Source: Patescibacteria group bacterium (GTDB lineage: Bacteria; Patescibacteriota; Microgenomatia; UBA12405). Taken from it: DNA of 64,000 nucleotides. A model generated the notes under the pieces. That model saw only the letters and a program-made list of their open reading frames with translations. It was not told the DNA's origin and did no database searches. Below are positions 1 to 64,000 of this stretch, piece by piece; the stretch's first letter is position 1, and each line of letters starts with the position of its first letter. The stretch is from contig WARW01000002.1 of NCBI GenBank assembly GCA_013387215.1, forward strand, positions 3,659 through 67,658, written 5' to 3'. The translations under genes were made by a program, and so were the position numbers.

Positions 1-117
1 GGTGAGCAAGTGTTGAATTGCCTGCCATAAGGTTCTTCCAAAACCCATGACTTCCTCGGGTTTGACATCGTACGTTTTGTCGGTGTTTTGACCCCATAGT
101 TTCTGGAGACTATTCAT
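1..117 (-). CDS. hypothetical protein, N-terminal fragment; the gene runs off the window start
   Basis: Minus-strand ATG at 117 preceded by GGAAAGGA RBS (RC of 118-134). Translation MNSLQKLWGQNTDKTYDVKPEEVMGFGRTLWQAIQHLLT stays open to position 1. Confidence 0.25.
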   Translation of the reverse strand, partial: MNSLQKLWGQNTDKTYDVKPEEVMGFGRTLWQAIQHLLT

Positions 118-241
118 AAAAATTATCCTTTCCTGCCGCTATATTTCTTCTTTAATTCTTAAGAAGAGCAGCTTTAAAACTAATTTTTCAATTAATCTTG
201 AAGCTACTTTTCTTAAGAACCATCTTTCTTTGTTAAAGTGC

Positions 242-276
242 AAAAAAAAAGCCCCGCGGTGGGGCATTATTTTGTT
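242..276. terminator. GC-rich hairpin (gccccgcggtggggc) flanked by an A9 tract upstream and a T-rich tract downstream; likely bidirectional intrinsic terminator
   Basis: 5-bp GC stem at 251-265 in an AT-rich background. On the minus strand the hairpin is followed by T9. Confidence 0.4.
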
Positions 277-351
277 TGACTAGATGCATTTTGCATTTCT
301 TCGTTTATAGAGAAGCTTGAGAATAAAGTCAATAAGCTGTTTATTTTTTGG

Positions 352-388
352 AGAAAAAAGCCCTAAATGTTTATTTACAAATAGGGCT
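352..388 (-). terminator. rho-independent terminator downstream of the 406..801 gene
   Basis: Stem agcccta/tagggct (359-365 / 382-388) with a 16-nt loop, followed on the minus strand by TTTTTTCT. Confidence 0.5.
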
Positions 389-405
389 TTGTGGCCATAA
401 TGATT

Positions 406-801
406 TTAATATTCAATGTGTTTGTAGTGGGTTGTCCATTCTGGATAGTATTTTCTGATGGCTTCATCGTAGAAAGCAAAGGCGGCAACGACCAAAGTGA
501 AAGAATAAGTTGACCTTATGTCAGAATAAAAATTGATTCTCATTGTGCCTTCATAGGTTTCATTGTTGGCACTGGCGTCGTATGAGGCGATAATATAATC
601 TTTACAAGCAGATTCTGTTTGGTTTCCAAAGTCAACTCTAAAGTGAAAATGGGGTGTGTCTTCAGTGGCATATTGCTCTTTGATTTCAAGTGAAAAATTA
701 GTTTTTCTTAGGGATTTCGCTAGGGCTTCGAATCTTTCGAGTAATTCGTTGGTAAAATTCTCATCTCTTTTTTCGGGCATAATCCAAATGCGTTTTTCCA
801 T
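406..801 (-). CDS. hypothetical protein, about 132 aa
   Basis: ORF with a strong RBS (AAGGAGGTAAG, RC of 812-822) 7 nt upstream of the ATG at 801. The start is shortened relative to the ORF track (MEKRIWIMPEK...). No recognisable motifs. Confidence 0.5.
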   Translation of the reverse strand: MEKRIWIMPEKRDENFTNELLERFEALAKSLRKTNFSLEIKEQYATEDTPHFHFRVDFGNQTESACKDYIIASYDASANNETYEGTMRINFYSDIRSTYSFTLVVAAFAFYDEAIRKYYPEWTTHYKHIEY

Positions 802-988
802 TTTTCTTACCTCCTTAAAATTTGTGGTCAAAGGTATTACATTGTTATTGAAAGTCATTATGTTAAAGATCTGGTTTGGGCTCATTTGCGTTTAAACAAA
901 CTCAAAACTCCGGTATTATAGCCTATAAATGGGATTATGTCATGTTCCAGGCGGACCAAAAAAAATCCCCGAAAAGGGGATAATTGTG

Positions 989-1072
989 CGGAGGGTATAG
1001 GATTCGAACCCATGAGGGATTTCTCCCACCAGTTTTCAAAACTGGCGCCATGAACCACTCGGCCAACCCTCC
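989..1072 (-). tRNA. tRNA-Ser (anticodon TGA)
   Basis: RC folds as GGAGGGT acceptor, D-arm, anticodon stem CCAGT/ACTGG with loop TTTGAAA (anticodon UGA), long variable arm GGGA-GAAA-TCCC, T-loop TTCGAAT. CCA is not encoded. Confidence 0.8.
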
Positions 1073-1077
1073 AGTTG

Positions 1078-1153
1078 TGGAGCCCAGATTGGAACTCGAA
1101 TCCAAGACCTTCCCCTTACCAAGGGGATGCTCTACCAACTGAGCTATCTGGGC
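1078..1153 (-). tRNA. tRNA-Thr (anticodon GGT)
   Basis: RC: GCCCAGA acceptor, GCTCAGTTGGTAGAGC D-arm, anticodon loop TTGGTAA, T-loop TTCGAGT, discriminator T and encoded CCA. Confidence 0.85.
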
Positions 1154-1202
1154 AATATGGGATATTTTACCAGAAAAGTTTTTGGATATTAGCAATTAGT
1201 TT

Positions 1203-3419
1203 TTATTTAGATCCAACAACAAGTCTGGCCAGCAGATAGGATACAGTTGATTCAGCTCCTTGATGAAGGTTGACGCCGGTAGGAGTGAGACCGTCAAATG
1301 ATCCACCAGTTGTTTTATCGTAAACTTGTTCGCCAAGTAGATTATTGCCCAAAAACCAGTAAAAAGTTTTAAACATTAAATTTTTGTATTTTCTTTTTTT
1401 GGTGACTTTATAGGCAGTTTTTAAGGCTTGAACCATGGCTACCACATCTTCGGGCTGCTGGTCATAATGCTGCCGGTTTTGATCGCCTTTTTGAAACCAG
1501 GTTTTTTGGCCAATTGGTACATAGATGGGGCCTTGGAAAGAATTATTTATCAAAAATTCCAGGCTAGATTCGGCTACTTTTAGATATTGGGGATCTTTGT
1601 TAATTAAATATGATAAAAACATAGCTTCAGGAAAAATACCATTGGCATAAGTTAGGGAATTTTCAAACCACTGCCAATCTGTGTCGGAATTCTTTTTGTA
1701 AAGCGAAAAAAGGTATTCTGAAGATTTTTTAATTATGTCTTTGTAACAACTAATTTGATGCCGGGGTTTTAATAAAGAAAGACCTTTAATAATGAAGGCG
1801 TTGGCTCGGGGAAAATCGTATTGATGATAACCATCGATCCATTTTTGCAATGTTTTAATAGCTTTTTGTTTTAATTTTTTGGGAATTTTAGGTTTGCTAA
1901 TTAGTTCAGATAAAGCCCAAACTGTTCGACCATTGGAATCAGACAGATCAACATTGTGATTGGCTTCATTTTCTAATTCCTGCTGGTAACTTATGTAATT
2001 ATAAAAATGAGATCCAACTTGGCATTGTTCAATAAAGTTTAGATAGGTGTTAGCTAGAGTGAGAGCCGGTTTATTGTTTGTTTCCTGAAAATATTTAGAA
2101 ACGACAATCAAAGCCCGGGCATTATCGTCGACAGTGTAGCCATATTGTGGGTCAGGGTTGGTTAATTTGGCGAACTGAAACAAACCGTAAGAATCTGTCA
2201 TCCGACGGAGATGGTCCAAATTAAATGTCGGCAAATTATGATCTTCAACTGAAATTTGGGGAGCGATGGAATTAAAAAGATTAATATAGGAAATAGCCAC
2301 ATTGCTCCAAAGCATATTTCGGGTGGAAGCATAGGCACAAAAATACATTTCTTCAAGCTGATTTTTGTTTTCAAGCAGTTTTAAAACAGCATCGGCATAA
2401 GCATCGGGATTTCTAAAATCAACGAGTCGGCCAGTGTCGTCGTTAATGATTTCTTTAGCCTGAGAAAAGGCAGTAGAAACAATACAGCGGCCAGTGCCAA
2501 GAGCATAAGAAAGGGTGCCGCTAACAGTTTGATTAGGATCAAGAGAGGTGGAAATATAAATGTCGGTAGCTTGGAGAAATTTAATAATTTCGTTTAAGGG
2601 CAGATAGCGGTCAAAAAACTTAACATTGTTGGTTAATTTAAGATTTTTAACCAATTCCAAAAGCTCTTCACGATACGATTCGCCCTCTTTTCTGCGGACA
2701 ACAGGATGGGTCTGACCAATAATCAAATAGAGAATATTAGGATGTTTTTTGACAATCCGGGGTAAAGCCTTAATAACATACTCGATTCCCTTATTACGGC
2801 TTAATAGGCCGAAAGTTGAAAGGACAATTTTATTTTTGTAGCCAAATTTTACTTTTGTTTGTTGAGGCAAGGTAAACAAAACCGGATGAATGCCGTGAGG
2901 AATGACATTAATCTTATCGGGATCAACTAAATATTTTTCAATTAAAATTTCTTTGGCTAGTTTGGTCAAAACTACGACTTTATTTACTAACCTTAACATA
3001 TCTTTGGTAATTTCCAGCATTTCTGGATCTGGAGATGGGGGAACAGTGTGCATGGTCAAAACACTGGGTTTTTTTAGTTCTTTTAAAAAAGCCATAATGT
3101 TGACTCCCCAAAGTCCACCGTGAATGCCATATTCATGCTGAATATTGACACATCTAACCTGATTTAAGGCATTTATTTTTTGGGCAGCAGATTGGTAGCT
3201 AGCTTCATCATTTTGGTTTATTTCAAAAATAACTTTAGAAGGGTAGACTTGAAAATCAGATTCCGAGGTATTCATGGCAATAATTTTGCTTTTTATTCGA
3301 GGGTAAAAGGTGTTATCAATGGCATTAGTAAGGTCTTGTGTGAAAGTGGCAATGCCGCATTCACGAGGGGGAAAAGTACTTAAATAAACAACCCAAGTCT
3401 GATCAGAATGTTTAATCAT
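1203..3419 (-). CDS. fusion of a GT4-family glycosyltransferase (N-terminal) with a six-hairpin glycoside-hydrolase-like domain (C-terminal, GH15/GH63/glucosylglycerate-hydrolase-like)
   Basis: 738 aa. The N-terminal half reads as a GT-B/GT4 fold (EX7E-type region ...GGLWGVNIMAF..., GT1/4 C-terminal half). The C-terminal ~350 aa has an (alpha/alpha)6-barrel hydrolase-like sequence (YGYTVDDNARALIV..., WALSEL..). Domain calls are from pattern memory only. Confidence 0.6.
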   Translation of the reverse strand: MIKHSDQTWVVYLSTFPPRECGIATFTQDLTNAIDNTFYPRIKSKIIAMNTSESDFQVYPSKVIFEINQNDEASYQSAAQKINALNQVRCVNIQHEYGIHGGLWGVNIMAFLKELKKPSVLTMHTVPPSPDPEMLEITKDMLRLVNKVVVLTKLAKEILIEKYLVDPDKINVIPHGIHPVLFTLPQQTKVKFGYKNKIVLSTFGLLSRNKGIEYVIKALPRIVKKHPNILYLIIGQTHPVVRRKEGESYREELLELVKNLKLTNNVKFFDRYLPLNEIIKFLQATDIYISTSLDPNQTVSGTLSYALGTGRCIVSTAFSQAKEIINDDTGRLVDFRNPDAYADAVLKLLENKNQLEEMYFCAYASTRNMLWSNVAISYINLFNSIAPQISVEDHNLPTFNLDHLRRMTDSYGLFQFAKLTNPDPQYGYTVDDNARALIVVSKYFQETNNKPALTLANTYLNFIEQCQVGSHFYNYISYQQELENEANHNVDLSDSNGRTVWALSELISKPKIPKKLKQKAIKTLQKWIDGYHQYDFPRANAFIIKGLSLLKPRHQISCYKDIIKKSSEYLFSLYKKNSDTDWQWFENSLTYANGIFPEAMFLSYLINKDPQYLKVAESSLEFLINNSFQGPIYVPIGQKTWFQKGDQNRQHYDQQPEDVVAMVQALKTAYKVTKKRKYKNLMFKTFYWFLGNNLLGEQVYDKTTGGSFDGLTPTGVNLHQGAESTVSYLLARLVVGSK

Positions 3420-3547
3420 AAGTATCTATATTATATAAAATTGTATAAAATTTTACAAATAAGCGATAGCTTGAACCAAAATAAAATTTACCTATTTATA
3501 GGAAGAAGATGAAGAAGATTTTTAGAAATAGTTTTAATATTTGAATT

Positions 3548-3623
3548 TGGAGCCTGAAGTCAGACTCGGACTGACGACCTGCTGTTTACAAAACAGCTGC
3601 TCTACCAACTGAGCTATTCAGGC
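3548..3623 (-). tRNA. tRNA-Thr (anticodon TGT)
   Basis: RC: GCCTGAA acceptor, GCTCAGTTGGTAGAGC D-arm, anticodon stem GCTGT/ACAGC with loop TTTGTAA, encoded CCA. The T-loop TCCGAGT is slightly non-canonical. Confidence 0.8.
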
Positions 3624-3714
3624 AAATGATTGACGAGTGTTAAACTTACGTCGAATAATGGTTATTATATCAAGAGTTTCTAAGTTTAATAATTAAGGTA
3701 AAATACTAAGTAAT

Positions 3715-4854
3715 ATGACAGCAAAGAAAAAAATCTTGGTTCTGACAGATCATATGCCTTGGGGACATAGATCCATAGCTAAGGCAATTTACAATTATCT
3801 TAAAGCAAACGAAAAAGATAACAACTATGAAGTAGTTTATGCAGAAGTGGAAGCAAAGACGGGAATTGCAGGAGACATGTATACTTTTGCCTATCGATAT
3901 TTACCAACTTCCAATCGGCTTTTCCATAAATTTTTTAATAATAAGACAGCCAGAGAACTGTTTGAAGAAGTGTCTATTTTGAATTTGCCAAGGCTTAAAA
4001 AGGAAGTAGAACGAATAAAACCTGATTTGATAATTTCGGCTTATTTTTTTCACACTCATTCATTGGCCAAATGGAGAATTAAACATCACAAGCATTTCAA
4101 ATTGTGGAATATTGTGGCTGACCCATGGACTATTAATCCGGTTACTTTTGTCAAGGATGCCGATTTGCATTTGGTATATGACGATGTGACTATGGAAGTG
4201 GCCAAAAATTATGACATTCCAGAAAGTAAGATTATGAAAACTGGATGGTGGGTAAGACCGGAGATGTATGCTAAATATGATCGAAAAAAAGCCCGGGAAA
4301 AATTAGGATTTTGTGATGACAGGCCAGTTATTTTTATCGGCGGAGGCAGTTTGGGAACCAATTCGTTGACTCGAATACTGCCAACTTTAATGCTTTTGAA
4401 ACACAAAGTTGGATTTATTATTAATACCGGAACAGACAAACTTGCTTATAATTTAGTGGAAGAATACACTAAATTATTTAAAAAATTAAGAAAAAGCAAT
4501 GTAGTGATGATTAAAAATTTTGGCTGGATTGATAATATGGCAGAAGTGCTGGCAGCCAGTGATATGGTTTTTGGAAAGGCCGGGCCAAACTTCCTTTTTG
4601 ATGTGATGGCAACTGAAAAACCATTTGTGGCCATTACCCATATTGGCGGACAAGAAGACGGCAATATCGATTTGATCCGTAAAAAAAGATTAGGATGGAT
4701 TAGAGAAAAGAATGGTGAAATTTCCAAATTTTTACTTAAATACTTGGATAATCCAGCTGAGTATCAATGTAAATTTTTGAACAATATCAAAAAAGAGGCG
4801 GAAACAAATCAAAAAAGTTTGCCAATGATTTTGGAAGCAGTCAAGAAAATATAA
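3715..4854 (+). CDS. GT28-family diacylglycerol glycosyltransferase (MGDG-synthase/UgtP-like)
   Basis: 379 aa. The N-terminus KKKILVLTDHMPWGHRSIAKAIY aligns to UgtP KRVLILTANYGNGHVQVAKTLY. PDLIISAYFFH matches PDIIINTFPM. The C-terminal GKAGPNFLFDVMATEKPFV matches TKPGGITLTEATAIGVPVI. Confidence 0.6.
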   Translation: MTAKKKILVLTDHMPWGHRSIAKAIYNYLKANEKDNNYEVVYAEVEAKTGIAGDMYTFAYRYLPTSNRLFHKFFNNKTARELFEEVSILNLPRLKKEVERIKPDLIISAYFFHTHSLAKWRIKHHKHFKLWNIVADPWTINPVTFVKDADLHLVYDDVTMEVAKNYDIPESKIMKTGWWVRPEMYAKYDRKKAREKLGFCDDRPVIFIGGGSLGTNSLTRILPTLMLLKHKVGFIINTGTDKLAYNLVEEYTKLFKKLRKSNVVMIKNFGWIDNMAEVLAASDMVFGKAGPNFLFDVMATEKPFVAITHIGGQEDGNIDLIRKKRLGWIREKNGEISKFLLKYLDNPAEYQCKFLNNIKKEAETNQKSLPMILEAVKKI

Positions 4855-5218
4855 AAAAAATCCCATCAAAGGTTTACTCTAATAGTGGCTTTTCCACGCA
4901 TAAAGATCACGTGGGGAAAACTATCCTTAAGAGCACGCCCTTAAAGAAATCGTCTTCCAAAATTGAAGGTTAGCTAGAAAAAACACCTTCTTAAAGATAC
5001 GCCTTTGGTAGGATTAGCTAATTTTATCATGCAAGCTACAAAGGAAAAAGTAAAAATACTTTAAGACTTTAGTAAAAATTTAACCTAATGTAAGAGGATA
5101 TGGAAGCAAACCGTTTTTTAAAGCGAATTGATAAATAATTTATTTTTAATGTAAAAATAGGCGATAAAATAAGTAAGCAATAGTAGAAAATAATTAAGAT
5201 TATGGTATTATACTTTTC

Positions 5219-5440
5219 ATGAAACAAGCTCAAAAAATCACCAAAGATATTTTAATTTTGGATTTAGTAGAAAAATATCCACAACTAGGAGAAGTCTTAA
5301 CTTTAGATTATGGTTTTCACTGCATCGGCTGTATGGCTGCAGGCATGGAAACTTTAGAACAAGGGGCTGAGGTACATGGGATGGATGAAAAAGAAATCGA
5401 TAAAATGGTTCTGGAGCTCAATAAAATTATTGAAAAATAA
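5219..5440 (+). CDS. DUF1858-domain small protein (hybrid-cluster-protein-associated redox disulfide domain-like)
   Basis: 73 aa with a central HCIGCMAAGMETLEQGA motif typical of DUF1858. Confidence 0.45.
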   Translation: MKQAQKITKDILILDLVEKYPQLGEVLTLDYGFHCIGCMAAGMETLEQGAEVHGMDEKEIDKMVLELNKIIEK

Positions 5441-5445
5441 TTAAG

Positions 5446-6051
5446 CTAAAAAGCTAAAATTCCATAAACAAAACGAAGAGCCGGGGTCATAATGATATTA
5501 GCGAGGTTTGAACCGTTTATGGGTAAGAATAGAAAAGCTAAAAGAATAATATAGCCATATTTCTGGAAAGCTTCTTCCCATTGACCAGAGAGATCTGGAG
5601 GCAAAAGTGCCAAAAGAATTTTGGAACCATCAAGCGGGGGAATGGGAATTAAGTTAAAAACAGCCAAAACTACGTTGGATTGGACTAAAATAGAAAAGAA
5701 AAATGCAACCATGCTGTTAAATCCGATAAACCGGGCAATTAAAGAAATTATGGTGGCTAAAAGCAAATTGCTGGCTGGTCCGGCAAGGGCGATAATCAGC
5801 TCATCGCGTTTGGGTGATTTAAGGTTATAGCGATCAATTTCTACGGGTTTACCCCAACCGAAATGAACTAAAAATAAGAGAATTGTGCCAAGAAGATCTA
5901 GATGATGAAGAGGATTAAGACTCAGACGTCCTTGAGAGCGGGGAGTTGGGTCGCCTAATTGGTCGGCAGCAAAAGCATGGGAAAACTCATGGATTGTGAT
6001 AGCAATGATAATACAAACACCGAATATAACAAGAGAAATTAGATTTACCAT
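5446..6051 (-). CDS. site-2 protease family (peptidase M50) integral membrane zinc metalloprotease
   Basis: 201 aa, multi-TM. HEFSHAF HExxH motif in TM1 plus a downstream LDG motif (IPPLDGSKIL), typical of M50/SpoIVFB-like proteases. Confidence 0.65.
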   Translation of the reverse strand: MVNLISLVIFGVCIIIAITIHEFSHAFAADQLGDPTPRSQGRLSLNPLHHLDLLGTILLFLVHFGWGKPVEIDRYNLKSPKRDELIIALAGPASNLLLATIISLIARFIGFNSMVAFFFSILVQSNVVLAVFNLIPIPPLDGSKILLALLPPDLSGQWEEAFQKYGYIILLAFLFLPINGSNLANIIMTPALRFVYGILAF

Positions 6052-6089
6052 ATTTCAAAAATATTATTGTTTTGATATTATACCTTACT

Positions 6090-6293
6090 ATGAGAACATG
6101 TAGTTTATGCAGCAAGGGTACAAAAGTCGGTCGTAACAGATCACATGCCCAAAATCGTACACCAAGAACCTTCAAGGCTAACATACAAAAAGTTACATTA
6201 ACTGTTGGTGAAGATAAAATCAGCGGTAATTTCTGTACTAAGTGCTTGAAAAGATTGAAGAAAGAAACTCAACAAAAAACGGCGCTTATTTAA
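6090..6293 (+). CDS. rpmB: 50S ribosomal protein L28
   Basis: MRTCSLCSKGTKVGRNRSHAQNRTPRTFKANIQKV matches the L28 signature (C-x2-C ... GNNxSHAxNxTKRxFxPNLQ). Start moved to the ATG at 6090. Confidence 0.8.
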   Translation: MRTCSLCSKGTKVGRNRSHAQNRTPRTFKANIQKVTLTVGEDKISGNFCTKCLKRLKKETQQKTALI

Positions 6294-6325
6294 GGCACCG
6301 CTTTTGTTAAGGTTTAATCCGTCAA

Positions 6326-6424
6326 TTATTTCTTTTTTGCTTTTTTGACGGTCTTTTTCTTAGCTACTTTCTTTACAGCTTTTTTCTTAGCTACTTTTTT
6401 AGTTGCTTTTTTTTTGACTGGCAT
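6326..6424 (-). CDS. 32-aa extremely lysine-rich micro-protein (MPVKKKATKKVAKKKAVKKVAKKKTVKKAKKK)
   Basis: Not in the ORF track (<60 aa). Minus-strand ATG at 6424 is preceded by AGGAGGA (RC of 6431-6437) with a 6-nt spacer. TAA stop at 6326-6328. 18 of 32 residues are Lys. Confidence 0.35.
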   Translation of the reverse strand: MPVKKKATKKVAKKKAVKKVAKKKTVKKAKKK

Positions 6425-6805
6425 ATTTTTTCCTCCTTGTTTTAATTAAAAAGAATTTAAATTAAATGTCAAAAATAGGAATTCCTGTCTTTAGGGATTA
6501 TTTTTGATGGAGGGGAGCAAAATTGGACCAATTTTTTCTAAGTTTTTATTGTAATAATCCCTGTTTTACGGAATAATTTTGATTGCCTAAATTTTAAAAT
6601 ATAAAAAATCAAAAAAATAAAAATTTAAAATTTGCGTAAGGTAGCAGAAAATTCACAATCAATTAATGATGAAAACTACCGATAAATTTAAAAATCAAAT
6701 TTAAATAAAGCCATAGGACAGGAATAAATTTAATTCAATTTTTTGCTTAAAAATATTTTTTGACAAAAAACATTTGTAATATTACCCTTAAATCCCGATA
6801 AATAC

Positions 6806-7669
6806 TTACTTTTTTATGCGATAATATTTTTCAATTTCCGACCATTTGACCGGTTTTTTGCCCTCGATTTGTACCTCAGCAGGGATGACGTTATTAGTAA
6901 CACAGGCGGCGGAAAAGATCTTCATTTTAAAGTTTTCTTGATTTTGATTGGCAACAATGGTCCAGGCGATTGGCCAAGGATTTAGGGCCTGGATGAAACG
7001 AACAATCTTTTGAGAGTCCCAAGACCAATCAATTTTGGCAGTCTCTTTTGAAAATTTAGGGAAATATGTTTTTTGAGTGTGATCTTGAGGAATAATGTTT
7101 CCGGGTGAATTTATATAGTTGGTTAAAACGGATTCTAGGTTTTGAGCAGCCAAGTCAAAAGCTTTTAAGTAAAAAGAAGTGGCGGTTTCGGATGGAGAAA
7201 TATCAAAAGGGATTTGAGAAATAATGGGGCCATGATCGGGAAGAGCGTCGATTTGGAAAAAAGTGACGCTGGATTTAGTTTCACCGTTGATTATCTGCCA
7301 TGGGCCAGGAGTGGCACCGCGGTATTTGGGCAACGGAGAAGGGTGGATATTAACGATTTTGTATTTTGGTATATCAATAAGCTCTTGAGTGAAATATGGC
7401 GGCCCATAGGCGACTACAAGGCCAATATCAGGGTTTAATTCTTTAAATTGGGAAACAAAAGTTTTGTCAAAATCTTCGGGTTGAAGCAAATTTAAATTAT
7501 TGACCCGGGCAAAAGCAGCAACTGGGTTAGAGGTGATAGTTTGGTCACGACCAGTGGGCTTGTCGGTTTTAGAGACGACAGCAGTAATCTTGAAAGAGTT
7601 AATTTCTAAAAGTTTTTTAAGAATTGTGACTGAGTATTCGGAAGAGCCGAAAAAAACTAGATTGACCAT
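6806..7669 (-). CDS. fmt: methionyl-tRNA formyltransferase
   Basis: 287 aa. N-terminal formyltransferase domain (VFFGSSEYSV..., HPSPLPKYRG = HxSLLPxxRG motif) plus a C-terminal Fmt domain. Divergent from def. Confidence 0.85.
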   Translation of the reverse strand: MVNLVFFGSSEYSVTILKKLLEINSFKITAVVSKTDKPTGRDQTITSNPVAAFARVNNLNLLQPEDFDKTFVSQFKELNPDIGLVVAYGPPYFTQELIDIPKYKIVNIHPSPLPKYRGATPGPWQIINGETKSSVTFFQIDALPDHGPIISQIPFDISPSETATSFYLKAFDLAAQNLESVLTNYINSPGNIIPQDHTQKTYFPKFSKETAKIDWSWDSQKIVRFIQALNPWPIAWTIVANQNQENFKMKIFSAACVTNNVIPAEVQIEGKKPVKWSEIEKYYRIKK

Positions 7670-7715
7670 AAGTTAGATTATAACTTATGATGGATTGATT
7701 TGGTAAAATATACAG

Positions 7716-8276
7716 ATGAAAAAGATAGTTATCTATCCTGCAGATTGTTTAAGAGTTAAAACTAAAAAATTAGAAACCGTAAACCCGGAACTCTTGGAGG
7801 ATATAAAAATATTATCGAAAATATTGGAAAAAGGCGAAAATGCGGCGGGTTTGGCGGCGACTCAATTAAATATCAATAAAAGATTTTTTGGAATAAAAAA
7901 TAGTGCCAAAAATGAAGTAAATATTTTCATAAATCCTAAAATTGAAGAAACTTACGGCGAAAAAATATTTCCGAAAATTATAGATAAGAACGATAATGAA
8001 GAAGATTTTTTGGAAGGATGTTTGTCTTTCCCAGATTATTATGGAACCGTAAAAAGATATCTGAAAATAGATGCCAGCTGGCAAGAAATCGTTAAAGGAA
8101 AACTTATTAGCCGAAGAGAAATTTTAAACGGATTTGAGGCTATTGTGTTTCAACATGAACTTGACCATTTGGATGGAATCTTGTTTATTGATCATGTTAA
8201 AAATGATCGAGGAAAGTTTTTCAAATACATCAACAAAAAAATGGTTGATTGGGACGTAAATAAAATTAGTTTTTAG
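7716..8276 (+). CDS. def: peptide deformylase
   Basis: GCLSFPDYYG (motif 2, EGCLS) and HELDHLDG (motif 3, HExxH) are present. TAG stop. Confidence 0.9.
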   Translation: MKKIVIYPADCLRVKTKKLETVNPELLEDIKILSKILEKGENAAGLAATQLNINKRFFGIKNSAKNEVNIFINPKIEETYGEKIFPKIIDKNDNEEDFLEGCLSFPDYYGTVKRYLKIDASWQEIVKGKLISRREILNGFEAIVFQHELDHLDGILFIDHVKNDRGKFFKYINKKMVDWDVNKISF

Positions 8277-10311
8277 TTTTGATTTCTTTGTTAATCTGGT
8301 TAATATAGTCTTTAGCTTGAGTATTTTGTGGATTAATTTTTAGGGCAGCATTGAAGTTTTTTAGAGCATTTGAATAATCTTTTTGTTCAAGCTCAATCGC
8401 CCCTAAAGCAAAATAAGCATGGTCGTAATTAGACTTTAAACTGATAGCTTTCTCAAAATATGGAACAGCTTCATTTGAAAGTTTGGCGGCATCCAGAAAT
8501 TGGCCAATTAAATAATATGATTTGGCATCAGTGGGAGCCAGGACGGTGACTTTGGTTAAAGAATTTATGGATTCTTTGAAATATTTAGTGTCGATAGAGG
8601 AAAGATAGTAATACATTTGAGCGCGTTCTTTCCAAAGATTGGTGTTGGCAGGAGAAATATGAACGGCGATGTTGGAATAATTAATGGCCGAATCAATGTA
8701 GTTTCCAGATTTTAATTCATCTTTATTGGAGACAGAAATAATGGCCATTTTAGAAGCTAAAAGCGAGGCCTGGCTGAAATATACCGGTTCGTTTTGGCGA
8801 AAATTCAGTGTATTTTGAATTAATTTGTAGGCAAGCTCATAGTCTTCTTTGGCGTCTGCGGATTGAGATTGGGCATAGGAAATGTCGGCTAAATAATAGA
8901 ATAGAGTTTTTTGAAGTATTAAAATTCCAAAAATAATAATAAAGAAATAGGAGACTTGAGTTAAAAGACGATACCGGGAAATAAAACCTGTCTTTAAGGA
9001 ATTTTTTTCTTTTGGAAGTTTGGGGGTGATGGCCAAAATTGGCAAAAGAAAAAAGAAGATTGAAACCATAACGACCGTAAAACCGGCAATATTGGTAATT
9101 AAAATCGAAAGGTAAGCCGCAAAAACAGCTAAACTTTCGGCAGAATTGGTTTTATCGGTCCAAATTTCCTTAAGCAGGTTAAAAATAACAAAAAGAATGA
9201 CTAGTAGATAAGCAACGAAACCAACAGTGCCAGTGGTGGCAAGATAATTTAGATATTCATTGTGGGCTTTGTTGTAGAGAAAATCCCATTCTGAAGTGAG
9301 GTTGTGTTCAACTGGGCGGGTCCAATAATAAGTGTAGGCAAAAGTTTCAGTGCCAGTGCCAAAGAAAGGAAATTTTTTCCAAAGTTCCAAAGTGCCTTTC
9401 CAAACTATTTTTCGGATATCTTCGGAAGGGGTAATATTTAAAGTTGGACCAGAAACGGCAACTGGTTGGGCTTTGGGCGGGAATATTCGGTCTTTGATGG
9501 GATTATTAAACAAAACTGAAATAAGAGTAATGATAATAAAAAGAGGAATAATGGGTTTTAAATTTGATTTGAGAGATTTGTCTTTGAAAGATTTGAAAAG
9601 ATATAAAACAAAAAAAACAAAAAGAGAAATGATGGCGGCAATAATGCCGGATTTTGATTTAGTAAAAAGAAGACAAAGATAAAAACTGACCGATGCAGAG
9701 GCATAAAGAGCAGCGAGAATATTTTTTTTATTTTTAAAATTAACTAAGAATAAATCAAGGGAAAAAGGCAAAAGAATACACAGGTAAGCAGCTAGCCAAT
9801 TTGGTTGGCCAAGAGTCGAAAAGACACGAGACTGGACATCTTGAACCCACATGTTTTTATCGATGCCAAAATGTTCAGCAATACCAAAGCCGCTAATTAA
9901 AAATCCGGAAAATAAAAATAAATTAATTAAGTGATTTTTGAATTTATCATCAAGATAGACCACTAAAATAAAATACAAAAGAACATAGGAAATAACCGAC
10001 AAAAGACCGCCATTGAGACGGGAGTAATAACCAAAAATCGAAGTGTGAGGATCAACGGAAATAAAAGTAGAAATTGTTTGAGAAATTAAAAACAATAAAA
10101 GCGGAATGTCTAGAATTGTTCTTTTAAATAAGGAAACGCGGCCGCGAAAATAATTAATCAAATGGAGAGAAAGGAGAATAGTGGTGAGTCCATAAACAAA
10201 ATACATTTTGGGCAATTCAAAAAGTTCAGAATTGAAAGAGGTGAAGATTAGCGGGGTGAAGAAAAACAAGGCTAAAAAACAGAGACGAATGACATTAGTA
10301 ATTGATTTCAT
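8266..10311 (-). CDS. O-antigen-ligase-like (Wzy_C) polytopic membrane protein with C-terminal TPR repeats
   Basis: 681 aa. About 12 TM segments in the N-terminal 450 aa, followed by TPR-like repeats (AYFALGAIELEQKDYSNALKNFNAALKINPQN). This architecture is common in CPR and other bacteria. Confidence 0.55.
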   Translation of the reverse strand: MKSITNVIRLCFLALFFFTPLIFTSFNSELFELPKMYFVYGLTTILLSLHLINYFRGRVSLFKRTILDIPLLLFLISQTISTFISVDPHTSIFGYYSRLNGGLLSVISYVLLYFILVVYLDDKFKNHLINLFLFSGFLISGFGIAEHFGIDKNMWVQDVQSRVFSTLGQPNWLAAYLCILLPFSLDLFLVNFKNKKNILAALYASASVSFYLCLLFTKSKSGIIAAIISLFVFFVLYLFKSFKDKSLKSNLKPIIPLFIIITLISVLFNNPIKDRIFPPKAQPVAVSGPTLNITPSEDIRKIVWKGTLELWKKFPFFGTGTETFAYTYYWTRPVEHNLTSEWDFLYNKAHNEYLNYLATTGTVGFVAYLLVILFVIFNLLKEIWTDKTNSAESLAVFAAYLSILITNIAGFTVVMVSIFFFLLPILAITPKLPKEKNSLKTGFISRYRLLTQVSYFFIIIFGILILQKTLFYYLADISYAQSQSADAKEDYELAYKLIQNTLNFRQNEPVYFSQASLLASKMAIISVSNKDELKSGNYIDSAINYSNIAVHISPANTNLWKERAQMYYYLSSIDTKYFKESINSLTKVTVLAPTDAKSYYLIGQFLDAAKLSNEAVPYFEKAISLKSNYDHAYFALGAIELEQKDYSNALKNFNAALKINPQNTQAKDYINQINKEIKTKN

Positions 10312-10332
10312 AGAGATAGTATAACCTGGCTT

Positions 10333-11472
10333 TTGTTATACTCTTTTACAGTGATTAAGTTTCCTTTTGGTTTAAATTCAAAAATAGAAAAATATATTGC
10401 TCCATTCAGTTTGGATATCGGAGTGGATTTGGGCAGCAGTAATTTTTTAATTTTCCTTAAAGATAGGGGAATTATGATAAATGAACCAACAATGCTCGCT
10501 AGAACCAAAAAGAAAAAGTGGAGCGGACTTTCAGCGCCTCAATTAAGTTATTCGGGGCCAATTGCTTACGGAATGAAAGCCAAGGAAATGATTAATCGAG
10601 AACCAAAACAAATTGAGGTGGTGAGCCCGATTAAGAATGGAGTAATTTCTGATTTGGAAGCGGTGGAAAGTTTGATTTCACATTATTTAAAAGTAGTCTA
10701 TGAAATTCCGTCAAAGTACCCGAAAATTTTTAAACCAAGGGTAATTGTAGGAGTGCCAAGCAGCATTAATCAAGTTCAAAAAAGAGCCGTAAAATCGATA
10801 TTTTTAGCATCAGGAGTCAGAGACGTGGTTTTGGTGGAAGAGGCGGTGCTGGCTTCAATTGGGATGGGGTTGCCAATTGATAGTTCGATGGGGTTGGTGG
10901 TGGTCGATATCGGCGGTGGAAAAACAGAAGTGAGTGTGGTTTCAGTTGGCGGAGTGGTAGTGGGAAAAGGAATTAAGACGGCCGGCAATGATTTAGACAC
11001 CAGCATCATTAATTATGTAAAAATGAAATATGGACTTCTGATTGGTCCGAATAGTGCTGAAAAAATTAAGATAGAAGTCGGCAATCTTTCAGATGAGAGC
11101 CAAAAAGAAAAAAAGCTTTCTGTGGTTAGAGGCAGAGATTTGGAAACTGGGTTACCTAAAAGCATTAAAATCGGCGAAAATGAAATTAGAGAAGCAATCA
11201 GCTTGGAAGTGTCCAAAATCGTTAAAATGGTGGGATCGGTTTTAGATGAAACACCGCCAGAATTAATGGAGGATATTTTAAAAAGAGGAATTGCTTTGGT
11301 GGGAAACGGGGCTAAAATGCTGGGATTGGCAAAATTAATTGAAAGAGAAACAAAAATTGCGACGCGGGTGGTGGATGAACCAGGATTGTGCGTGGTTAAA
11401 GGCTGCGGTGAGCTGATTCAAAAACCTGACTTATTGACTCGAGTTAGATTAGTTTCCAATTTTGGCGAATGA
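10333..11472 (+). CDS. mreB: rod-shape-determining actin homologue MreB
   Basis: DIGVDLGSSNFLIF...GIMINEPT matches MreB phosphate-1 (DLGTANTLIY...GIVLNEPS). EVVSPIKNGVISD and VVVDIGGGKTEVSV are also present. The exact start is uncertain. TGA stop overlaps the mrdA ATG (ATGA). Confidence 0.8.
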   Translation: MLYSFTVIKFPFGLNSKIEKYIAPFSLDIGVDLGSSNFLIFLKDRGIMINEPTMLARTKKKKWSGLSAPQLSYSGPIAYGMKAKEMINREPKQIEVVSPIKNGVISDLEAVESLISHYLKVVYEIPSKYPKIFKPRVIVGVPSSINQVQKRAVKSIFLASGVRDVVLVEEAVLASIGMGLPIDSSMGLVVVDIGGGKTEVSVVSVGGVVVGKGIKTAGNDLDTSIINYVKMKYGLLIGPNSAEKIKIEVGNLSDESQKEKKLSVVRGRDLETGLPKSIKIGENEIREAISLEVSKIVKMVGSVLDETPPELMEDILKRGIALVGNGAKMLGLAKLIERETKIATRVVDEPGLCVVKGCGELIQKPDLLTRVRLVSNFGE

Positions 11473-13118
11473 GACAAATCGATGAAACTTCCTGGAAATA
11501 TTGGCTACTGCGGGGCACACTATTTTTTAGTTTGGCTATTTTAATTTCTAACGTTTTTATTCTGGCGGTCATAAAAAATAAATATTATCAAAACATGGCC
11601 CGGGAAAATAAGGTGGTACAAAATACTTTGCCTGCAGAGAGAGGCCAAATTGTGGATCGAAAAGGCAGAGTTATTGCTAAAAGTGTTTATGAATATTTTA
11701 AAATGGATGGAACCAATAAGGTATATGAGGGTGCTGGTGATTTTCAGGGATATAAGTTTGAAGGCAAGGATTTATTGTTTGATCTGAAACGACAATATCC
11801 TTATGGCGAATCAACATCATTTATTTCCGGTTATGTGGCTAAAGTTAGCGATAGTGATGTGAAATCGGATACCTGCGCCACTAAACTTAGCGCTAATGAA
11901 ATGATTGGCCGCGGCGGAGTGGAAAGTTCAATGGACTGCAGATTGAGAGGCAGTGATGGTTTGAGATTAATGGAAGTAGATGCCAGAGGCAAATATATCC
12001 GCGAATTAGGCCGACAAGAACCAACGACAGGCCAAACTTTAAATTTATCAATTGATGCATATTGGCAGGATAAAATTTATAAATTATTGGATGGCCGAAA
12101 GGCAGTGGTTATTATCAGTGAACCAAAAACAGGAAAAATATTAAATTTAGTTTCCAGTCCAGCTTATGATCCGAATGCTTTTTCATTTCACCAGGATAAT
12201 CAGTTAATCAGCAGTTATTTGGATAACAAAGATGGTTTACCGCTTTTAAATCGAGCCGTTTCGGCTAGGTATGAACCTGGATCGGTTTTTAAAATTGTAA
12301 TGGCAACGGCTGGTTTGGAAAGTGGAGTGATTACAAAAGATTCGACTTATGATGATACGGGAATAATGAAAGTGGGGGATTATAGCTACACAAATTGGCA
12401 GTGGTCAAAGAGTGGAGTGACAAATGGAAATATAAATATTGTGACTGCATTGCAGAAATCAAATGACATATATTTTTATAAATTGGGAGGTGATTTGGGA
12501 GTGGATAGGATTAAAACTTGGATGGATAAATATGGCTATGGAGTCAAAACGGGAATTGAAATACCGGGGGAATTGGATGGAGTGGCACCAGATGAAACTT
12601 GGAAATTAAAAATAAAAGGCGAAAAATGGTATTTAGGTGATACTTATCATTTGTCCATAGGACAGGGAGATATGAGTGTAACGCCATTACAGGTGAATCA
12701 AATGACAGATATTATTGCCAATAAAGGAACTAAATGCAAAATGAGTTTGCTGAAAGATTCAAAACCTGAATGCCATGATCTGGGAATTAAAACTGAAAAC
12801 TGGCAAGCAATAATTGAGGGAATGAGAGCGGCCTGTAAACCAGGTGGAACGGCATGGCCTTTATTTAATTTTAAAACTCAAATTGCCTGCAAAACCGGAA
12901 CTGCGGAAGTGGGTGATGGCAGTAAGGACACTCATGCCTGGCTGACAGCATTTGCTCCGGCTGATAATCCGCAAATAGCGATCACGGTAATGGTGGAAAG
13001 AGGCGGGGAAGGGTCGGATGTGGCTGCTCCAATCGTTGGTGATATTTTAAAGGATTGGTTTGAGGAACCAAATACATTAGTGCCAAGATATAGTAAAAGC
13101 AAATTGAACTCAGAATAA
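11469..13118 (+). CDS. mrdA: penicillin-binding protein 2 / FtsI-family transpeptidase
   Basis: N-terminal TM, then a transpeptidase domain with SVFK (SxxK), KSND-like (SND) and KTGT motifs. Directly downstream of mreB with no mreC/mreD. Confidence 0.8.
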   Translation: MRQIDETSWKYWLLRGTLFFSLAILISNVFILAVIKNKYYQNMARENKVVQNTLPAERGQIVDRKGRVIAKSVYEYFKMDGTNKVYEGAGDFQGYKFEGKDLLFDLKRQYPYGESTSFISGYVAKVSDSDVKSDTCATKLSANEMIGRGGVESSMDCRLRGSDGLRLMEVDARGKYIRELGRQEPTTGQTLNLSIDAYWQDKIYKLLDGRKAVVIISEPKTGKILNLVSSPAYDPNAFSFHQDNQLISSYLDNKDGLPLLNRAVSARYEPGSVFKIVMATAGLESGVITKDSTYDDTGIMKVGDYSYTNWQWSKSGVTNGNINIVTALQKSNDIYFYKLGGDLGVDRIKTWMDKYGYGVKTGIEIPGELDGVAPDETWKLKIKGEKWYLGDTYHLSIGQGDMSVTPLQVNQMTDIIANKGTKCKMSLLKDSKPECHDLGIKTENWQAIIEGMRAACKPGGTAWPLFNFKTQIACKTGTAEVGDGSKDTHAWLTAFAPADNPQIAITVMVERGGEGSDVAAPIVGDILKDWFEEPNTLVPRYSKSKLNSE

Positions 13119-13123
13119 AATAA

Positions 13124-13801
13124 TTGGTGATTTTGATAACATTAATAATGAGTGTGGCCATAAAATTGGAAGATAATCTTTATCCAAAATCATTAAAGAA
13201 TATTTATGATTGCCCTCAGATTATTTATGCCTTGGGTAATGTGAATTTGTTAAAAGAGAAAAAGATTTTAGCAGTAGTGGGAAGCAGAAAAATGAGCCAA
13301 TATGGAAAGGAAATTGTTAAAAAGTTTGTGCCTGAATTAGTTAAAAATAACTGGGTAATAGTGTCGGGAATGGCTTTGGGAATCGATGCAGAAGTGCAAA
13401 AGGTGGTGTTGGAAAATAAAGGCAAAACAATTGCAGTGTTAGCTTCGGGAGTGGATGTGGTTTCGCCCAGATCTAATAAATGGCTTTACGAAAAAATATT
13501 GGAAAACAACGGTTTAATAATTTCAGAATATAAAAACGGAACAGTTCCCAATAGGATAAAGTTCTTAGAAAGAAATAAGATTATTGCCGGGTTGTCTTTG
13601 GGAGTAATGGTAATTGAAGGAGCTTTAAAAAGCGGAACTTTGGTGACAGCAAAATTAGCCTTGGAACAGGGTAGGGAAGTTTTGGCTGTTCCAGGAAGAA
13701 TTGACGAGGAAAATAGTAAGACGCCAAACTTTTTAATAAAAAATGGAGCTAATATAATTACAAATATTGAGGATGTTTGGGAAATTTTTGAAGGTGTATA
13801 A
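13124..13801 (+). CDS. dprA: DNA processing protein DprA/Smf (Rossmann-fold domain only)
   Basis: 225 aa. ILAVVGSRKMSQYGKEIV..VSGMALGIDAEVQK...VLASGVD matches the DprA core. A conserved pairing with topA. Confidence 0.8.
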   Translation: MVILITLIMSVAIKLEDNLYPKSLKNIYDCPQIIYALGNVNLLKEKKILAVVGSRKMSQYGKEIVKKFVPELVKNNWVIVSGMALGIDAEVQKVVLENKGKTIAVLASGVDVVSPRSNKWLYEKILENNGLIISEYKNGTVPNRIKFLERNKIIAGLSLGVMVIEGALKSGTLVTAKLALEQGREVLAVPGRIDEENSKTPNFLIKNGANIITNIEDVWEIFEGV

Positions 13802-13885
13802 TAATAAAGTTCGTAAATTTTTTGAAAATTATCGTATTTGAAACTAAAGTTTTATTGCTTGACAGGGGTGTTACTATAGATAACA

Positions 13886-15877
13886 ATGACTGATATGTCC
13901 AAAAAACTATTAATTGTAGAGTCGCCAACAAAAGCCAAAACTATTGGGAAATATTTGGGAAGTGATTACCAAGTAATTGCCACAGTAGGACATTTGCGCG
14001 ATTTGCCGAGCAATAAAATGGCCGTGGACTTAAAAAAAGATTTTGATGTGGAATATGTGATCGATGAGAAAAAGAAAAGAGTGGTAGATGAATTGGTTAA
14101 AGCTTCAAAAAGTGCCAATCAAATATTATTGGCTTCCGATCCTGACCGTGAGGGAGAAGCTATTGCTTGGCACGTAAAATGGATTTTGCTTAATGCCAAA
14201 AAACCAGTTAAGGAAAATATAATTTCCCGGATTACTTTTCATGAAATTACTAAAGAAGCTGTTGAAGAAGCTTTGAAAAAAAGCCGAGATATAGACATGG
14301 ATTTGGTAAATGCCCAACAAGGCCGAAGAGTTTTGGATAGGGTAGTGGGTTACAGCCTTTCGCCTATTTTATGGAAGAAAGTCCGAAGAGGTTTATCGGC
14401 CGGAAGAGTTCAGTCGGTGGCAGTCAGATTGATCTGTGAAAGAGAAAAAGAAATTCAAAAGTTTTCCAAAGAAAAATATTTTTCAATTTATTCAGAACTT
14501 AAAAAGAGCAATGAAAAATTCAATGCCGAATTAATTAAGGTGGATGGCAAAAGTGTTTATAAGACTGAAAAATTCAATTTGTTTGACGGAGTTTATTCGG
14601 TCACTAAATCTATTTTTGACAGTCAAGAAGAAACAGACAAATATATTTCTGGTTTAGGCAAAGAATTTATGGTGGAAAGCATTTCGGGTCGGGAAGTTAA
14701 CCGGGTTCCATTACCAGCTTTCACCACTTCAAAGCTTCAACAAGCGGCTTCAAGAAAGTTTGGCTGGTCGGGTAAACAGACAATGAGTGTGGCCCAAAAG
14801 CTCTACGAAAAAGGTTTAATTAGTTATCATCGTACCGATTCAGTTTATTTGTCTGACAAAGCAATTGCGGATTTCAGAAAATATTTAGGTAAAGAATATG
14901 GAGCTGAATATGTGTCGACAAAAGTCAGAGTTTATAAAAATAATGCTAAAAATGCCCAGGAAGCTCACGAAGCAATCAGACCAACAAAAGCTGATGTGCC
15001 AACTATTGATGACGGAGATGTTCGGGAAAATAAATTGTATGAATTGATTTGGAAAAGAGCCGTGGCCACTCAAGCCGCTGCTGCTAGAATGAGAAATACT
15101 ACAATTATATTATCCAATGGAACAGGCACTTTTCAATCAAAGGGAGTAAGAATGTTGTTCGATGGTTTCTTGAGAATTACCGGCGAAAAACACGAAGATC
15201 AATTATTGCCAGAATTAATTGAAAAAGAAAAAATCGGCAGCAATAAAATCTGGGCAGTGGAAACAGAAACCAATCCACCCCCAAGATATAGTGATGCTAG
15301 TTTGGTGTCTTCTTTGGAAAAACAGGGGATTGGAAGACCAAGTACCTACGCGCCAATTATTTCAACAATTTTAATGAGACAGTATGTGGAAAGAGACGAA
15401 GGCAGATTTAAACCAACAGCTTTGGGAAATGCCGCTAATGAATTTTTAGTCAAAAACTTTAGTAATATTTTATCTTTGCCGTTTACGGCGGAAATGGAAG
15501 AAGATTTGGATAAAATTTCTTTGGGTAAAAGAGAATGGAAAGAAATGATGAAAAGTTTTTGGAGCAAATTTAAAGATGAAATCAAAACAGCCGAAACTGA
15601 TAGCGAAAGAGTGAAGGTGGAGACCGAAAAATTAGGCGAAAAGTGTCCAGAGTGCGGCGAGGGTGAGCTAGTGGTCAGATTGGGACGTTTTGGAAAATTC
15701 ATTTCCTGCGACCGTTTTCCAGATTGTAAATATACCCGTCAATACCAAGAAGTGGCTGGATTTAAGTGTCCAGAATGCGGTTCTGAAGGTGTAGTCAAAC
15801 GAACTAAAACAGGCAGAAAATTTTATGGCTGTTCTAACTATCCTAACTGTAAATGGGCGGGATGGAAAAAGCCGTAA
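13886..15877 (+). CDS. topA: DNA topoisomerase I with C-terminal C4 zinc ribbons
   Basis: TOPRIM N-terminus (LLIVESPTKAKTIGKYLG), active-site region GLISYHRTDS (Tyr), two C-terminal CPECG...C..C zinc fingers. Confidence 0.9.
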   Translation: MTDMSKKLLIVESPTKAKTIGKYLGSDYQVIATVGHLRDLPSNKMAVDLKKDFDVEYVIDEKKKRVVDELVKASKSANQILLASDPDREGEAIAWHVKWILLNAKKPVKENIISRITFHEITKEAVEEALKKSRDIDMDLVNAQQGRRVLDRVVGYSLSPILWKKVRRGLSAGRVQSVAVRLICEREKEIQKFSKEKYFSIYSELKKSNEKFNAELIKVDGKSVYKTEKFNLFDGVYSVTKSIFDSQEETDKYISGLGKEFMVESISGREVNRVPLPAFTTSKLQQAASRKFGWSGKQTMSVAQKLYEKGLISYHRTDSVYLSDKAIADFRKYLGKEYGAEYVSTKVRVYKNNAKNAQEAHEAIRPTKADVPTIDDGDVRENKLYELIWKRAVATQAAAARMRNTTIILSNGTGTFQSKGVRMLFDGFLRITGEKHEDQLLPELIEKEKIGSNKIWAVETETNPPPRYSDASLVSSLEKQGIGRPSTYAPIISTILMRQYVERDEGRFKPTALGNAANEFLVKNFSNILSLPFTAEMEEDLDKISLGKREWKEMMKSFWSKFKDEIKTAETDSERVKVETEKLGEKCPECGEGELVVRLGRFGKFISCDRFPDCKYTRQYQEVAGFKCPECGSEGVVKRTKTGRKFYGCSNYPNCKWAGWKKP

Positions 15878-15897
15878 ATAAATTTTAAAAGAATAGT

Positions 15898-15937
15898 GCC
15901 TGGAGGTGGAAATTTTTTTTCTGACTCCAGGCGTTTT
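15898..15937 (+). terminator. rho-independent terminator after topA
   Basis: Stem gcctggag/ctccaggc with a loop, followed by GTTTTTAGG. Confidence 0.45.
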
Positions 15938-15975
15938 TAGGATATTTACAGGAAGTTTTTTGTATTAAGGTAATT

Positions 15976-16275
15976 TTAATCTAATATGAGAGACATATTA
16001 GTATCTACAGGTTTGTCGTCATTTTGAAGGCAGAATTTTATTTTTGTGAATTCTTCTAAGGTCGATAGCAGCGATTTAAATTCTCTATCGCGTGCACATA
16101 TACCTATGTTTCCAAAATAGAAATAGCGTATGCCATCTCCATAAAGACTATTAGTGAATTTTTCTAAAGACTGTTCCAATTTTTGAGCTTCATCTTCCGA
16201 TGAAATATCGTAGGTATACAAATAGGTTTGGCGCCGTGCATAATATACCGCTACACGTACTTTCACTCTAACCAA
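15976..16275 (-). CDS. hypothetical protein (99 aa)
   Basis: ORF only (MVRVKVRVAVYYARRQTYLYTYDISSEDEAQKLEQ...). No recognised motif. Co-directional with and downstream of the ATPase gene. Confidence 0.35.
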   Translation of the reverse strand: MVRVKVRVAVYYARRQTYLYTYDISSEDEAQKLEQSLEKFTNSLYGDGIRYFYFGNIGICARDREFKSLLSTLEEFTKIKFCLQNDDKPVDTNMSLILD

Positions 16276-16397
16276 CTCCTTTCTTGGATTATTGGAAAAA
16301 CTTTCTGTAAATTTTAAAAAGAACTAAGACTAAAAAATAACGCTGTTGTTTTTTAAAGTTGCTTGATTTTACTATAAAAGATCGGAAAAAGCCGTAA

Positions 16398-16583
16398 TTA
16401 TTTTTTATTGCGTTGTAAACTTAATTCGTCTTCAAAAATCTTTTTCTCTAATTCTTTAATATCAATAGAAGGTCCTAGAGATTCTAATTGTTTTTCTCGA
16501 CATGAACTAAATGATTGACAGCCCACACAATTTTCAATTGGACAAATATCTGGTCGGCCAGGGATGATTTCAGGATTAGTCAT
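16398..16583 (-). CDS. small Cys-rich protein (61 aa) with a C-x4-C-x2-C-x5-C cluster
   Basis: ICPIENCVGCQSFSSC. Possible zinc-ribbon or Fe-S-like motif. ORF only. Confidence 0.3.
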   Translation of the reverse strand: MTNPEIIPGRPDICPIENCVGCQSFSSCREKQLESLGPSIDIKELEKKIFEDELSLQRNKK

Positions 16584-16720
16584 TTTTTTAAGGGGAAATT
16601 TTAATTAACAAAATTATAAAAAGCACAATCGATCGATTCAATGAATATCATTAGAAAATTTTGGGTGCTACAATTAAATATTGCTGTAATTTTAGGTAAT
16701 AAATGTAAACTAGAATACAA

Positions 16721-18967
16721 TTATCCTTGAGTTTTTTCTGGTTCTGGCGGTGCCGGCGGAGTGGAATTTTCTGAAGGTGATGGATAAAAATTTTGTTTTC
16801 TTTTGCCCCATCTTTCTTGAGAGATGTGAACCAATTTAGATCGTTGTTGATTTTTGCAAGCCAAAGGAGGCAGAGTGGCAGCATAGAATGGTTGAGTGGT
16901 TTCGGAATCAATAGAGAGTTTGCAGACGATTTGGTATTTACCAATTTTAATTAAATCTTCAGGAGGGAATTGGGGTCCGAATTCTTTAGCTAAAATAAAG
17001 GCATCTTGGTTGCCGACAACGAAAGACATAATGGAACCAACGTTGCCCAAAATAGCGTCTTGAATAGTGCGGTCAAGCTGGGACATGTATTGGTTGGCAA
17101 CAATCAAGTTAAGTTTGAATTTGCGGGCTTCAGAAAGAATTTTAATGAAGGCATCAGTGGCAAAGTTTTGGAATTCGTCAACGTATAAATAAAAATCAGA
17201 ACGGTCTTCGGCTGCCTGGAAAACCCGGTTCATAGCCGATAACTGGATTTGTGTAATCAACATAGCACCAAGCAAAGCAGAATTATCTTCACCAAGCCTT
17301 CCAGTGGAAAGATCAGCAATAAGAATTTTTTTCTGATCCATGATTTCCTGGATATTAATTTTAGATTTAGCATGAGCCACTGTGTTTCTGATATTGGTAG
17401 AGGAAATGAATTGACCAACTTTGTTTAAGATTGGGGAAACAGATTCGTTTTGAAATTTTGGATCCATTCTGGCAAACTCATTAAACCAGAAATTTCTTAA
17501 GGTTTGATTTTGAAGCTGGCTGACAACTTTTTCCCGATAATTTTTGTTGGTTAATATTTCCACGATATGGGTTAAGTCAGAGTTGGGAGTATTAACTAAA
17601 GTTAAAACTGTATTTCGTAAAATGTGTTCAAGCCGTGGACCCCAAGAAATATTGCCGTAAAGTTTTTTGAAAATAGAAATAACACCAGAAGCAATTAATT
17701 CTTTTTGAGATTCATTTTTAGCTTCCAAAACGTTTAAAGGATAAACATAATCAGGATCGGCAGGGTTGAAATAGCAGCAGTCATTAATACGATTGGAAGG
17801 AACATAATCAAGAATAGTATTGCATAAATCGCCGTGGGGATCGATAACAGCCACACCACGGCCTTTTCTAATATCATCAATCGCCATGTTGGCGATTAAA
17901 GTGGTTTTACCAGTACCGGATTTACCGATAATGTATGTGTGGCGGCGGCGATCTTCGCCTTCTTTAATACCAAAAATACAGTCTTTGTTGCGGTATTCAG
18001 TTTTAGCAAAAAAAGTAATTTTATTTTTTTCTTCAGGTGTTAAATTATCAGCAACTGGAAGATTTTCTGGCGGATCGGCATAAAGTTTTTTACCCCAAGC
18101 AATGTTTGGGAGTTTGGTCATTTGACCTGGAAAGTGCCAAACAGCAGAGAGTTCTTCAGTATTAAAGATTTGACCTTTGAGACTGGTATCGAAATTACGA
18201 TTAAGAATAGCTTTGAGAAGTTTTTTTCTTTTTAAAAATCCTGGAGTAAAAGATTTGATAAAATTGCCTCGAGGGTTGGTGTAGGCACCAAAAGAAGAGG
18301 AAACAGAAGCAATTAAACCTGGATTGTTGCTTAAAAGATTGGCTTGAGTGTAAAGACCGGGGAATTGAATTTTTTGTTCAAAAATGGCTTTGTCGGGATG
18401 AGCAGTACGAATATTTCTTTCCTTATCAACCAAAATTCCATTTTGAATAGTGCTGATAATTGAGCTTTGCCAATTTTTGGGAGCACCGCTTAGAAGAATT
18501 TGAAATAAGAAAAAGTCATTGGAATTGTTAGATCGAGAAAGGGGAGCTAGAACAGAAACCATTGGGTCGGTATCTTTAAAATCTTTGGCAGTTTTAATTG
18601 GGTAAGTATATGAACGAGCCAGACCAAGCTGAGTGAAAGAAATAGTGTTAAGTTTCTCGTCTGAGGCATGTTCAAGTAAATAATCTTTAGTGTCTTTGAG
18701 AACGGCAGTAGGGTATTGAGCGAGAATTTGGGAATGTAAAAATTCACGATTATCAGAAAGTGCAGCAATATAGAAATGTATTTGACCATTTAAAAGAACA
18801 ATTTCCAAGGAAACAATGGTCTTTTTTTTGCCAGCTAGTTTTTCCCAGAATGACAAATTGGAAATTTGGGTGAAATTAGACAGGAGGGCGGACATGGATT
18901 CAAAAGTATATTCATTAGTCTGAGGTAAACGGATTTCAAATATAGATAATTTTGCAGCGTCGGCCAT
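16721..18967 (-). CDS. soluble AAA-like ATPase of the TraG/TraD/VirD4 - HerA/FtsK superfamily (type IV coupling-protein-like, DUF87-like)
   Basis: 748 aa. Walker A IIGKSGTGKTT followed by VIDPHGD (characteristic of TrwB/VirD4/TraG-type and DUF87 ATPases). Walker B LYVDEFQNF. No N-terminal TM helices. About 330-aa N-terminal domain of unknown function. Confidence 0.55.
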   Translation of the reverse strand: MADAAKLSIFEIRLPQTNEYTFESMSALLSNFTQISNLSFWEKLAGKKKTIVSLEIVLLNGQIHFYIAALSDNREFLHSQILAQYPTAVLKDTKDYLLEHASDEKLNTISFTQLGLARSYTYPIKTAKDFKDTDPMVSVLAPLSRSNNSNDFFLFQILLSGAPKNWQSSIISTIQNGILVDKERNIRTAHPDKAIFEQKIQFPGLYTQANLLSNNPGLIASVSSSFGAYTNPRGNFIKSFTPGFLKRKKLLKAILNRNFDTSLKGQIFNTEELSAVWHFPGQMTKLPNIAWGKKLYADPPENLPVADNLTPEEKNKITFFAKTEYRNKDCIFGIKEGEDRRRHTYIIGKSGTGKTTLIANMAIDDIRKGRGVAVIDPHGDLCNTILDYVPSNRINDCCYFNPADPDYVYPLNVLEAKNESQKELIASGVISIFKKLYGNISWGPRLEHILRNTVLTLVNTPNSDLTHIVEILTNKNYREKVVSQLQNQTLRNFWFNEFARMDPKFQNESVSPILNKVGQFISSTNIRNTVAHAKSKINIQEIMDQKKILIADLSTGRLGEDNSALLGAMLITQIQLSAMNRVFQAAEDRSDFYLYVDEFQNFATDAFIKILSEARKFKLNLIVANQYMSQLDRTIQDAILGNVGSIMSFVVGNQDAFILAKEFGPQFPPEDLIKIGKYQIVCKLSIDSETTQPFYAATLPPLACKNQQRSKLVHISQERWGKRKQNFYPSPSENSTPPAPPEPEKTQG

Positions 18968-19162
18968 GAGAGTATTTTAACAATAAATTACACAGAATGA
19001 TTAAGTAAAGATGATGTTCCTAGATAATTGAATAATAAAATTTCGGTGCTATTATTGGGTTAAATAAAATCTAATTACTAAAGATAAAAGCTATTTTAAA
19101 GTGATTTAGATGAACCTTAAAAACTCGCAAAATAATTGAACCGAAGGGAGGTCGTGTTTTTT

Positions 19163-19258
19163 ATGTGTAGAAATTGCAGTGTTTATTCACGGGTAGTTGC
19201 AAGCAAATCTAGTTTGAGGCCGGGAAGACAACGCAGTCCAATAACCAATAAAAAGTAA
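19163..19258 (+). CDS. possible 31-aa basic micro-ORF (MCRNCSVYSRVVASKSSLRPGRQRSPITNKK)
   Basis: GGGAGG at 19145-19150, 12 nt upstream of the ATG. Not in the ORF track (<60 aa). Speculative. Confidence 0.15.
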   Translation: MCRNCSVYSRVVASKSSLRPGRQRSPITNKK

Positions 19259-19282
19259 TTTAGGTGAAGGAGTGTATTTTGA

Positions 19283-19480
19283 ATGTGTCAAAAGAAATAT
19301 TTTGAGAAGAGACTTTTGATGTTATGTCAAAAAGAAGCAGACGGCATATTGTCTGGAGGAGATGAGGTTGAGCTAGAGAATCTGAAAACTAAGTATCCGG
19401 AAAGGATAGGACACATCTTAGGAAAAGGCAGTCCATTGATTCAGTTTAAAAATGAACTTGTTTTAGTCTCAGAAGAATAA
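19283..19480 (+). CDS. hypothetical small protein (65 aa)
   Basis: Good RBS (GAAGGAG, 10 nt before the ATG). MCQKKYFEKRLLMLCQKEADG... No motif. Confidence 0.3.
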   Translation: MCQKKYFEKRLLMLCQKEADGILSGGDEVELENLKTKYPERIGHILGKGSPLIQFKNELVLVSEE

Positions 19481-19588
19481 AGTTCTTTATATATAAATTG
19501 ATTGGTGAAAGGGTGGCTTTGAGTCACTCTTTCTTTTTTTTGGCGATTATTTTGTGAGTTTTGTTTATTTTCTCAAAGATAGGTACGG

Positions 19589-19695
19589 CTTATAATATTG
19601 ACTTTTGGATATATAAATGCTATAATTTCTTACTTAATTATCAAGCATTAGCTTTAGCGCTTTTTGATTGAAGTTAAGGAACTTTAAAAACCAGG
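19589..19695 (+). repeat. 107-bp perfect direct repeat, copy 1, containing a consensus sigma70-type promoter
   Basis: Identical to 20208..20314. TTGACT at 19598-19603, 17-nt spacer, TATAAT at 19621-19626. The remaining ~63 nt is the first part of the 5' leader. Confidence 0.85.
19598..19626 (+). promoter_or_regulatory. sigma70-like promoter (TTGACT-N17-TATAAT), copy 1
   Basis: Near-perfect -35/-10 hexamers with optimal 17-nt spacing. Confidence 0.55.
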
Positions 19696-19778
19696 GAATA
19701 TAATTTGTGTCGAAAATTGGGAATAATTTGTTTATCCCTAGCTTTCGGTACAAACCGAAAATAATATAAAAAGGATGA

Positions 19779-20126
19779 GTGATTATTGTGAAAGAGTTTA
19801 TTAAAAGTATTCCGAGTTATGTTTGGACAGCGTTGGTATCAATCTATTTAGTAGAATTCTACATTTACAGCCCAATGAAATTCTTCAATCTGCTTTTAGC
19901 AGCTGTTGCTTTCAGTGCTGTGGTGGTGGCAATTCTCAATTTAAGAAAGAAAATTATCCCTTTAGTACAATTAGTTTTGGTGGTCATTTTTATCGCTTTA
20001 ATAACGATAAATAATTTTCATCAAACAATTTCTTGTCTTGCCGGGGAAGTTCTTTTAATTTCTTTTTCTATAACTTTTATTGGTATCTATCTCAAATCTA
20101 TTAGTTTTATTAAATCCAATAATTGA
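19779..20126 (+). CDS. small hydrophobic membrane protein (115 aa, ~3 TM)
   Basis: GTG start per the ORF track (alternative GTG at 19788). Predicted TM helices (YVWTALVSIYLVEFYIY, LLLAAVAFSAVVVAIL, LVQLVLVVIFIALITI...). Downstream of repeat copy 1. Confidence 0.4.
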   Translation: MIIVKEFIKSIPSYVWTALVSIYLVEFYIYSPMKFFNLLLAAVAFSAVVVAILNLRKKIIPLVQLVLVVIFIALITINNFHQTISCLAGEVLLISFSITFIGIYLKSISFIKSNN

Positions 20127-20207
20127 GAGTTTCATTAGAAGCTCTCTTTTCCTCTTTTTATTTTATCTTCCCTGGCTCTTTCTTTTTAAATTATATTATT
20201 TATATAT

Positions 20208-20314
20208 CTTATAATATTGACTTTTGGATATATAAATGCTATAATTTCTTACTTAATTATCAAGCATTAGCTTTAGCGCTTTTTGATTGAAGTTAAGGAA
20301 CTTTAAAAACCAGG
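20208..20314 (+). repeat. 107-bp perfect direct repeat, copy 2 (promoter + leader)
   Basis: Identical to 19589..19695. -35 at 20217-20222, -10 at 20240-20245. Confidence 0.85.
20217..20245 (+). promoter_or_regulatory. sigma70-like promoter (TTGACT-N17-TATAAT), copy 2
   Basis: Same as copy 1. Confidence 0.55.
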
Positions 20315-20421
20315 AGAGAGAACATTGATTATGTCGATGAGGGGTTTTTTGGACCTTTGATCGACATAATTAATGTCAAAAGATAAAAAAATAAAATATA
20401 CGAAAGGTAAAGGTGTTTTGT

Positions 20422-20823
20422 ATGGAAAATTTGAGAACAGCGGTTTTATTTGTAGTGGGAGTGATAATTGTGTTTGGTAGTTGGATACTTAAGAGTTGGA
20501 ATAACAGCGACATTTGGTCGGATACTGCAAAGTATTTACTAATTGAAGTTGTGTTCCTGGCTGTTATTGTATTCGTAGCACTTCTACAAAATATTAAATT
20601 TAATGGTAATTTTCGGAATATGCCTTTAGTAGTGATGCTTTTTGTGGCTTGCCTTTTTAGATTTCACAATGTTTCTATTTTAATAATTATTAATTTGGCA
20701 ATTTATATTGTCGGACTGATGTTGTTAGCTAGAAAATTGAGATTATCGATAAAGAAGATAAGCCTAACATCAACTGCTCAAAGAGTAGTTATACAAAATT
20801 ATCGTAAGAGGGGAAGAGTTTAA
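20422..20823 (+). CDS. small hydrophobic membrane protein (133 aa, ~4 TM)
   Basis: ATG at 20422 preceded by AAAGGTAAAGGTG. TM helices (AVLFVVGVIIVFGSWIL, LLIEVVFLAVIVFVALL, LVVMLFVACLF, ILIIINLAIYIVGLMLLA). Basic C-terminal tail. Downstream of repeat copy 2. Confidence 0.45.
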   Translation: MENLRTAVLFVVGVIIVFGSWILKSWNNSDIWSDTAKYLLIEVVFLAVIVFVALLQNIKFNGNFRNMPLVVMLFVACLFRFHNVSILIIINLAIYIVGLMLLARKLRLSIKKISLTSTAQRVVIQNYRKRGRV

Positions 20824-21034
20824 CTCTTTCTCTCCTTTTTTCTCTTTTCTTTTTTTATTTTATTTCATCTTTTTTCTTCTTTCCTGGTTTTTCTTTTTTT
20901 TAATCCACTTTTTTCTTCTTTGATTTAGTTTTTCATGATATAATCCTTAGATTATTTATTCTTAAAATTTTTGGTATCTATAATCCTGGGTAAATCATAC
21001 CCTTTACCAAAAGTATTAATAAGGAAATTTTAAA

Positions 21035-21952
21035 ATGGCAGAAAAAAAGAAAGTCATAACAAAAACCGTCAACCGTAGCGGCAAATCTATGGTTAAAAAA
21101 GCATTAGTGGTAAAAGCTAAACAACAAAGCAATATCACTGCGGAAAATATTAAAAAGCTTAACGAAAAGATCAAAGCAGACAAAGACGTGGCTGCAAAAG
21201 CTTTGGAAAAAGCAAATGAGACTGTTGAAGTGAAAAAGGGTGAAGAAGTTAAACCAGATAAAAAATATAATTTAACTGTTGGTTTAAAAGATTTATTAGC
21301 AGCCGGTTGCCATTTAGGCCACAAAGTTTCTAAGACTCATCCAAAAGCCAAGGAAAATATTTATACCCAAAAAGATGGAATTGAAGTCATGGATTTAATT
21401 AAAACCATGGATGCTTTGGATAAAGCCTGCAACTTCATTTACAACAATAAAAGAAACGGCAAACAAATCGTTTTAGTTGGAACCAAAAGACAAGCCCGAG
21501 AAGTTGTCCGAAGAGTAGCAATGGATGCTGGCGTTCCATATATCACTGATAGATGGTTAGGCGGCACTATTACCAACTGGGAACAAATTAAAAAGAACAT
21601 CAAGAAACTTGTCGAACTTAAAGAAGGTATCGAAAAAGGTAAATTCATCGAATCAACCAAAAAAGAGTTATCACAAATGAATAAAGAAATCGTCAGATTG
21701 GAAAAAATCGTTGGCGGTTTGACTAGCCTTGAAAAAATGTTTGATATTTTGTTTGTTGTGGATGCTGGTTTTGAAAAAACTGCTATCAAAGAAGCAAAAA
21801 TCCGACATGTAAAAACTATTGCTATCAGCGATACTGACAGCAATCCTTTCAGAGTTAACTTTGCAATTCCTGCAAATGATGACAGTGTTAAAAGCATTAG
21901 CTTGATTGTTGAAGAAATCGGTAAAGCTATAAAAGCTGCTGGCGTGAAATAA
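21035..21952 (+). CDS. rpsB: 30S ribosomal protein S2 with an ~78-aa Lys/Ala-rich N-terminal extension
   Basis: Core from ~residue 80 (LLAAGCHLGHKVSKTHPK, VLVGTKRQAREVV, RWLGGTITNW, FVVDAGFEKTAIKEAK) aligns to S2. The N-terminal 78 aa (MAEKKKVITKTVNRSGKS...KKYN) has no S2 counterpart. Confidence 0.85.
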   Translation: MAEKKKVITKTVNRSGKSMVKKALVVKAKQQSNITAENIKKLNEKIKADKDVAAKALEKANETVEVKKGEEVKPDKKYNLTVGLKDLLAAGCHLGHKVSKTHPKAKENIYTQKDGIEVMDLIKTMDALDKACNFIYNNKRNGKQIVLVGTKRQAREVVRRVAMDAGVPYITDRWLGGTITNWEQIKKNIKKLVELKEGIEKGKFIESTKKELSQMNKEIVRLEKIVGGLTSLEKMFDILFVVDAGFEKTAIKEAKIRHVKTIAISDTDSNPFRVNFAIPANDDSVKSISLIVEEIGKAIKAAGVK

Positions 21953-21974
21953 ATTATTTTTTTTAAAGGAAAAT

Positions 21975-22433
21975 ATGGATCAAAAACAAATAATTGACTT
22001 AGTCAAAAAAATTCGAGCTGAGATGGGTCTTGGCATTATGGAAATTAAATCCGCTTTGGAAGAAGCAGATGGCGATGAAAAAAGAGCCAAAGAAATTTTA
22101 AAAGAAAAAGGTTTTAAAAAAGCTGAATCAAAAGCAGAAAGAGAAACTCATCAAGGCAGAGTGGCTACTTACACTCATTCTACCGGTAAAATCGGTGTAA
22201 TGTTTGAACTTTTGTGTGAAACTGATTTCGTGGCTAAGCATGAAGATTTTATTGCTGTCACTAAGGATATTTGTCTTCAAATTGCAGCTATGAATCCAGA
22301 AACTGTTGAAGATTTAATGAAACAAGAATTTGTTAAAGATCCAAGCAAAACCATTGAGGAAATGATTAAAGCTTTGAGCCACAAGTTTGGTGAAAATGTC
22401 AAAATCGGCAAAATGGCTAGATTTGAAATCTAA
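21975..22433 (+). CDS. tsf: elongation factor Ts (short form)
   Basis: UBA-like N-terminus (LVKKIRAEMGLGIMEIKSALEEADGD), the TDFVAK motif, and the conserved position after rpsB. Confidence 0.85.
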   Translation: MDQKQIIDLVKKIRAEMGLGIMEIKSALEEADGDEKRAKEILKEKGFKKAESKAERETHQGRVATYTHSTGKIGVMFELLCETDFVAKHEDFIAVTKDICLQIAAMNPETVEDLMKQEFVKDPSKTIEEMIKALSHKFGENVKIGKMARFEI

Positions 22434-22439
22434 AAAGAA

Positions 22440-23528
22440 TTGAATCTTTTAAAAGCCCTTCGGATAAAACCGAGGGGCTTTTTAGTTGCGGTATACTTTA
22501 TTCTAATGGATTTTTCAGCGTTTCAAAAAATTTTAATTAGAAATATTTTGAAAAAATATTTAGAAAACAAAGCCCGAATTAAGGGTGAAGTTTTTCGATG
22601 TAATGCATTGGAAGGAGAGTCGGCTTATGATATTTCTATAAATTCGGACATGACAGTGTCGTGTAATGCCCAAGATTATAATGGCAGCGGCCATATTGGC
22701 GATTTGAATAAAAGCAGTTTGAAGGAAATATTTGAAGGCAAAATAGTAAATGATTTTAGAAAGAAACTAGATGAAGGAAAACTGCCATTGATTATTTGTG
22801 CCAGATGCCCGGAACTTGTATCAGCTAAAAAAAATAAGATAAAAAATAAAAAAAATACGGTGCCAAGTGAAGGCATAATGATAGAAAATACGGTTGCCTG
22901 CGATATGATGTGCAAGTCTTGCGAAAGAGAAACGCTTTTGGGCTGCAGAAAAAAAATCAGCTTGAGTTTGAATGACTTGGAAAAGATTGCTAAAGAGGTT
23001 TTAGAAAATAAAATTAAATCGGTTTGTTTTTTTAATTTAGGGGAACCTTTTTTATCAAAAAATATTTATCAAGAGCTAGAGATTCTAAAAAAACATAATA
23101 AAAAGCTTCATATTATTGTGTCGACTAATGGATTGCATTTAGATACTGATGAAAAAAGAAAGGCAATAAAATATATAAATCATATCGCTTTTTCAATTGA
23201 TGGAGTGAATAATAAAATTCTAAGAAAATACCAAACCAACGGCAATTTTGAAACATCGTATGGAAACATGAAAGCTTTGGTTGATTACCGAAATAAAAAT
23301 AATTTAGGCGGGGTAATTGAATGGAAATATGTTTTATTTAATTGGAATGATAAAAAAGTCTATATCGATCAGGCAATAAAACTAGCTAAGGAAGCAGGGG
23401 TAAATAAGATTACTTTTTGGCCAACAGGGAATCCTTTGTGGGGAATTTCCTGGCGCTATTATGTTAAGAGTTATTTTAAAAAGTTTGGGTTAAAAAACAG
23501 CAAGGGTGTAATTGAAGTGAATTTATAG
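22440..23528 (+). CDS. radical SAM domain protein with an N-terminal Cys-rich region (unknown substrate)
   Basis: CDMMCKSC = CxxxCxxC radical-SAM cluster motif. GEPFL (GGEP-like SAM-binding motif). IIVSTNG. Extra N-terminal cysteines (C..C...CxxC). Occupies the position normally held by pyrH between tsf and frr. The start may be an internal Met. Confidence 0.55.
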   Translation: MNLLKALRIKPRGFLVAVYFILMDFSAFQKILIRNILKKYLENKARIKGEVFRCNALEGESAYDISINSDMTVSCNAQDYNGSGHIGDLNKSSLKEIFEGKIVNDFRKKLDEGKLPLIICARCPELVSAKKNKIKNKKNTVPSEGIMIENTVACDMMCKSCERETLLGCRKKISLSLNDLEKIAKEVLENKIKSVCFFNLGEPFLSKNIYQELEILKKHNKKLHIIVSTNGLHLDTDEKRKAIKYINHIAFSIDGVNNKILRKYQTNGNFETSYGNMKALVDYRNKNNLGGVIEWKYVLFNWNDKKVYIDQAIKLAKEAGVNKITFWPTGNPLWGISWRYYVKSYFKKFGLKNSKGVIEVNL

Positions 23529-23581
23529 AAAACGTTTGCTAGCATCTGATATAAGCCTAATCTTTGGTATACTAGGGTCAT

Positions 23582-24133
23582 ATGTTGAATTTTCAAGAAA
23601 TAAAAAACAGAATGGAAAAAATCGTTAACATTTTTGTGAACGATATCGCTTCCTTAAGAACCGGCAGAGCAACTCCTGGTTTAATCGAAAATGTAATAGT
23701 GACAGTTTATGGCGGTCAAAAAATGAAATTGATTGAATTAGGTTCGATTACAGTACCAGATGTGAGAACTTTGAATTTCCAACCATGGGACTCTGAAGCA
23801 ATTCGAGAAATATCAAATGGAATTGCAGCCGCAAATGTGGGTATGACACCAGTGGTAGACGGACAAATAATCAGAATGAGTTTGCCAATGTTAACTGCTG
23901 AACAAAGAGAAGATTACATCAAACTTTTAGGCAGAAAATTGGAAGGGGCTAGAGTTATGGTGAGAGATGCCAGAGCAGATTATAGAAATGATATTCAAAA
24001 AGCCAAACAATCAAAAGAAATTTCTGAAGATGAATTTAAGCGGGATGAAGCTGAACTTCAAAAGGTTACCGATCAATATGTCAAAAAATTAGAGGAAGTT
24101 TCCGAGAAAAAAGAAGTAGAGATCAGAGGATAA
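23582..24133 (+). CDS. frr: ribosome recycling factor
   Basis: 183 aa. VNDIASLRTGRATPGLIENVIV matches the RRF N-terminus. Conserved operon position. Confidence 0.9.
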   Translation: MLNFQEIKNRMEKIVNIFVNDIASLRTGRATPGLIENVIVTVYGGQKMKLIELGSITVPDVRTLNFQPWDSEAIREISNGIAAANVGMTPVVDGQIIRMSLPMLTAEQREDYIKLLGRKLEGARVMVRDARADYRNDIQKAKQSKEISEDEFKRDEAELQKVTDQYVKKLEEVSEKKEVEIRG

Positions 24134-24189
24134 ACAAGACAATCGTCTGAAGTGACAATTCGGCTTAATATCAGTTAAAATAAAAGATC

Positions 24190-25245
24190 ATGGCTATTAT
24201 CATCTTTGTTCTTGCGCTGTCAGTTTTAGTTTTGGTCCACGAGTTTGGACATTTTTACGCTGCCAAAAAAACCGGCGTAAAAGTTGAAGAATTTGGTTTA
24301 GGTTTACCGCCAAGAATAATTGGTAAAAAAATTGGAGAAACAGTTTACAGTTTGAATTGGCTGCCAATTGGAGGATTCTGCAAATTATATGGTGAAGACG
24401 GGGATGGAAAAGGAACTGAAGCTTTCAATCATAAAAAACCTTGGCAAAAGCTTTTGATAGTTTTGGGAGGAGTTTTGATGAATTTAGTTTTAGCAGTAGT
24501 GATTTTTAGCGTTGTTTATGGAATTACCGGAGTACCTAAGGAAACCGACAAAGTAAAAGTTATTGGTGTGGCTCCAAATTCACCAGCGGAAAAGGTTGGT
24601 TTAAAAGAAGATGATTGGATTTCAAAAGTGGACAATATTGTGGTCAAAAAGCCAGAAGAATTAACCAATCAAGTGGCAATAGATAAAGGGAAACAAGCAA
24701 ATTTATTGGTAGTTGATAAAAACGGAAATGAAAAAAATGTGACAGTGGATGTCCGGGAAAATCCACCAAGCGGTGAAGGAAGTATGGGTGTGGCTATTTC
24801 CAATACTGATATGGTTAAACTGCCTTGGTATAGATTTTATGAAGGAATTGGGGCTGGGTTTAAAGAAGCCTATTTTTGGGGAAAAATAATTGGCGGCGGT
24901 GTGATCTCGATGATCGGAGGGTTGTTTATGGGTCACGTTCAAAAAGATGTTTCCGGTCCAATTGGAATGTTCCAAGCCACTTCAGCGATTGAAAAAAGCC
25001 AAGGTCTTTTGGCTGTGATTCATTTCTTTGGGGTTGTGTCTGTCAATTTGGCAATCGTAAACATTTTGCCTTTTCCAGCACTGGATGGAGGCAGAATTTG
25101 GTTTGTAGTTTATGAAATGTTAACCAGAAAAAGAGCCAACCAAAAAGTAGAAATAATTGCAAATAATATTGGAATGCTTTTGCTTTTAGGACTAATTTTA
25201 GTAATCACAGTTGGGGATATAATGAGATTGGCGACAGGCAAATAA
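24190..25245 (+). CDS. rseP: RIP zinc metalloprotease RseP (M50 with PDZ domain)
   Basis: HEFGHFYAAKK HExxH at the N-terminus, a PDZ domain (GVAPNSPAEKVGLKEDDWISKVDN), and a C-terminal LDGG motif (ALDGGRIWF). Confidence 0.8.
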   Translation: MAIIIFVLALSVLVLVHEFGHFYAAKKTGVKVEEFGLGLPPRIIGKKIGETVYSLNWLPIGGFCKLYGEDGDGKGTEAFNHKKPWQKLLIVLGGVLMNLVLAVVIFSVVYGITGVPKETDKVKVIGVAPNSPAEKVGLKEDDWISKVDNIVVKKPEELTNQVAIDKGKQANLLVVDKNGNEKNVTVDVRENPPSGEGSMGVAISNTDMVKLPWYRFYEGIGAGFKEAYFWGKIIGGGVISMIGGLFMGHVQKDVSGPIGMFQATSAIEKSQGLLAVIHFFGVVSVNLAIVNILPFPALDGGRIWFVVYEMLTRKRANQKVEIIANNIGMLLLLGLILVITVGDIMRLATGK

Positions 25246-25260
25246 TTTTAAAAATTTAAA

Positions 25261-25296
25261 TCTCTCTTTATATATAAAATAAAGAGGGATTTTTTT
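25261..25296 (+). terminator. rho-independent terminator after rseP
   Basis: 10-bp stem tctctcttta/taaagaggga (one G-U pair), loop tatataaaa, then T7. Confidence 0.6.
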
Positions 25297-25373
25297 GTGT
25301 ATACAATTTATAAAATTATACATTTGATACATTGACCGCAGTTTCCTAAAATGTTTTACTTTTTTATTAAATA

Positions 25374-27953
25374 TTGGTCGAATATTTGAGGAAAATGTCA
25401 AAATTTAGTTTATCTTTAGGTAAAAAGTTAGTATATAAATTGTATAAAAAGAGAGATGGATTGGTCCAAATCCCTTTAATAATTGGATTAGTGGTAATGG
25501 CTGTGGCTTTGCCGTTAGTAACAAAATTGACTCAACAGAACACTGAAAATAGAAGTAAAGCGTATGATGGATGTTCCGGTGCACCGCAACAAGCTTGTCA
25601 GTATATGAGTAACTGCACATGGAATGGAAGTAGTTGCACTTCCATAAAAACTTGTGCTTCTTGCAATGGAAATACGAGGTGTAGTGGAGATGTGGTTACT
25701 GTTTGTAATTGTGATGGTAATTGGGTTGGTAATACTCCCTGTGCCAGCGGTACTCATTGTGATAGTTCAGGTACTCATTGTGTAGCCTCAGCTCCAGCAG
25801 CAACTGCAACCCCAAGGCCTAGTGATTGCCGTACTTCAGGATGTCCATCAGGACAGACTTGTACAAGTGATGTCGGAATTTGGGACTGTGTTCCTAATCC
25901 AACTGCAACACCAAGACCTGCAAGCACTGGTGATTGTAGGACAAGCGGTTGTGCTAGGGGAACATGTACAAATATAAATTATATGGCTGGCCGAGAAGGA
26001 TCTCCGGCTGTTTATGTTTGCGTTACACCAACTCCCGTTCCTCCAACAGCAACTCCAAGACCTTATAATTGTCCTTCTAGGTGTAGTAGCAATAAAGGTT
26101 GTGCTACTGTAACTTATCAAAGTACTGATTCTGCCTGTAATAACGTTATTAGTGGAACACAAAACTACACTCCAAATTGTTCCTGCGGTCCTGTCTCTGG
26201 TGGTGATAATTCTATTTGTCAGCAAACCGGTTGTAAAAAACCAAATGGTGAGTCGTGTTCAACAGGTTCTGATTGTGCAAGTGCCATATGTTTTTCTGGT
26301 AAGTGTTCAGCTGCTGATTGTAGCGGTGGTTATGGAAACAAGCCTAATTCTTGCTCTTGTACTTATAGTTTCGAATGTGATTCAGGTAATTGTGTTAGCG
26401 GAAAATGTGTTGCTTCTGGTTCTTCAAATCCAACTTCAATACCAACTCAAGCTACCCAACACTATACGGTTTATAAAAATGGTTCTTGCCAGACTTCAGC
26501 TAATGCATATGTCAGTTTGACAGCATGTAATAATGATCCGCCAGTAAATAATTGTTACTCAAGCATGGCGGCTTGTAATAGTGCACATCCAGCAACTCCA
26601 ACCCAACACTATACGGTTTATAAAAATGGTTCATGCCAAACTTCTATAAATGAATACACAAGTTTGACAGCATGTAATAATGATCCGCCAGTAAATAATT
26701 GTTACTCAAGCATGGCGGCTTGTAATAGTGCACATCCAGTTGCTTCAGTACCAACATATACATGTGAAACAAACGGCGATCATTGTTATACCACCCAAGT
26801 TAATGGAAGCATTCCAACTTCCTGTTTAACCTACACTAATACATATAAACAATTGTATGGAAGCGGTTCTGGTACTTGTGCTAGTGGACTTTGCTGTAAG
26901 ACACCTGTTGCTTGTACATGTTCAAGCGGCTACTCAACTTCAGTAACTAGCTGTCCATCAGGATCCACTTTAGATACGACAAATTCTCTAAGTTGTGGAT
27001 CTGGAGTTAAATGCGGTAAGTGTATCACTGCAACTTCTACTACTGATCCTGAATGTGTTGGTCATGCTAACAGCACAGGATTTTGTTCAGGAACAACTTA
27101 TTTAAGATGCGAAGCAGGAAAAGTAGCTTACACTTTGGCTAATGCTGCAGCTTGTCCAGTAACTCCAACTGATGCTTGTAATAATTATGGAAGCAGTATT
27201 CCAACTTGTATGAGCCAGTCCAATTGTACTTGGAATGGAACTGCCTGTGTAACTAAGCCAGTGTGCGACAAACTATGCGGCAGCAATAAATATGGCGACA
27301 TTGTTTGTAGTGGAAATGCAGTTAAGATTTGTCAATGTGATGGAACTTGGAGCAGCACAGTTCCATGTGCCAGCGGATTAGTTTGTGACAGTACGGCAAC
27401 TAAATGTGTAGCTCCGGCAACTGCTGACCCTGGTATCACTTTTTCTAATTTTAATGTAGTGGCTAATAGTTCAACATCCGTGAGAGTGACTGGCAGTATG
27501 ACAGCAACAAATGGCGGATTATTACAAATGTATTGGTTTAAAGTAGACGGTAATGACATTCAAAAGTTAACTTTGCAAAACCCTGATGGAAATGGCGGTT
27601 TTGTGGGAAGAACTTCATATGATTTCACCAATATTTCCGTAAATAATTTAAGTACTGGAAATCATAATGTTGCAGTTTGTGGAACTGTAAAATCTACTGA
27701 TGGCAGTAAGGAAGTGAATGCTTGTACTGATGTAAAAGCTGTAAGTTTAGTAAATCCTCCAACTGCAGCACCAGGAAGATGCGATGTTTGTTCAACATTT
27801 GCTACATCAAGAAATAATGGAGATTTTGATTGTAATGGAACTTCGAACTTAACAGACTTCTCAGTATGGAAAGATCTGTATTTTAATTGTTCAGGAGTAG
27901 TTTCAACTAATGATTTTTCCATATGGAAGGAAAAATATCTTATTAATAAATAA
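25374..27953 (+). CDS. large Cys-rich modular secreted/surface protein with PT-rich linkers, internal tandem repeats, a C-terminal beta-sandwich-like domain and a dockerin-like tail
   Basis: 859 aa. N-terminal TM/signal segment (IPLIIGLVVMAVALPLV). Two ~65-aa Cys-rich modules (CxYMSNCTWNGSxCT...C.CDG.W....PCASG..CDS....CVA) near the N- and C-terminus. PTATPRP linkers. 2 x 49-aa tandem repeat. C-terminal GDFDCNGTSNLTDFSVWK ... DFSIWK resembles paired dockerin Ca-binding loops and helices. Confidence 0.55.
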   Translation: MVEYLRKMSKFSLSLGKKLVYKLYKKRDGLVQIPLIIGLVVMAVALPLVTKLTQQNTENRSKAYDGCSGAPQQACQYMSNCTWNGSSCTSIKTCASCNGNTRCSGDVVTVCNCDGNWVGNTPCASGTHCDSSGTHCVASAPAATATPRPSDCRTSGCPSGQTCTSDVGIWDCVPNPTATPRPASTGDCRTSGCARGTCTNINYMAGREGSPAVYVCVTPTPVPPTATPRPYNCPSRCSSNKGCATVTYQSTDSACNNVISGTQNYTPNCSCGPVSGGDNSICQQTGCKKPNGESCSTGSDCASAICFSGKCSAADCSGGYGNKPNSCSCTYSFECDSGNCVSGKCVASGSSNPTSIPTQATQHYTVYKNGSCQTSANAYVSLTACNNDPPVNNCYSSMAACNSAHPATPTQHYTVYKNGSCQTSINEYTSLTACNNDPPVNNCYSSMAACNSAHPVASVPTYTCETNGDHCYTTQVNGSIPTSCLTYTNTYKQLYGSGSGTCASGLCCKTPVACTCSSGYSTSVTSCPSGSTLDTTNSLSCGSGVKCGKCITATSTTDPECVGHANSTGFCSGTTYLRCEAGKVAYTLANAAACPVTPTDACNNYGSSIPTCMSQSNCTWNGTACVTKPVCDKLCGSNKYGDIVCSGNAVKICQCDGTWSSTVPCASGLVCDSTATKCVAPATADPGITFSNFNVVANSSTSVRVTGSMTATNGGLLQMYWFKVDGNDIQKLTLQNPDGNGGFVGRTSYDFTNISVNNLSTGNHNVAVCGTVKSTDGSKEVNACTDVKAVSLVNPPTAAPGRCDVCSTFATSRNNGDFDCNGTSNLTDFSVWKDLYFNCSGVVSTNDFSIWKEKYLINK
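26457..26750 (+). repeat. 2 x 147-bp tandem DNA repeat inside the CDS (encodes QHYTVYKNGSCQTS...MAACNSAHP modules)
   Basis: Copy 1 starts ~26457, copy 2 at 26604. The 3' ~77 nt of each copy is identical. Confidence 0.8.
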
Positions 27954-27957
27954 TTAA

Positions 27958-29166
27958 ATGTTCAACAGCAATAACATGAAAAAAATAAATTACACCGCCG
28001 TATTCTGGGTACTGACAAGTATGGCACTAATAGGTGGTTTAGCATTGGCAAGCCAGAGCCAAGATACGAGAAGGGGAGCGGCATTTTCAGCAGGCAGGTT
28101 AATGCTTTTACCAAACGATAAAATCAGCTTTACTGTTGGTCAATCCCAAAACGTTCAATTATGGGTAAATTCAGGGAATGCATCGGCTAATGTTGATGCT
28201 ATTAGAACCAATATCTGTTTTAATAAGAACTTTCTTAATTTAAATGATCCGGTTGTGGAAAATAATATTAAACAAGATCCAGCTTTTGATACTGTGATCG
28301 CAACTTTAAAAGATGGAAACACTCAATGTTTAGATTTATCAATATTATCAGTATCTAAGAAAGCATCAAAAAATGGATTATTTAAGATTGCTGATATCAC
28401 TTTTAAGGGTGTAGGAACAGGATCTGGTCCAATTGATATTATTAAAGATAAAACTGAAATTTCAGGTGACAATGCCGGTAGTTTAGATAAAACAATTAGT
28501 ATTGATTCAGTTACCGGAACTACTTTTGAAGTTACTCCTCAAACTTCAGTAGCAGTACCAACTACACCGCCACCAGCCGGAACACCACTTTTAAGTTTTA
28601 GATTTGCTTATGCGGGCGTGAAGGCAAATGCAGAGTGTTCTATTGGAGCAAAATGGCCAGTAAAGATTATGGTTAGGGGAAATGGAAAAATTTCAAAAGC
28701 TTATACTGCAATTCCAACTTTGGATGGAACAAATTCTCGAGGAGAGGCTGTTTATAAAGTTACAAATTTGGCTTTAACTGATTTCGATCAAAAAAGTGGT
28801 TTGGCTGTTTTTTTGAAAGGACCAGAACACGCTCAGATGAAATATGGAGTTAATGCACAGGCTAGTAACTACACAAAAGCAGATGGAGAAATAACTATTA
28901 CCGCTGATGCATCTACAACTCCAATTTTGGATTTTACTAATTATCCAATAATGCCAGGTGATGTTCGAGGTTCAGCAAGCGGTGGCCAAGATGGAATAAT
29001 AAATGTAGTCGATTTTAGTTATATTAAACAAGCAGTGTCGGCCAGATCTACTGTTCCAGCTGGTGGTGGTTTGGATGCTGACTTAAACGGAGATTGTATG
29101 GCAAATACCGGCGATGTTCAGTTATTTAAAAATTCCCTTATTGAGAAGCAGGATCAATTGTATTAA
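27958..29166 (+). CDS. secreted protein with an N-terminal cohesin-like domain and a C-terminal dockerin-like module
   Basis: Signal/TM (VFWVLTSMALIGGLALA). Cohesin-like hallmarks (TVGQSQNVQLWVNS..., ...GLFKIADITFKGVGTGSGPIDII). C-terminus QDGIINVVDFSYIKQ ... DLNGDCMANTGDVQLFKN fits the D-x-N-x-D-G-x-x-N-x-x-D Ca-loop pattern twice. Confidence 0.45.
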   Translation: MFNSNNMKKINYTAVFWVLTSMALIGGLALASQSQDTRRGAAFSAGRLMLLPNDKISFTVGQSQNVQLWVNSGNASANVDAIRTNICFNKNFLNLNDPVVENNIKQDPAFDTVIATLKDGNTQCLDLSILSVSKKASKNGLFKIADITFKGVGTGSGPIDIIKDKTEISGDNAGSLDKTISIDSVTGTTFEVTPQTSVAVPTTPPPAGTPLLSFRFAYAGVKANAECSIGAKWPVKIMVRGNGKISKAYTAIPTLDGTNSRGEAVYKVTNLALTDFDQKSGLAVFLKGPEHAQMKYGVNAQASNYTKADGEITITADASTTPILDFTNYPIMPGDVRGSASGGQDGIINVVDFSYIKQAVSARSTVPAGGGLDADLNGDCMANTGDVQLFKNSLIEKQDQLY

Positions 29167-29184
29167 AAATTTTATAAGGCAATT

Positions 29185-29811
29185 ATGAAAGACAATGAAA
29201 TTTTAAAATTATTTATCCCGCTTGTTGCAGTAGTGGTAATTTTTGAAAGTGTTTTGTTAGTTTCTAAATTAACCAATAAAACTCCAAGCGTGCCGAGAAC
29301 TGTAAATAATGTAAGTGTAAATGAGGCTGGAAGTTCGGCCCAAGTTTCTGAAAATAAACCTGTGGCTCTAGATTTACTTTTCGGAACAAAAACTAAGGAA
29401 ATGAAAGTTGGTCAAAGTTATGCAGTTGAAGTGGATATGCTTGGAAAAGATAATTATTCTTTTGATGGTGCAGATTTGTATGTTAAATACGATCCAAGTG
29501 CTTTTAATGTTAGTAATTTAAGTTTTGATAGCAAAATACCAAAACCAACATTTAGTAAAGTTAGCCAACAGAAGGGAATGGTAGTTGCTAATTATTTATT
29601 CCCATCTCAAAATGGTTACAGAATTGCGAAAAATGAATTTGCTTCAGTAATGAAATTTGACGTAACTCCCAAGAAGCTTGGAAATTTCGATTTTGAAATT
29701 ACTACTGGTAATCAAGACAAAGAATCTGCTACCATGTTTATAGAAAGTGTTACGAGTCAGGCTCTACCTTTCTCCAGTAATAAATTAAATGTTAATGTTT
29801 TGAATAAATGA
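29185..29811 (+). CDS. membrane-anchored cohesin-like domain protein
   Basis: N-terminal TM (LFIPLVAVVVIFESVLLV). VGQSYAVEVDMLGKDNYSFDGADLYVKYDPSAFNVSNL matches the cohesin consensus (vGdtvtVpVsl...adf.lkYDPsvLev). TGA stop overlaps the next ATG. Confidence 0.45.
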   Translation: MKDNEILKLFIPLVAVVVIFESVLLVSKLTNKTPSVPRTVNNVSVNEAGSSAQVSENKPVALDLLFGTKTKEMKVGQSYAVEVDMLGKDNYSFDGADLYVKYDPSAFNVSNLSFDSKIPKPTFSKVSQQKGMVVANYLFPSQNGYRIAKNEFASVMKFDVTPKKLGNFDFEITTGNQDKESATMFIESVTSQALPFSSNKLNVNVLNK

Positions 29812-30509
29812 GAAAGTCAAGTCTTTTTATAAGCATATTTTTTCTTGGAGCATTTTTAGTATTAGCTAAAGGCAGTAAAGCTACTTTTGCTGCTCCACAC
29901 TTAACATTAACTCCTAGTACTGGAACTTATAATGTCAATGATACTTTTACAGCAACTGTTGGAGTCGATTCAGATACTGAAGGTTCTAATGCTGTTGATG
30001 TGTGGGCAACTTTTGATGCAACAAAATTAGATGTCGTTTCAATAGTTAAAGCTGCTGTGCCAGCATTTAATTTTGATATGACTCCTCATTTTGACAATAC
30101 TACGGGTAAATTTGATTTTTCATGTTCTCCAAGCGATATGAGCAATTTGAGCATTAAACCAATAAAAGGGGATTTGGCTGTAATTACTTTTAAAGCCAAA
30201 GTGGCTGGAAATGCTCCTGTGAATTTTACTTGTCAACAAGGAGTAACAATTGATTCAAATATTTTTAATGCTACTGCTTCTGATGTAATTAGCTGTCCCG
30301 CAAACCAAAGCGGATCTTTCACGATTGGTGCTGCAACAACTACAACTGGAACAACAAATGCTCCTGCAGCAACAACAACAACAACAATTGCGGCCACAAC
30401 TGCTACATCATCTGAGTTGCCAAAAACTGGTAGTCTTAGTACTACAATTGGTTTAGCTACTTTCGGATTGGTGAGTGTTCTAGGCGCATTTCTTCTGAGA
30501 TTTCTATGA
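29808..30509 (+). CDS. cohesin-like domain protein with a C-terminal LPXTG sortase cell-wall sorting signal
   Basis: Signal peptide (LFISIFFLGAFLVLAKG). Cohesin-like core (VDVWATFDATKLDVVSIV...GDLAVITFKAKVAGNAPVNF). T-rich linker. LPKTG, then hydrophobic stretch SLSTTIGLATFGLVSVLGAFLL, then RFL tail. TGA stop overlaps the next ATG. Confidence 0.55.
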   Translation: MRKSSLFISIFFLGAFLVLAKGSKATFAAPHLTLTPSTGTYNVNDTFTATVGVDSDTEGSNAVDVWATFDATKLDVVSIVKAAVPAFNFDMTPHFDNTTGKFDFSCSPSDMSNLSIKPIKGDLAVITFKAKVAGNAPVNFTCQQGVTIDSNIFNATASDVISCPANQSGSFTIGAATTTTGTTNAPAATTTTTIAATTATSSELPKTGSLSTTIGLATFGLVSVLGAFLLRFL

Positions 30510-31273
30510 AAGGTAAGATTAATCTAAAAACTATTATTGTTTTTGTAATATTGATTTTAGTGGTGATTTTAAGTGTTTTGGGGGTGAAAACTGTTAGAAC
30601 ATATATGAGTGGAGCAACAGCAGGAATAGAGCCAAAAAATATTCAAGAAGTTTTAAGCGACGATGGAAAGAGTGCTACTATTACTTGGGTTTCTGACAAA
30701 GAGTCGATGGGTACTGTTTATTATGGAACCAATGCTGCCAGTATTCTTGTAACGTCAATTGAAAGTACTCAAACTACTAATCATGCTGTGGTTCTAAATA
30801 ATTTAAGAGCCAATACTAAGTATTATTTTAAATTAAAAATTGAAGAGTCTGATTTTGATAATAATGGTATGCCGTTTAGTTTTACTACAAAAGGTTCGAG
30901 TGATGCTAATACGGATACACCAGAAAGGATGCCTAGTCGAGTTATGAATAATCCATCTCCAGAAGTGTCTTCACCATCAGGTATGGTCTTATCTCCAACA
31001 ATTGCCTTGTCTCCTGTTTCTACAACTTCAAGCACAACATCCCCATCATCAGGTGCAGCTTCATGCAATAAATCAACTGACTATAATAATGATGGAGTTA
31101 CAAATACTATGGATTATTTATATTGTATGAAAAATGGAAGTGGCGGCAGTACAACTACAGCGGCTCCGACTGGCGCAAGTGTGGGTGTTTGCAAACACGA
31201 TGTAGATTATAATAATGATGGAATCGTAAATACTTTAGATTATATTAAGTGTTTACAAAGCAACAAAAAATAA
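30506..31273 (+). CDS. membrane-anchored protein with an FN3/purple-acid-phosphatase-N-like domain and two canonical dockerin-type Ca-binding loops
   Basis: N-terminal TM. ITWVSDKESMGTVYYGT...TKYYFKL is FN3-like. DYNNDGVTNTMDY and DYNNDGIVNTLDY match D-x-N-x-D-G-x-x-N-x-x-D exactly, each bracketed by Cys residues. Confidence 0.5.
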   Translation: MKGKINLKTIIVFVILILVVILSVLGVKTVRTYMSGATAGIEPKNIQEVLSDDGKSATITWVSDKESMGTVYYGTNAASILVTSIESTQTTNHAVVLNNLRANTKYYFKLKIEESDFDNNGMPFSFTTKGSSDANTDTPERMPSRVMNNPSPEVSSPSGMVLSPTIALSPVSTTSSTTSPSSGAASCNKSTDYNNDGVTNTMDYLYCMKNGSGGSTTTAAPTGASVGVCKHDVDYNNDGIVNTLDYIKCLQSNKK

Positions 31274-31310
31274 GGTAAAATACTGACGTTTGTTAAAAGG
31301 AGGTGAATTG

Positions 31311-31529
31311 ATGCCAATTATAGTAAAAAAGAAAAAAGGTGAATCAAAAGATGATATTATTGGAAAATTTAGAAGATTGTGTCTTGAAGAAGATATAACT
31401 GAAGAAGTACGCAAAAGAACTTCTTACACTAAACCTTCAGAAGAACGATATGCTAAAAAGAAGATAATCATTTGGCGTGAAAAATGTCGCCGAAAAGCTA
31501 AAAATTCAAGAAGACATGATTCGAGATAA
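31311..31529 (+). CDS. rpsU: 30S ribosomal protein S21
   Basis: MPIIVKKKKGESKDDIIGKFRRLC...YTKPSEERYAKKK resembles S21 ([27 protein letters not shown]...YEKPTTERKRAK). Strong RBS AAAGGAGGTG upstream of the ATG at 31311. Confidence 0.8.
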   Translation: MPIIVKKKKGESKDDIIGKFRRLCLEEDITEEVRKRTSYTKPSEERYAKKKIIIWREKCRRKAKNSRRHDSR

Positions 31530-31953
31530 ATTAAAGCTAGACAGTATGACCGCTTTAAAGAATCGTGATAACGCACGGGTGGATGTGTTGCGGTTTTTGA
31601 GATCGTTAATCGATAAAAAAGAACTTCAACTGCCACCCGGTGGCTTGAATGAAGCTGAAGAAATAAATGTCTTGCGAAAAGAATTAAAAAATAAAGAAGA
31701 GTCGAAAGAAATGTTTGCTAAGGCAGGCAGAGAAGATTTGGTTAAACAAATTGACTATGAAATTTCGATTGTAAAAGAATATTTACCCGAAGAATTAACT
31801 GAAGAGAAAATTGCCCAGACAGTTGATGAAGTAATTGCTGAAAAAGGTGCTAATTTTGGATTGGTAATGAAAGAAGTAATGACAAGACTTGCTGGTGGAG
31901 CTTCAGGAGACTTAGTTTCTAAAATTGTCAAAGAAAAAATAAGTAAATTATAA
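31477..31953 (+). CDS. yqeY: GatB/YqeY domain protein
   Basis: 158 aa, GTG start overlapping the rpsU 3' end (alternative ATG at 31516). LKNRDNARVDVLRFLRS... matches the YqeY N-terminus. rpsU-yqeY adjacency is as in Bacillus. Confidence 0.65.
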   Translation: MKNVAEKLKIQEDMIRDKLKLDSMTALKNRDNARVDVLRFLRSLIDKKELQLPPGGLNEAEEINVLRKELKNKEESKEMFAKAGREDLVKQIDYEISIVKEYLPEELTEEKIAQTVDEVIAEKGANFGLVMKEVMTRLAGGASGDLVSKIVKEKISKL

Positions 31954-31965
31954 AGTTTTTGAGTT

Positions 31966-32331
31966 GTGGAAAATATTGTATTAATTAAACATCCAAAAAA
32001 TTGGGGACTTGATGAGAGTTTAGTTTTGAGATTGGCAAAAAAAGCTTTGGAGAGCAAAAATTACAAAAATAATATTGAATTAAGTATATTTTTTGTGGGA
32101 AGAGGTAAAGCTAAAAAATTGAACCAAGATTATCGGCAAAAAGATTATATTCCCCAAGTTTTGGGTTTTCCGATGTCAAAAGAAGTTGATGCAGATGGAA
32201 TGATAAGACTTGGAGATATTGTGATTTGTACGCAAAAATTGAAATATGAAGTGGTGTTTCAAAATAAAACTTTAGAAGAAGTGTTGTATGAATGGTTAGT
32301 GCATGGAGTGGAGAATTTGATGAAAGGTTGA
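31966..32331 (+). CDS. YbeY-like protein with an incomplete His-triad (likely non-catalytic or divergent endoribonuclease YbeY homologue)
   Basis: Aligns to YbeY (YRQKDYIPQVLGFPM vs YRGKDKPTNVLSFPF, LGDIVIC, W..HG). The protein ends HGVENLMKG* where YbeY has HGxLHLxGYDH, so only the first of three Zn-ligand His residues is present. Confidence 0.55.
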   Translation: MENIVLIKHPKNWGLDESLVLRLAKKALESKNYKNNIELSIFFVGRGKAKKLNQDYRQKDYIPQVLGFPMSKEVDADGMIRLGDIVICTQKLKYEVVFQNKTLEEVLYEWLVHGVENLMKG

Positions 32332-32351
32332 GATTAAATTTTTCTAGTAAT

Positions 32352-32397
32352 GTTTTTTCTCACGGTGAATGTGTAACCACGTTCAAAGTTCAAAAAA
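32352..32397 (+). promoter_or_regulatory. conserved leader element, copy A (hairpin gaatgtg-taac-cacgttc followed by aaagttcaaaaaaa)
   Basis: Similar to 38833..38879 with two compensatory base-pair changes in the stem. Lies in the dnaX 5' region. Confidence 0.35.
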
Positions 32398-32484
32398 ACA
32401 CTACTTAAAAAATTATTCACTTAAAAAAAGTTGATATAGTAGAGCTTAGTGTATTTTTGATAGGATTTTTATTAAAATCTATCA

Positions 32485-34032
32485 ATGGCAGTTTTTCACT
32501 TAAAATATAGACCACTAAAAATCGCCGACCTCGATTTACCTGACGTTTCAGAAATACTGACAAAAATTTTATCGAATGAAGATATTCCTCAATCATTTTT
32601 ATTTGCCGGGCCAAAAGGTGCCGGTAAAACATCTGCTGCCCGAATTTTAGCTAGAGCTGTAAATTGTGAAAATAAAAATGGAGTGGAACCTTGTGGAGAA
32701 TGTGCTAATTGTAATGAAATTTTAAGCGGCAGTTCGATGGATATTATTGAAATTGATGCTGCTTCAAATAGAGGTATAGACGATGTTCGAATTCTAAAAG
32801 ACAAAGCTTATTTGCTGCCAAGCAAATTAAAGAAAAAAGTTTTCATAATCGACGAAGTTCACATGTTAACTAAGGATGCATTTAATGCACTTTTGAAACT
32901 AATTGAAGAACCGCCAAAACATACAATTTTTATTTTATGTACCACTGATCCGGAAAAAATTCCTGACACTGTTTTATCGAGATTAATTAAAATAGAATTT
33001 AGAAAAGGTACTAAAAAAGACTTAAATAAATCATTAAAAAAGATAATTGAAGGTGAGGGGATTGAGATTGACAAAGCTACTGTCGATTTAATCGTAGAAA
33101 GAAGCGATGGCAGTTTTAGAAATTTGCAAAGAACTTTCAATGAATTGTATTTGCAATTAGGAAAGAATATTAGTTTGGAAGATACCAATAAATTTTTTTC
33201 GTCTAAAAGCGGCAACTATAATGAAGAGGATTTTGAAACCGATTTGGCAGCCAAGAAAACAAAAATGATTTTAGAAAGACTTGAAGCAATGGCCGATAAA
33301 GGAGTTGATTTTCAAAATTTCAGACAAAAGCTTTTAGCCTATTTTCAGAAAAAATTATTGGGTAGTTTTGGAGTTGGCGAAGAAATAAAAAATTGTAAAT
33401 TGTCGGTTTCGGAAATCGAAAATTTAATTAATCTGCTTATTAAAGCGGCTAAACAAGAAAAAGATGTGGAAATTGATCAATTGCCATTGGAATTGGTAGT
33501 GGTGGAATTTATTGGTGAAAAAGGGAATGGTGGAGGAAATAAAGAAAAAGAGGAACCAGAAAATAAAGACGACAAAGCTTCAAGTGATGCAAAAGAGACA
33601 GAAAAAAAGGCTGAAGAGAAAAATGAAGTTCAAGAAGAAATGATTGTGGTTGAATCAGCCGGGGCGATTTGTGTTCAAGAAATCGAGGAAAAATGGGGGA
33701 ATGTGTTGATGGCGGTTAAGCCTTACAATCATTCAGTCGAAGCTTTTTTAAGAGCAGCTAGACCGAAATCAGTAAACGGAAACACTTTGATAATGGAAGT
33801 TTTTTATCCTTTCCATAAAGATAGATTGGAAGAAGCTAAAAATAGAAAGATTGTGGAAAATGGTTTAACTTCTGTCTTTGGCACTAACCTAGCTTTTGAA
33901 TGTATATTGGGAAAAACAAAAAAAGAACCTTTGGTGATACAAAACGATACCCCGGTGGAAAATATCAGCCAAAATTTAGTTGATGAAAGTAAAAAAGATT
34001 TGTACGATGTTGCTAAAGAGATTTTTGGATAA
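32485..34032 (+). CDS. dnaX: DNA polymerase III subunit gamma/tau
   Basis: Walker A GPKGAGKTS, a zinc module CENKNGVEPCGECANC, and IIDEVHMLT. Clamp-loader AAA+ with SRC-like regions. Confidence 0.85.
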   Translation: MAVFHLKYRPLKIADLDLPDVSEILTKILSNEDIPQSFLFAGPKGAGKTSAARILARAVNCENKNGVEPCGECANCNEILSGSSMDIIEIDAASNRGIDDVRILKDKAYLLPSKLKKKVFIIDEVHMLTKDAFNALLKLIEEPPKHTIFILCTTDPEKIPDTVLSRLIKIEFRKGTKKDLNKSLKKIIEGEGIEIDKATVDLIVERSDGSFRNLQRTFNELYLQLGKNISLEDTNKFFSSKSGNYNEEDFETDLAAKKTKMILERLEAMADKGVDFQNFRQKLLAYFQKKLLGSFGVGEEIKNCKLSVSEIENLINLLIKAAKQEKDVEIDQLPLELVVVEFIGEKGNGGGNKEKEEPENKDDKASSDAKETEKKAEEKNEVQEEMIVVESAGAICVQEIEEKWGNVLMAVKPYNHSVEAFLRAARPKSVNGNTLIMEVFYPFHKDRLEEAKNRKIVENGLTSVFGTNLAFECILGKTKKEPLVIQNDTPVENISQNLVDESKKDLYDVAKEIFG

Positions 34033-34161
34033 CACTCAATATTAATGCTGCATGAAATTTTTGGTACTCACGCCCTCGCTTTGCTCGGATGATTGCGTGC
34101 CAAAAATTTATGCATCGCATTAACTGCTTCGGTATAAATGTATTTTATATTACAATAAGTA

Positions 34162-36996
34162 ATGGATAGAATAATGCCAGATGCTGATATTGAAAAATAT
34201 GACGGAATAGATGGCGTGGTCAAAAGCTTGGTAAAAGTTCAATCAGAAAATATTGACCTAGAATCACAGCCAACTTTGTGTGACGTTTTAAGAAGAATTT
34301 TTATTAGAGAGGGAATAAAAGATGTAGAGATAAATAATAAAAATATTGATCTTATTATTGATAAATTATCGAATTTTGATGAGTCAGTTTCTAAAAAGGA
34401 AAATGAATTGTTGAAAAAAGCAGCTAATAAAAAAGAAGAATTGGAAACAAAAACAGAGGGTTCGGTGGTTCCAGTAGCTGTAATCAGAAAATTGGTGGGG
34501 GAATATCAATTATATTTAGATAATGAAGTATCAGAAGAAGAAGCATTGAAACTAGTGGAAAAAAGGAATAAAAATGTTGTCTCTAAAAAAAATGTTGAAA
34601 CCTTAATTAAACGGCAAAGAGAGATGTATTGGGAGAATTTAAAAGCGATTCAGAATTTTAAAGCAGAAAGTGAAGGTCGACCTAAATCGGAAGATGTGAT
34701 TTTAATGAAGGCTGACGAAAAGAAAGATGAAAATGCCAGTAATCTTGAGAAAAAGATGGCGATGACTTTGGCAGAAGAGCAATTGGTGTTAGAAGAAACG
34801 ATTGAGGGTCAGATTAGTGGTGTAGAAGCAGAAGAATTGAGTCGTAAGATTTTTGAAAAAGTGGTGATTCCTGGAATCTTTAATGATAATGGAACTTTAG
34901 ACGTTAAAAAAATATTAGAGTTTGCCAAACAAACTGATGGGTTAGATATTAATTCTGAAAGACAAGAATTATTAGTGGAAACTGTAAGTAAAGTAAATAA
35001 TTCTTTAGATATAAATATTAAAATCGATCAGGAAGCTGATAGGGTGATGGAAATAGTAATGGGTACTTTTAAAAGTGATGAAACACTTGAGGAAGTTTTT
35101 GAAAAACAAGAAGAAGCAATTCGAGTTTCTGTGGTAAGAATGGTGGAAAGAACTATAGATGATAGAACCTTAAATACTAATACTGAGGTTGAAAGAACAA
35201 TAAGCGAAATAAAAAGTTTATACAAAGAAAGTACTGGTTTGGATTTAGATCCAAGTTTAGATCTTAAAATGGAAACAGCGATCAAAGGGGCAGCAGTTGA
35301 GGTGGAAAATTGGATTGGCTCTAGAGCAGAGGAAATAAATCGTTATCGAACTGAAAAATTAAGCAACACTATTTATACAAAAATTATTTATCAGAATCCG
35401 GATATCAGCCAGGCAAAAAAAACGGCAGTCAAAGAATATGGAGATTTGGTATCAAATATTTATTATTACAAATCGGAAATAGAAAGGCATAAAAATGAGG
35501 CAGTTGATAATGTATTATCAAAAGGATTTTCGCCAGAAAAAACTGCTAATGCTTACAGTGATTTGAGAGGTTTATATTCTATTTTAAAAATGAATCCCGG
35601 TGATTTTAATGGCCTTATTTATAAATATCGGCAATTAAAATTTGAGTTGAAAGGAATTGAACTGCCGTATGAAATTAAGGAATTAAAATCTTTTGAAGGT
35701 TTAATGTCTTTAGCTTCAGAAGTCCCTGAAGTAAAAAACTTAATTAATTTCACCCAAAAATATATTAAAGTTTACGATACAGTTAATGCAATATCGGGCG
35801 GGTTTTTGGAAAAATTGGGTCTTAAACAATTGGGGATGTCGGCATTAGATTCGGTTGGTGGTCAAGCGATGAGTAAATTTGTGACCAGTTCTTTGGAAGT
35901 ATTTGCTGAGCAGGGTGTAAAGAAAGGAGCATGGGCGATTTTGAAAGGAATTATAAGCGGGGGAGTTGAGGTTGGAGCTGGGGCAGCAGAAGGAGCCGCT
36001 GGGGCAGCCGCGACTGGAGGTGTGGCAGGGGCAGTGGCAGCATTTCAAGCGATTCCAGTGGTCGGACAGGTAATTTTAATTGTGGTTGTGGTTGTGGTGG
36101 CACTTATAAAAATAATTAAACCAGTAATTAAAATTGCTACTTCAGTTTTAAAAGCAATGGGAGTTGATTTTGATAAAATGAAGGCGTTTTTTCAGGAATA
36201 CTTAGGGGGATTTTTTGGGGGAATACTTAGTTGGGGGGTAAAAACAGGAATATTAATAATTAGTATTCCAGCGGCTTTGTCTATGGTTTCAATATCAGCA
36301 GTTGTCGGGCCAGTGGTGATATTTTTAATGATTGGACTTTTTGCTTATACAACTTTAAACGGAAACTTAGTGTCTTCTTTAGTGCCACCAGTAAGAATGG
36401 GCGGTGGACAAAATCAATCAACTGCACCAGGTGGTGTACTGGTTCCAGGAGAAAATAATGATTTTACAGGGGAGTGTAGCGTGGGACAATATGTTCAATT
36501 AACACGACAATGCGATCCAGCTTGGGCTAATATGAGTTTGCCCGGGGGTTGCACAATTTGTTATGCAGGGTGCGGACCAACAAGTGTATCGATGATTTTG
36601 CAACGTCAAAGTCCCGATAATACGGTCGTTAATTTATTAAAAGATCCGATATACAGCAGTGTTGATTGTAATGGGTCAGGCATGGATCAACATGAAAAAA
36701 TATTAAGAAAGTATTTGGGCGATGATGCTATAAGTTATGGTTCATCATCACTTTGTACTCCTAAAGATATTGCCAGTTGGATATGTGATGGAAAAATAGT
36801 TTTGGTAGCGGCTCAGTTTTTTAATTCTAAAGGCACTGGCGGTCATTTTGTTTTAGGGGTGGCGGTTGATGGGGGACAGATAGTAACGGCTGATCCATAT
36901 TATGGAACTAGAAGTCCTTTTGATGGAGATACTAGCTATGGACATGTTGATTTAAGTCAAGATATTTGGTGTTTATTAGTTGATCCAAAAAAATAA
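34162..36996 (+). CDS. large membrane protein: ~620-aa acidic/coiled-coil cytoplasmic N-terminal region, Gly/Ala-rich segment, ~4 TM helices, and a C-terminal extracytoplasmic peptidase-C39-like (papain-fold) domain
   Basis: 944 aa. TM segments (VILIVVVVVVALIKIIKPVI, ILIISIPAALSMVSISAVVGPVVIFLMIGLFAY). The C-terminal domain has CYAGCGPTSVSMIL (catalytic Cys context as in Peptidase_C39_2 N.CGPTS) plus a downstream GGHFVLG..D (His/Asp). Confidence 0.5.
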   Translation: MDRIMPDADIEKYDGIDGVVKSLVKVQSENIDLESQPTLCDVLRRIFIREGIKDVEINNKNIDLIIDKLSNFDESVSKKENELLKKAANKKEELETKTEGSVVPVAVIRKLVGEYQLYLDNEVSEEEALKLVEKRNKNVVSKKNVETLIKRQREMYWENLKAIQNFKAESEGRPKSEDVILMKADEKKDENASNLEKKMAMTLAEEQLVLEETIEGQISGVEAEELSRKIFEKVVIPGIFNDNGTLDVKKILEFAKQTDGLDINSERQELLVETVSKVNNSLDINIKIDQEADRVMEIVMGTFKSDETLEEVFEKQEEAIRVSVVRMVERTIDDRTLNTNTEVERTISEIKSLYKESTGLDLDPSLDLKMETAIKGAAVEVENWIGSRAEEINRYRTEKLSNTIYTKIIYQNPDISQAKKTAVKEYGDLVSNIYYYKSEIERHKNEAVDNVLSKGFSPEKTANAYSDLRGLYSILKMNPGDFNGLIYKYRQLKFELKGIELPYEIKELKSFEGLMSLASEVPEVKNLINFTQKYIKVYDTVNAISGGFLEKLGLKQLGMSALDSVGGQAMSKFVTSSLEVFAEQGVKKGAWAILKGIISGGVEVGAGAAEGAAGAAATGGVAGAVAAFQAIPVVGQVILIVVVVVVALIKIIKPVIKIATSVLKAMGVDFDKMKAFFQEYLGGFFGGILSWGVKTGILIISIPAALSMVSISAVVGPVVIFLMIGLFAYTTLNGNLVSSLVPPVRMGGGQNQSTAPGGVLVPGENNDFTGECSVGQYVQLTRQCDPAWANMSLPGGCTICYAGCGPTSVSMILQRQSPDNTVVNLLKDPIYSSVDCNGSGMDQHEKILRKYLGDDAISYGSSSLCTPKDIASWICDGKIVLVAAQFFNSKGTGGHFVLGVAVDGGQIVTADPYYGTRSPFDGDTSYGHVDLSQDIWCLLVDPKK

Positions 36997-36997
36997 A

Positions 36998-37408
36998 ATG
37001 ATTAATAAAAAATACCTGATTATAGGGTTAATAGCAGTGGGTTTAATATTATTAATATATTCTATATTTAATAGGTCAAGTAAAAATATTAAATCTCCAG
37101 ATTCAGGTCCTGTTCCAACTGTGAAAGTTAATTTAGATCCAACAAAAAACAGGGGAAGTTTGGACCCTGATAATATTTTTCCGACTGTGCCACCTAAGAT
37201 TCAAGCAGAAGCAGAAGCAATAAGAAGTTTGAGAAATAGATCGCCTTTTAGCCAAAATAATTTTACGGTGAAATATGACTACCATATTAATAAATTTGTA
37301 ATTACTTTTTCTGACGGTAAAAATGCTAATAATATTGCAAAATTTAATAAATGGTTAAAAGACAATAATTACGGAGCAATTTCTTCAATCTATTTCAACT
37401 TTCCATAA
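36998..37408 (+). CDS. small single-TM protein (136 aa)
   Basis: ATG at 36998, directly after the upstream TAA. N-terminal TM (YLIIGLIAVGLILLIYSIF). Possibly functionally linked to the upstream protein. Confidence 0.35.
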   Translation: MINKKYLIIGLIAVGLILLIYSIFNRSSKNIKSPDSGPVPTVKVNLDPTKNRGSLDPDNIFPTVPPKIQAEAEAIRSLRNRSPFSQNNFTVKYDYHINKFVITFSDGKNANNIAKFNKWLKDNNYGAISSIYFNFP

Positions 37409-37451
37409 TGTTAAAATAGATAGTTAATTAAAATTTATAATTTTTTAAATT

Positions 37452-37700
37452 ATGTTTGATAAAGCAAAAATGATGGCTCAAGCTTTGAAATTAAAAAAAG
37501 CTGTTGAAGCCGAAATAGTAGAAATTGAAGAAAACGGAATTAAAGTTACCGTTAGCGGTGATCAAAAAGTAAGATTCTTGTCGGTAAACGGTGTAGAAAA
37601 TAAAATTTTAGTTGAAACAATTAATAAAGCCATGAAAAAGTCTCAAGAAGCTGCTGCCAGAAAAATGAAAGATATGGGTGGTCTTGAGGGTTTGTTTTAA
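37452..37700 (+). CDS. ybaB: YbaB/EbfC-family nucleoid-associated protein (short form)
   Basis: 82 aa. Conserved position between dnaX and recR. MMAQALKLKKAVEAE...EGLF. Confidence 0.7.
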   Translation: MFDKAKMMAQALKLKKAVEAEIVEIEENGIKVTVSGDQKVRFLSVNGVENKILVETINKAMKKSQEAAARKMKDMGGLEGLF

Positions 37701-37701
37701 T

Positions 37702-38325
37702 ATGGCAGAATTCCCAATAGGCATCAAAAACTTAATCGCTACTTTTGAAAGATTGCCGGGTATTGGGCCAAAAAGTGCTACCAGATTGGTGTTTTATCTT
37801 TTAAATACTCCGGAAAACTATGTGGCGGAAATGGCTAGACTTTTGGTGGCATTAAAAAAAGATATAAAAATTTGTAAAAATTGTTTTTCGGTAAGCGAGA
37901 AAGATTTGTGTCCGATTTGTGAGGATGAAAAAAGAGATAAAATGACGATTTGTGTGGTGGAAAGGGCGATTGATGTGATGGCAATTGAAAATGTTGGCGG
38001 ATATAAGGGTATTTATCATGTTTTGGGAGGAGTCATAAATCCTTTGGATCATGTTAGCCCGGATGATTTGAAAATTTACCAACTAATTGAAAGAATCAAG
38101 AAAATAAAACAAGAGAACAAGGAAAAAAATCTGGAAATAATTTTAGCTACTAATCCAACCATGGAAGGCGAGGCTACGGCGTTGTATATAAAAAAGAGAA
38201 TTGTGGAAATTGATGATCAAATTAAAATCAGTCGTATCGGCAGCGGTTTGCCAATGGGGGCCGATTTGGAATATGCTGATCAAGCAACTTTAAGCAGGGC
38301 TTTGGACGGAAGAAGAAACCTCTAA
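37702..38325 (+). CDS. recR: recombination protein RecR
   Basis: HhH (LIATFERLPGIGPKSATRLVFYLL), C4 zinc finger (CKNCFSVSEKDLCPIC), Toprim and C-terminal domains. ATG at 37702. Confidence 0.9.
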   Translation: MAEFPIGIKNLIATFERLPGIGPKSATRLVFYLLNTPENYVAEMARLLVALKKDIKICKNCFSVSEKDLCPICEDEKRDKMTICVVERAIDVMAIENVGGYKGIYHVLGGVINPLDHVSPDDLKIYQLIERIKKIKQENKEKNLEIILATNPTMEGEATALYIKKRIVEIDDQIKISRIGSGLPMGADLEYADQATLSRALDGRRNL

Positions 38326-38341
38326 ATGCTACAATGAATTT

Positions 38342-38815
38342 ATGAATCAATCGATTGCATCAGGTGTATTGAAAGGATTAGGAGAGCTGGGACAAGAAAC
38401 AGTGAAAAAAACAGTTGAGGAAGCGGGAAAAATAATCGAACCAATAATTTCTGCCCAAGATCTTTTAGGAAATATTTCAACGATGAGTGATGAGGAAATG
38501 AAAAGAGAACAAGCTGAAGATGAAAGAAAAAAACAAGAGGAAATTGCCAAATTAAAGGCAGAAATGGGACAAGGGCGGGATTTGGAGTCAGAAATTGAAA
38601 AGATTAGGCAAGAGCGAGAAGAAAAAGAAAGACAAGAAGAAAGGGTGGAAGAGGAAAAGGAAAGACAGGAAGAAATGGCGGAAGAGGGTGAAATTATTTT
38701 TGAACCAGAGACCAAAAAGAAAGGACCGGGAAGCGGAATGGCCAAAGGTCATCAGGGAAAAGCCAGTAATTCTGATATGTCGGCAACGGCGGAATATTAT
38801 AAAAAACCAGATTAA
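38342..38815 (+). CDS. highly charged (E/K/R-rich) predicted coiled-coil protein
   Basis: 157 aa. KERQEE-type repeats. No motif. Confidence 0.35.
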   Translation: MNQSIASGVLKGLGELGQETVKKTVEEAGKIIEPIISAQDLLGNISTMSDEEMKREQAEDERKKQEEIAKLKAEMGQGRDLESEIEKIRQEREEKERQEERVEEEKERQEEMAEEGEIIFEPETKKKGPGSGMAKGHQGKASNSDMSATAEYYKKPD

Positions 38816-38832
38816 GGTTTTTCTTGATTACA

Positions 38833-38879
38833 TTTTTTTCTCACGTCAATGCGTCACCGCGTTGAAAGTTCGAAAAAAA
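38833..38879 (+). promoter_or_regulatory. conserved leader element, copy B (hairpin caatgcg-tcac-cgcgttg followed by aaagttcgaaaaaaa), with further partial copies and a terminator-like hairpin before cysS
   Basis: About 80% identical to 32352..32397. Stem changes are compensatory. A related GTTCAAAGCTCGAAAAAA motif lies at 38911-38930, and a hairpin plus T7 at ~38918-38953. Confidence 0.35.
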
Positions 38880-38992
38880 TGCAATCTGCGAAAATATTTA
38901 AAAAATCAGCAGGTTCAAAGCTCGAAAAAATCACAACTTCGAACTCTTTTTTTCAAGAAAACTTTGGATCTTAAGTTATAATAGAGTCAGAA

Positions 38993-40351
38993 ATGAAAGT
39001 TTATAACACCGCAACCAGACAAAAAGAGGAATTCAAGCCAATAAAAGATAATAAAGTGGGGATATATTCATGCGGACCAACAGTGTATTGGAATCAGCAT
39101 ATTGGAAACATGTATGCTTTTGTGAATTGGGATATTTTAGTTCGGGTTTTAAGATATTTGGGGTATGACGTGACTTGGGTTATGAATATTACGGATGTTG
39201 GCCACAACACTTCTGATGGTGACGAGGGTGAAGATAAAATGGAAAAAGGCGCTAAAAGAGAGGGAATTAGTCCTTGGGAAATTGCCAAAAAATACGAAGA
39301 ACAATTCATTGATAGTCTTAAAAAACTTAATGTGGTGATTCCAAATTATTTGCCAAAAGCAACTGAACATATTAATGAACAAATTGAACTCGCTTCAAAA
39401 ATGGAGAAAAGGGGATTTACTTATAAAACTAAAACCGGGTTGGTTTACGATACTTCAAAGTTCCCTGATTATGCTAAGTTTGCTAATTTGAAATTGGAAG
39501 AAATGGATGTGGGCAACAGGGTCGAAGTGGATGAGGAAAAGAAAAATCCTTGGGATTTTTTGCTGTGGATAACAAATCAGCCAAATCATATTATGAAATG
39601 GAACTCGCCTTGGGGTGAGGGTTTCCCTGGATGGCATTTAGAATGTACTGCCATGTCGACAAAATATTTAGGCGAACAATTTGATATTCATACCGGCGGA
39701 ATCGAACATATTGGCGTTCACCATACAAATGAAATTGCCCAAGCTTTTGGTGCTTTTGGCCACAATACGGCAAATTACTGGATGCATAATGCCTGGCTGA
39801 CTTTGAAAGAAGGCAAGATGAGTAAATCTTTAGGAAATGTTTACACGGTTCAACAACTCGAAGAAATGGGTTATGATCCATTAGCTTTAAGATATTTAAT
39901 AGTATCGACTCATTATAGAAGCGGACTGGTGTTTTCATTGGATTCTTTGAAGGCGGCCGAAGTTTCTTTAAATAAATTAAGAAGTTTTCGAGTGGAAAAT
40001 GCAGGTTCAAAAGTTAATGAAGAATTAAGAAATGAATTTGTGGCCGCTATTTCTAATGATATTGCTATGCCAGAGGCGATGGCGGTGGTTTGGAAAACAG
40101 TGAAATCAAACCTAAATCCTGAAGAAAAATGGGCAACTTTATTAGATTTTGATAAGGTTTTAGGATTGGAATTGGATAAAGAAATAAAAGAAGAAGAAAT
40201 ACCGGAAGAAATCACTAAATTGGCGGAAGAGAGAATTAAAGCCAAACAGGAGAAAAATTGGGAAGAATCTGATAGACTAAGGGGTATTATAAAAAATAAG
40301 GGATATCTTGTTGAAGATTTAAAAGATAGTTATAAAATAAAAAAGATCTAA
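38993..40351 (+). CDS. cysS: cysteinyl-tRNA synthetase
   Basis: CGPTVY...HIGN (HIGH motif) and KMSKSLGN (KMSKS). Class I fold. Confidence 0.9.
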   Translation: MKVYNTATRQKEEFKPIKDNKVGIYSCGPTVYWNQHIGNMYAFVNWDILVRVLRYLGYDVTWVMNITDVGHNTSDGDEGEDKMEKGAKREGISPWEIAKKYEEQFIDSLKKLNVVIPNYLPKATEHINEQIELASKMEKRGFTYKTKTGLVYDTSKFPDYAKFANLKLEEMDVGNRVEVDEEKKNPWDFLLWITNQPNHIMKWNSPWGEGFPGWHLECTAMSTKYLGEQFDIHTGGIEHIGVHHTNEIAQAFGAFGHNTANYWMHNAWLTLKEGKMSKSLGNVYTVQQLEEMGYDPLALRYLIVSTHYRSGLVFSLDSLKAAEVSLNKLRSFRVENAGSKVNEELRNEFVAAISNDIAMPEAMAVVWKTVKSNLNPEEKWATLLDFDKVLGLELDKEIKEEEIPEEITKLAEERIKAKQEKNWEESDRLRGIIKNKGYLVEDLKDSYKIKKI

Positions 40352-40420
40352 AATATATACTATTTTAAGGAAAATAAGGTAATTGCCAAAAAAAAGTTAT
40401 TATGTTAATCTAGTGAGTTC

Positions 40421-40714
40421 ATGAAAGGAAGTAATAAATATCAATACCAAATGGTTACGGTTTTAAATCCAAAAACCGAAGATAAAGACAAAACATTAAA
40501 TAAAATGTTTTCTTGGATAGAAAACAATAAAGCTGAAATTACCAATAAAGATCATATGGGTTCCAAGGATCTCGTATACAAAATTGGCGATCAAAGCAAA
40601 GGTGATTTTTGGGTTTTTGACGTTGAAGCGTCTGAACCTTTAAAATTAAAAGAACTTAATTTGTTGTTGAATCGAGAAACAAATGTTATTCGTTATTTAA
40701 TTTTGAAAAAGTAA
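40421..40714 (+). CDS. rpsF: 30S ribosomal protein S6
   Basis: YQYQMVTVLNP matches YEIVFMVHPD. rpsF-ssb-rpsR synteny. Confidence 0.75.
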   Translation: MKGSNKYQYQMVTVLNPKTEDKDKTLNKMFSWIENNKAEITNKDHMGSKDLVYKIGDQSKGDFWVFDVEASEPLKLKELNLLLNRETNVIRYLILKK

Positions 40715-40723
40715 GGAGAATAT

Positions 40724-41233
40724 ATGCCTAGTCGTTGTCTTAATAGAGTAATGTTAATCGGTAACTTAACTCGTGATCCTGAGTTAAGATACACCCCAGC
40801 CGGAATGGCAGTCGCATCTTTCGGTTTAGCTACTAATCGTGTTTGGGTGACCAAACAAGGTGAGCGAAAAGAAGATGCTCAATTCCACAGAATTGTTGCC
40901 TGGAATAAATTAGCTGAATTGTGTGCCCAATTATTATCAAAAGGCCGAAGAATTTATGTTGATGGTAGAATTCAATACCGAGAATTCAACGATCAAGATA
41001 ACAACAAAAAACAAATTGCTGAAATAGTTATCGACGATATGATTATTTTAGATAACAAAGGTGCTGGTTCTGACCACCCAATGGCAAATGATTTTGCTGA
41101 ATCTGATATTGCACCTCAAGGCGGAGCCGATATGGGTCAAGGAATGATCGATGATATCGTTATCCCAGATGATGTTGTTGATGCTGAACCACAAGTTAAA
41201 GATAAAAAGGAAGACGAAGAAATTCCATTTTAG
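40724..41233 (+). CDS. ssb: single-stranded DNA-binding protein
   Basis: OB fold (LNRVMLIGNLTRDPELRYTPAGMAVASFGLATNR) and an acidic C-terminal tail ending EEIPF. Confidence 0.85.
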   Translation: MPSRCLNRVMLIGNLTRDPELRYTPAGMAVASFGLATNRVWVTKQGERKEDAQFHRIVAWNKLAELCAQLLSKGRRIYVDGRIQYREFNDQDNNKKQIAEIVIDDMIILDNKGAGSDHPMANDFAESDIAPQGGADMGQGMIDDIVIPDDVVDAEPQVKDKKEDEEIPF

Positions 41234-41247
41234 TTTAGGAGATAAAT

Positions 41248-41499
41248 ATGATTAAAAAGAAAAAAGACGCCATAATGGCTGCAAAGAAAAAAGGACGAGA
41301 TACTGCTTGTGCTTTTTGTAAATCAAAAACCGTTCCTACATGGCAAGATTACGAAAAGTTACGAGAATTTCTTTCTCCAAGAGCAAGAATAATGGGATCA
41401 CAATTCACTGGTATTTGTTCTAAACACCAAAGAAGATTGTCCCAGGCAATTAAACATGCCAGACATTTAGCTTTGTTGCCTTTTACAACTCAGCAATAA
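41248..41499 (+). CDS. rpsR: 30S ribosomal protein S18
   Basis: CAFCKSK...DYEKLREFLSPRARIMG...TGICSKHQRRLSQAIKHARHLALLPF matches the S18 signature. Confidence 0.85.
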   Translation: MIKKKKDAIMAAKKKGRDTACAFCKSKTVPTWQDYEKLREFLSPRARIMGSQFTGICSKHQRRLSQAIKHARHLALLPFTTQQ

Positions 41500-41522
41500 A
41501 TAAAATCTAGTTTTGAATTTTA

Positions 41523-41550
41523 ATCCCTCCTTAAAAAGGAGGGATTTTTT
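41523..41550 (+). terminator. rho-independent terminator after rpsR
   Basis: Perfect 10-bp stem atccctcctt/aaggagggat, loop aaa(a), then T6. Confidence 0.7.
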
Positions 41551-41571
41551 GTGGTATACATATTAAGTACG

Positions 41572-42318
41572 ATGAAACAAAAATTAAAAGCCCATTTTGG
41601 GATTCCATTAAATAGTGATACTAAATTACATGTAAGTGAAGGGAATTTAGTGAATAAAGGCGAAAAACTAATTTCTTTTCCAACAGTAGAAGTTAAAGTT
41701 TACAGTGATCCCAAATTAAAGAAACTTTCCAGCCAGGTTTTAGATCAGATAAATCAGGAATTAAAAGGAAAAACAGTTAAAAAAAATGACACTTTGTACA
41801 AAAGCAAAGGGTTATTTTCAACAATTATTTTAGTGCCTCAAGATGGAATTTTTTTGGGAATTGATGAATTTGGAAATATTCAAATTGAATTATCCAACAA
41901 TGAAGAAAAAGAAGTGAAGTCGCCAGTAAAAGCAATAGTTTCTAAAATTGATGATGAAAAAATAACTTTGGAATTTGATGCAGTTGAGTTTAAAGGAGAG
42001 GGTTTAATTGAAGGAAAAGCTTGGGGAGATACTGATTTGAAAATTATAGACAAACTGGTTGATTTAAATTACGAATATGACGGAAATGTAATTTTAAGCA
42101 GAGAGATTTCTCAGACCTTTTTAACTAAAGCAGAAGTATTAGGGGTGACTGCTGTGATAACTGATAATAAAGAAATTGCCCAAAATAATCTTGATACAAA
42201 TCTGCCAATTTTATTTTTAGAAAACAATGAATGGAATGAATTGTTTGAGTATGGCGGAGAAAAAAGGCAAGTACTTCTGAACTCTAAGTCTGGAAGACTT
42301 TTAATAGTGATAGAATAG
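41572..42318 (+). CDS. hypothetical protein (~248 aa)
   Basis: ORF downstream of the terminator (start taken as ATG MKQKLKA). No recognised motifs. Not L9. Confidence 0.4.
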   Translation: MKQKLKAHFGIPLNSDTKLHVSEGNLVNKGEKLISFPTVEVKVYSDPKLKKLSSQVLDQINQELKGKTVKKNDTLYKSKGLFSTIILVPQDGIFLGIDEFGNIQIELSNNEEKEVKSPVKAIVSKIDDEKITLEFDAVEFKGEGLIEGKAWGDTDLKIIDKLVDLNYEYDGNVILSREISQTFLTKAEVLGVTAVITDNKEIAQNNLDTNLPILFLENNEWNELFEYGGEKRQVLLNSKSGRLLIVIE

Positions 42319-42326
42319 ATAATACC

Positions 42327-43532
42327 ATGAAAATGAAGAACATCAGAAATTTAACCCTATCTTTGGCTATATTAGCAATTGTTTCCATCATTAGTTTTAA
42401 GATGGGCCAGAATAGTTCTTTGGTTGGAGCAGGCGAGAGCGGTCAATTGAATTTGAATTTAATGTGGCAAGTGAAAAACAAATTGTCCCAAATGTATTTA
42501 GACAAGAGCAAAATCGATGATAGAAAAATGGAATATGGAGCGATACAAGGCATGGTAGCATCGCTAGATGATCCGTACACGGTATTTTTGCCTCCTGATC
42601 AAAATAAGAGCTCTAATGAAGATTTAGCGGGTCAGTTTGGAGGGGTGGGAATTTCTTTAGGCTATAATAAAGATAATATTTTGGCGGTTATGGCACCGGT
42701 GGCTGGAAGCCCAGCTGAAAAAGCGGGAATTAAAGCAGGTGATTTGATTTTGAAAATAACTGATAAAGCAAATAATGTTGATAAAGATACTAATGGAATG
42801 GCACTTGATGAGGCGGTTAAATTAATCAGAGGTAAAGTTGGGACAGATGTTACTTTGAAAATATTCAGAGATGGCAGTAAGGATACAAAAGACATAACTC
42901 TAAAAAGAGATAATATCGTAGTTCCAAGTGTGACTTTGAATTGGAAAGAACAGAACGGTAAAAAAGTGGCTTGGGTCCAATTATCAAAGTTTACGGATGA
43001 ATTATACAAACAATGGCCAGAAACTATCGCTAAAATCAAAAAAGAAGGTGGCAATAATTATGGCGGCATAGTTTTGGATTTACGTAATAATCCAGGTGGA
43101 TTTTTACAGGCTAGTGTAATGGTGGGTTCAGATTTTGTTTCTGACGGTGTAATCGTTAAACAACAAAATTATGATGGTACAACTCAAACATATAACGTTG
43201 ATTCGGCTAGAAGACAACTTTTGAATGATCCATTGGTGGTTTTAGTAAACGGCGGGTCAGCTTCAGCTGCAGAAATTTTAGCAGGTGCATTGAAAGATCA
43301 TGGCCGAGCTAAACTTGTGGGAGTTAAAACTTTTGGAAAAGGAACTGTCCAACAACCAGAAGATTTTAGTGACGGCAGCGGACTTCATATTACAATCGCT
43401 AAATGGTTATTGCCAGACGGAAGCAATATCCATAAAGTCGGAATTAATCCTGATGTAGAGATTAAAGAGGATTCAAATTCTAAGGATGATGTCCAATTAA
43501 ATAAGGCAATCGATGTCTTACTTAATAAATAA
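42327..43532 (+). CDS. ctpA: carboxyl-terminal processing protease (S41, tail-specific protease family) with PDZ domain
   Basis: PDZ (GGVGISLGY...GSPAEKAGIKAGDLILKI). S41 motifs LDLRNNPGG and GGSASAAEILAGALKDHGRAKLVG.TFGKG (Ser/Lys dyad context). Confidence 0.8.
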   Translation: MKMKNIRNLTLSLAILAIVSIISFKMGQNSSLVGAGESGQLNLNLMWQVKNKLSQMYLDKSKIDDRKMEYGAIQGMVASLDDPYTVFLPPDQNKSSNEDLAGQFGGVGISLGYNKDNILAVMAPVAGSPAEKAGIKAGDLILKITDKANNVDKDTNGMALDEAVKLIRGKVGTDVTLKIFRDGSKDTKDITLKRDNIVVPSVTLNWKEQNGKKVAWVQLSKFTDELYKQWPETIAKIKKEGGNNYGGIVLDLRNNPGGFLQASVMVGSDFVSDGVIVKQQNYDGTTQTYNVDSARRQLLNDPLVVLVNGGSASAAEILAGALKDHGRAKLVGVKTFGKGTVQQPEDFSDGSGLHITIAKWLLPDGSNIHKVGINPDVEIKEDSNSKDDVQLNKAIDVLLNK

Positions 43533-43596
43533 TTCAGCTAATTTTCAGCTTGTTAAGTTTTAATAAAGCAATCAATTATTATTTATAATAATTAAT

Positions 43597-44787
43597 ATGG
43601 ATATAAAAACATTCAGAGGATTATTACTTGGTTTATTTATTGGTTTGATGGCTGCAGGAATGGTGGTAACCGGGGCAATAATTGATAAAACTGTTGGGTT
43701 TCCATTTTTAAATAAAATAATTGGTGATAAAAACAATTCAACCGTCAGCACGACTTTAAAACAAGAAACTTTAGATCAAGAATCAGTGGTAACAAGAGTG
43801 GTGGAACAGGCAACCCCAAGTGTAGTGACAGTATCGATTAGCAAGGTGAGCATGCCAACCAATGTTGATCCGTTTGGTTTAGATTTCTTAAATCAATTTT
43901 TTAATATTCCTAAAAATGATCAAAATGCTGAACCTCAAAAAATAGAGCAAGATATCGGCAGCGGTTTTATTATCAGTAATGATGGATTGATTGTGACAAA
44001 TAAACACGTGGTGGCTGATACAAGCGCAAAATATAAAGTGGTAATTGGCAAAGATCAGGTGGTGGATGTGGATCAAATTTATCGAGACCCAGTGAATGAT
44101 TTAGCCATATTAAAGGTAAATAAAACTGGCTTAAGTTCGGTGAATTTAGGTGATTCAGATAAGTTAAAAGTTGGTCAAACTGTGATTGCAATCGGAACTG
44201 CTTTGGGAGAATTCAGATCAACTGTAACGAGTGGAGTTATCTCTGGTTTAGGAAGAGGAATTACTGCTGGTTCTTCGATGGGAGGTTCAGAAAGACTTGA
44301 TAATGTGATCCAGACTGATGCAGCAATTAATCCAGGAAATTCTGGAGGTCCATTATTTGATTCCAGCGGCAAGGTGATCGGAGTAAATGTGGCAGTGTCT
44401 CAGGGAGGACAGGGAATTGGTTTTGCCCTGCCAATTAATTTAGTTAAACAATCAATTGATAATTTCAAAACTACCGGTGAATTTGACAGACCATATTTGG
44501 GGGTGGCTTATAAAATGATTTCTAAACAAGCCGCTCTTTTAAATGAAGTTCCAGCTGGTGCTTATGTACAAGAGGTGGCTGCTGGAAGTCCGGCTGAAAA
44601 AGCTGGAATTAAAACAGGCGATATTGTGACTGAAATTGATGGTAAAAAATTAAGCGATCAAGGTGCTGATACTTCTTTGGCCACAATCGTGAATACCAAA
44701 AAAATAGGGGATACGATCAGTTTGAAAATTTACCGAGACAATAAAGACCAAACAGTTCAAGTGAAATTAGAGAAGAGACAAAATTAA
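43597..44787 (+). CDS. htrA: HtrA/DegP-family serine protease (S1C) with one PDZ domain
   Basis: His context GSGFIISNDGLIVTNKHVV, Asp context DLAILKV, Ser context NPGNSGGPLFD, a C-terminal PDZ (GSPAEKAGIKTGDIVTEIDGKK) and an N-terminal TM anchor. Confidence 0.8.
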   Translation: MDIKTFRGLLLGLFIGLMAAGMVVTGAIIDKTVGFPFLNKIIGDKNNSTVSTTLKQETLDQESVVTRVVEQATPSVVTVSISKVSMPTNVDPFGLDFLNQFFNIPKNDQNAEPQKIEQDIGSGFIISNDGLIVTNKHVVADTSAKYKVVIGKDQVVDVDQIYRDPVNDLAILKVNKTGLSSVNLGDSDKLKVGQTVIAIGTALGEFRSTVTSGVISGLGRGITAGSSMGGSERLDNVIQTDAAINPGNSGGPLFDSSGKVIGVNVAVSQGGQGIGFALPINLVKQSIDNFKTTGEFDRPYLGVAYKMISKQAALLNEVPAGAYVQEVAAGSPAEKAGIKTGDIVTEIDGKKLSDQGADTSLATIVNTKKIGDTISLKIYRDNKDQTVQVKLEKRQN

Positions 44788-45296
44788 ACTGTTTCGATAT
44801 CTTTTATTTTTAATTCTTTGACATGAATATCAGCACGTTGGTGATCTTTCGCTAGCCAACCTAAGCTTAATAGTTCTATAGAACCGTCTTCTGGTTCATA
44901 ATCACTAAAGAAAACTTCTTCTTCTAATTCAGAAAAATCGCCAAATAATAATTTTTTGACTAGTTGATGATCGTTTTTGTTAACTAATTTATACTTTTTA
45001 TTTTGATAAACAATTGTTTTTTTCTCTCCAATATCCTGATCTTTAATATCTTTTATATGTCCGATTATGTGGTCACTATACATTAATGTTTTTTCTTTTA
45101 ATAAAACTAAAAGAAAAGATTTATCATCAAACAATATTTTTAGATATTCATCATTTCCCAGGTTTTTAGTGTGATATCGAGCCATACTCAATATTCGTTT
45201 GCTTTTACCATAAATTTTAAAAAATATTTTTTGATTTTTTATATCATCTAAAAAATTTTTAAAATTAAGGATGGCTGGCATAACTAATTTTATCAA
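44784..45296 (-). CDS. hypothetical protein (170 aa)
   Basis: ORF only. Confidence 0.35.
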   Translation of the reverse strand: MIKLVMPAILNFKNFLDDIKNQKIFFKIYGKSKRILSMARYHTKNLGNDEYLKILFDDKSFLLVLLKEKTLMYSDHIIGHIKDIKDQDIGEKKTIVYQNKKYKLVNKNDHQLVKKLLFGDFSELEEEVFFSDYEPEDGSIELLSLGWLAKDHQRADIHVKELKIKDIETV

Positions 45297-45305
45297 AAGA
45301 AAGGA

Positions 45306-46046
45306 TTATTTATTTAAACTTTCCTGCTTTTCTTTGTCTTTTTCGTCTAACACTGTTAATTCAAGGAATAGGTCATCAAGTTCTCCCTGCATCATTTTAT
45401 CGAGGTTGTTGAAAGATTTGTCGATGCGATGATCTTTGACTTGGTTTCGAGGGTAATTGTAGGTTCTGATTTTGTCTGCACGAGTTGATTGGCTGATATT
45501 AGACCGACCAGCAGAGATTTCACTCATTCTTTTTTCTTCTTCAATTTGCCAAAGCTTGTTTTTTAGTAAATTGATAGCAATTTCCCGGTTTTGCTGTTGA
45601 GAACGTTCAGTGCGGACATCAAACATTAATCCAGTTGGTTTATGAACTAAATGAACAGCTGTAGAAACTTTATTGACGTTTTGGCCACCATTACCGCCAG
45701 CCCGACTAGCAGTGATGACGACATCTTCCATTCTGAAATTAACTTCTTTGGAGTCAATTTGAGGGAGAATGGCAATGGACGCAGTTGATGTTTGAATACG
45801 ACCGCGTTTTTCGGTTATTGGAATTCTTTGGACACGATGAGTGCCAGCTTCATATTTAAGCTGGTTATAAGCATCATAACCGGAGATCTGGATAACTTCA
45901 TCGTCAATTTGACTGACTTTCCAGCCAACTTTGTTGGCATAACGAACATACATGTTTTGAAGATCCTGAGCCCATATTGTAGCTTCCTGGCCGCCTGGAC
46001 CTGGATGGAATTCCATAATAGCGATATTAGGATTTAGAGTAGGCAT
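45306..46046 (-). CDS. class I peptide chain release factor, RF1-like, lacking N-terminal domain 1
   Basis: 246 aa. Begins at the RF domain-2 boundary ([13 protein letters not shown] vs RF1 LEVRAGTGGDEAA). RF1-type codon-recognition tripeptide region [17 protein letters not shown] (RF1 has P-A/V-T; RF2 has SPF). Catalytic GGQ ([20 protein letters not shown]). Only 76 nt of non-coding sequence separate the start from rpmE, so there is no room for domain 1. Confidence 0.65.
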
Positions 46047-46122
46047 AATTTTATTTTATATATTTTTTAAACAAAAAACCGCCAAACATAATAATAATTA
46101 CTGTATAGCGGTTTTAGAATTG

Positions 46123-46371
46123 CTACTTTGAAGCTTTTACTTTAGCAGTTTTCTTAGCTGCATTGGCTTTACCAGCGGCCATTTTTTCATTGAATTTGTC
46201 GATTCTACCTTTAATGTCAACGAATTTTTGTTGACCAGTAAAGAATGGATGACACTTTGAACAAACGTCGACGTCAATTTTTTCTACAGTAGATCCAGTA
46301 GTAAAACTGTTGCCGCAGGCACAGGTAACTTTGCATTGATCAAAATATTGAGGATGAATTCCTTGTTTCAT
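46123..46371 (-). CDS. rpmE: 50S ribosomal protein L31 with a Lys-rich C-terminal tail
   Basis: MKQGIHPQY...CACGNSF...[10 protein letters not shown] matches the L31 signature including the Zn-binding Cys pairs. Confidence 0.85.
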
Positions 46372-46411
46372 AGGTAATTATTATATCAGATATAATGTAT
46401 TTTTAAAGTAT

Positions 46412-48139
46412 TTATAGTTCGAAATAGGATTTTTTAATACTAGTATTAGGATCAAGGCCCATTTCTTGAAAAATCGAGTCTAAATCTTTGTCTTTGGTTG
46501 ATCTTATTTCTACAAAATTGCCTAAAAATCGGGTTTCATTATTAACTTTGGTTGATACATTATCGATTGAAAAAACTGTACCTTTATAAGTATAAATGGC
46601 GCGACTTTTTTGGATCATTTTAGTTTCCCGGCCGTAAAAATTAATGAATGCATCTTTAGCACCCTCATCAATTTCAAATTCCAGTTTTGGTCTTTCCCGG
46701 AAAGTTGAGGTTTCATTTTTGGGACCTTTGTAAGTGAGAATATAAAATCCATTTTCTTGTCTGATTCTTAATATTTCATCAGTATCTTTGAGGTCTTTTC
46801 CAAATGGTGTGTAATAGGAGTCGGTTTGATTAATATGGCAAAGAAGTTCGGCTTTTCTTAGAACAGCGGGGGATAAGGTCTGCAGAAACTTTACCTGGTT
46901 TTCGTTAACATTGGATCTTTGGGCTTCAACGGATGGATTGTATTCGTTTTCAACAATAATATCGGCGTTGATAATATTTTTCTGAATGTGCTTTTCGTGC
47001 ATCGGTTCAACTACTTGGGCAAAGTATTTGACAATATCTGATGGTTTTTGGGAAGTTCTATCAATGTCTCTTAATAATCTTCTAATGATTCGGCCATGAG
47101 TTCCGATATCGACAAATATTTTGTAGTCAGATTGATCTTTTAAATTATTATTTAAGGCAAATAAACCTTCAATAATAATTAGGTTTTTAGGATCGATTGG
47201 CTCATAACCAGTTCTTTCACCTGTTTTGAAACTATAAATTGGTTTTTGAATAGTTTTGCCTTGTTTAAGTAGAGATAGGTGATCTTTGAGTAATTCGAGG
47301 TCAACTGCTTCTGGTTGGTCCCAATTAATAAGGTTGCCTTTTTTGGCTTCTTTTCCGATATAGGCGGCTCCACGATAGTAATCATCCATAGAAATTAATA
47401 AAGCGTTTTCACTAAATTTTTTGCTGATTTTGTGGGCAACTTGGCTGGTTTTTCCAGAGGCTGAACCGCCAGCGATAGCAATAATTGAGGTCTTATTAGG
47501 ATTTGAATCTAAGATTTCTTGAATTTCTTCAATTGACTTTTCAACACCTTCATCGAGAGTAAAACGTGGAGCTTCTCGAAAGTGTTCGGGAGAGGGAAGG
47601 CCATATAGCACCAAGGCTTGATTTTTGAATCTTTTATCAAGGGTAACTTCACGTCCAAACCAAGATGGAGCAATAAAGTTTTTCTTAAGTTCCGGAGTTT
47701 TAAATTCAACTTCAGTCATGACTAACCCTTCATGTTTTCCGTGGAAGATATCAAGTTCAATTAGATAGTTACCATCGGGAATTAAATATCGAGTTTTTTC
47801 GATAATTCCAGGAATAGTTCTTTGCTGCCACAATTCCTCAAATTCTTTTTCAGAAATTGGTTTTTCTTGTTCCAAACGATCTTCGCCGCTGCCTGCTTTT
47901 TTAGTGTAAAAATATTCAACAGAACCGTCGAGATGAACTTGTTTTCTGAGTCTTTCTTCTGATTTTCCGGGATCAATGGTTAAGTATCCTTGAGTGATTT
48001 GAAGAGTGTCACACTTAGATAAGTCATGGGGAACATCATTAAGGTCGATCAGATACTTCTTTTCGTCCTCATGGTGTACTTTCTCTTTGTTAATAATAAA
48101 CTCCTGAGACCCAGGTTGTAATGATTCTGCTTTATTCAT
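46412..48139 (-). CDS. tri-domain protein: CYTH (triphosphate tunnel metalloenzyme) - uridine/cytidine-kinase-like P-loop kinase - CYTH
   Basis: 575 aa. N-terminal CYTH (EKKYLI...TEVEFKT ExExK-type). Central PRK/Udk-like P-loop IIAIAGGSASGKTS plus DDYY and IIEG motifs. C-terminal second CYTH-like domain (KLEFEIDEG...RFLGNFVEIRS). Confidence 0.6.
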   Translation of the reverse strand: MNKAESLQPGSQEFIINKEKVHHEDEKKYLIDLNDVPHDLSKCDTLQITQGYLTIDPGKSEERLRKQVHLDGSVEYFYTKKAGSGEDRLEQEKPISEKEFEELWQQRTIPGIIEKTRYLIPDGNYLIELDIFHGKHEGLVMTEVEFKTPELKKNFIAPSWFGREVTLDKRFKNQALVLYGLPSPEHFREAPRFTLDEGVEKSIEEIQEILDSNPNKTSIIAIAGGSASGKTSQVAHKISKKFSENALLISMDDYYRGAAYIGKEAKKGNLINWDQPEAVDLELLKDHLSLLKQGKTIQKPIYSFKTGERTGYEPIDPKNLIIIEGLFALNNNLKDQSDYKIFVDIGTHGRIIRRLLRDIDRTSQKPSDIVKYFAQVVEPMHEKHIQKNIINADIIVENEYNPSVEAQRSNVNENQVKFLQTLSPAVLRKAELLCHINQTDSYYTPFGKDLKDTDEILRIRQENGFYILTYKGPKNETSTFRERPKLEFEIDEGAKDAFINFYGRETKMIQKSRAIYTYKGTVFSIDNVSTKVNNETRFLGNFVEIRSTKDKDLDSIFQEMGLDPNTSIKKSYFEL

Positions 48140-48170
48140 ACAAACGATTGGAATTTATAATCTGAGGCAA

Positions 48171-49439
48171 TTATATCTTTTTTATAGTTTGTACAAGTGT
48201 GTCAAAATCAATTAAGTTTTGTTCTGTGGTTGCTAAATTTTTCAACATTATTTTGTTGGCTTTAGCTTCATCTGTACCGATGATGGCAATAAATGGTATT
48301 CCCAAATTATCAGCATACTTTATTTGTTTACCTAATTTTTCTGCAGTCGGATAAATAACTGAAGGAATATTTTGATTGCGTAAATCGGTAACTAATTTTA
48401 AACTTTCTGCTTCGGTGTCAGTACCAAAGTTGGCGACTAAAACTTTGGTTTTTGTTTTGGCAAGATCAGGGAGAAGATTTAGCTCTTGGATAACATCAAC
48501 GAGACGATCAAAACCAAAAGCAGTACCAACGGCTGGAATATCTGGACCGCCTAAAACAGAAACTAAATTATCATAACGACCGCCGCCGGTGACGGAACCA
48601 ATTTTTGGTTCTTCGACGTAAGTTTCGAAAATTGTGCCAGTGTAATAATCAAGACCTCGGACCATGGTTGGATCAAAAACATAAACATTTTCCGGGACGC
48701 CAAACTCCTTAATTTTTTCAAAAACACTTTTTAAGTAGTCATCTGGTTGTGCTAGTTTGATACATTCGAAAATCTTATCAATTTGGGCGGCAGGGAGGTC
48801 TTTTGAAATGAGCTCATTTCTTACTCCATCTTCGCCAATCTTTTGGAACTTATCGAGAGATTGAAGTACAGAATTTCGGTTATTTTGGACACCTGACTGG
48901 TCTAAAATTTGATATAAAACAGAACGGCTGTTAATGCGAATAGAGTATTTTTTGAAGTTTAATCTATCTAGTACGTTATAGATAACAGCAACAATTTCAG
49001 CATCATTAATGGGGGAAAGCGGTCCAAAAATATCTATATCACACTGTAACACTTCGCGGTAGCGACCTTTTTGAGGTTTTTCAGCACGATAAACCGGTTG
49101 GATCTGATATCGCTTAAATGGAAGTTGAATTTCGTTTTGATAAATTGCTAAAACTTTGGAAGCAGGGACAGTTAAGTCGTAACGAAGACCAACCTTTCGG
49201 TCACCGTTATCTTCAAAAGCATAAACAAGTTTGTCGGCCTCTTCACCATACTTTCCCATAAGGGTAGAGGCATATTCTAAGCTCGGAGTTTCCAGTGGTA
49301 AAAAGCCGAAGTTTTCAAAAACATTAATTAAAATATTTTTGACATAATTTCGAACTAACATTGTCTCGGGTAAAAAATCCCGAAAGCCTTTTAAAGTTTG
49401 AGGTTTAATTTTTGATTGATTCATAGATGAGTTTAACAT
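48171..49439 (-). CDS. hisS: histidyl-tRNA synthetase
   Basis: Class II motifs and HisRS-specific regions (GLRYDLTVPASKVLAIY, GGGRYDNLV, GFDRL). tRNA-His is encoded ~1 kb away. Confidence 0.9.
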   Translation of the reverse strand: MLNSSMNQSKIKPQTLKGFRDFLPETMLVRNYVKNILINVFENFGFLPLETPSLEYASTLMGKYGEEADKLVYAFEDNGDRKVGLRYDLTVPASKVLAIYQNEIQLPFKRYQIQPVYRAEKPQKGRYREVLQCDIDIFGPLSPINDAEIVAVIYNVLDRLNFKKYSIRINSRSVLYQILDQSGVQNNRNSVLQSLDKFQKIGEDGVRNELISKDLPAAQIDKIFECIKLAQPDDYLKSVFEKIKEFGVPENVYVFDPTMVRGLDYYTGTIFETYVEEPKIGSVTGGGRYDNLVSVLGGPDIPAVGTAFGFDRLVDVIQELNLLPDLAKTKTKVLVANFGTDTEAESLKLVTDLRNQNIPSVIYPTAEKLGKQIKYADNLGIPFIAIIGTDEAKANKIMLKNLATTEQNLIDFDTLVQTIKKI

Positions 49440-49660
49440 TTAATAATTTATAAAGGACTTATCCGACTCGCTTGCGCTCGCTGGATTGTGTTTTTTTTAG
49501 CTAAAAACACAAAAAAACCCGCCAGTTGGCGGGTAACAGACACGTTAAAACCACCAACTTAAAAGTTAGTGTGATGATGGTTTTGAAATAAACGCGTGAT
49601 TAACATTAGTTGTATTTTACTGGTAATTTAGGGAAAGTCAAATTAATTAGAATAATGTAT
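49440..49660 (-). promoter_or_regulatory. hisS 5' leader with promoter-like TTGACT-N16-TAAAAT, His-codon-containing segment, and a terminator/antiterminator arrangement (T-box-like)
   Basis: On the minus strand: hairpin cccgccaactggcggg + T7 (RC of 49512-49534), about 90 nt upstream of the hisS ATG. An upstream gttggtgg can alternatively pair with ccgccaac. GGUGG is T-box-like. CAUCAUCAC lies upstream. Confidence 0.3.
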
Positions 49661-49689
49661 AAATATTTTGTAAACTAAAGAAGAAAAAT

Positions 49690-50412
49690 ATGACTAATAT
49701 AAAACTAATATCGAATAGCTGCGAACTAGAAATTGATTTGAACGGAGGAAGAATAGTTAAATTAATAAAAGACGGCAAAGAGGTTTTGGGAACATTCAAT
49801 AGAATAGACGGAAAACAGGGGAATACGCACTTATGTGTGCCAAATTTTGCTAATGAAGGAGTGGAAAAGTATGGTTTACCATTTCATGGGCCGAGTAGAA
49901 ATAATGAATGGAAAATTTTAGAACAAACAGAAGATAGCGTGACGATTTTTTACGAATTGAAAAATATCGGCAATTATCCAGGTTATATTGGTTTGACTCA
50001 GAAGTTTGAGATAAACGAGAACTTTAGCCAAAAAATAACATTAATTAATTTAGGAGAAACAAGAACGCCAATTAATTTGGGAATTCATAATTATTTTAAA
50101 AGCGATAAAGGGTGGCAGGGAATAAAAATTAATGGGGTTGAGGTTAGTAAGACTGTTGAAATTAGCGATTATGTTGAATTAAAAGATATAAATAATATTG
50201 AAATTCCTGGTAAAGAAAATATAATTTGGAAAACAATCGGATTTAGATTTGCCAAACTTTGGACAGGATTTAGGGAAGAGGACGGCAAAAAGATATTCGA
50301 TAATAACTATGTGTGCATTGAGCCAGTTAGAGGGAAGGAAGGATTCTTGGAAACACCTGAAAGCGAGATCGAGAGAGGAAGTGTATTAATTTTTGAACAG
50401 CAATTATCTTAA
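49690..50412 (+). CDS. aldose 1-epimerase family protein (hexose-6-phosphate mutarotase-like)
   Basis: 240 aa. LPFHGPSRN resembles the HGFAR-type motif of YeaD-like epimerases. Weak call. Confidence 0.4.
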   Translation: MTNIKLISNSCELEIDLNGGRIVKLIKDGKEVLGTFNRIDGKQGNTHLCVPNFANEGVEKYGLPFHGPSRNNEWKILEQTEDSVTIFYELKNIGNYPGYIGLTQKFEINENFSQKITLINLGETRTPINLGIHNYFKSDKGWQGIKINGVEVSKTVEISDYVELKDINNIEIPGKENIIWKTIGFRFAKLWTGFREEDGKKIFDNNYVCIEPVRGKEGFLETPESEIERGSVLIFEQQLS

Positions 50413-50418
50413 GAATAA

Positions 50419-50496
50419 TGGGGTGGTATACCGGACTTGAACCGGCAACCTCAGCTTTCACAGAGCTGCGCTCTAACCAATTGAGCTAATACCACC
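50419..50496 (-). tRNA. tRNA-His (anticodon GTG) with encoded G-1
   Basis: RC: G-1 + GTGGTAT acceptor, D-arm AGCTCAATTGGTTAGAGC, anticodon stem CAGCT/AGCTG with loop CTGTGAA, T-loop TTCAAGT, discriminator C and CCA. Confidence 0.85.
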
Positions 50497-50565
50497 ATGT
50501 TAAGGTCTTTGGGTATTATAAGGTAAAGAGCGGTTTTTATAAAGATTCAGAATAAACCTGAGAAT

Positions 50566-51324
50566 TTATTTCTTTTTTGCAGCAGAAGTAGAAGAGTTTG
50601 CTGGAGTTGGAGAAGAAGCTGGGCTAACAAGTGAAATGATTTTTGAAGCGTAAAAAGTTTTAGATAATTCAGCATCAGGTTTAATTATGACAATTATTTT
50701 TTGGCCAGAACTAAGATTTTTAATGTCTAAAGTTTTGTTATTTTTATCGATGTAAACGCTTTTTGAATCAGTTTTAACCTGATATTGGGTGTTTTTATTG
50801 TTATTAGGAATCAAAACAAAAACTGGTGAAGATTTAGAAATATCAACTATTTTTCCAACAACAACTTGATTAAGATTTTCGAGAGATTTAATGTCGACCA
50901 CAATAATTCTTTTAGCACCCATAACATTACTAGCGTCATAATAGCCTAAAACTAAAATATCTTGTCCAACGGTTATTTTTTCGAGTTTAGTTTTATTTTT
51001 CTTATTATCGATAAAAACAGTGTCATCAGCGACATTGATAACTTTATTATTGCCGTTGGAGTTGATGGTTATTTGCTTGCCATTAATTTTAGAGATAGTT
51101 CCCATTAGAGATTTAGGGGAATTGGTGTCAGGAGCAATTGGGTTGCTAATTTGCTTTAGTTTTTCTTTAACTTTTTCCTGGACTACTTGGCGGATTTTTT
51201 GAATTTCATCAAGACTTGGATTTGATGTTGAACCTGAGGAGGTAGCAACAGGAGTGGTTGTTTGGGCGAAAGCAATGCTTGTAGATAAAAAGAAAAGCGA
51301 CAATACCAAGAGAATTTTTTTCAT
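50566..51324 (-). CDS. secreted protein with signal peptide (252 aa), Ig-like/beta-rich
   Basis: Start moved to MKKILLVLSLFFLSTSIAFAQ (ATG at 51324). Lys-rich C-terminal tail. Confidence 0.45.
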   Translation of the reverse strand: MKKILLVLSLFFLSTSIAFAQTTTPVATSSGSTSNPSLDEIQKIRQVVQEKVKEKLKQISNPIAPDTNSPKSLMGTISKINGKQITINSNGNNKVINVADDTVFIDNKKNKTKLEKITVGQDILVLGYYDASNVMGAKRIIVVDIKSLENLNQVVVGKIVDISKSSPVFVLIPNNNKNTQYQVKTDSKSVYIDKNNKTLDIKNLSSGQKIIVIIKPDAELSKTFYASKIISLVSPASSPTPANSSTSAAKKK

Positions 51325-51328
51325 GTAT

Positions 51329-51796
51329 TTAGATTTTAGCGGTGGAATAAGTAATAGAAAGTTGTGATTCTGTCTGGTTGTCGCTGCTATCGATTGAAGT
51401 GATGTGAATTTGATTAATGCCGCTGTCCAGTTCAATGCTGGCAGTGAAGTCTCCGGAAGCATTAGAAATAGTATTGTAGGTTTTAGATAAGGTGGTAATA
51501 ACGATAACACTATTTGCTGGTGCCGATCCGGTAAGAGTTATTTTGGAGTTAGAAACAATAGCATTATCTTTAGGAGTGCTGACCGTTAAATTTGAGTCAG
51601 CAAAATTACCTACAGCAACAGTTGGGGTTGGTTGTTGATTGTTTTGAGTGTTATCAGTGCTAGAAACAACTGAAGTTGGAGTAGTGTTAATATTGGCAGA
51701 TGTACCTTTTGTTTTTTGAAAAGCGAAGAAACCGCCGGTAATACCGAAGCCTAGGAGAGCACCTAAAATTATTGCGAGAAACAATTCCTTGATCAT
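51329..51796 (-). CDS. membrane-anchored extracytoplasmic protein (155 aa), Ig-like
   Basis: N-terminal TM (LFLAIILGALLGFGITGGFFAF), then a T/S/N-rich beta domain. Confidence 0.4.
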   Translation of the reverse strand: MIKELFLAIILGALLGFGITGGFFAFQKTKGTSANINTTPTSVVSSTDNTQNNQQPTPTVAVGNFADSNLTVSTPKDNAIVSNSKITLTGSAPANSVIVITTLSKTYNTISNASGDFTASIELDSGINQIHITSIDSSDNQTESQLSITYSTAKI

Positions 51797-51832
51797 TGAT
51801 TTAATCTAAATGATACCACAAAATATTGAATT

Positions 51833-52432
51833 GTGATGGTAGAATTGAGACATATGGAGATCAAAATTCTGGGAAACCAATCAGCCTATTTTAAAGGCAA
51901 GAAAGAAAATATTTTAATTAATCCAACTGAGGATTTAATGAATTCTAGTAAGTATCCGTCACGCATTGTTATTTTTACTTCTGAAAAATTTGACGGTATG
52001 GGTTTGAAAAATGACGCTGTTTTGATTCGTGGTCCAGGCGAATATGAAGTGGGCGGAGTGGAAATTAATGGTTATAACGCAGGCAATGGCGATACTATGT
52101 ATATAGTAGGACAGGATGGTTTAACTTTGGGAATTTTGGGTGAGTTAAATGAACAATTGAGTGAAAAAAGAATTGATAAAGTGGCTGGAGTTGATGTGTT
52201 ATTAGCACCAGTAGTAATCAAAACTGAAAATAGCGCCAAAGTAGTTTTGGACTGGGCTAAAAAATGGGGAGTAAATTATTTAATTCCAACTGGTTGGGTT
52301 GAAGATGAACAGGCTTTAGGCAAATTTTTAGATGTAGCCGATCAAGAAGGCTTGGAAAAAGTCGATTCTTTGAAAGTCGATAGCAATGATTTACCCGACG
52401 GATTGGAAGTAAAGGTCTTAAAGAAGGTATAA
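51833..52432 (+). CDS. hypothetical protein (199 aa), weak resemblance to MBL-fold/UPF0173 N-terminus but lacking His motifs
   Basis: MEIKILGNQSAYFKGKKENILINP resembles a Lactamase_B_3 N-terminus. No HxHxDH motif, so the function is unassigned. Confidence 0.3.
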   Translation: MMVELRHMEIKILGNQSAYFKGKKENILINPTEDLMNSSKYPSRIVIFTSEKFDGMGLKNDAVLIRGPGEYEVGGVEINGYNAGNGDTMYIVGQDGLTLGILGELNEQLSEKRIDKVAGVDVLLAPVVIKTENSAKVVLDWAKKWGVNYLIPTGWVEDEQALGKFLDVADQEGLEKVDSLKVDSNDLPDGLEVKVLKKV

Positions 52433-52439
52433 TAAGGGT

Positions 52440-53750
52440 ATGAAGGATGTAATCAAATTACCACCCAGCTCAGAAGAAGCTGAATTGTGTGTATTGGGAG
52501 CAATCCTTATTGATAATGATGCGGTTTTGGGAGTTTCTGAATTCTTAAGACCCGAGCACTTCTATAATTCAAATTATTCCAAAATCTATGAGGCAATGAT
52601 GAGCCTTTATGAGGACAGATCGCCAATAGATATAGTGACAGTTTCGGAAAAATTAAAAACTTTTAAACTTTTGAAAAAAATTGGCGGCAAGGCATTTTTA
52701 GCCAGACTGGCCAACGAAGTGCCAACAGCTGCCAACGTGGAAAGTTACGGCCGAATTATTAAGGCGTTGTCAGCAAAAAGAGAATTAATTTCAGCCGCTT
52801 CAAGAATTACGGAAAAAGCTTTTGATGAGGGATTGCCATCAGAAGAACTTTTGGATATTGCCGAACAAGAGATTTTTTCATTATCACAAAAACATTTAAA
52901 ATCAGTACCTTCTTCAATAAAAGAAGTGCTAACCGCAAGTTTTGATAGGTTGGATGAATTGCAAAAATTAGGAAGTGGTTTGAGAGGTGTGCCAACTGGT
53001 TATAAAGGTTTAGATACGATTTTAGCGGGGATGCAGGATAGTAATTTATTGATTTTAGCGGCTCGTCCAGGTGTGGGTAAGACTGCTTTCTGTTTAAACG
53101 TAGCAAGACATGTGGCAGTCGAGGAAAAAAGACCAGTGTGTATATTTTCATTGGAAATGAGTAAAGAGGAATTAGTGGACAGACTTTTAGTTAGACAAGG
53201 TTTGATTGATGCCTGGAAATTAAAAACCGGACAACTTTCCGATAATGACTTTGCATCTTTATCCGAAGCTATGGGAATTCTTGCTGATGCACCTTTGTAT
53301 ATCGACGATACACCAGGATTGACGGTGACCGAATTAAGAACTAAGGCACGAAGATTACAGGTGGATAAAGATATAAAATTTATAATCGTGGATTATTTGC
53401 AGTTAATGCATGGATCAACAAGAGACAACCGGGTTCAGGAGGTGGCAGAAATTTCCCAAGGATTAAAGAATTTAGCCAGAGAACTAAGAATTCCTATTTT
53501 GGCTTTGGCACAGCTTTCAAGAGCAATGGAAGCCAGAGGTGGAAAACCAAGACTTTCTGATTTAAGAGAATCTGGAAGCATAGAACAGGATGCCGACGTA
53601 GTTATGTTTTTATATCGGGAAGATGAAGAAGTTAGAGAAATGGTGACATGCAGTATTGAAAAACACCGAAACGGCGGAGTGGGGAGTTTTAATCTCTACT
53701 TTAATGGTAAACAAGTCAGTTTCTTTGATGTAGAAAAGAAACAAGGCTAA
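52440..53750 (+). CDS. dnaB: replicative DNA helicase DnaB (no intein)
   Basis: N-terminal domain (AELCVLGAILID), Walker A ARPGVGKTAF, Walker B IIVDYLQLM, an RecA-like core, and the arginine-finger region. Confidence 0.9.
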   Translation: MKDVIKLPPSSEEAELCVLGAILIDNDAVLGVSEFLRPEHFYNSNYSKIYEAMMSLYEDRSPIDIVTVSEKLKTFKLLKKIGGKAFLARLANEVPTAANVESYGRIIKALSAKRELISAASRITEKAFDEGLPSEELLDIAEQEIFSLSQKHLKSVPSSIKEVLTASFDRLDELQKLGSGLRGVPTGYKGLDTILAGMQDSNLLILAARPGVGKTAFCLNVARHVAVEEKRPVCIFSLEMSKEELVDRLLVRQGLIDAWKLKTGQLSDNDFASLSEAMGILADAPLYIDDTPGLTVTELRTKARRLQVDKDIKFIIVDYLQLMHGSTRDNRVQEVAEISQGLKNLARELRIPILALAQLSRAMEARGGKPRLSDLRESGSIEQDADVVMFLYREDEEVREMVTCSIEKHRNGGVGSFNLYFNGKQVSFFDVEKKQG

Positions 53751-53791
53751 ATGAACTGGAAAAGCTTGCTTGGAGATGATTTAATGTATAA

Positions 53792-55060
53792 ATGATCAAA
53801 TTGGTTGGCAATGTGAAACTAAAATATTTATGGAAGTATTTGCCTTTTTGGATGTTTTTAATGTTTTTTAAATTTGGTGCTTGCCTTCACTATAATTTAC
53901 TGTCGCCATTTGGTGAAAGAGTTTTGCCTGTTTGGATTGTGGGTTTGGTTATAGGAGCAGCCTCTTTAATGCAATTGTTATTTGATGTGCCGGCGGGATT
54001 TATTTTGGACAAATATGGCTATAAAAGATTTTTGAAAATAACAACATTAATTTTTATGGTGTCTATTTTAGTGTTACTTTGGAAACTTAATTTGTGGACT
54101 TATTTAATAACCGTTTTTTTGAGCTGTTTTGGCTGGCTTTTCTTTGGTCCCGGAGCAAATGCTTATGTGATTTCTCATGCACCTAAAAAACAAGCCGGAT
54201 GTTTTTTGTCTTTCAGAGATATGTTTGAATCAATGGGAGTGGTGTTGAGCAGCGCTATTTTTATTTTTACCTTATCTTTACCAGTGAGAATGGTGGGGGT
54301 GGTGATTTTGACATTATTAACGGCTACTTTTATTGCAATTAATTTTGCTCCTGAGGATGTCGGATTAGTTCATCAAAAAAAGAAATTAAAAACCCAAAAT
54401 TATTATATTAGGCGACAGTATCTAATAAAGGTAATTAAGGCAATATCGAGATTAAACCCTGCCAGTGTGATGCTTTTATTAACTGGTTTAACATCTTCGA
54501 TTTTTTATGCCTTAATCTGGTTTGTGGTGCCATTGATGCTGGCACATAACATGGTTCCAGGAGTGATGAGCTGGGCATTGGGAATATTTGATTTGGCGAT
54601 AGTTTTAATGGGGTTTATTTTGGGTAAAGTTGCCGATCGAGTAAATAAGAAAAAATTAGTTTTTATCGGCCTTTTGATGTTTTCGATTACAGGAATGATT
54701 TTAGGTTTTCATTTTGGAATAGTATTTTTACTGTTAGGGTTTTTGGCGACAACAGGGGATGAAATGTCGACAATTTCTTTGTGGCTTTGGCTAAATACTT
54801 TAGATAAAAACCATGACGAAGATGGTTTAGTGTCGGGAGTAATTAATTTGTTTCAAGATTTAGGATGGGCAATCGGTCCAGTTATGGCTGGATTTTTATA
54901 TTCTAATATTGGTCCAGAATGGACAATTGCGGCCGGGGGAATGTTGGTATTTTTGGTTTGGATTATTTATTGCCTTAAATTGGGTAAATCTCATAGTTAT
55001 TTTAGTTTAAGCTCGGAGTTTGTGGAGAATAAACCACATCGTTTTAGACATAAGAGGTAA
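53792..55060 (+). CDS. MFS-type transporter (12 TM)
   Basis: 422 aa. Twelve predicted TM helices in a 6+6 arrangement with a basic central loop (HQKKKLKTQNYYIRRQY). Confidence 0.6.
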   Translation: MIKLVGNVKLKYLWKYLPFWMFLMFFKFGACLHYNLLSPFGERVLPVWIVGLVIGAASLMQLLFDVPAGFILDKYGYKRFLKITTLIFMVSILVLLWKLNLWTYLITVFLSCFGWLFFGPGANAYVISHAPKKQAGCFLSFRDMFESMGVVLSSAIFIFTLSLPVRMVGVVILTLLTATFIAINFAPEDVGLVHQKKKLKTQNYYIRRQYLIKVIKAISRLNPASVMLLLTGLTSSIFYALIWFVVPLMLAHNMVPGVMSWALGIFDLAIVLMGFILGKVADRVNKKKLVFIGLLMFSITGMILGFHFGIVFLLLGFLATTGDEMSTISLWLWLNTLDKNHDEDGLVSGVINLFQDLGWAIGPVMAGFLYSNIGPEWTIAAGGMLVFLVWIIYCLKLGKSHSYFSLSSEFVENKPHRFRHKR

Positions 55061-55105
55061 GTTACTTAAAATATCGGGGATGTTGTGAGATAATAAATTA
55101 CTTTT

Positions 55106-55188
55106 GCCGGAGTGGTGGAATGGTAGACACGCACGACTCAAAATCGTGTGATAGCGATATCGTGGGGGTTCAAGTCCCTCCTTCGGCA
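55106..55188 (+). tRNA. tRNA-Leu (anticodon CAA)
   Basis: GCCGGAG acceptor, D-arm GTGGTGGAATGGTAGACAC, anticodon stem CACGA/TCGTG with loop CTCAAAA, long variable arm, T-loop TTCAAGT. CCA is not fully encoded. Confidence 0.8.
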
Positions 55189-55221
55189 CAAAAAAATAGA
55201 AAGTGGATGATAAAATAGGTT

Positions 55222-55896
55222 ATGAATTTGGCAATAATTAGAGTTTTGGGCATCATTTTATTTTTATATTTGATGTGGCGTAATTTGAAAGATAATTATC
55301 ATGAGAATGATTTGATTTCTTATTCTTGGGTTGCTCTTTTGAGTTTTTTTGCCGGCGGAAGATTGGTGTATGGATTAATTAATTGGGGAGTATGGAATAC
55401 TAATTGGACTGACTGGTTTGCCGTTTGGAATAAACCGGGTTTAAGTTTGATTGGTGCTTACTTAGCTGTTTTTGGAGTCACTTATTGGATATGCAGAAAT
55501 GAAGGCTGGAAATTGTGGTCATTTGCTGAAGATAGTTTAAATGTTTTTTTGGTGTTTTTTATCTTTTTGATTTTAGACGAATTTGTTAGGTCGGGATTTG
55601 ATTTGAGAACAGGCGTAAATATTTTAGTGGCAATAATTGCCTTTGCTGCCTCACTTTTCATTAAAACAAAATACCGATCATTCAGCTGGTACCGTAGTGG
55701 AAAAAAAGGTTTTGGATTTTTATTTATAAATTCTTTGATTTGTTTTATGCTCGCAGGTGTTTCTTTTTGGTTCAAAGACAGTATAATCTATACAGGATTG
55801 TACCTGTTAGGCGGGTTGATTTCTTTGGTTGGATTGTGTATCTTGGGAGAAGTCTTTGATGAATTAATGGTTAATTTAAAAAGGAATAAAAAATGA
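55222..55896 (+). CDS. polytopic membrane protein, possibly a divergent prolipoprotein diacylglyceryl transferase (Lgt-like)
   Basis: 224 aa, ~6 TM. FAGGRLVYGLINWGVW resembles the Lgt G-x-RLG-Y-x-x-x motif. Context with lspA two genes downstream. Weak. Confidence 0.35.
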   Translation: MNLAIIRVLGIILFLYLMWRNLKDNYHENDLISYSWVALLSFFAGGRLVYGLINWGVWNTNWTDWFAVWNKPGLSLIGAYLAVFGVTYWICRNEGWKLWSFAEDSLNVFLVFFIFLILDEFVRSGFDLRTGVNILVAIIAFAASLFIKTKYRSFSWYRSGKKGFGFLFINSLICFMLAGVSFWFKDSIIYTGLYLLGGLISLVGLCILGEVFDELMVNLKRNKK

Positions 55897-56279
55897 CAGA
55901 GTCAAAATCAGCTAATAAAGGATTAAACTTCCCGGAAAAACTATTGAGTCCAATAAAAAACTTTTTAGAAAGCGAGTTGGTTAAATTAAAAAGACAAAAG
56001 AAAAATCTGAAGGAAGCAGATCCTTTTTCCGATGCCGGAAGAACGACCGAAAATTCCATTGAAGAAGATTTGGATGAACAAATCGGTCATTTTGATTCTG
56101 AAGTAAAGGTAAAATTTGTTAACCGACAGATCGTTCAATTAAGAAAAGCATTAACCAGAATGAAAATTGGAAAGTATGGAGTTTGCGAAAAATGTGGTGA
56201 AATGATTGATACTGATCGATTAGCTATTAGCCCTGAAGCCACAACTTGTGTTGAATGCAGTAAAGAAGACGAGAAATAA
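55893..56279 (+). CDS. DksA/TraR-family C4 zinc-finger protein
   Basis: Coiled-coil N-terminus plus a C-terminal CEKCGEMIDTDRLAISPEATTCVEC (C-x2-C-x17-C-x2-C), typical of DksA/TraR/YteA. Confidence 0.55.
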   Translation: MTESKSANKGLNFPEKLLSPIKNFLESELVKLKRQKKNLKEADPFSDAGRTTENSIEEDLDEQIGHFDSEVKVKFVNRQIVQLRKALTRMKIGKYGVCEKCGEMIDTDRLAISPEATTCVECSKEDEK

Positions 56280-56643
56280 GATTGGATTTTTGGCAGGGTT
56301 TTCGATAGCCACCTTTGCGGTCCATGAGTTAATCTCAATTTTTGAGAGAAATTTGATATCCAATACAGGGGTTAGCTTTGGTCAAGAATTTCCATTTTTG
56401 CTTGTAATTACGGGTATATTTGCTGCAATGTGTGTGTTTTTATATATGAGACATGGAAGTTGGGGACTTATGTTGGTGGTAAGCGGCGGGTTGGTTAATT
56501 TCAGCGATAGATTGAGGTTTAATTTTGTCCGCGATTATTGGAATTTTTTTGGAAGCGGAATTTATAATAATATTAATGATTGGATTATTGGTCTGGGGGT
56601 TATATTATTTTTAATAGAAACGATATGGAAAAAGTCAAAATAA
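56248..56643 (+). CDS. lspA: lipoprotein signal peptidase II
   Basis: 4 TM. Motifs NTGVSFG (N-x-G-A-A-F) and GGLVNFSDRLRFNFVRDYW (GG..N..DR...G.V.D), and NINDWII (FN.AD-like), match LspA. The start is uncertain (overlaps the upstream gene end). Confidence 0.65.
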   Translation: MLNAVKKTRNKIGFLAGFSIATFAVHELISIFERNLISNTGVSFGQEFPFLLVITGIFAAMCVFLYMRHGSWGLMLVVSGGLVNFSDRLRFNFVRDYWNFFGSGIYNNINDWIIGLGVILFLIETIWKKSK

Positions 56644-57296
56644 TTTTTGAAGATGAATATTTGATGCTTTTGGAAAAGCCGGCTTTTATGGTGACAACTA
56701 AGGAAAAACCAAACGAGAAAAATACTTTAGAAGATTATTTAAGAGAAAATAGAAATAATAAATTAGCAAGAAATGGAATCGTTCATAGACTGGATAAGGG
56801 GACTTCAGGTTTAGTTTTGGCGGCTAAAACAGAAGATGTGCTTTTAAATCTAAAAAAACAATTTAAAAGCAGAACGATTAAAAAAAAGTATTATTGCTTA
56901 GTGTGTGGAGACGTTTCATTTGAAGGGGTAATTGAAGTGCCAATCGGCAGATCAAAATATAGTTTCGGTAAATTTGCGGTGAATGTTGATGGCAAGGATT
57001 CCAGAACCGAATTTAAATTAATTTCGAAATATAAAAAGAATAATAAAATTTATAGTCTTTTAGATATTGACCTTAAAACAGGTAGAACTCATCAAATTAG
57101 AGTTCATTTATCGTATTTAAGGTGGCCATTGGTGGGCGATAAACAGTATGGCGGGGAAACAAACGATTTAAACAGACCGTTTTTGCATTCTCATCGAATC
57201 TGTTTTATTCATCCAGTGAACAAAAAAGAAATGATGTTTGAGTCAGGTTTACCTTTAGATTTACAAACTGTTTTGGATACCTATGAGAAGATCTAA
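56625..57296 (+). CDS. rluD: RluA-family pseudouridine synthase (RluD-like, no S4 domain)
   Basis: HRLDKGTSGLVLAAKT (catalytic Asp in HRLD) and the TGRTHQIRVHL motif. lspA-rluD adjacency is as in Bacillus. Confidence 0.8.
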   Translation: MEKVKIIFEDEYLMLLEKPAFMVTTKEKPNEKNTLEDYLRENRNNKLARNGIVHRLDKGTSGLVLAAKTEDVLLNLKKQFKSRTIKKKYYCLVCGDVSFEGVIEVPIGRSKYSFGKFAVNVDGKDSRTEFKLISKYKKNNKIYSLLDIDLKTGRTHQIRVHLSYLRWPLVGDKQYGGETNDLNRPFLHSHRICFIHPVNKKEMMFESGLPLDLQTVLDTYEKI

Positions 57297-58143
57297 GTTT
57301 GTTAAACCAGAAAAAAACCTGCAAAGAAAACTTCTTTTGGTATTAGCAATATTGCTTGTATTGGCTGTTTTTGTTTTTTATGTCAGAAGTGATCTCAAGA
57401 AGGGGAATAATGATTATAAAATTGCTTTGGTAAGCAACAATAAGCTGGAAATGATTTCAATATCGCCGGAAAGGAAAATGATTAATGTGCTTAGGGTTGA
57501 TGGAAACGTGCCGGTGTGGATCCCAAATGGTCCGGGATGGTATCGAATTAATCAAATGGAAAAGATACTAAATCGAAATTCAAAAAATACTAAAGATTTA
57601 TTTTTTTATAATTTTGGTTTTGTGCCTGACAGGGAAATATTTTCAGAAAATGAAAATGCTTGGAAAAACGCTTCAGAATTGATTGGGGATTTGGGTTTAG
57701 TTAATTGGATTAGTTTTAAATTCAATCAAGACTCAATGCTTTTAAAAGATGAAGAAATTAAGGATGATCTGAATAAAAGTGCGACAGTACTAGATGAACT
57801 AATGCCGAGAGATTTTTCAGATAATCGGGTGCTTAATGATGATTTAAGTTTGTCTGTTTTTAATGCTACCGGCGAGAGCGGACTGGCTAATTTTATTGGA
57901 AAAAGACTAGAATGGGCGGGATATTCCATAGTCTCAAGCGATAGCACTAGCGATAAAATCGATGGCTGTGCGATTAATTATGGTCCAAAATCAGATTTGA
58001 ATTATGCTTTTAAACTTTTAGATAAAGTTTTTGATTGCAAAAAAAATTATGATGATAATTTGAATGAAAACGAAGCGGAACTATATTTTGGTGAGAACTA
58101 TGTTTCAATGGTAAAATACTCTAGTTATCAACAGAACAATTAG
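57283..58143 (+). CDS. membrane-anchored protein with a C-terminal LytR_C-like domain (LCP-family-associated)
   Basis: N-terminal TM (LLLVLAILLVLAVFVFYV). The C-terminus LSVFNATGESGLANFIGKRLEWAGYSIVSSDS...INYG resembles the LytR C-terminal domain pattern. Confidence 0.4.
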   Translation: MRRSKFVKPEKNLQRKLLLVLAILLVLAVFVFYVRSDLKKGNNDYKIALVSNNKLEMISISPERKMINVLRVDGNVPVWIPNGPGWYRINQMEKILNRNSKNTKDLFFYNFGFVPDREIFSENENAWKNASELIGDLGLVNWISFKFNQDSMLLKDEEIKDDLNKSATVLDELMPRDFSDNRVLNDDLSLSVFNATGESGLANFIGKRLEWAGYSIVSSDSTSDKIDGCAINYGPKSDLNYAFKLLDKVFDCKKNYDDNLNENEAELYFGENYVSMVKYSSYQQNN

Positions 58144-58146
58144 TCT

Positions 58147-58860
58147 ATGTCAGGTCATTCAAAGTGGGCAAATATCAAAAATAGAAAAGGTGCCCAAGAT
58201 AAAAAACGAAGTGAAGCTTTTACAAAAATGTCAAAAAATATTTTGACAGCTATTAGAATGGGAGGCGGGAATACTAATCCAGAGTCTAATTTAAGCTTGA
58301 AGACAGCCATAGATAAGGCAAAAGAAGTTAGCATGCCAAAAGAGAATATTGAAAGACTTCTGCAAAGATTTGAAGACAGAAAAGCAAATTTAGTTAATTT
58401 TAATATTGAAGGTTATGGACCTTTTGGGGTGCCGATTGTGGTGGAAGTTGAATCGGATAATAAAAACCGAATCTTAACTGAAATCAAGATGATTTTTAGA
58501 GATTACGAGGTGAGTGTCGGAGAAATGAACTCGGTGATGTTCCAGTTTAAAAAAGTTGGAGAAGTGGAATTTGAAGAAATTCCTGAAGATAAAGAATTGG
58601 ATTTAATCGATGCCGGCGCGGAAGATTTTGAAGGAAACGTGGCCATTGTTGATGCCACTAATTTGAATTCCTTTGTTCAAAAAGCAAATGAAACGGGATT
58701 AAATGTGGTCAGATCAGAAACTCTCTTAAGAGCAATCAATCCAATTATGCTTGGAAGTGAAGAAGAGGTGGGTAAGATCATGGATTTGGTGGATGCATTG
58801 GAAGAAAATGATGATGTTATAAATGTGTCTGCAGGATTTGATTATGCCCAAAAGATTTAA
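58147..58860 (+). CDS. yebC: YebC/PmpR-family probable transcriptional regulator
   Basis: MSGHSKWANIKNRKGAQDKKRSEAFTKMSKNI is the canonical YebC N-terminus. Confidence 0.85.
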   Translation: MSGHSKWANIKNRKGAQDKKRSEAFTKMSKNILTAIRMGGGNTNPESNLSLKTAIDKAKEVSMPKENIERLLQRFEDRKANLVNFNIEGYGPFGVPIVVEVESDNKNRILTEIKMIFRDYEVSVGEMNSVMFQFKKVGEVEFEEIPEDKELDLIDAGAEDFEGNVAIVDATNLNSFVQKANETGLNVVRSETLLRAINPIMLGSEEEVGKIMDLVDALEENDDVINVSAGFDYAQKI

Positions 58861-59629
58861 GTATCTTATCTCTTCCATATTTTCGACCATTGGTTTTTTC
58901 TTCTTTTTATCGCTGCCTTACGAATCCCATTATTACGGACTTTTAGTGGGAATTGTTTTGATAATTTTTTGTTTTTGGTTTGGATTGGGGATTATTTTTG
59001 AAAAAAGTTTGTATGTGAGAATAATGTCGATAATTTTGCCAGTAGGATTTTTTGTGGGATTTGGTTTGTTTGCGGCTTTATTGCCAACCAATTTATTCGT
59101 CGAATCTTTGATCAGTTTGTTTTTTGGAATAGTGGCCTACATTATATTTTTGGTGGAAAACGTGTTTTTGGTGTCGATTGGTTTTAGAACTCCGCCTTTG
59201 TACCGGGCAGCTTACACAGTGAGTTTAATGATTCTTCTTTTGACCTCATTTTTCTTGTTTGACAGCTTATATTCGTTTAAATTTTATTATTGGATCAACA
59301 GCCTTTTGGTGTTTTTAATTTCAACTTTAGTCTTTTTATATTCCTATTATAGTGTGACGATTGAACTTCCCGATGATGGTAAAAATAAAGATATTAATGC
59401 TTATGTCTTGGTCCCATCTTTGTTAATGGCCCAACTTTCCTTGGTATTTTCTTTTTGGCCACTAGGAATTTTTAAGGGTTCAATTTATTTGGTGTCAGTG
59501 ATTTATATATTATCAAGTCTTTTGCATTTTGATTTGCGGGAAAGACTTTTCAAAAGAACCTGGCTGACTTTTACCTGGATTGGAGTAGCAGTATTTTTAG
59601 CAATGATTTTAGCCACTAACTGGCGCTGA
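58844..59629 (+). CDS. polytopic membrane protein, hypothetical (~261 aa, ~8 TM)
   Basis: ORF with repeated hydrophobic helices. Start taken at MPKRFKYL. Confidence 0.4.
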   Translation: MPKRFKYLISSIFSTIGFFFFLSLPYESHYYGLLVGIVLIIFCFWFGLGIIFEKSLYVRIMSIILPVGFFVGFGLFAALLPTNLFVESLISLFFGIVAYIIFLVENVFLVSIGFRTPPLYRAAYTVSLMILLLTSFFLFDSLYSFKFYYWINSLLVFLISTLVFLYSYYSVTIELPDDGKNKDINAYVLVPSLLMAQLSLVFSFWPLGIFKGSIYLVSVIYILSSLLHFDLRERLFKRTWLTFTWIGVAVFLAMILATNWR

Positions 59630-60631
59630 GGCTTGGATTGAAGTTATTGCCACAGTGGCGACAATATCATCTACATTACAACCACGAGATAAATCGTTGA
59701 TTGGTTTATTTAACCCTTGAGTGATTGGTCCAAAAGCTTCAGCGTTACCAAGTCGTTGAACGAGTTTATAGCCGATGTTACCGCTGTTAAGATCGGGAAA
59801 AACTAAAATATTGGCATCACCTTTGAGCTTTCCATCTGGATGTTTTTGAGCGCCGACATGGGGCACTAAAGCCGCATCAGCCTGGAGTTCACCTTCAATC
59901 AATAATTCGGGACGAAGATCTTTAACCAAAAGAGTGGCATTTTTGACTTTATCAACCGACTCGCCACTACCGCTGCCATTGGTGGAAAAAGACAACATGG
60001 CAACTTTAGGTTCACAATCAGTAAGAAATTTGAAAGAATCGGCAGTTTGGGTGGCAATATTGGCTAGCTCCGTATCGTTTGGATTAACATTCAAACCACA
60101 ATCAGCAAAAAACAAGACTCCGTTTTCACCATATTGAGTATTTGGGGAAATTATGGCAAAAAATGAAGAAACAATATTATTATTGGGAGCAGTTTTTATT
60201 ATTTGAAGTGCTGGCCTTAAGACATCAGCAGTGGGGCAATTGGCACCGCCCACTAAACCATCTGCCATACCAGTTTTAACAAGCATAGTTCCAAAATAGA
60301 GAGGTGATTTTAATAGTTCACCGGCTTTCTCAAGAGTTAGACCTTTTTCCTTTCTAAGTTCGTATAGGTCTTGGATAAGTTTTTCACTGTACTCGTTATT
60401 GTTTGGATCGATGATTTCAGTTTGGCTTAGATCTAAGTTCAAATTAGAAGCCATATTTTTGACTTCTTCTGGATAAGCTATGATGGTAATATTGGCAATT
60501 TTTTGAGATGTAAGTATGGAAGCTGCTTGAATGACTCGAGGATCGTTTCCGTCGGCAAGAATTATTTTTTTTGGGTTGGCCTTAGCTTTTGCCAGGATGT
60601 TTTGGGTAAATTGGTTCATACGTCTATCCAT
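59609..60631 (-). CDS. pta: phosphate acetyl/butyryl-transferase (Pta family, short form)
   Basis: KKIILADGNDPRVIQAA..., GLVGGANCP.., SRGCNVDDIVATVAITSIQA match PTA_PTB-family motifs. Confidence 0.7.
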   Translation of the reverse strand: MDRRMNQFTQNILAKAKANPKKIILADGNDPRVIQAASILTSQKIANITIIAYPEEVKNMASNLNLDLSQTEIIDPNNNEYSEKLIQDLYELRKEKGLTLEKAGELLKSPLYFGTMLVKTGMADGLVGGANCPTADVLRPALQIIKTAPNNNIVSSFFAIISPNTQYGENGVLFFADCGLNVNPNDTELANIATQTADSFKFLTDCEPKVAMLSFSTNGSGSGESVDKVKNATLLVKDLRPELLIEGELQADAALVPHVGAQKHPDGKLKGDANILVFPDLNSGNIGYKLVQRLGNAEAFGPITQGLNKPINDLSRGCNVDDIVATVAITSIQASAPVSG

Positions 60632-61667
60632 GTATTGTAAACTAGGGCTATCTTATTGTGAATATATATAAATTATGCCTTACTTTAGGATAAATATTAC
60701 GTTTTTATTGAAAATAGGGTAGTGGAGGGAACTATTCTAGGTAAAGGGTGGCTTTGAAACTAACTTCATATAGTTTAGCTAGGCAGATTTTTGGTGTTTA
60801 TATAAGTAAGTTTAGGTTCAAATTTATAAGCAAGTACGGTAAAAAATAACAGGGTAGCAGAGAAGTAGGGAAGTGCTAAGTCCTATAATGTAAGACCTAT
60901 AATATTAAAATAAGCATATATTTTCACGACATGTCCTATAATTTTCACGAAATTGATGATACACAATGATATAGTCTGTGTGGATAAGTCAAAATCCACT
61001 AACTATATCATCGGAGAGTGGTCTCTTTGAGAGAAGAGAGGCCTATTTGATGGGATATCAAAAGTATAAAAGAAATATATTAGTGCAAATTAGACATGGT
61101 GATGAAAGAATATATACCTTACTCTCCTGGTGGGAGAAGCGTCTTTATGGTATGTCGCACAATGTATCTTTTGCGACATTAAGTAAAATACAAACGGAGG
61201 GGAGTAGTGATTTTGACAAATTTATAAAATAATAATTACGCTAATTTATTTCTTATAAATATTATTTTGGTAAAAGATTTGCTAATAAATCCTTATTTAC
61301 TCTCTTAAGCCAGCCGACCCTTCAAAAATTTTTTCAGCTTCAAATTTAATAATTGACTCCCCTCAACTGATTTTAGGTAGGGAACTTGCAAAATTAGTGG
61401 AAATATAGGAAAACTATCTTGACGACTCCCCTATGGCTGTTTTCTATTTTTTGGGCAGGGTAGTTAGGCTACATATAAAATATACATGATAAAACAGAGA
61501 TTGTGCCTAAAAATCGGTAAAATGAAGCTAAGACATCACCAGAGCCCTTTAAACAAACGATTGTTAATTAGGACTTGTACTTTTAAGTCGAAAAATAATT
61601 TTTGAAGTGAGGATTTGCCAGTTTTAGGCAAAATATAAAAATTCATGTCGCAAAATATAGTTAGCTG

Positions 61668-62624
61668 TTGCTAAAATGGATTATGGAAAACGATTTGAAT
61701 GTGGCGGTACGCCGATTTTTGGAACATTTGGAAATCGAGAAAAACTGTTCAAAATTAACAGTGAGAAATTACGAACATTATTTAAATGTTTTAATAGATT
61801 TTTTGAGTTTAGGAAATTCTGAAGTTAAACCAAAACTTGAAGATTTGACCGCGGACAAAATAAGAAGTTTCAGATTATATTTATCAAGACAAAAAGGTAC
61901 GAATGGTGAAATGAAGTTAGTGACTCAGGGGTATTACGTGATCGCCATTCGTTCATTTTTAAAATGGCTAATAAAAAACGACGTTCAAGTAATGCAACCA
62001 GAAAAGTTGGATGTTCCAAAGACCAAAGATCATTCATTAAAGTTTTTGGACAGTCAGCAGATTGATAGACTTCTAAACCAGCCTTTACTTTCAGACAAGA
62101 ACGGGCTTCGTGATAAGGTGATTTTGGAATTGTTGTTTTCCACAGGCCTACGTGTGTCGGAGTTGGTGTCTTTGAATAGAAATCAAATTAATTTGCACAC
62201 CCGAGAATTTGGAGTAATTGGAAAAGGTGGCCGGTCGAGATTGGTTTTTATTTCTACCACAGCAGCTGGTTATTTGGATCGTTATTTGAAAGCCCGTTCC
62301 GATCAATATAAACCACTTTTTATTCGAACTCTAAAATCTACAGATATAATTTCGGATGATGAAAAAGTGAGACTGACTTCCCGCTCGATTCAAAGATTAG
62401 TCAAAAGATATGTTCATCAAGCGAGGTTGCCAGTTGAAGCGACTCCACATACCCTTAGACATTCGATGGCTACTGACCTTTTGCGGTCTGGTGCCGATTT
62501 AAGATCGGTGCAGGAAATTTTGGGTCATAAAAATATTGCCACGACTCAAATATATACTCACGTTACCGATGCCCGCTTAAGAGAAGTTCATGAGAAGTTC
62601 CATAGTGGTAATAAAAAGACATGA
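61668..62624 (+). CDS. tyrosine site-specific recombinase (XerC/XerD-like)
   Basis: N-terminal SAM-like core-binding domain. Catalytic region with R (GLRVSEL), HTLRHSMAT (H-x-x-R), GHKNIATTQIYTHV (catalytic Tyr). Confidence 0.8.
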   Translation: MLKWIMENDLNVAVRRFLEHLEIEKNCSKLTVRNYEHYLNVLIDFLSLGNSEVKPKLEDLTADKIRSFRLYLSRQKGTNGEMKLVTQGYYVIAIRSFLKWLIKNDVQVMQPEKLDVPKTKDHSLKFLDSQQIDRLLNQPLLSDKNGLRDKVILELLFSTGLRVSELVSLNRNQINLHTREFGVIGKGGRSRLVFISTTAAGYLDRYLKARSDQYKPLFIRTLKSTDIISDDEKVRLTSRSIQRLVKRYVHQARLPVEATPHTLRHSMATDLLRSGADLRSVQEILGHKNIATTQIYTHVTDARLREVHEKFHSGNKKT

Positions 62625-62945
62625 GTAAAATATGTGTATTTATGGTGTCCTATAGTGGAAGGCTTTAGAGAAATAGGTGATGAGTAACAGATATGTCACC
62701 TATCATGAAGATACCCCATTAACTTATGTCCTATCTTAAGGGGTTAACTAAAAATTGAAGCTAATTAGCACTACCCTATTTTGTTTGCTAATTCACATAT
62801 TCGATTTGATGCTGTCTTATAGTATTGGATATATCCCCCACTCTTCTGAAAAATTTCGAATTTGCGGTTTTATATATCAATTTTTTATATAATTTTGATA
62901 CTAAAAATGCCAGGTATTTTGATTGCCTGGCATTTAATTTAGTCA

Positions 62946-64000
62946 TTAACAAGACTTGGTTTCTTCCGCAGGTGCCTCATCGTTCTTTTCCAAGATGGTC
63001 ATGGCATTTAGTTTGTCGTCGTTTGACTTAAACCTCATTAAAATGACGCCTTTGGTGTTTCGACTGAGAGTGGGAATGTTTTTCAAAGGAAGCTTGATGG
63101 TGACAGCTTTCTTGGAAACCAAAATCACCTGATCGTGGATTTCAGAAACAACTTGAGCGGCTGAAATCTTACCGGTTTTTGGAGAGAGATTGGCAACTTT
63201 GATACCAATACCGCCTCGTTTTTGAATTGGGTAAAGATAAACATCGGTTCGTTTACCAATACCATTTTCAGTGACAACAAATAAGTGTCGGAATTGCTTG
63301 ACAGCAGTTTTATCTTTTTTGTTGACTTCGATAGTAGCTGGCACAATGTCCATACTTACCAAGTAATCGTTGTCTTTCAAAAGAATTCCCCGAACGCCGC
63401 GGGTGTGACGACCCATTGGGCGAGTGTCTTTTTCATCAAAGCGGATACATTTGCCGTCGTGAGTAACTAAAAATACTTGGTTGTTACCATCAGTGATTTT
63501 AGCCCAGATCAATTGATCGTTAAGATCAAGTTTGATAGCGGTTAAACCGTTTTGACGAATATTTTTGAATTTATCGATAGAAGTCTTTTTGATAACGCCT
63601 TGTTTGGTGGCCAATAAGATGAATTTACAATTAGAATTCTTGCTGATTGGCAAGACTGTTTGAACAGATTCACCTTGGACAATGTTAATTAAATTAACTA
63701 ATGCCTGACCTTTAGCTTGGCGAGTGCCTTCTGGCAGATCCCAGACTTTGGTTTTGAATACACGACCTTTATTAGTGAAGAACAATAAATCATCATGGGT
63801 GTCGACAGACAACATGGATTCAATTTCATCTTCAACTTTAGTGGTCATGCCAACAACACCAACTCCACCTCGTTTTTGAGTGTGATAAGTTTCTTTTGGA
63901 AGACGTTTAATATAACCAGTTTTAGTTAAAGTTACCAAAACAGCTTCATTTGGAGTTAAATCTTCTTCGCTGAAATCTTCAAGATTTCGAACATAGATTT
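62946..64000 (-). CDS. gyrA: DNA gyrase subunit A, C-terminal beta-pinwheel domain (5'-partial; gene continues beyond the window end)
   Basis: GyrA-box-like QKRGGVGVVG. Repeated blade motifs (GRVFKTKVWDLPEGTRQAKGQALVNL matches GyrA CTD). The reading frame is open to 64000. Confidence 0.75.
   Translation of the reverse strand, partial: IYVRNLEDFSEEDLTPNEAVLVTLTKTGYIKRLPKETYHTQKRGGVGVVGMTTKVEDEIESMLSVDTHDDLLFFTNKGRVFKTKVWDLPEGTRQAKGQALVNLINIVQGESVQTVLPISKNSNCKFILLATKQGVIKKTSIDKFKNIRQNGLTAIKLDLNDQLIWAKITDGNNQVFLVTHDGKCIRFDEKDTRPMGRHTRGVRGILLKDNDYLVSMDIVPATIEVNKKDKTAVKQFRHLFVVTENGIGKRTDVYLYPIQKRGGIGIKVANLSPKTGKISAAQVVSEIHDQVILVSKKAVTIKLPLKNIPTLSRNTKGVILMRFKSNDDKLNAMTILEKNDEAPAEETKSC

Follow-up and report, generated by a model that had tools for sequence, protein, structure and literature searches.

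A predicted LPXTG-anchored single-cohesin protein in a conserved five-gene cassette of Shapirobacteria

Results

Gene structure and C-terminal sorting signal

The window, that is, the whole 64-kb stretch of DNA that we analysed, contains an open reading frame on the forward strand at 29808-30509, which starts with ATG and encodes a secreted single-cohesin protein of 233 amino acids whose translation ends in TTATSSELPKTGSLSTTIGLATFGLVSVLGAFLLRFL before the stop codon. A predicted Sec signal peptide occupies about residues 1-28 (29808-29891, forward strand) and consists of MRK, a hydrophobic core and ATFA, with AP following the cleavage site, which was read from the sequence by the -3/-1 rule rather than computed. 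This region forms an N-terminal helix (residues 2-20) in the AlphaFold2 (AF2) model, and the ..AAP.LTL junction is kept across the family alignment. The cohesin-fold beta-sandwich follows at residues 31-174 (29898-30329), and after it comes a low-complexity linker rich in Thr and Ala (residues 175-203, 30330-30416), which may serve as a wall-spanning spacer. Residues 182-192 of the linker have pLDDT values below 50 and no secondary structure in the AF2 model, and both the length and the sequence of the linker are hypervariable in the 43-sequence family alignment.

The original prediction placed an LPKTG pentapeptide, a hydrophobic segment of about 22 residues and a positively charged tail at the C-terminus. 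The first two elements are present as described. The pentapeptide lies at residues 204-208 (30417-30431, forward strand) in the context SSELPKTG, with predicted cleavage between T207 and G208, and it is the only LP.TG among the 53 window proteins taken as genes. When the residues of these 53 proteins were shuffled, a complete sorting signal appeared in 1 of 2000 sets. The hydrophobic segment, SLSTTIGLATFGLVSVLGAFLL, covers residues 209-230 (30432-30497) and would retain the protein in the membrane; its 22 residues are mostly hydrophobic, none is charged, and AF2 gives a helix at 210-232. The tail is the minimal sequence R-F-L followed by the stop codon (30498-30509). An Arg is thus present, but R231 at position -3 is the only basic residue, so that the charge is weaker than had been implied. 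Most close homologues retain Lys or Arg at this position, which a distant ..FLFV clade lacks; over 99 family representatives, a basic tail residue is kept in 70 and absent in 29.

These elements had also been called a classical Gram-positive sorting signal. The motif and the hydrophobic segment agree with that description, but the one-Arg tail and the profile scores fall short of it. The 233-residue protein reached 16.1 bits with Pfam Gram_pos_anchor (PF00746; gathering cut-off 20) and 13.7 bits with TIGR01167 (cut-off 15.9). In the family, PF00746 matched 20 of 43 members at E <= 0.01 (best 2.8e-6), TIGR01167 matched 19 of 43 at E <= 0.1, and NF053819 matched 33 of 43. No family member matched sorting models other than the LPXTG type (PEP-CTERM, GlyGly-CTERM, PGF-CTERM and similar) at E <= 0.1.

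Cohesin domain

The description of the protein as cohesin-like is borne out by its predicted structure. The AF2 model has a mean pLDDT of 83.5, with block means in the core mostly between 84 and 98. The 50 PDB matches listed by Foldseek were almost all cohesin modules or cohesin-dockerin complexes with a probability of 1.00; the best listed match was 6kgf_C (E 7.7e-10, TM 0.75), and TM reached 0.77 among the matches listed. On this model, residues 31-174 are a cohesin fold, a nine-stranded jelly-roll beta-sandwich. The domain carries two invariant cysteines, C142 and C163. Pfam Cohesin (PF00963) gave no match to the 233-residue protein at E <= 0.1; it matched 30 of 43 family members, the best at 1.1e-11, and a family profile matched a ScaB cohesin (PDB 4ums) at E 0.001.

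Conservation of the motif

The LPxTG tail is conserved in the relatives. LPx[T/A/S]G followed by a hydrophobic tail was found in all 45 homologues (41 LPxTG, 3 LPxAG and 1 LPxSG), which include proteins annotated as 'LPXTG-motif cell wall-anchored protein' (JGI) and 'cohesin domain-containing protein [Candidatus Shapirobacteria bacterium]' (NCBI). An LPxTG-like motif was likewise present in all 46 further metagenome-locus genes that could be read to the stop codon (40 LPxTG, 3 LPxAG, 1 LPxTA, 1 VPxSG and 1 VPxSA), and the motif occurs in 103 of about 121 short 50%-cluster representatives, with 65 LPxTG, 17 LPxSG and 10 LPxAG. Accordingly, a minority of members have A or S in place of T. Only 12 columns are invariant in the 43-sequence alignment; L204, P205 and G208 are among them, and the Thr is conserved in at least 90%. 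In the 104-sequence family alignment, which extends down to 26% identity, P205 is the sole invariant column. A search with the 104-sequence profile was dominated by low-complexity matches and brought in few new members, one of them P0326 on a Shapirobacteria contig of 735 kb.

The ectodomain evolves fast, with 34-50% identity in relatives whose housekeeping proteins are 50-83% identical. Its identity to the closest named Shapirobacteria is about 40%, and the motif is nevertheless kept. These alignments speak for very strong purifying selection on the motif, as sortase recognition would predict.

Five-gene cassette

The gene belongs to a conserved, translationally coupled cassette of five genes on the forward strand (25374-31273), which encode the LPXTG cohesin, a second cohesin and three proteins with dockerin-like loops, and which recurs in Shapirobacteria/Microgenomates genomes. 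The first gene (25374-27953) encodes a secreted, Cys-rich protein of 859 residues that contains internal repeats and, at the C-terminus, a dockerin-like pair (DFDCNGTSNLTD ... STNDFSIWK), as read from its sequence and loops; Pfam gave no match to this protein. The second (27958-29166) encodes a secreted protein of 402 residues with a C-terminal dockerin-like module (Dockerin_1 19.2 bits, below the cut-off), and its orthologues have canonical dockerin loops DIDGNGVIDGVD in locus L004 and a Dockerin_1 score of 21 bits in locus L005. In locus L202 (JAQWEN010000001.1, 735 kb), a single upstream protein of 588 residues with a precomputed Dockerin_1 match stands in place of these two genes.

The third gene (29185-29811) encodes a second cohesin-like protein of 208 residues, which has an N-terminal hydrophobic helix and no LPXTG motif and scored 22.8 bits with Pfam Cohesin against a cut-off of 24.1. 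It overlaps the LPXTG gene by ATGA, and its position is conserved in L001, L004 and L202. Paralogy of the two cohesins was considered and rejected, as they show no detectable pairwise similarity. The fifth gene (30506-31273), the ATG of which overlaps the TGA of the LPXTG gene (again ATGA), encodes a protein of 255 residues that begins with a transmembrane segment or signal. The protein further has two Ca-binding loops of the dockerin type, DYNNDGVTNTMD at residue 192 and DYNNDGIVNTLD at residue 234, and an fn3-like domain (Pfam Pur_ac_phosph_N, 33.7 bits). Its Dockerin_1 score of 18.4 bits is below the cut-off, and the L001 orthologue exceeds it with 30.9 bits against 22.9. A dockerin-loop ORF lies directly downstream of the LPXTG cohesin gene in 36 of 39 related loci.

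In most loci examined, the cassette sits in a housekeeping neighbourhood, with rpsB-tsf-frr-rseP before it and rpsU-yqeY-ybeY-dnaX after it. Close relatives that bear the cassette are JAQWEN01 (Shapirobacteria, GCA_028704885.1) and Ga0395526_000001, a contig of 1.117 Mb. A GH94-like gene was seen upstream in one distant locus only, L203.

No GH, CBM, PL or CE domain was found above threshold in the five cassette proteins or their orthologues, in which the only carbohydrate-related matches were NPCBM, CBM_AftD and Glucodextran_C, all far below the cut-off. Other catalytic domains likewise gave no above-threshold match in any cassette protein. Dockerin-bearing glycoside hydrolases or CBMs, the cargo that marks a cellulosome, were therefore not found among the partners, which are an fn3-dockerin protein, a Cys-rich repeat protein and a protein of about 400 residues of unknown fold. 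Since no cassette protein has a confident catalytic domain, the predicted cohesin-dockerin complex looks adhesive or structural rather than cellulolytic.

Search for the sortase

No sortase was detected in the 64-kb window by a TLxTC regular expression, by Pfam on all ORFs of at least 120 residues or by a six-frame hmmsearch with a profile built from 120 real CPR sortases (best E in the window 0.88), and Pfam on the ORFs of the window found no exosortase or rhombosortase. There was also no sortase within 10 kb of the cassette in about 60 related loci (L001-L005, L202-L203 and 53 metagenome loci; 0.48 Mb in total, with loci of up to 20 kb). On viral contigs, degenerate DNA patterns of the sortase motif gave only chance matches among the loci listed (about 80). 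One sortase-bearing locus (L035/L199) had a tetranucleotide correlation of r = 0.973, but it was rejected as a relative because its MreB is only 35% identical to that of the window.

Beyond these loci, three synthetic consensus-like sortase sequences, used as bait only and not as evidence, retrieved 7732 PF04203 proteins. Among the 120 listed, every named one came from CPR, including a Microgenomates MAG, and none lay on a contig that equalled a cassette-bearing one in length, Ga0395526_000001 included. The scan of genome contigs for the P0141 sortase subgroup returned Kazan, Berkelbacteria, Peregrinibacteria, Gracilibacteria, MAGs labelled 'Saccharibacteria' and one Microgenomates MAG, and no Shapirobacteria sortase; sortases are present in complete Kazan and Berkelbacteria genomes. 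All five CPR sortases that we tested passed the generic sortase model TIGR01076 and were below the class C, D, E, F and GN cut-offs. In the literature, the sortase family is described as near-ubiquitous in Microgenomates (PMC6744442), and a closed/complete Microgenomates genome encodes a sortase (PMC7143001). For the sortase step that was originally proposed for this lineage, support at the lineage level, as drawn from databases and these published statements, is good.

As for the acceptor, MreB and a PBP2-type transpeptidase are encoded in the window at 10333-13118 on the forward strand (MreB_Mbl 335.9 bits; Transpeptidase 224.2 bits together with PBP_dimer). These two genes indicate peptidoglycan synthesis in the organism, and it is to peptidoglycan that a sortase product would be expected to be attached.

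Discussion

We consider it probable that the product of the gene is displayed on the surface of a bacterium of the Shapirobacteria (Microgenomates, CPR/Patescibacteria) as an anchoring protein with a single cohesin, and that it is fixed there by a sortase. During biogenesis, the protein would be exported by the Sec pathway with removal of its N-terminal signal peptide, and the hydrophobic segment together with the Arg would keep the unprocessed chain in the membrane such that LPKTG lies on its outer side. In the next step, modelled on SrtA substrates, a membrane-bound sortase, whose gene would lie elsewhere in the genome, would cut between T207 and G208 and transfer the protein to a peptidoglycan precursor. 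The Thr-rich linker would then span the wall, and the cohesin would bind at least one dockerin of the 859-, 402- and 255-residue proteins, which would tether a small cohesin-dockerin complex to the surface of the cell. What the locus shows is the domains and the linkage of their genes, and it is from these that we infer the cohesin-dockerin pairing.

The searches around the gene bear on another reading, in which the C-terminus is an uncleaved membrane anchor and LPxTG is kept for some other reason, for example as a helix-capping or juxtamembrane structural element. The missing sortase in the window and near the gene in related loci, the minimal or absent charged tail, the plain transmembrane helix (210-232) given by AF2 and the tolerated changes from T to A or S are all consistent with it. 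However, a structural spacer would not hold L-P-x-[TSA]-G invariant while all the flanking linker residues vary; moreover, motif, spacing and tail together form the hallmark by which LPXTG anchor models detect about half of the members, and sortases are widespread in the superphylum. We consider an uncleaved anchor unlikely. Considering that the five CPR sortases fall below all the class cut-offs and fit the generic model only, the biochemistry of the CPR envelope may be atypical, and processing by an exosortase, an archaeosortase, a rhombosortase-type or an unknown CPR-specific protease, with attachment to something other than peptidoglycan such as a lipid or an S-layer glycan, could also account for a motif that is degenerate at the T position. 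The chances of this are slim, as the family matches LPXTG models and none of the other C-terminal sorting models at E <= 0.1, the window has no exosortase or rhombosortase, and sortase substrates have just this tripartite anatomy. An LPKTG placed by chance before a hydrophobic C-terminus, to which the sub-threshold scores of the single sequence might point, is practically negligible and is refuted by the universal conservation of the motif across more than 150 relatives, besides the shuffling result (1/2000).

Anchoring of LPXTG proteins by sortases is textbook knowledge, and surface anchors of this kind are known; relatives of the protein already carry annotations as LPXTG-anchored or as cohesin proteins. 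The closest analogue is ScaE, the cell-surface anchoring scaffoldin of Ruminococcus flavefaciens, which has a single type III cohesin and LPXTG (PDB 2zf9). Both consist of a signal peptide and a single cohesin module that a linker joins to an LPXTG sorting signal, and 2zf9 is among the listed structural matches of the AF2 model, although the sequence identity is only about 15%. On the other hand, the host of ScaE is a Firmicute and that of the 233-residue protein an ultrasmall CPR bacterium. Unlike ScaE, the protein has partners without recognisable glycoside hydrolases or CBMs and one basic residue in its tail, and its cognate sortase would be of a CPR clade that fits none of the class models C, D, E, F and GN.

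With the classical SrtA substrates described by PF00746 and TIGR01167, the protein shares an LPXTG motif, about 20 hydrophobic residues, one or more basic residues, a signal peptide at the N-terminus and, ahead of the motif, a low-complexity stretch for spanning the wall. In contrast to them, it scores below the curated cut-offs, ends in R-F-L instead of a multi-Lys/Arg tail, and belongs to a family that tolerates S or A at the Thr position. In the SLH-anchored scaffoldins of Clostridium/Acetivibrio cellulosomes (OlpA, OlpC, SdbA and ScaB types), which are among the best structural matches (4dh2, 3ul4 and 4ums), cohesins also tether dockerin-bearing proteins to the surface; these scaffoldins are attached non-covalently through SLH domains, whereas the 233-residue protein has no SLH domain and LPXTG is its anchor.

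Proteins of the same order-level lineage, Candidatus Shapirobacterales, were reported from Olkiluoto groundwater, where the metaproteome contained the products of adjacent genes of a Shapirobacterales MAG that are annotated as weak matches to cohesin and dockerin domains, and where proteins of other CPR with LPXTG or cell-wall-anchor proteins as closest database matches were very abundant (PMC9123182). That study (ISME J 2022) read the cohesin and dockerin proteins as a cellulosome and mentioned no LPXTG anchor or sortase (PMC9123182). Very probably, those genes form a related cassette, if not the same one.

Within the cassette, the original prediction had made the LPXTG cohesin the base of the assembly. 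This is plausible from the gene order because dockerin-bearing proteins are encoded on both sides of it, and the 208-residue cohesin with its N-terminal membrane helix (29185-29811) would be an alternative base. A broader proposal, which we put forward tentatively and hold to be rather doubtful, is that the LPXTG cohesin forms the base, anchored in the wall, of a conserved 'adhesion complex' of cohesins and dockerins that has no enzymes and is typical of Shapirobacterales and related Microgenomates, that it is attached by a CPR-specific sortase clade outside the class models C, D, E, F and GN, and that the cell, as an episymbiont, uses it to adhere to a host cell or a substrate and not to degrade cellulose.

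In summary, the 233-residue protein is a predicted sortase substrate that is most likely fixed to the wall and holds the dockerin-bearing proteins encoded beside its gene. As the cassette has no visible enzyme cargo, the presence of cohesin and dockerin genes in a CPR genome should not by itself be taken as evidence of cellulolysis. The finding provides a concrete, conserved example of a predicted sortase substrate from CPR, whose cell surface is sparsely known, and it supports the view that the envelope of Microgenomates is monoderm and peptidoglycan-bearing with covalent protein display. Additionally, the SSELPKTG peptide, the cohesin domain and the three candidate dockerins provide a testable handle on how a surface complex may be built in an uncultured ultrasmall bacterium.

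Sorting signal and its conservation

The open reading frame at 29808-30509 (+), with an ATG start and 233 residues, ends in TTATSSELPKTGSLSTTIGLATFGLVSVLGAFLLRFL before the stop codon. LPKTG lies at nt 30417-30431 and is followed by 22 residues, all uncharged and mostly hydrophobic, and then by Arg-Phe-Leu. On translation, the pentapeptide and hydrophobic segment are as the original prediction described, but its positively charged tail comes down to a single Arg. LP.TG occurs once in the 53 window proteins taken as genes, and residue shuffling of these proteins, repeated 2000 times, produced a full sorting signal once. On the window protein alone, PF00746 (16.1 bits versus a cut-off of 20) and TIGR01167 (13.7 versus 15.9) fell just short.

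A database search with the window protein gave 45 homologues with identities between 100% and 35%, all of which end in LPx[T/A/S]G and a hydrophobic tail (41 LPxTG, 3 LPxAG, 1 LPxSG). Among 53 metagenome loci, every one of the 46 genes readable to the stop has an LPxTG-like motif, which is LPxTG proper in 40. Conservation in relatives, a check proposed for the motif, was thus found in both sets. The homologues' names include "LPXTG-motif cell wall-anchored protein" at JGI and [quoted passage not shown] at NCBI; the LPXTG cohesin belongs to a known type, and its relatives are already annotated so.

Only twelve columns are invariant in the 43-sequence family alignment, L204, P205 and G208 being three of them; T207 is retained in at least 90%, and the Thr-rich linker just N-terminal to the motif varies freely in length and sequence. 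LPXTG-type models match 33 (NF053819), 20 (PF00746) and 19 (TIGR01167) of the 43 members, and other C-terminal sorting models gave zero matches among them. A basic residue after the hydrophobic segment is missing in about 30% of family members.

We also ran an index-free profile search against 1.84 billion cluster representatives, which yielded 8305 at E <= 1e-3 and 106 at E <= 1e-30; by this measure the family is far larger than the 45 homologues. The motif lies within the last 45 residues in 103 of about 121 short representatives (65 LPxTG, 17 LPxSG, 10 LPxAG), and for the family the motif is LPx[T/S/A]G, looser than a strict LPxTG. When 104 of these representatives were aligned, down to 26% identity, the motif Pro is the sole invariant column of the entire protein.

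Protein architecture

The AlphaFold2 model, for which the family alignment was the input, has a mean pLDDT of 83.5. Its N-terminal helix (residues 2-20) we read as a putative signal peptide; residues 31-174 form a confident beta-sandwich, and a disordered linker leads to a C-terminal helix at 210-232. Nearly all of the 50 PDB matches listed by Foldseek are cohesin modules or cohesin-dockerin complexes (best match E 7.7e-10, TM 0.75; Ruminococcus flavefaciens ScaE among those listed), bearing out the description of the protein as cohesin-like. Pfam Cohesin matches 30 of the 43 family members, the window sequence being without a match, and C142 and C163 are invariant Cys in their alignment. Relatives of the cohesin module include giant multi-cohesin proteins (P0168 and other long representatives of the profile search), one of which, at 2276 aa, was matched in 10 stretches and carries a pair of dockerins at its C-terminus; these relatives thus include larger proteins that resemble scaffoldins.

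The cohesin-dockerin cassette

The LPXTG cohesin is the fourth gene of a five-gene cassette at 25374-31273 (+). Gene 1 (25374-27953, +) encodes a Cys-rich protein of 859 aa with C-terminal dockerin-like loops, gene 2 a protein of 402 aa with a dockerin at its C-terminus (Dockerin_1 below cut-off in the window protein), gene 3 a cohesin-like protein of 208 aa that has a hydrophobic helix at its N-terminus, and gene 5 an fn3 protein of 255 aa with two calcium loops of canonical dockerin type, DYNNDGVTNTMD and DYNNDGIVNTLD. The gene 5 orthologue of the related locus L001 passes Pfam Dockerin_1 (30.9 bits versus 22.9), and in 36 of 39 loci the LPXTG gene is directly followed by a dockerin-loop ORF. 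ATGA overlaps join genes 3 and 4 and genes 4 and 5, which suggests translational coupling. Pfam gave no confident match to a catalytic domain, carbohydrate-active or otherwise, in any of the five proteins. The gene 1 protein, which is secreted, has a near-perfect internal duplication (HYTVYKNGSCQTS.N.Y.SLTACNNDPPVNNCYSSMAACNSAHP twice), zero Pfam or NCBIfam matches, and orthologues of 561 to 919 aa.

Relatives, including a 1.117-Mb JGI contig and the 735-kb Candidatus Shapirobacteria contig (locus L202), keep the cassette and its flanks, rpsB-tsf-frr-rseP upstream and rpsU-yqeY-ybeY-dnaX-recR-cysS downstream. The upstream flank is visible in loci L005 and L202, other genes lie upstream in L001 and L004, and the distant member L203 has a different genomic context. 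Identity to the named Shapirobacteria contig is 61-81% for housekeeping proteins and about 40% for cassette proteins; the sequences point to fast-evolving ectodomains on a slow anchor.

Other features of the window

EF-Ts (21975-22433, +) has only 152 aa, as in L005 and L202, and ribosomal protein S2 (21035-21952, +) is extended at its N-terminus by about 85 aa ahead of its Pfam match. A radical SAM protein (22440-23528, +), with a SPASM-like segment N-terminal to its core, lies between tsf and frr; this gene is missing from that position in L005, and L202 has an unannotated 216-aa gene there. A VirD4/TrwB-like coupling ATPase (16721-18967, -; 748 aa) adjoins topA, as in L202. Monoderm-type T4SS have been reported in Patescibacteria, and the ATPase is consistent with such a system. 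A 944-aa protein (34162-36996, +) with a weak C-terminal C39-like peptidase domain is conserved and fast-evolving (37% identity to L001; neighbouring genes 70-84%). All 2-kb bins of the whole window have a positive GC skew (0.04-0.37) and the majority of genes are on the + strand, resembling the strand composition disparity of a closed Microgenomates genome (PMC7143001).

Sortase search

The anchoring step implied by the original prediction called for a sortase gene, and none was found in the 64-kb window or near the cassette in relatives. No real gene of the window has a TLxTC motif, no window ORF of at least 120 aa matches Pfam Sortase, and a CPR-sortase profile found no sortase in the six-frame translation (best E 0.88). 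In about 60 related loci, no sortase lies within 10 kb of the cassette.

CPR sortases were gathered with three synthetic consensus-like baits, themselves not evidence, which pulled out 7732 genuine members of PF04203; of the 120 listed, all those with a name are from CPR, and a Microgenomates MAG supplied one of them. They typically contain the motifs GHSS and [LI][TS]LMTC. The five sortases tested (P0046, P0072, P0118, P0141 and P0143) all pass the generic TIGR01076 (51-75 bits) and none reaches the class C, D, E, F or GN cut-offs (at most 83 bits versus at least 140), representing an unclassified clade with GHSS and TLMTC motifs. A scan of species-representative genomes found such sortases in 376, including complete Kazan and Berkelbacteria, with no Shapirobacteria among the 80 loci listed. 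The sortase gene lies 2-3 kb upstream of an MreB gene in 25 of 80 CPR genomes (L006-L085), and sortase locus L199 reads Sua5-sortase-NUDIX ... MurA-MreB-GT4-GT4-WecG; neither sortase nor MurA lies upstream of the window MreB (10333-11472).

The lineage-level claim of a sortase is made because of published work. One dataset shows CPR enrichment of the PF04203/K07284 family (average length apparently 231 aa, going by the columns of the table), which is present in 1020 CPR genomes versus 12 non-CPR genomes; the family is described there as "near ubiquitous in Microgenomates" (PMC6744442). A sortase gene is also known from a closed Microgenomates genome (PMC7143001).

Discussion

The sorting signal is real and most probably serves for sortase-dependent wall anchoring of a cohesin, which is predicted to tether the dockerin-bearing partners of its operon. 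The main rival, in which the C-terminus is a membrane anchor that stays uncleaved, appears improbable. For wall anchoring, MreB and a PBP2-type transpeptidase are also encoded in the window, and a peptidoglycan acceptor is therefore expected. The textbook analogue of this LPXTG cohesin is R. flavefaciens ScaE, a single-cohesin scaffoldin that is attached covalently by sortase via LPXTG and binds dockerins of gene products encoded nearby (PMC5301203).

A groundwater metaproteome contained products of neighbouring genes of a Shapirobacterales MAG that are annotated, on weak domain matches, as cohesin and dockerin proteins. Very abundant in that dataset were proteins from other CPR that match LPXTG or cell-wall-anchor proteins most closely in databases (PMC9123182). 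In a cultivated Saccharibacterium, one dockerin-domain protein is essential (PMC10633639). We regard the enzyme-free cohesin-dockerin cassette as more interesting than the anchor itself; conserved as it is, it may possibly, though this is unproven, represent an adhesion complex of Shapirobacterales.

Follow-up and report, generated by a model that had tools for sequence, protein, structure and literature searches.

No part of bacterial termination is less well understood than domain 1 of the class I release factors, which in E. coli forms a bridge between L11 and RF3. The locus evaluated here raises the question of whether a bacterial lineage can terminate translation without it, as a release factor (RF) gene in the 64-kb window (the whole stretch of Patescibacteria DNA that was analysed, 64,000 nucleotides) encodes a protein that opens at domain 2 (Table 1). 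A first-pass annotation, made from the letters alone, had left two explanations standing, namely that this lineage uses a minimal RF1 or that the gene is a paralogue of a full-length prfA located elsewhere in the genome.

An RF1 that begins at the domain 1/2 boundary

Evaluating the 246-aa protein against profile and structure libraries, we found that Pfam, NCBIfam and phmmer all agree on an RF1 that is co-linear from the domain 1/2 boundary to the C-terminus, as had been read from the sequence at first. The PCRF match (Pfam) is restricted to profile positions 101-194 of 194, and the RF-1 domain (PF00472) is complete (residues 100-207, 8.8e-31, profile positions 3-116 of 116). Among NCBIfam models, prfA scored best (268-270 bits, model positions 114-356 of 361), followed by prfB (195 bits) and prfH (65 bits), so that the comparison with RF1, RF2 and PrfH profiles suggested by the first-pass annotation places RF1 first and PrfH last; the prfA score of 268 bits lies below the equivalog cut-off of 423.25 that we took as the criterion for a four-domain RF1. 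Searches of the PDB with phmmer likewise favored RF1 (2.6e-63) over RF2 (1.2e-40), aligning residues 7-240 with residues 105-346 of T. thermophilus RF1 and residues 9-229 with residues 111-342 of E. coli RF1. An AlphaFold2 model of the protein (pLDDT 84, pTM 0.68) had as its top Foldseek matches the ribosome-bound RF1 of T. thermophilus and E. coli (TM 0.75 for this predicted model).

Compared with canonical RF1 (TIGR00019 / NF001859; T. thermophilus 4V63, T. maritima 1RQ0), to which identity is 37-42%, the protein thus keeps domains 2, 3 and 4 in co-linear order together with the PxT tripeptide, the alpha-5 tip Gly/Glu, the Gln and Thr readers, the GGQ and the rpmE-prfA position. It differs in lacking domain 1 entirely (about 105 aa, helices alpha-1 to alpha-4), in a domain 2 beta-hairpin that is about 10 aa shorter, in a Gln at the His of RIHTS and in having no prmC downstream of the gene.

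Table 1. Coordinates of the RF gene, its motifs and its neighbors in the window.
Feature	Coordinates	Strand	Description
RF1 gene without domain 1	45306..46046	-	Domains 2, 3 and 4 only; ATG start, TAA stop, 246 aa
N-terminus MPTLNPN	46026..46046	-	Conserved; corresponds to the (P)xDPND linker opening domain 2 of full-length RF1
Alpha-5 tip GPGGQEA	45981..46001	-	Residues 16-22; G18, G19 and E21 invariant in 60-sequence alignment A1
PxT tripeptide "anticodon" (PIT)	45813..45821	-	P76-I77-T78, preceded by Q73; read from sequence
RIQTS	45786..45800	-	Residues 83-87; RF1 RIHTS with His to Gln; T86 invariant
Catalytic GGQ	45681..45689	-	Residues 120-122; invariant in A1
rpmE (ribosomal protein L31)	46123..46371	-	Upstream neighbor, 82 aa; Pfam Ribosomal_L31 2.7e-30, NCBIfam L31
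rpmE-RF spacer	46047..46122	-	76 nt; shorter than domain 1 needs (about 105 aa)
Promoter-like site	46380..46407	-	TTTAAA, 16 nt, TG-TATAAT; upstream of rpmE; 10/12 consensus matches
orf170	44784..45296	-	170 aa, unknown family, directly downstream of RF; no Pfam or NCBIfam match
htrA-like protease	43597-44787	+	Pfam; convergent on RF gene
ctpA-like S41 protease	42327-43532	+	Pfam; convergent on RF gene

Decoding and catalytic motifs

Both the PxT-like tripeptide and the intact GGQ noticed in the first-pass annotation can be read directly from the sequence, and the string that it quoted lies at residues 71-87. Across alignment A1 (60 sequences), Q73, P76 and T78 are invariant, whereas the middle residue of the tripeptide varies in the family (V, I, E, A, L, T, S), which is ordinary for an RF1. 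The SPF tripeptide of RF2 is absent, with PIT at the equivalent position. We take G18, G19 and E21 of the alpha-5 tip to correspond to Gly116/Glu119 of T. thermophilus RF1, which read U1 in RF1-ribosome structures. A second GGQ within this tip (PGPGGQEA, residues 18-20) is accidental.

At residue 85, Gln replaces the RIHTS His that in RF1 stacks against the second base of the stop codon. We considered this change as a mark of altered specificity and dropped it, since Gln is common in the family, where it alternates with His (Q in 93 and H in 27 of the 120 best family members), and is also present in about 7 full-length RF1 representatives, and it is therefore not diagnostic. From the set of conserved residues we infer that the 246-aa factor is specific for UAA and UAG and catalytically active.

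Conservation across the lineage

As initially proposed, domain 1 is genuinely absent and no frameshift is involved: rpmE adjoins the gene (the reported gap of 76 nt is exact from the ORF coordinates), the open stretch upstream is short, and the truncation is conserved in the lineage. Across 77 related loci, rpmE and the RF gene are separated by -7 to 139 nt, and no more than 33 in-frame codons stay open ahead of the RF start. Orthologues, which the first-pass annotation had recommended checking, carry the same truncation in more than 100 cases, with the best 120 database homologues being 211-251 aa long, exactly 15 residues preceding the alpha-5 tip motif in 117 of 119 homologues, and the N-terminus repeated in 80 metagenome loci. 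Comparison with 12 relatives gave dN/dS values of 0.05-0.14 (dS being saturated), and purifying selection extends to the first 25 codons. The domain-1-less RF1 is fixed across Candidatus Shapirobacteria (Microgenomates, CPR/Patescibacteria), and the closest full-length RF1 among the matches listed from a library of 1.84 billion proteins is at most 47% identical and lies outside the clade.

A housekeeping position and an improbable specialised paralogue

Seeing the same truncation across the lineage, one can ask whether the gene occupies the place of prfA or of something else. At 77 of the 86 loci, rpmE precedes the gene in the same orientation, and it is also upstream in loci L003, L004, L005, L166, L167 and L168. 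The ctpA and htrA genes are synteny anchors common to full-length-prfA loci, their order being kept in L001, L002 and L168. Locus L168, from a CPR relative whose RF1 is full-length (367 aa), reads rpmE-prfA-prmC, then convergent htrA-rplI-ctpA ... S18-SSB-S6, and the window shares its rpmE / htrA-ctpA-S18-SSB-S6 context. The 246-aa RF is the positional orthologue of full-length prfA in other CPR bacteria, in line with the housekeeping rpmE-prfA position first assigned to it.

Within this neighborhood, orf170 occupies the slot that prmC has in L168. We rejected it as a domain 1 substitute or PrmC remnant, as it is familyless, present in 3 of 86 loci and unlike the PrmC-like protein of L168. The 76-nt spacer shows no visible Shine-Dalgarno-like sequence, and nothing in it passed a terminator and promoter scan; a hairpin spotted by eye (AACCGC...GCGGTTTTTT, 25-nt loop) was not called by that scan. 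The promoter-like site upstream of rpmE could be the promoter of an rpmE-RF operon as a consensus match only, the number of such sites in the region being not above shuffled expectation.

The explanation that survives best besides a housekeeping RF1, and that we nonetheless regard as improbable, is a specialised paralogue acting in rescue or quality control in the manner of PrfH or ArfB, with a canonical full-length prfA elsewhere in the genome. Domain-1-less RF homologues with special roles do exist (PrfH, PMC1586002; ArfB), and the NCBI pipeline names the proteins of this family only "peptide chain release factor-like protein". PrfH/RFH (TIGR03072) resembles it in lacking domain 1, keeping GGQ and being about 200-230 aa long, but its decoding motifs are altered and an rtcB-like gene invariably lies just before it (PMC1586002), whereas here the RF1 motifs are intact and rpmE lies upstream. 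The PrfH model covers only the GGQ domain (residues 99-198, 65 bits against a cut-off of 166.65), PrfH chains in the PDB match at E-values of 4e-14 and 2e-7, against 1e-63 for RF1, and the window's 53 long ORFs include no RtcB, nor did one turn up in 814 kb of related loci or in the annotated neighborhoods of relatives. We therefore rejected a PrfH identity, in agreement with the first-pass annotation, which had doubted that this is an ordinary PrfH.

ArfB (YaeJ) and the mitochondrial ICT1 and mtRF-R are likewise reduced class I RF relatives with a GGQ domain. They have no codon-reading domain 2/4 and insert their C-terminal tail into the vacant mRNA channel. Unlike ArfB, the 246-aa RF keeps the full decoding domain, and the ArfB model matches residues 100-135 only. 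Further against a paralogue are the lack of any conserved partner, the small, gene-poor genomes (about 0.8 Mb), the distance to the closest full-length RF1 listed, and the slot identical to that of full-length prfA in L168; it is this positional orthology, together with strong purifying selection, that makes the paralogue reading unlikely.

Stepwise loss of domain 1 in other CPR groups

The breadth of the phenomenon was underestimated at first, with the loss recurring in at least two other CPR groups. Amesbacteria possess a 256-aa RF1 form, another Patescibacteria lineage a 269-aa form, and Portnoybacteria forms of 231-246 aa. Among the best 120 matches of the Portnoybacteria search, 106 carry no more than 18 aa ahead of the alpha-5 tip; a mini domain 1 of ~60 aa survives in about 12. 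The number of residues before the alpha-5 tip falls across sister lineages from about 115 to about 78, about 29 and 15, and the short forms nest among longer ones in a neighbor-joining (NJ) tree that is indicative only. Amesbacteria and Portnoybacteria each lost domain 1 independently, through mini-domain intermediates of roughly 60 aa. The "tandem" matches of 477 and 481 aa (P0121, P0126), considered as fused RFs, were rejected as internal assembly duplications of ordinary full-length RF1.

These intermediates bear on a second alternative, in which the gene has been split and a separately encoded domain 1 joins the core in trans. Domain 1 is structurally independent and flexible (PMC1586002), but we consider such a split highly unlikely. 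Searching the window by tblastn with the E. coli release factors RF1 and RF2, and with the domain 1 of each, returned the RF locus only, the same approach applied to 814 kb of related loci revealed neither a further RF gene nor a domain 1, and the domain 1 sequences of nine CPR RF1s (full and reduced) and of E. coli RF1/RF2 found no match in the window plus these 814 kb. The stepwise shortening across sister lineages further argues for erosion and not fission.

Stop codon usage and the partner factors

All three stop codons serve in the window, as the first-pass annotation had noted, with TAA ending 40, TGA 7 and TAG 6 of the 53 long non-overlapping ORFs. As TAG also ends 105 of 639 ORFs in related loci, RF1 activity is required, and by the same reasoning the TGA stops in use require an RF2 in the lineage. 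Searching for the latter, tblastn of the window and 85 related loci matched the RF1-type gene only; an RF2 alignment (B. subtilis, E. coli, T. thermophilus) run against contigs had no CPR among the 80 loci listed, those most similar to its first sequence (Bacillota and others), and run against viral contigs it gave 24 RF2 loci on phage-like or unclassified contigs, none recognisably CPR. The Bacillus RF2 loci in that listing align with B. subtilis RF2 starting at residue 1 or 22 and thus retain domain 1.

A third alternative takes these RF2 searches at face value and supposes that the truncated factor is omnipotent, reading UGA too in a lineage without RF2. Besides the RF2 never found in the sequences searched, it can call on the His to Gln change, which adjoins the stop-codon bases. 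We consider it barely plausible, as PxT, Q73 and T86 form the invariant RF1-type reader set, His and Gln also alternate in ordinary full-length RF1, the TGA frequency is normal for an AT-rich genome, and the missed RF2 reflects the limits of the searches and not absence. A pseudogene remnant, mis-called start or assembly artefact is effectively refuted: some short RF1 database entries are clearly fragments or assembly duplications (P0121, P0126) and several short representatives group tightly with full-length ones in the NJ tree, but the identical short-RF gene structure occurs in more than 100 independent assemblies (NCBI, JGI, ENA, Logan), rpmE adjoins the start, dN/dS is about 0.05-0.14 and the fold prediction is confident.

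A probable minimal termination factor and its implications

Having weighed these readings, we consider the gene to be, most probably, the housekeeping prfA of Candidatus Shapirobacteria, encoding a functional minimal UAA/UAG factor that neither docks on L11 nor recruits RF3. Of the two explanations offered at first, the minimal RF1 is thus favored by the conserved truncation, the housekeeping slot and the differences from PrfH, while its further claim, that this is the sole RF1 of the genome, is put forward as probable. What remains of the protein is the core of RF1, shaped like a tRNA. Its domain 2/4 superdomain would use the alpha-5 tip, Q73, P76-x-T78 and T86 to recognise UAA and UAG within the decoding centre of the 30S subunit, and domain 3 would put GGQ into the peptidyl-transferase centre, leading to peptidyl-tRNA hydrolysis; binding would proceed without L11 docking, and exit from the ribosome would be spontaneous, without RF3-driven recycling. 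Independence from RF3 and the reason why the loss is tolerated are likewise inferred.

Domain 1 is kept in Mycoplasma, in Mycobacterium and in mitochondrial mtRF1a. Of 191 genomes surveyed, 72 have no RF3, among them those of Bacillus, Mycobacterium and Mycoplasma (PMC1780047). Because RF3-less genomes such as Bacillus keep domain 1, loss of RF3 alone is insufficient for loss of domain 1, and therefore some RF3-independent role of domain 1 must have become dispensable too. More than a third of the genomes in that survey have no RF3 (PMC1780047), and the persistence of domain 1 in such genomes is what makes such a role a question in the first place. Its repeated loss in CPR alone would hint that either the GTPase-associated centre of the ribosome or the kinetics of termination has changed in a way specific to CPR. 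L11-deficient E. coli ribosomes are reportedly inactive with RF1, according to a reviewer comment in PMC1586002, which suggests that the contact between domain 1 and L11 can matter.

The closest experimental counterparts are engineered E. coli RF1 and RF2 of the same architecture, from which domain 1 was removed (Mora, Zavialov, Ehrenberg & Buckingham 2003). According to the summary in PMC1586002, E. coli RF1/RF2 without domain 1 kept codon-specific release and lost the interaction with RF3, and truncated RF1 was functional in vivo (Mora et al. 2003); the mechanism that we propose for the Shapirobacteria factor is the same. These were laboratory constructs in an RF3-containing host with reduced fitness, whereas the Shapirobacteria RF is natural, fixed, selected and reached via mini-domain intermediates. 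In the literature searched, which omits most subscription journals, we found no earlier description of a domain-1-less RF1 in CPR/Patescibacteria.

A broader proposal, possible if short of probable, is that several CPR lineages (Shapirobacteria, Amesbacteria, Portnoybacteria and others) independently reduced termination to a two-module, tRNA-shaped factor without L11 stalk contact or RF3. If true, RF2 in these lineages might have been cut back in the same manner, and the series of about 115, about 60 and 0 residues in two CPR superphyla would represent a natural deletion series for working out the role of domain 1 where RF3 is absent. If the short factor is the only RF1, domain 1, kept by almost all other bacteria, would be dispensable in nature and the decoding and GGQ core sufficient for life. 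The short and mini-domain RF1s offer ready material for kinetic and cryo-EM comparison. For genome surveys, the NCBI pipeline labels short RFs "release factor-like" or "PCRF domain-containing", and automated surveys could therefore wrongly count these genomes as RF1-less.

Reduction of a translation factor would join other ribosome peculiarities of CPR bacteria, among which, in the window and its relatives, are an EF-Ts of 152 aa and the lack of rplI and prmC where a CPR relative has them.

Domain content of the short release factor

Evaluating the 246-residue release factor (short RF) against Pfam, NCBIfam and PDB sequences, we confirmed that its ORF begins at the RF1 domain 1/2 boundary, as the first-pass annotation had proposed. 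In Pfam, residues 8–91 match the C-terminal half of the PCRF profile (positions 101–194 of 194) and residues 100–207 a complete RF-1/GGQ domain, and alignment to PDB sequences pairs residues 7–240 with T. thermophilus RF1 residues 105–346 and residues 9–229 with E. coli RF1 residues 111–342; since these alignments start at RF1 residues 105 and 111, the protein starts at that boundary. The NCBIfam prfA model scores highest (268–270 bits, model positions 106/114 to 344/356), ahead of prfB (195 bits), with PrfH far below (65 bits, GGQ domain only) and ArfB at 42 bits; the prfA equivalog cut-off (400–423 bits) is missed solely because one third of the model is unmatched. The motif quoted in that annotation ([17 protein letters not shown]) was located at residues 71–87, and the PIT tripeptide and an intact catalytic GGQ are present. 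An accidental Gly-Gly-Gln also lies in the alpha-5 tip (PGPGGQEA), here and in most close relatives, and could misdirect motif-based annotation of the catalytic one. AlphaFold2, run with a 60-sequence family alignment, gave a model (mean pLDDT 84, pTM 0.68) whose best Foldseek matches are T. thermophilus and E. coli RF1 in the ribosome-bound (open) form (TM 0.75, ~37% identity).

Features of the window, with positions and strands where recorded
Feature	Position	Strand	Remarks
short RF gene	45306..46046	-	ATG start, TAA stop, 246 aa
PIT tripeptide	45813-45821	-	
catalytic GGQ	45681-45689	-	
accidental Gly-Gly-Gln	45987-45995	-	residues 18-20
rpmE	ends at 46123	-	L31, 82 aa
udk-CYTH ORF	46412-48139	-	575 aa, between hisS and rpmE
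orf170	44784-45296	-	170 aa, between RF gene and htrA; no Pfam or NCBIfam match
SSB	40724-41233		upstream in window frame
ATGA overlaps	11469-11472, 29808-29811, 30506-30509, 55893-55896		
S2	21035-21952	+	305 aa
EF-Ts	21975-22433	+	152 aa
large ORFs	25374-27953, 34162-36996	+	859 and 944 aa
mid-sized neighbours	27958-29166, 29185-30509		
ATPase	16721-18967	-	748 aa
tyrosine recombinase	61668-62624	+	318 aa

Decoding residues and relation to PrfH

In the 60-sequence alignment, G18, G19 and E21 (alpha-5 tip), Q73, P76, T78, T86 and G120-G121-Q122 are invariant; in published RF1-ribosome structures these positions read U1, A2 and the third base and form the catalytic motif. The middle residue of the PxT motif varies freely, like that of RF1 generally (V 46, I 37, E 17, A 9, L 8, T 2, S 1), and the sole departure is Gln at the 'RIHTS' His position (Gln in 93 of 120 family members, His in 27). 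We do not take this as a change of specificity, because several ordinary full-length RF1s also carry Gln. The short RF has all known requirements for UAA/UAG reading and peptidyl-tRNA hydrolysis.

Two traits define PrfH: decoding motifs that are altered, and an rtcB-like gene that always precedes it (PMC1586002). This reading is ruled out, and the earlier distinction from PrfH upheld, by unaltered motifs, by rpmE rather than an rtcB-like gene as the upstream neighbour, and by no RtcB among the 53 long ORFs of the window. These features argue that the protein is an RF1, neither PrfH nor another special paralogue.

The gene is also the positional orthologue of housekeeping prfA, because the window shares the gene frame of L168, a CPR relative whose RF1 (P0144, 367 aa) has all four domains. 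There the order is rpmE-prfA-prmC (the prmC-like protein has 268 aa and an NPPY motif), followed by convergent htrA, rplI and ctpA, then S18, SSB and S6. In the window, hisS is followed by the udk-CYTH ORF, an insertion, and this by rpmE, the short RF gene, orf170 and the convergent pair htrA and ctpA; SSB lies upstream, and S18 and S6 occupy corresponding positions in relatives L001 and L002; the housekeeping rpmE-prfA slot recognized in the first-pass annotation is therefore matched by a full-length prfA neighbourhood. The prmC (after prfA) and rplI (between htrA and ctpA) of L168 (11091-13837) are absent at the corresponding window places (42327-45296), and tblastn found no match to either anywhere in the window or 85 related loci. 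orf170 matches no known family and is restricted to 3 of the 86 loci (the window, L094 and L123), so we rejected it as a partner. In the udk-CYTH ORF, a ~200-aa N-terminal region matching no family precedes a uridine-kinase/PRK domain, and a CYTH domain forms the C-terminus; tblastn gave no match to this ORF in the 85 related loci, which have hisS directly beside rpmE.

Fixation of the truncation in Shapirobacteria

The window has ~35% G+C, and the proteins that match it best carry the label Candidatus Shapirobacteria or Patescibacteria group. Its gene content and order agree with those of an 823-kb JGI contig and of numerous further contigs from CPR. Searching 5.8 billion proteins, we found that the best 120 homologues (NCBI, JGI, ENA and Logan assemblies) span 211–251 aa (median 239), share the N-terminus MPT(I/L)NPNIAI(M/L)EF.PGPGG and, in 117 of 119, place exactly 15 residues ahead of the alpha-5 tip motif, so related genomes carry the identical truncation. 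The spacer to rpmE, which ends at 46123, is 76 nt as first measured. Across 80 related metagenome loci and 5 others (814 kb in total), with the window counted, 77 of 86 have rpmE as the co-directional upstream neighbour, with gaps of -7 to 139 nt; among related loci the in-frame open stretch ahead of the RF start reaches at most 33 codons, and their upstream frames held no frameshifted domain 1 remnant. There is no space for a 105-aa domain upstream, and domain 1 is absent, not frameshifted, as had been claimed. Within the 64-kb window, tblastn with E. coli RF1, RF2 (query checked against PDB) and their first domains found no further release factor gene or domain 1.

Against 12 relatives, Nei-Gojobori dN/dS is 0.05–0.14, with dS saturated, and the first 25 codons are likewise constrained, marking it as a working gene. 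All three stop codons are used in the window, as first noted: among 53 long non-overlapping ORFs, TAA ends 40, TGA 7 and TAG 6, and in related loci TAG ends 105 and TGA 62 of 639. The short RF is under selection, and TAG stops are common; that it is the only RF1 of the genome is strongly suggested.

Recurrence in other CPR lineages

Among 1.84 billion cluster representatives, the query has only a handful of short clusters close to it, and the next matches are full-length RF1s at ≤47% identity. Other short forms are genuine: P0123 (256 aa, Candidatus Amesbacteria, locus L003) and P0137 (269 aa, locus L004; a cluster co-member is labelled Patescibacteria group), both directly after rpmE, and P0142 (242 aa, locus L005), whose start overlaps rpmE. 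Searching with P0142 revealed a second large short-RF family, labelled Candidatus Portnoybacteria (Parcubacteria side of CPR), in which 106 of 120 matches listed have ≤18 residues ahead of the alpha-5 tip and ~12 of the 120 retain a ~60-aa mini domain 1 (72–77% core identity); in two Portnoybacteria contigs >500 kb the RF gene either adjoins rpmE or overlaps with it.

In a crude neighbour-joining tree of the shared core only, the Shapirobacteria clade adjoins P0122 and P0124 (15 and 80 residues before the tip) and P0123 and P0127 (29 and 77), with full-length P0128 (114) outside this group; in other parts of the tree, P0142, P0137, P0132 and P0125 are nested within full-length sequences. A series from full domain 1 through a two-helix stump to none, repeated in at least two CPR groups, stands out clearly even on this crude tree. 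The new N-termini (MPTINPN... in Shapirobacteria, MNTNPNN... in Portnoybacteria) converge on the '(P)xDPND' linker opening domain 2.

P0132 (332 aa, JGI/ENA), from another lineage, is a domain-1-less RF1 with a ~85-aa Ser/Pro/Thr-rich insertion between the alpha-5 region and PxT strand of domain 2. We rejected P0121 (477 aa) and P0126 (481 aa) as tandem factors; their exact internal repeats of 100–120 residues are assembly or gene-call artefacts. The Patescibacteria contig L004 (3040-5307, 16043-19696) carries LAGLIDADG homing-endonuclease ORFs close to its RF locus, as well as a 1,217-aa intein-containing PEP-utilising enzyme.

Hundreds of short RFs sit in databases, vaguely named 'peptide chain release factor-like protein' or 'PCRF domain-containing protein'. 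Full-text literature on release factors with CPR, Patescibacteria, Microgenomates or Parcubacteria yielded no description of a domain-1-less RF1, the closest being the PrfH paper and E. coli truncation work. The short RF represents a natural minimal RF1, recurrent in CPR, and would weigh more if RF2 were truncated likewise and the loss traceable to ribosomal change.

Proposed function without domain 1 and possible causes of its loss

Given the E. coli truncation work, we infer that the short RF acts as an RF1 without domain 1. As summarised in PMC1586002, N-terminal domain deletion left codon specificity and in vitro release unaffected, truncated E. coli RF1 was functional in vivo, and stimulation of nucleotide exchange on RF3 was abolished (Mora et al. 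2003). The short RF would bind the ribosome without docking on L11 and leave it by itself.

RF3 is absent from 72 of 191 genomes, Bacillus, Mycobacterium and Mycoplasma among them, and weaker class I factor binding is an old proposal for how such bacteria manage (PMC1780047). The Bacillus RF2 loci we fetched still align with B. subtilis RF2 starting at its residue 1 or 22. Mycoplasma and Mycobacterium retain domain 1. Because these RF3-less bacteria retain it, RF3 loss is at most permissive, and domain 1 is expendable in the CPR lineages for some other reason. Candidate causes are slow growth, an altered GTPase-associated centre and a ~10-aa domain 2 hairpin deletion; the last occurs together with domain 1 loss in P0125 and the Shapirobacteria/Amesbacteria clade, not in Portnoybacteria.

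RF2 and other translation factors

Because TGA stops are in use, four of the seven in the window within ATGA start/stop overlaps of consecutive genes, RF2 must exist in the lineage; neither tblastn of the fetched DNA nor a viral-contig scan found it. A reference-genome scan listed only Firmicutes-like RF2 loci among its matches, as these were ordered by how closely they resembled the first sequence of the query. Viral-classified contigs held 24 SPF-type RF2 homologues, of which two, on IMG/VR contigs of 86 and 110 kb (L185 1134-1853, L187 5001-5696), appear N-terminally short (ORFs of 272 and 310 aa, in which the alpha-5 tip falls at residues 36 and 86, respectively); the other homologues have full length and a highly divergent domain 1.

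EF-Ts is a further shortened translation factor in short-RF genomes: the window protein matches only positions 1–76 of the 204-position Pfam EF_TS profile, and Portnoybacteria versions have 131–150 aa (L005 8408-8803, L166 8542-8994, L167 8632-9081). Ribosomal protein S2 has a ~86-aa N-terminal extension ahead of its Pfam domain in the window and 231–244 aa in L004, L005, L166 and L167. Two large ORFs have no Pfam match at E ≤ 1e-4, nor do several mid-sized neighbours, including the two tabulated. The 748-aa ATPase weakly matches TrwB/VirD4-type coupling proteins and HerA/DUF87, and the tyrosine recombinase (Phage_integrase and SAM-like N-terminal domains), adjoining a C-terminal piece of gyrA at the edge of the window, is probably XerC/D-like.
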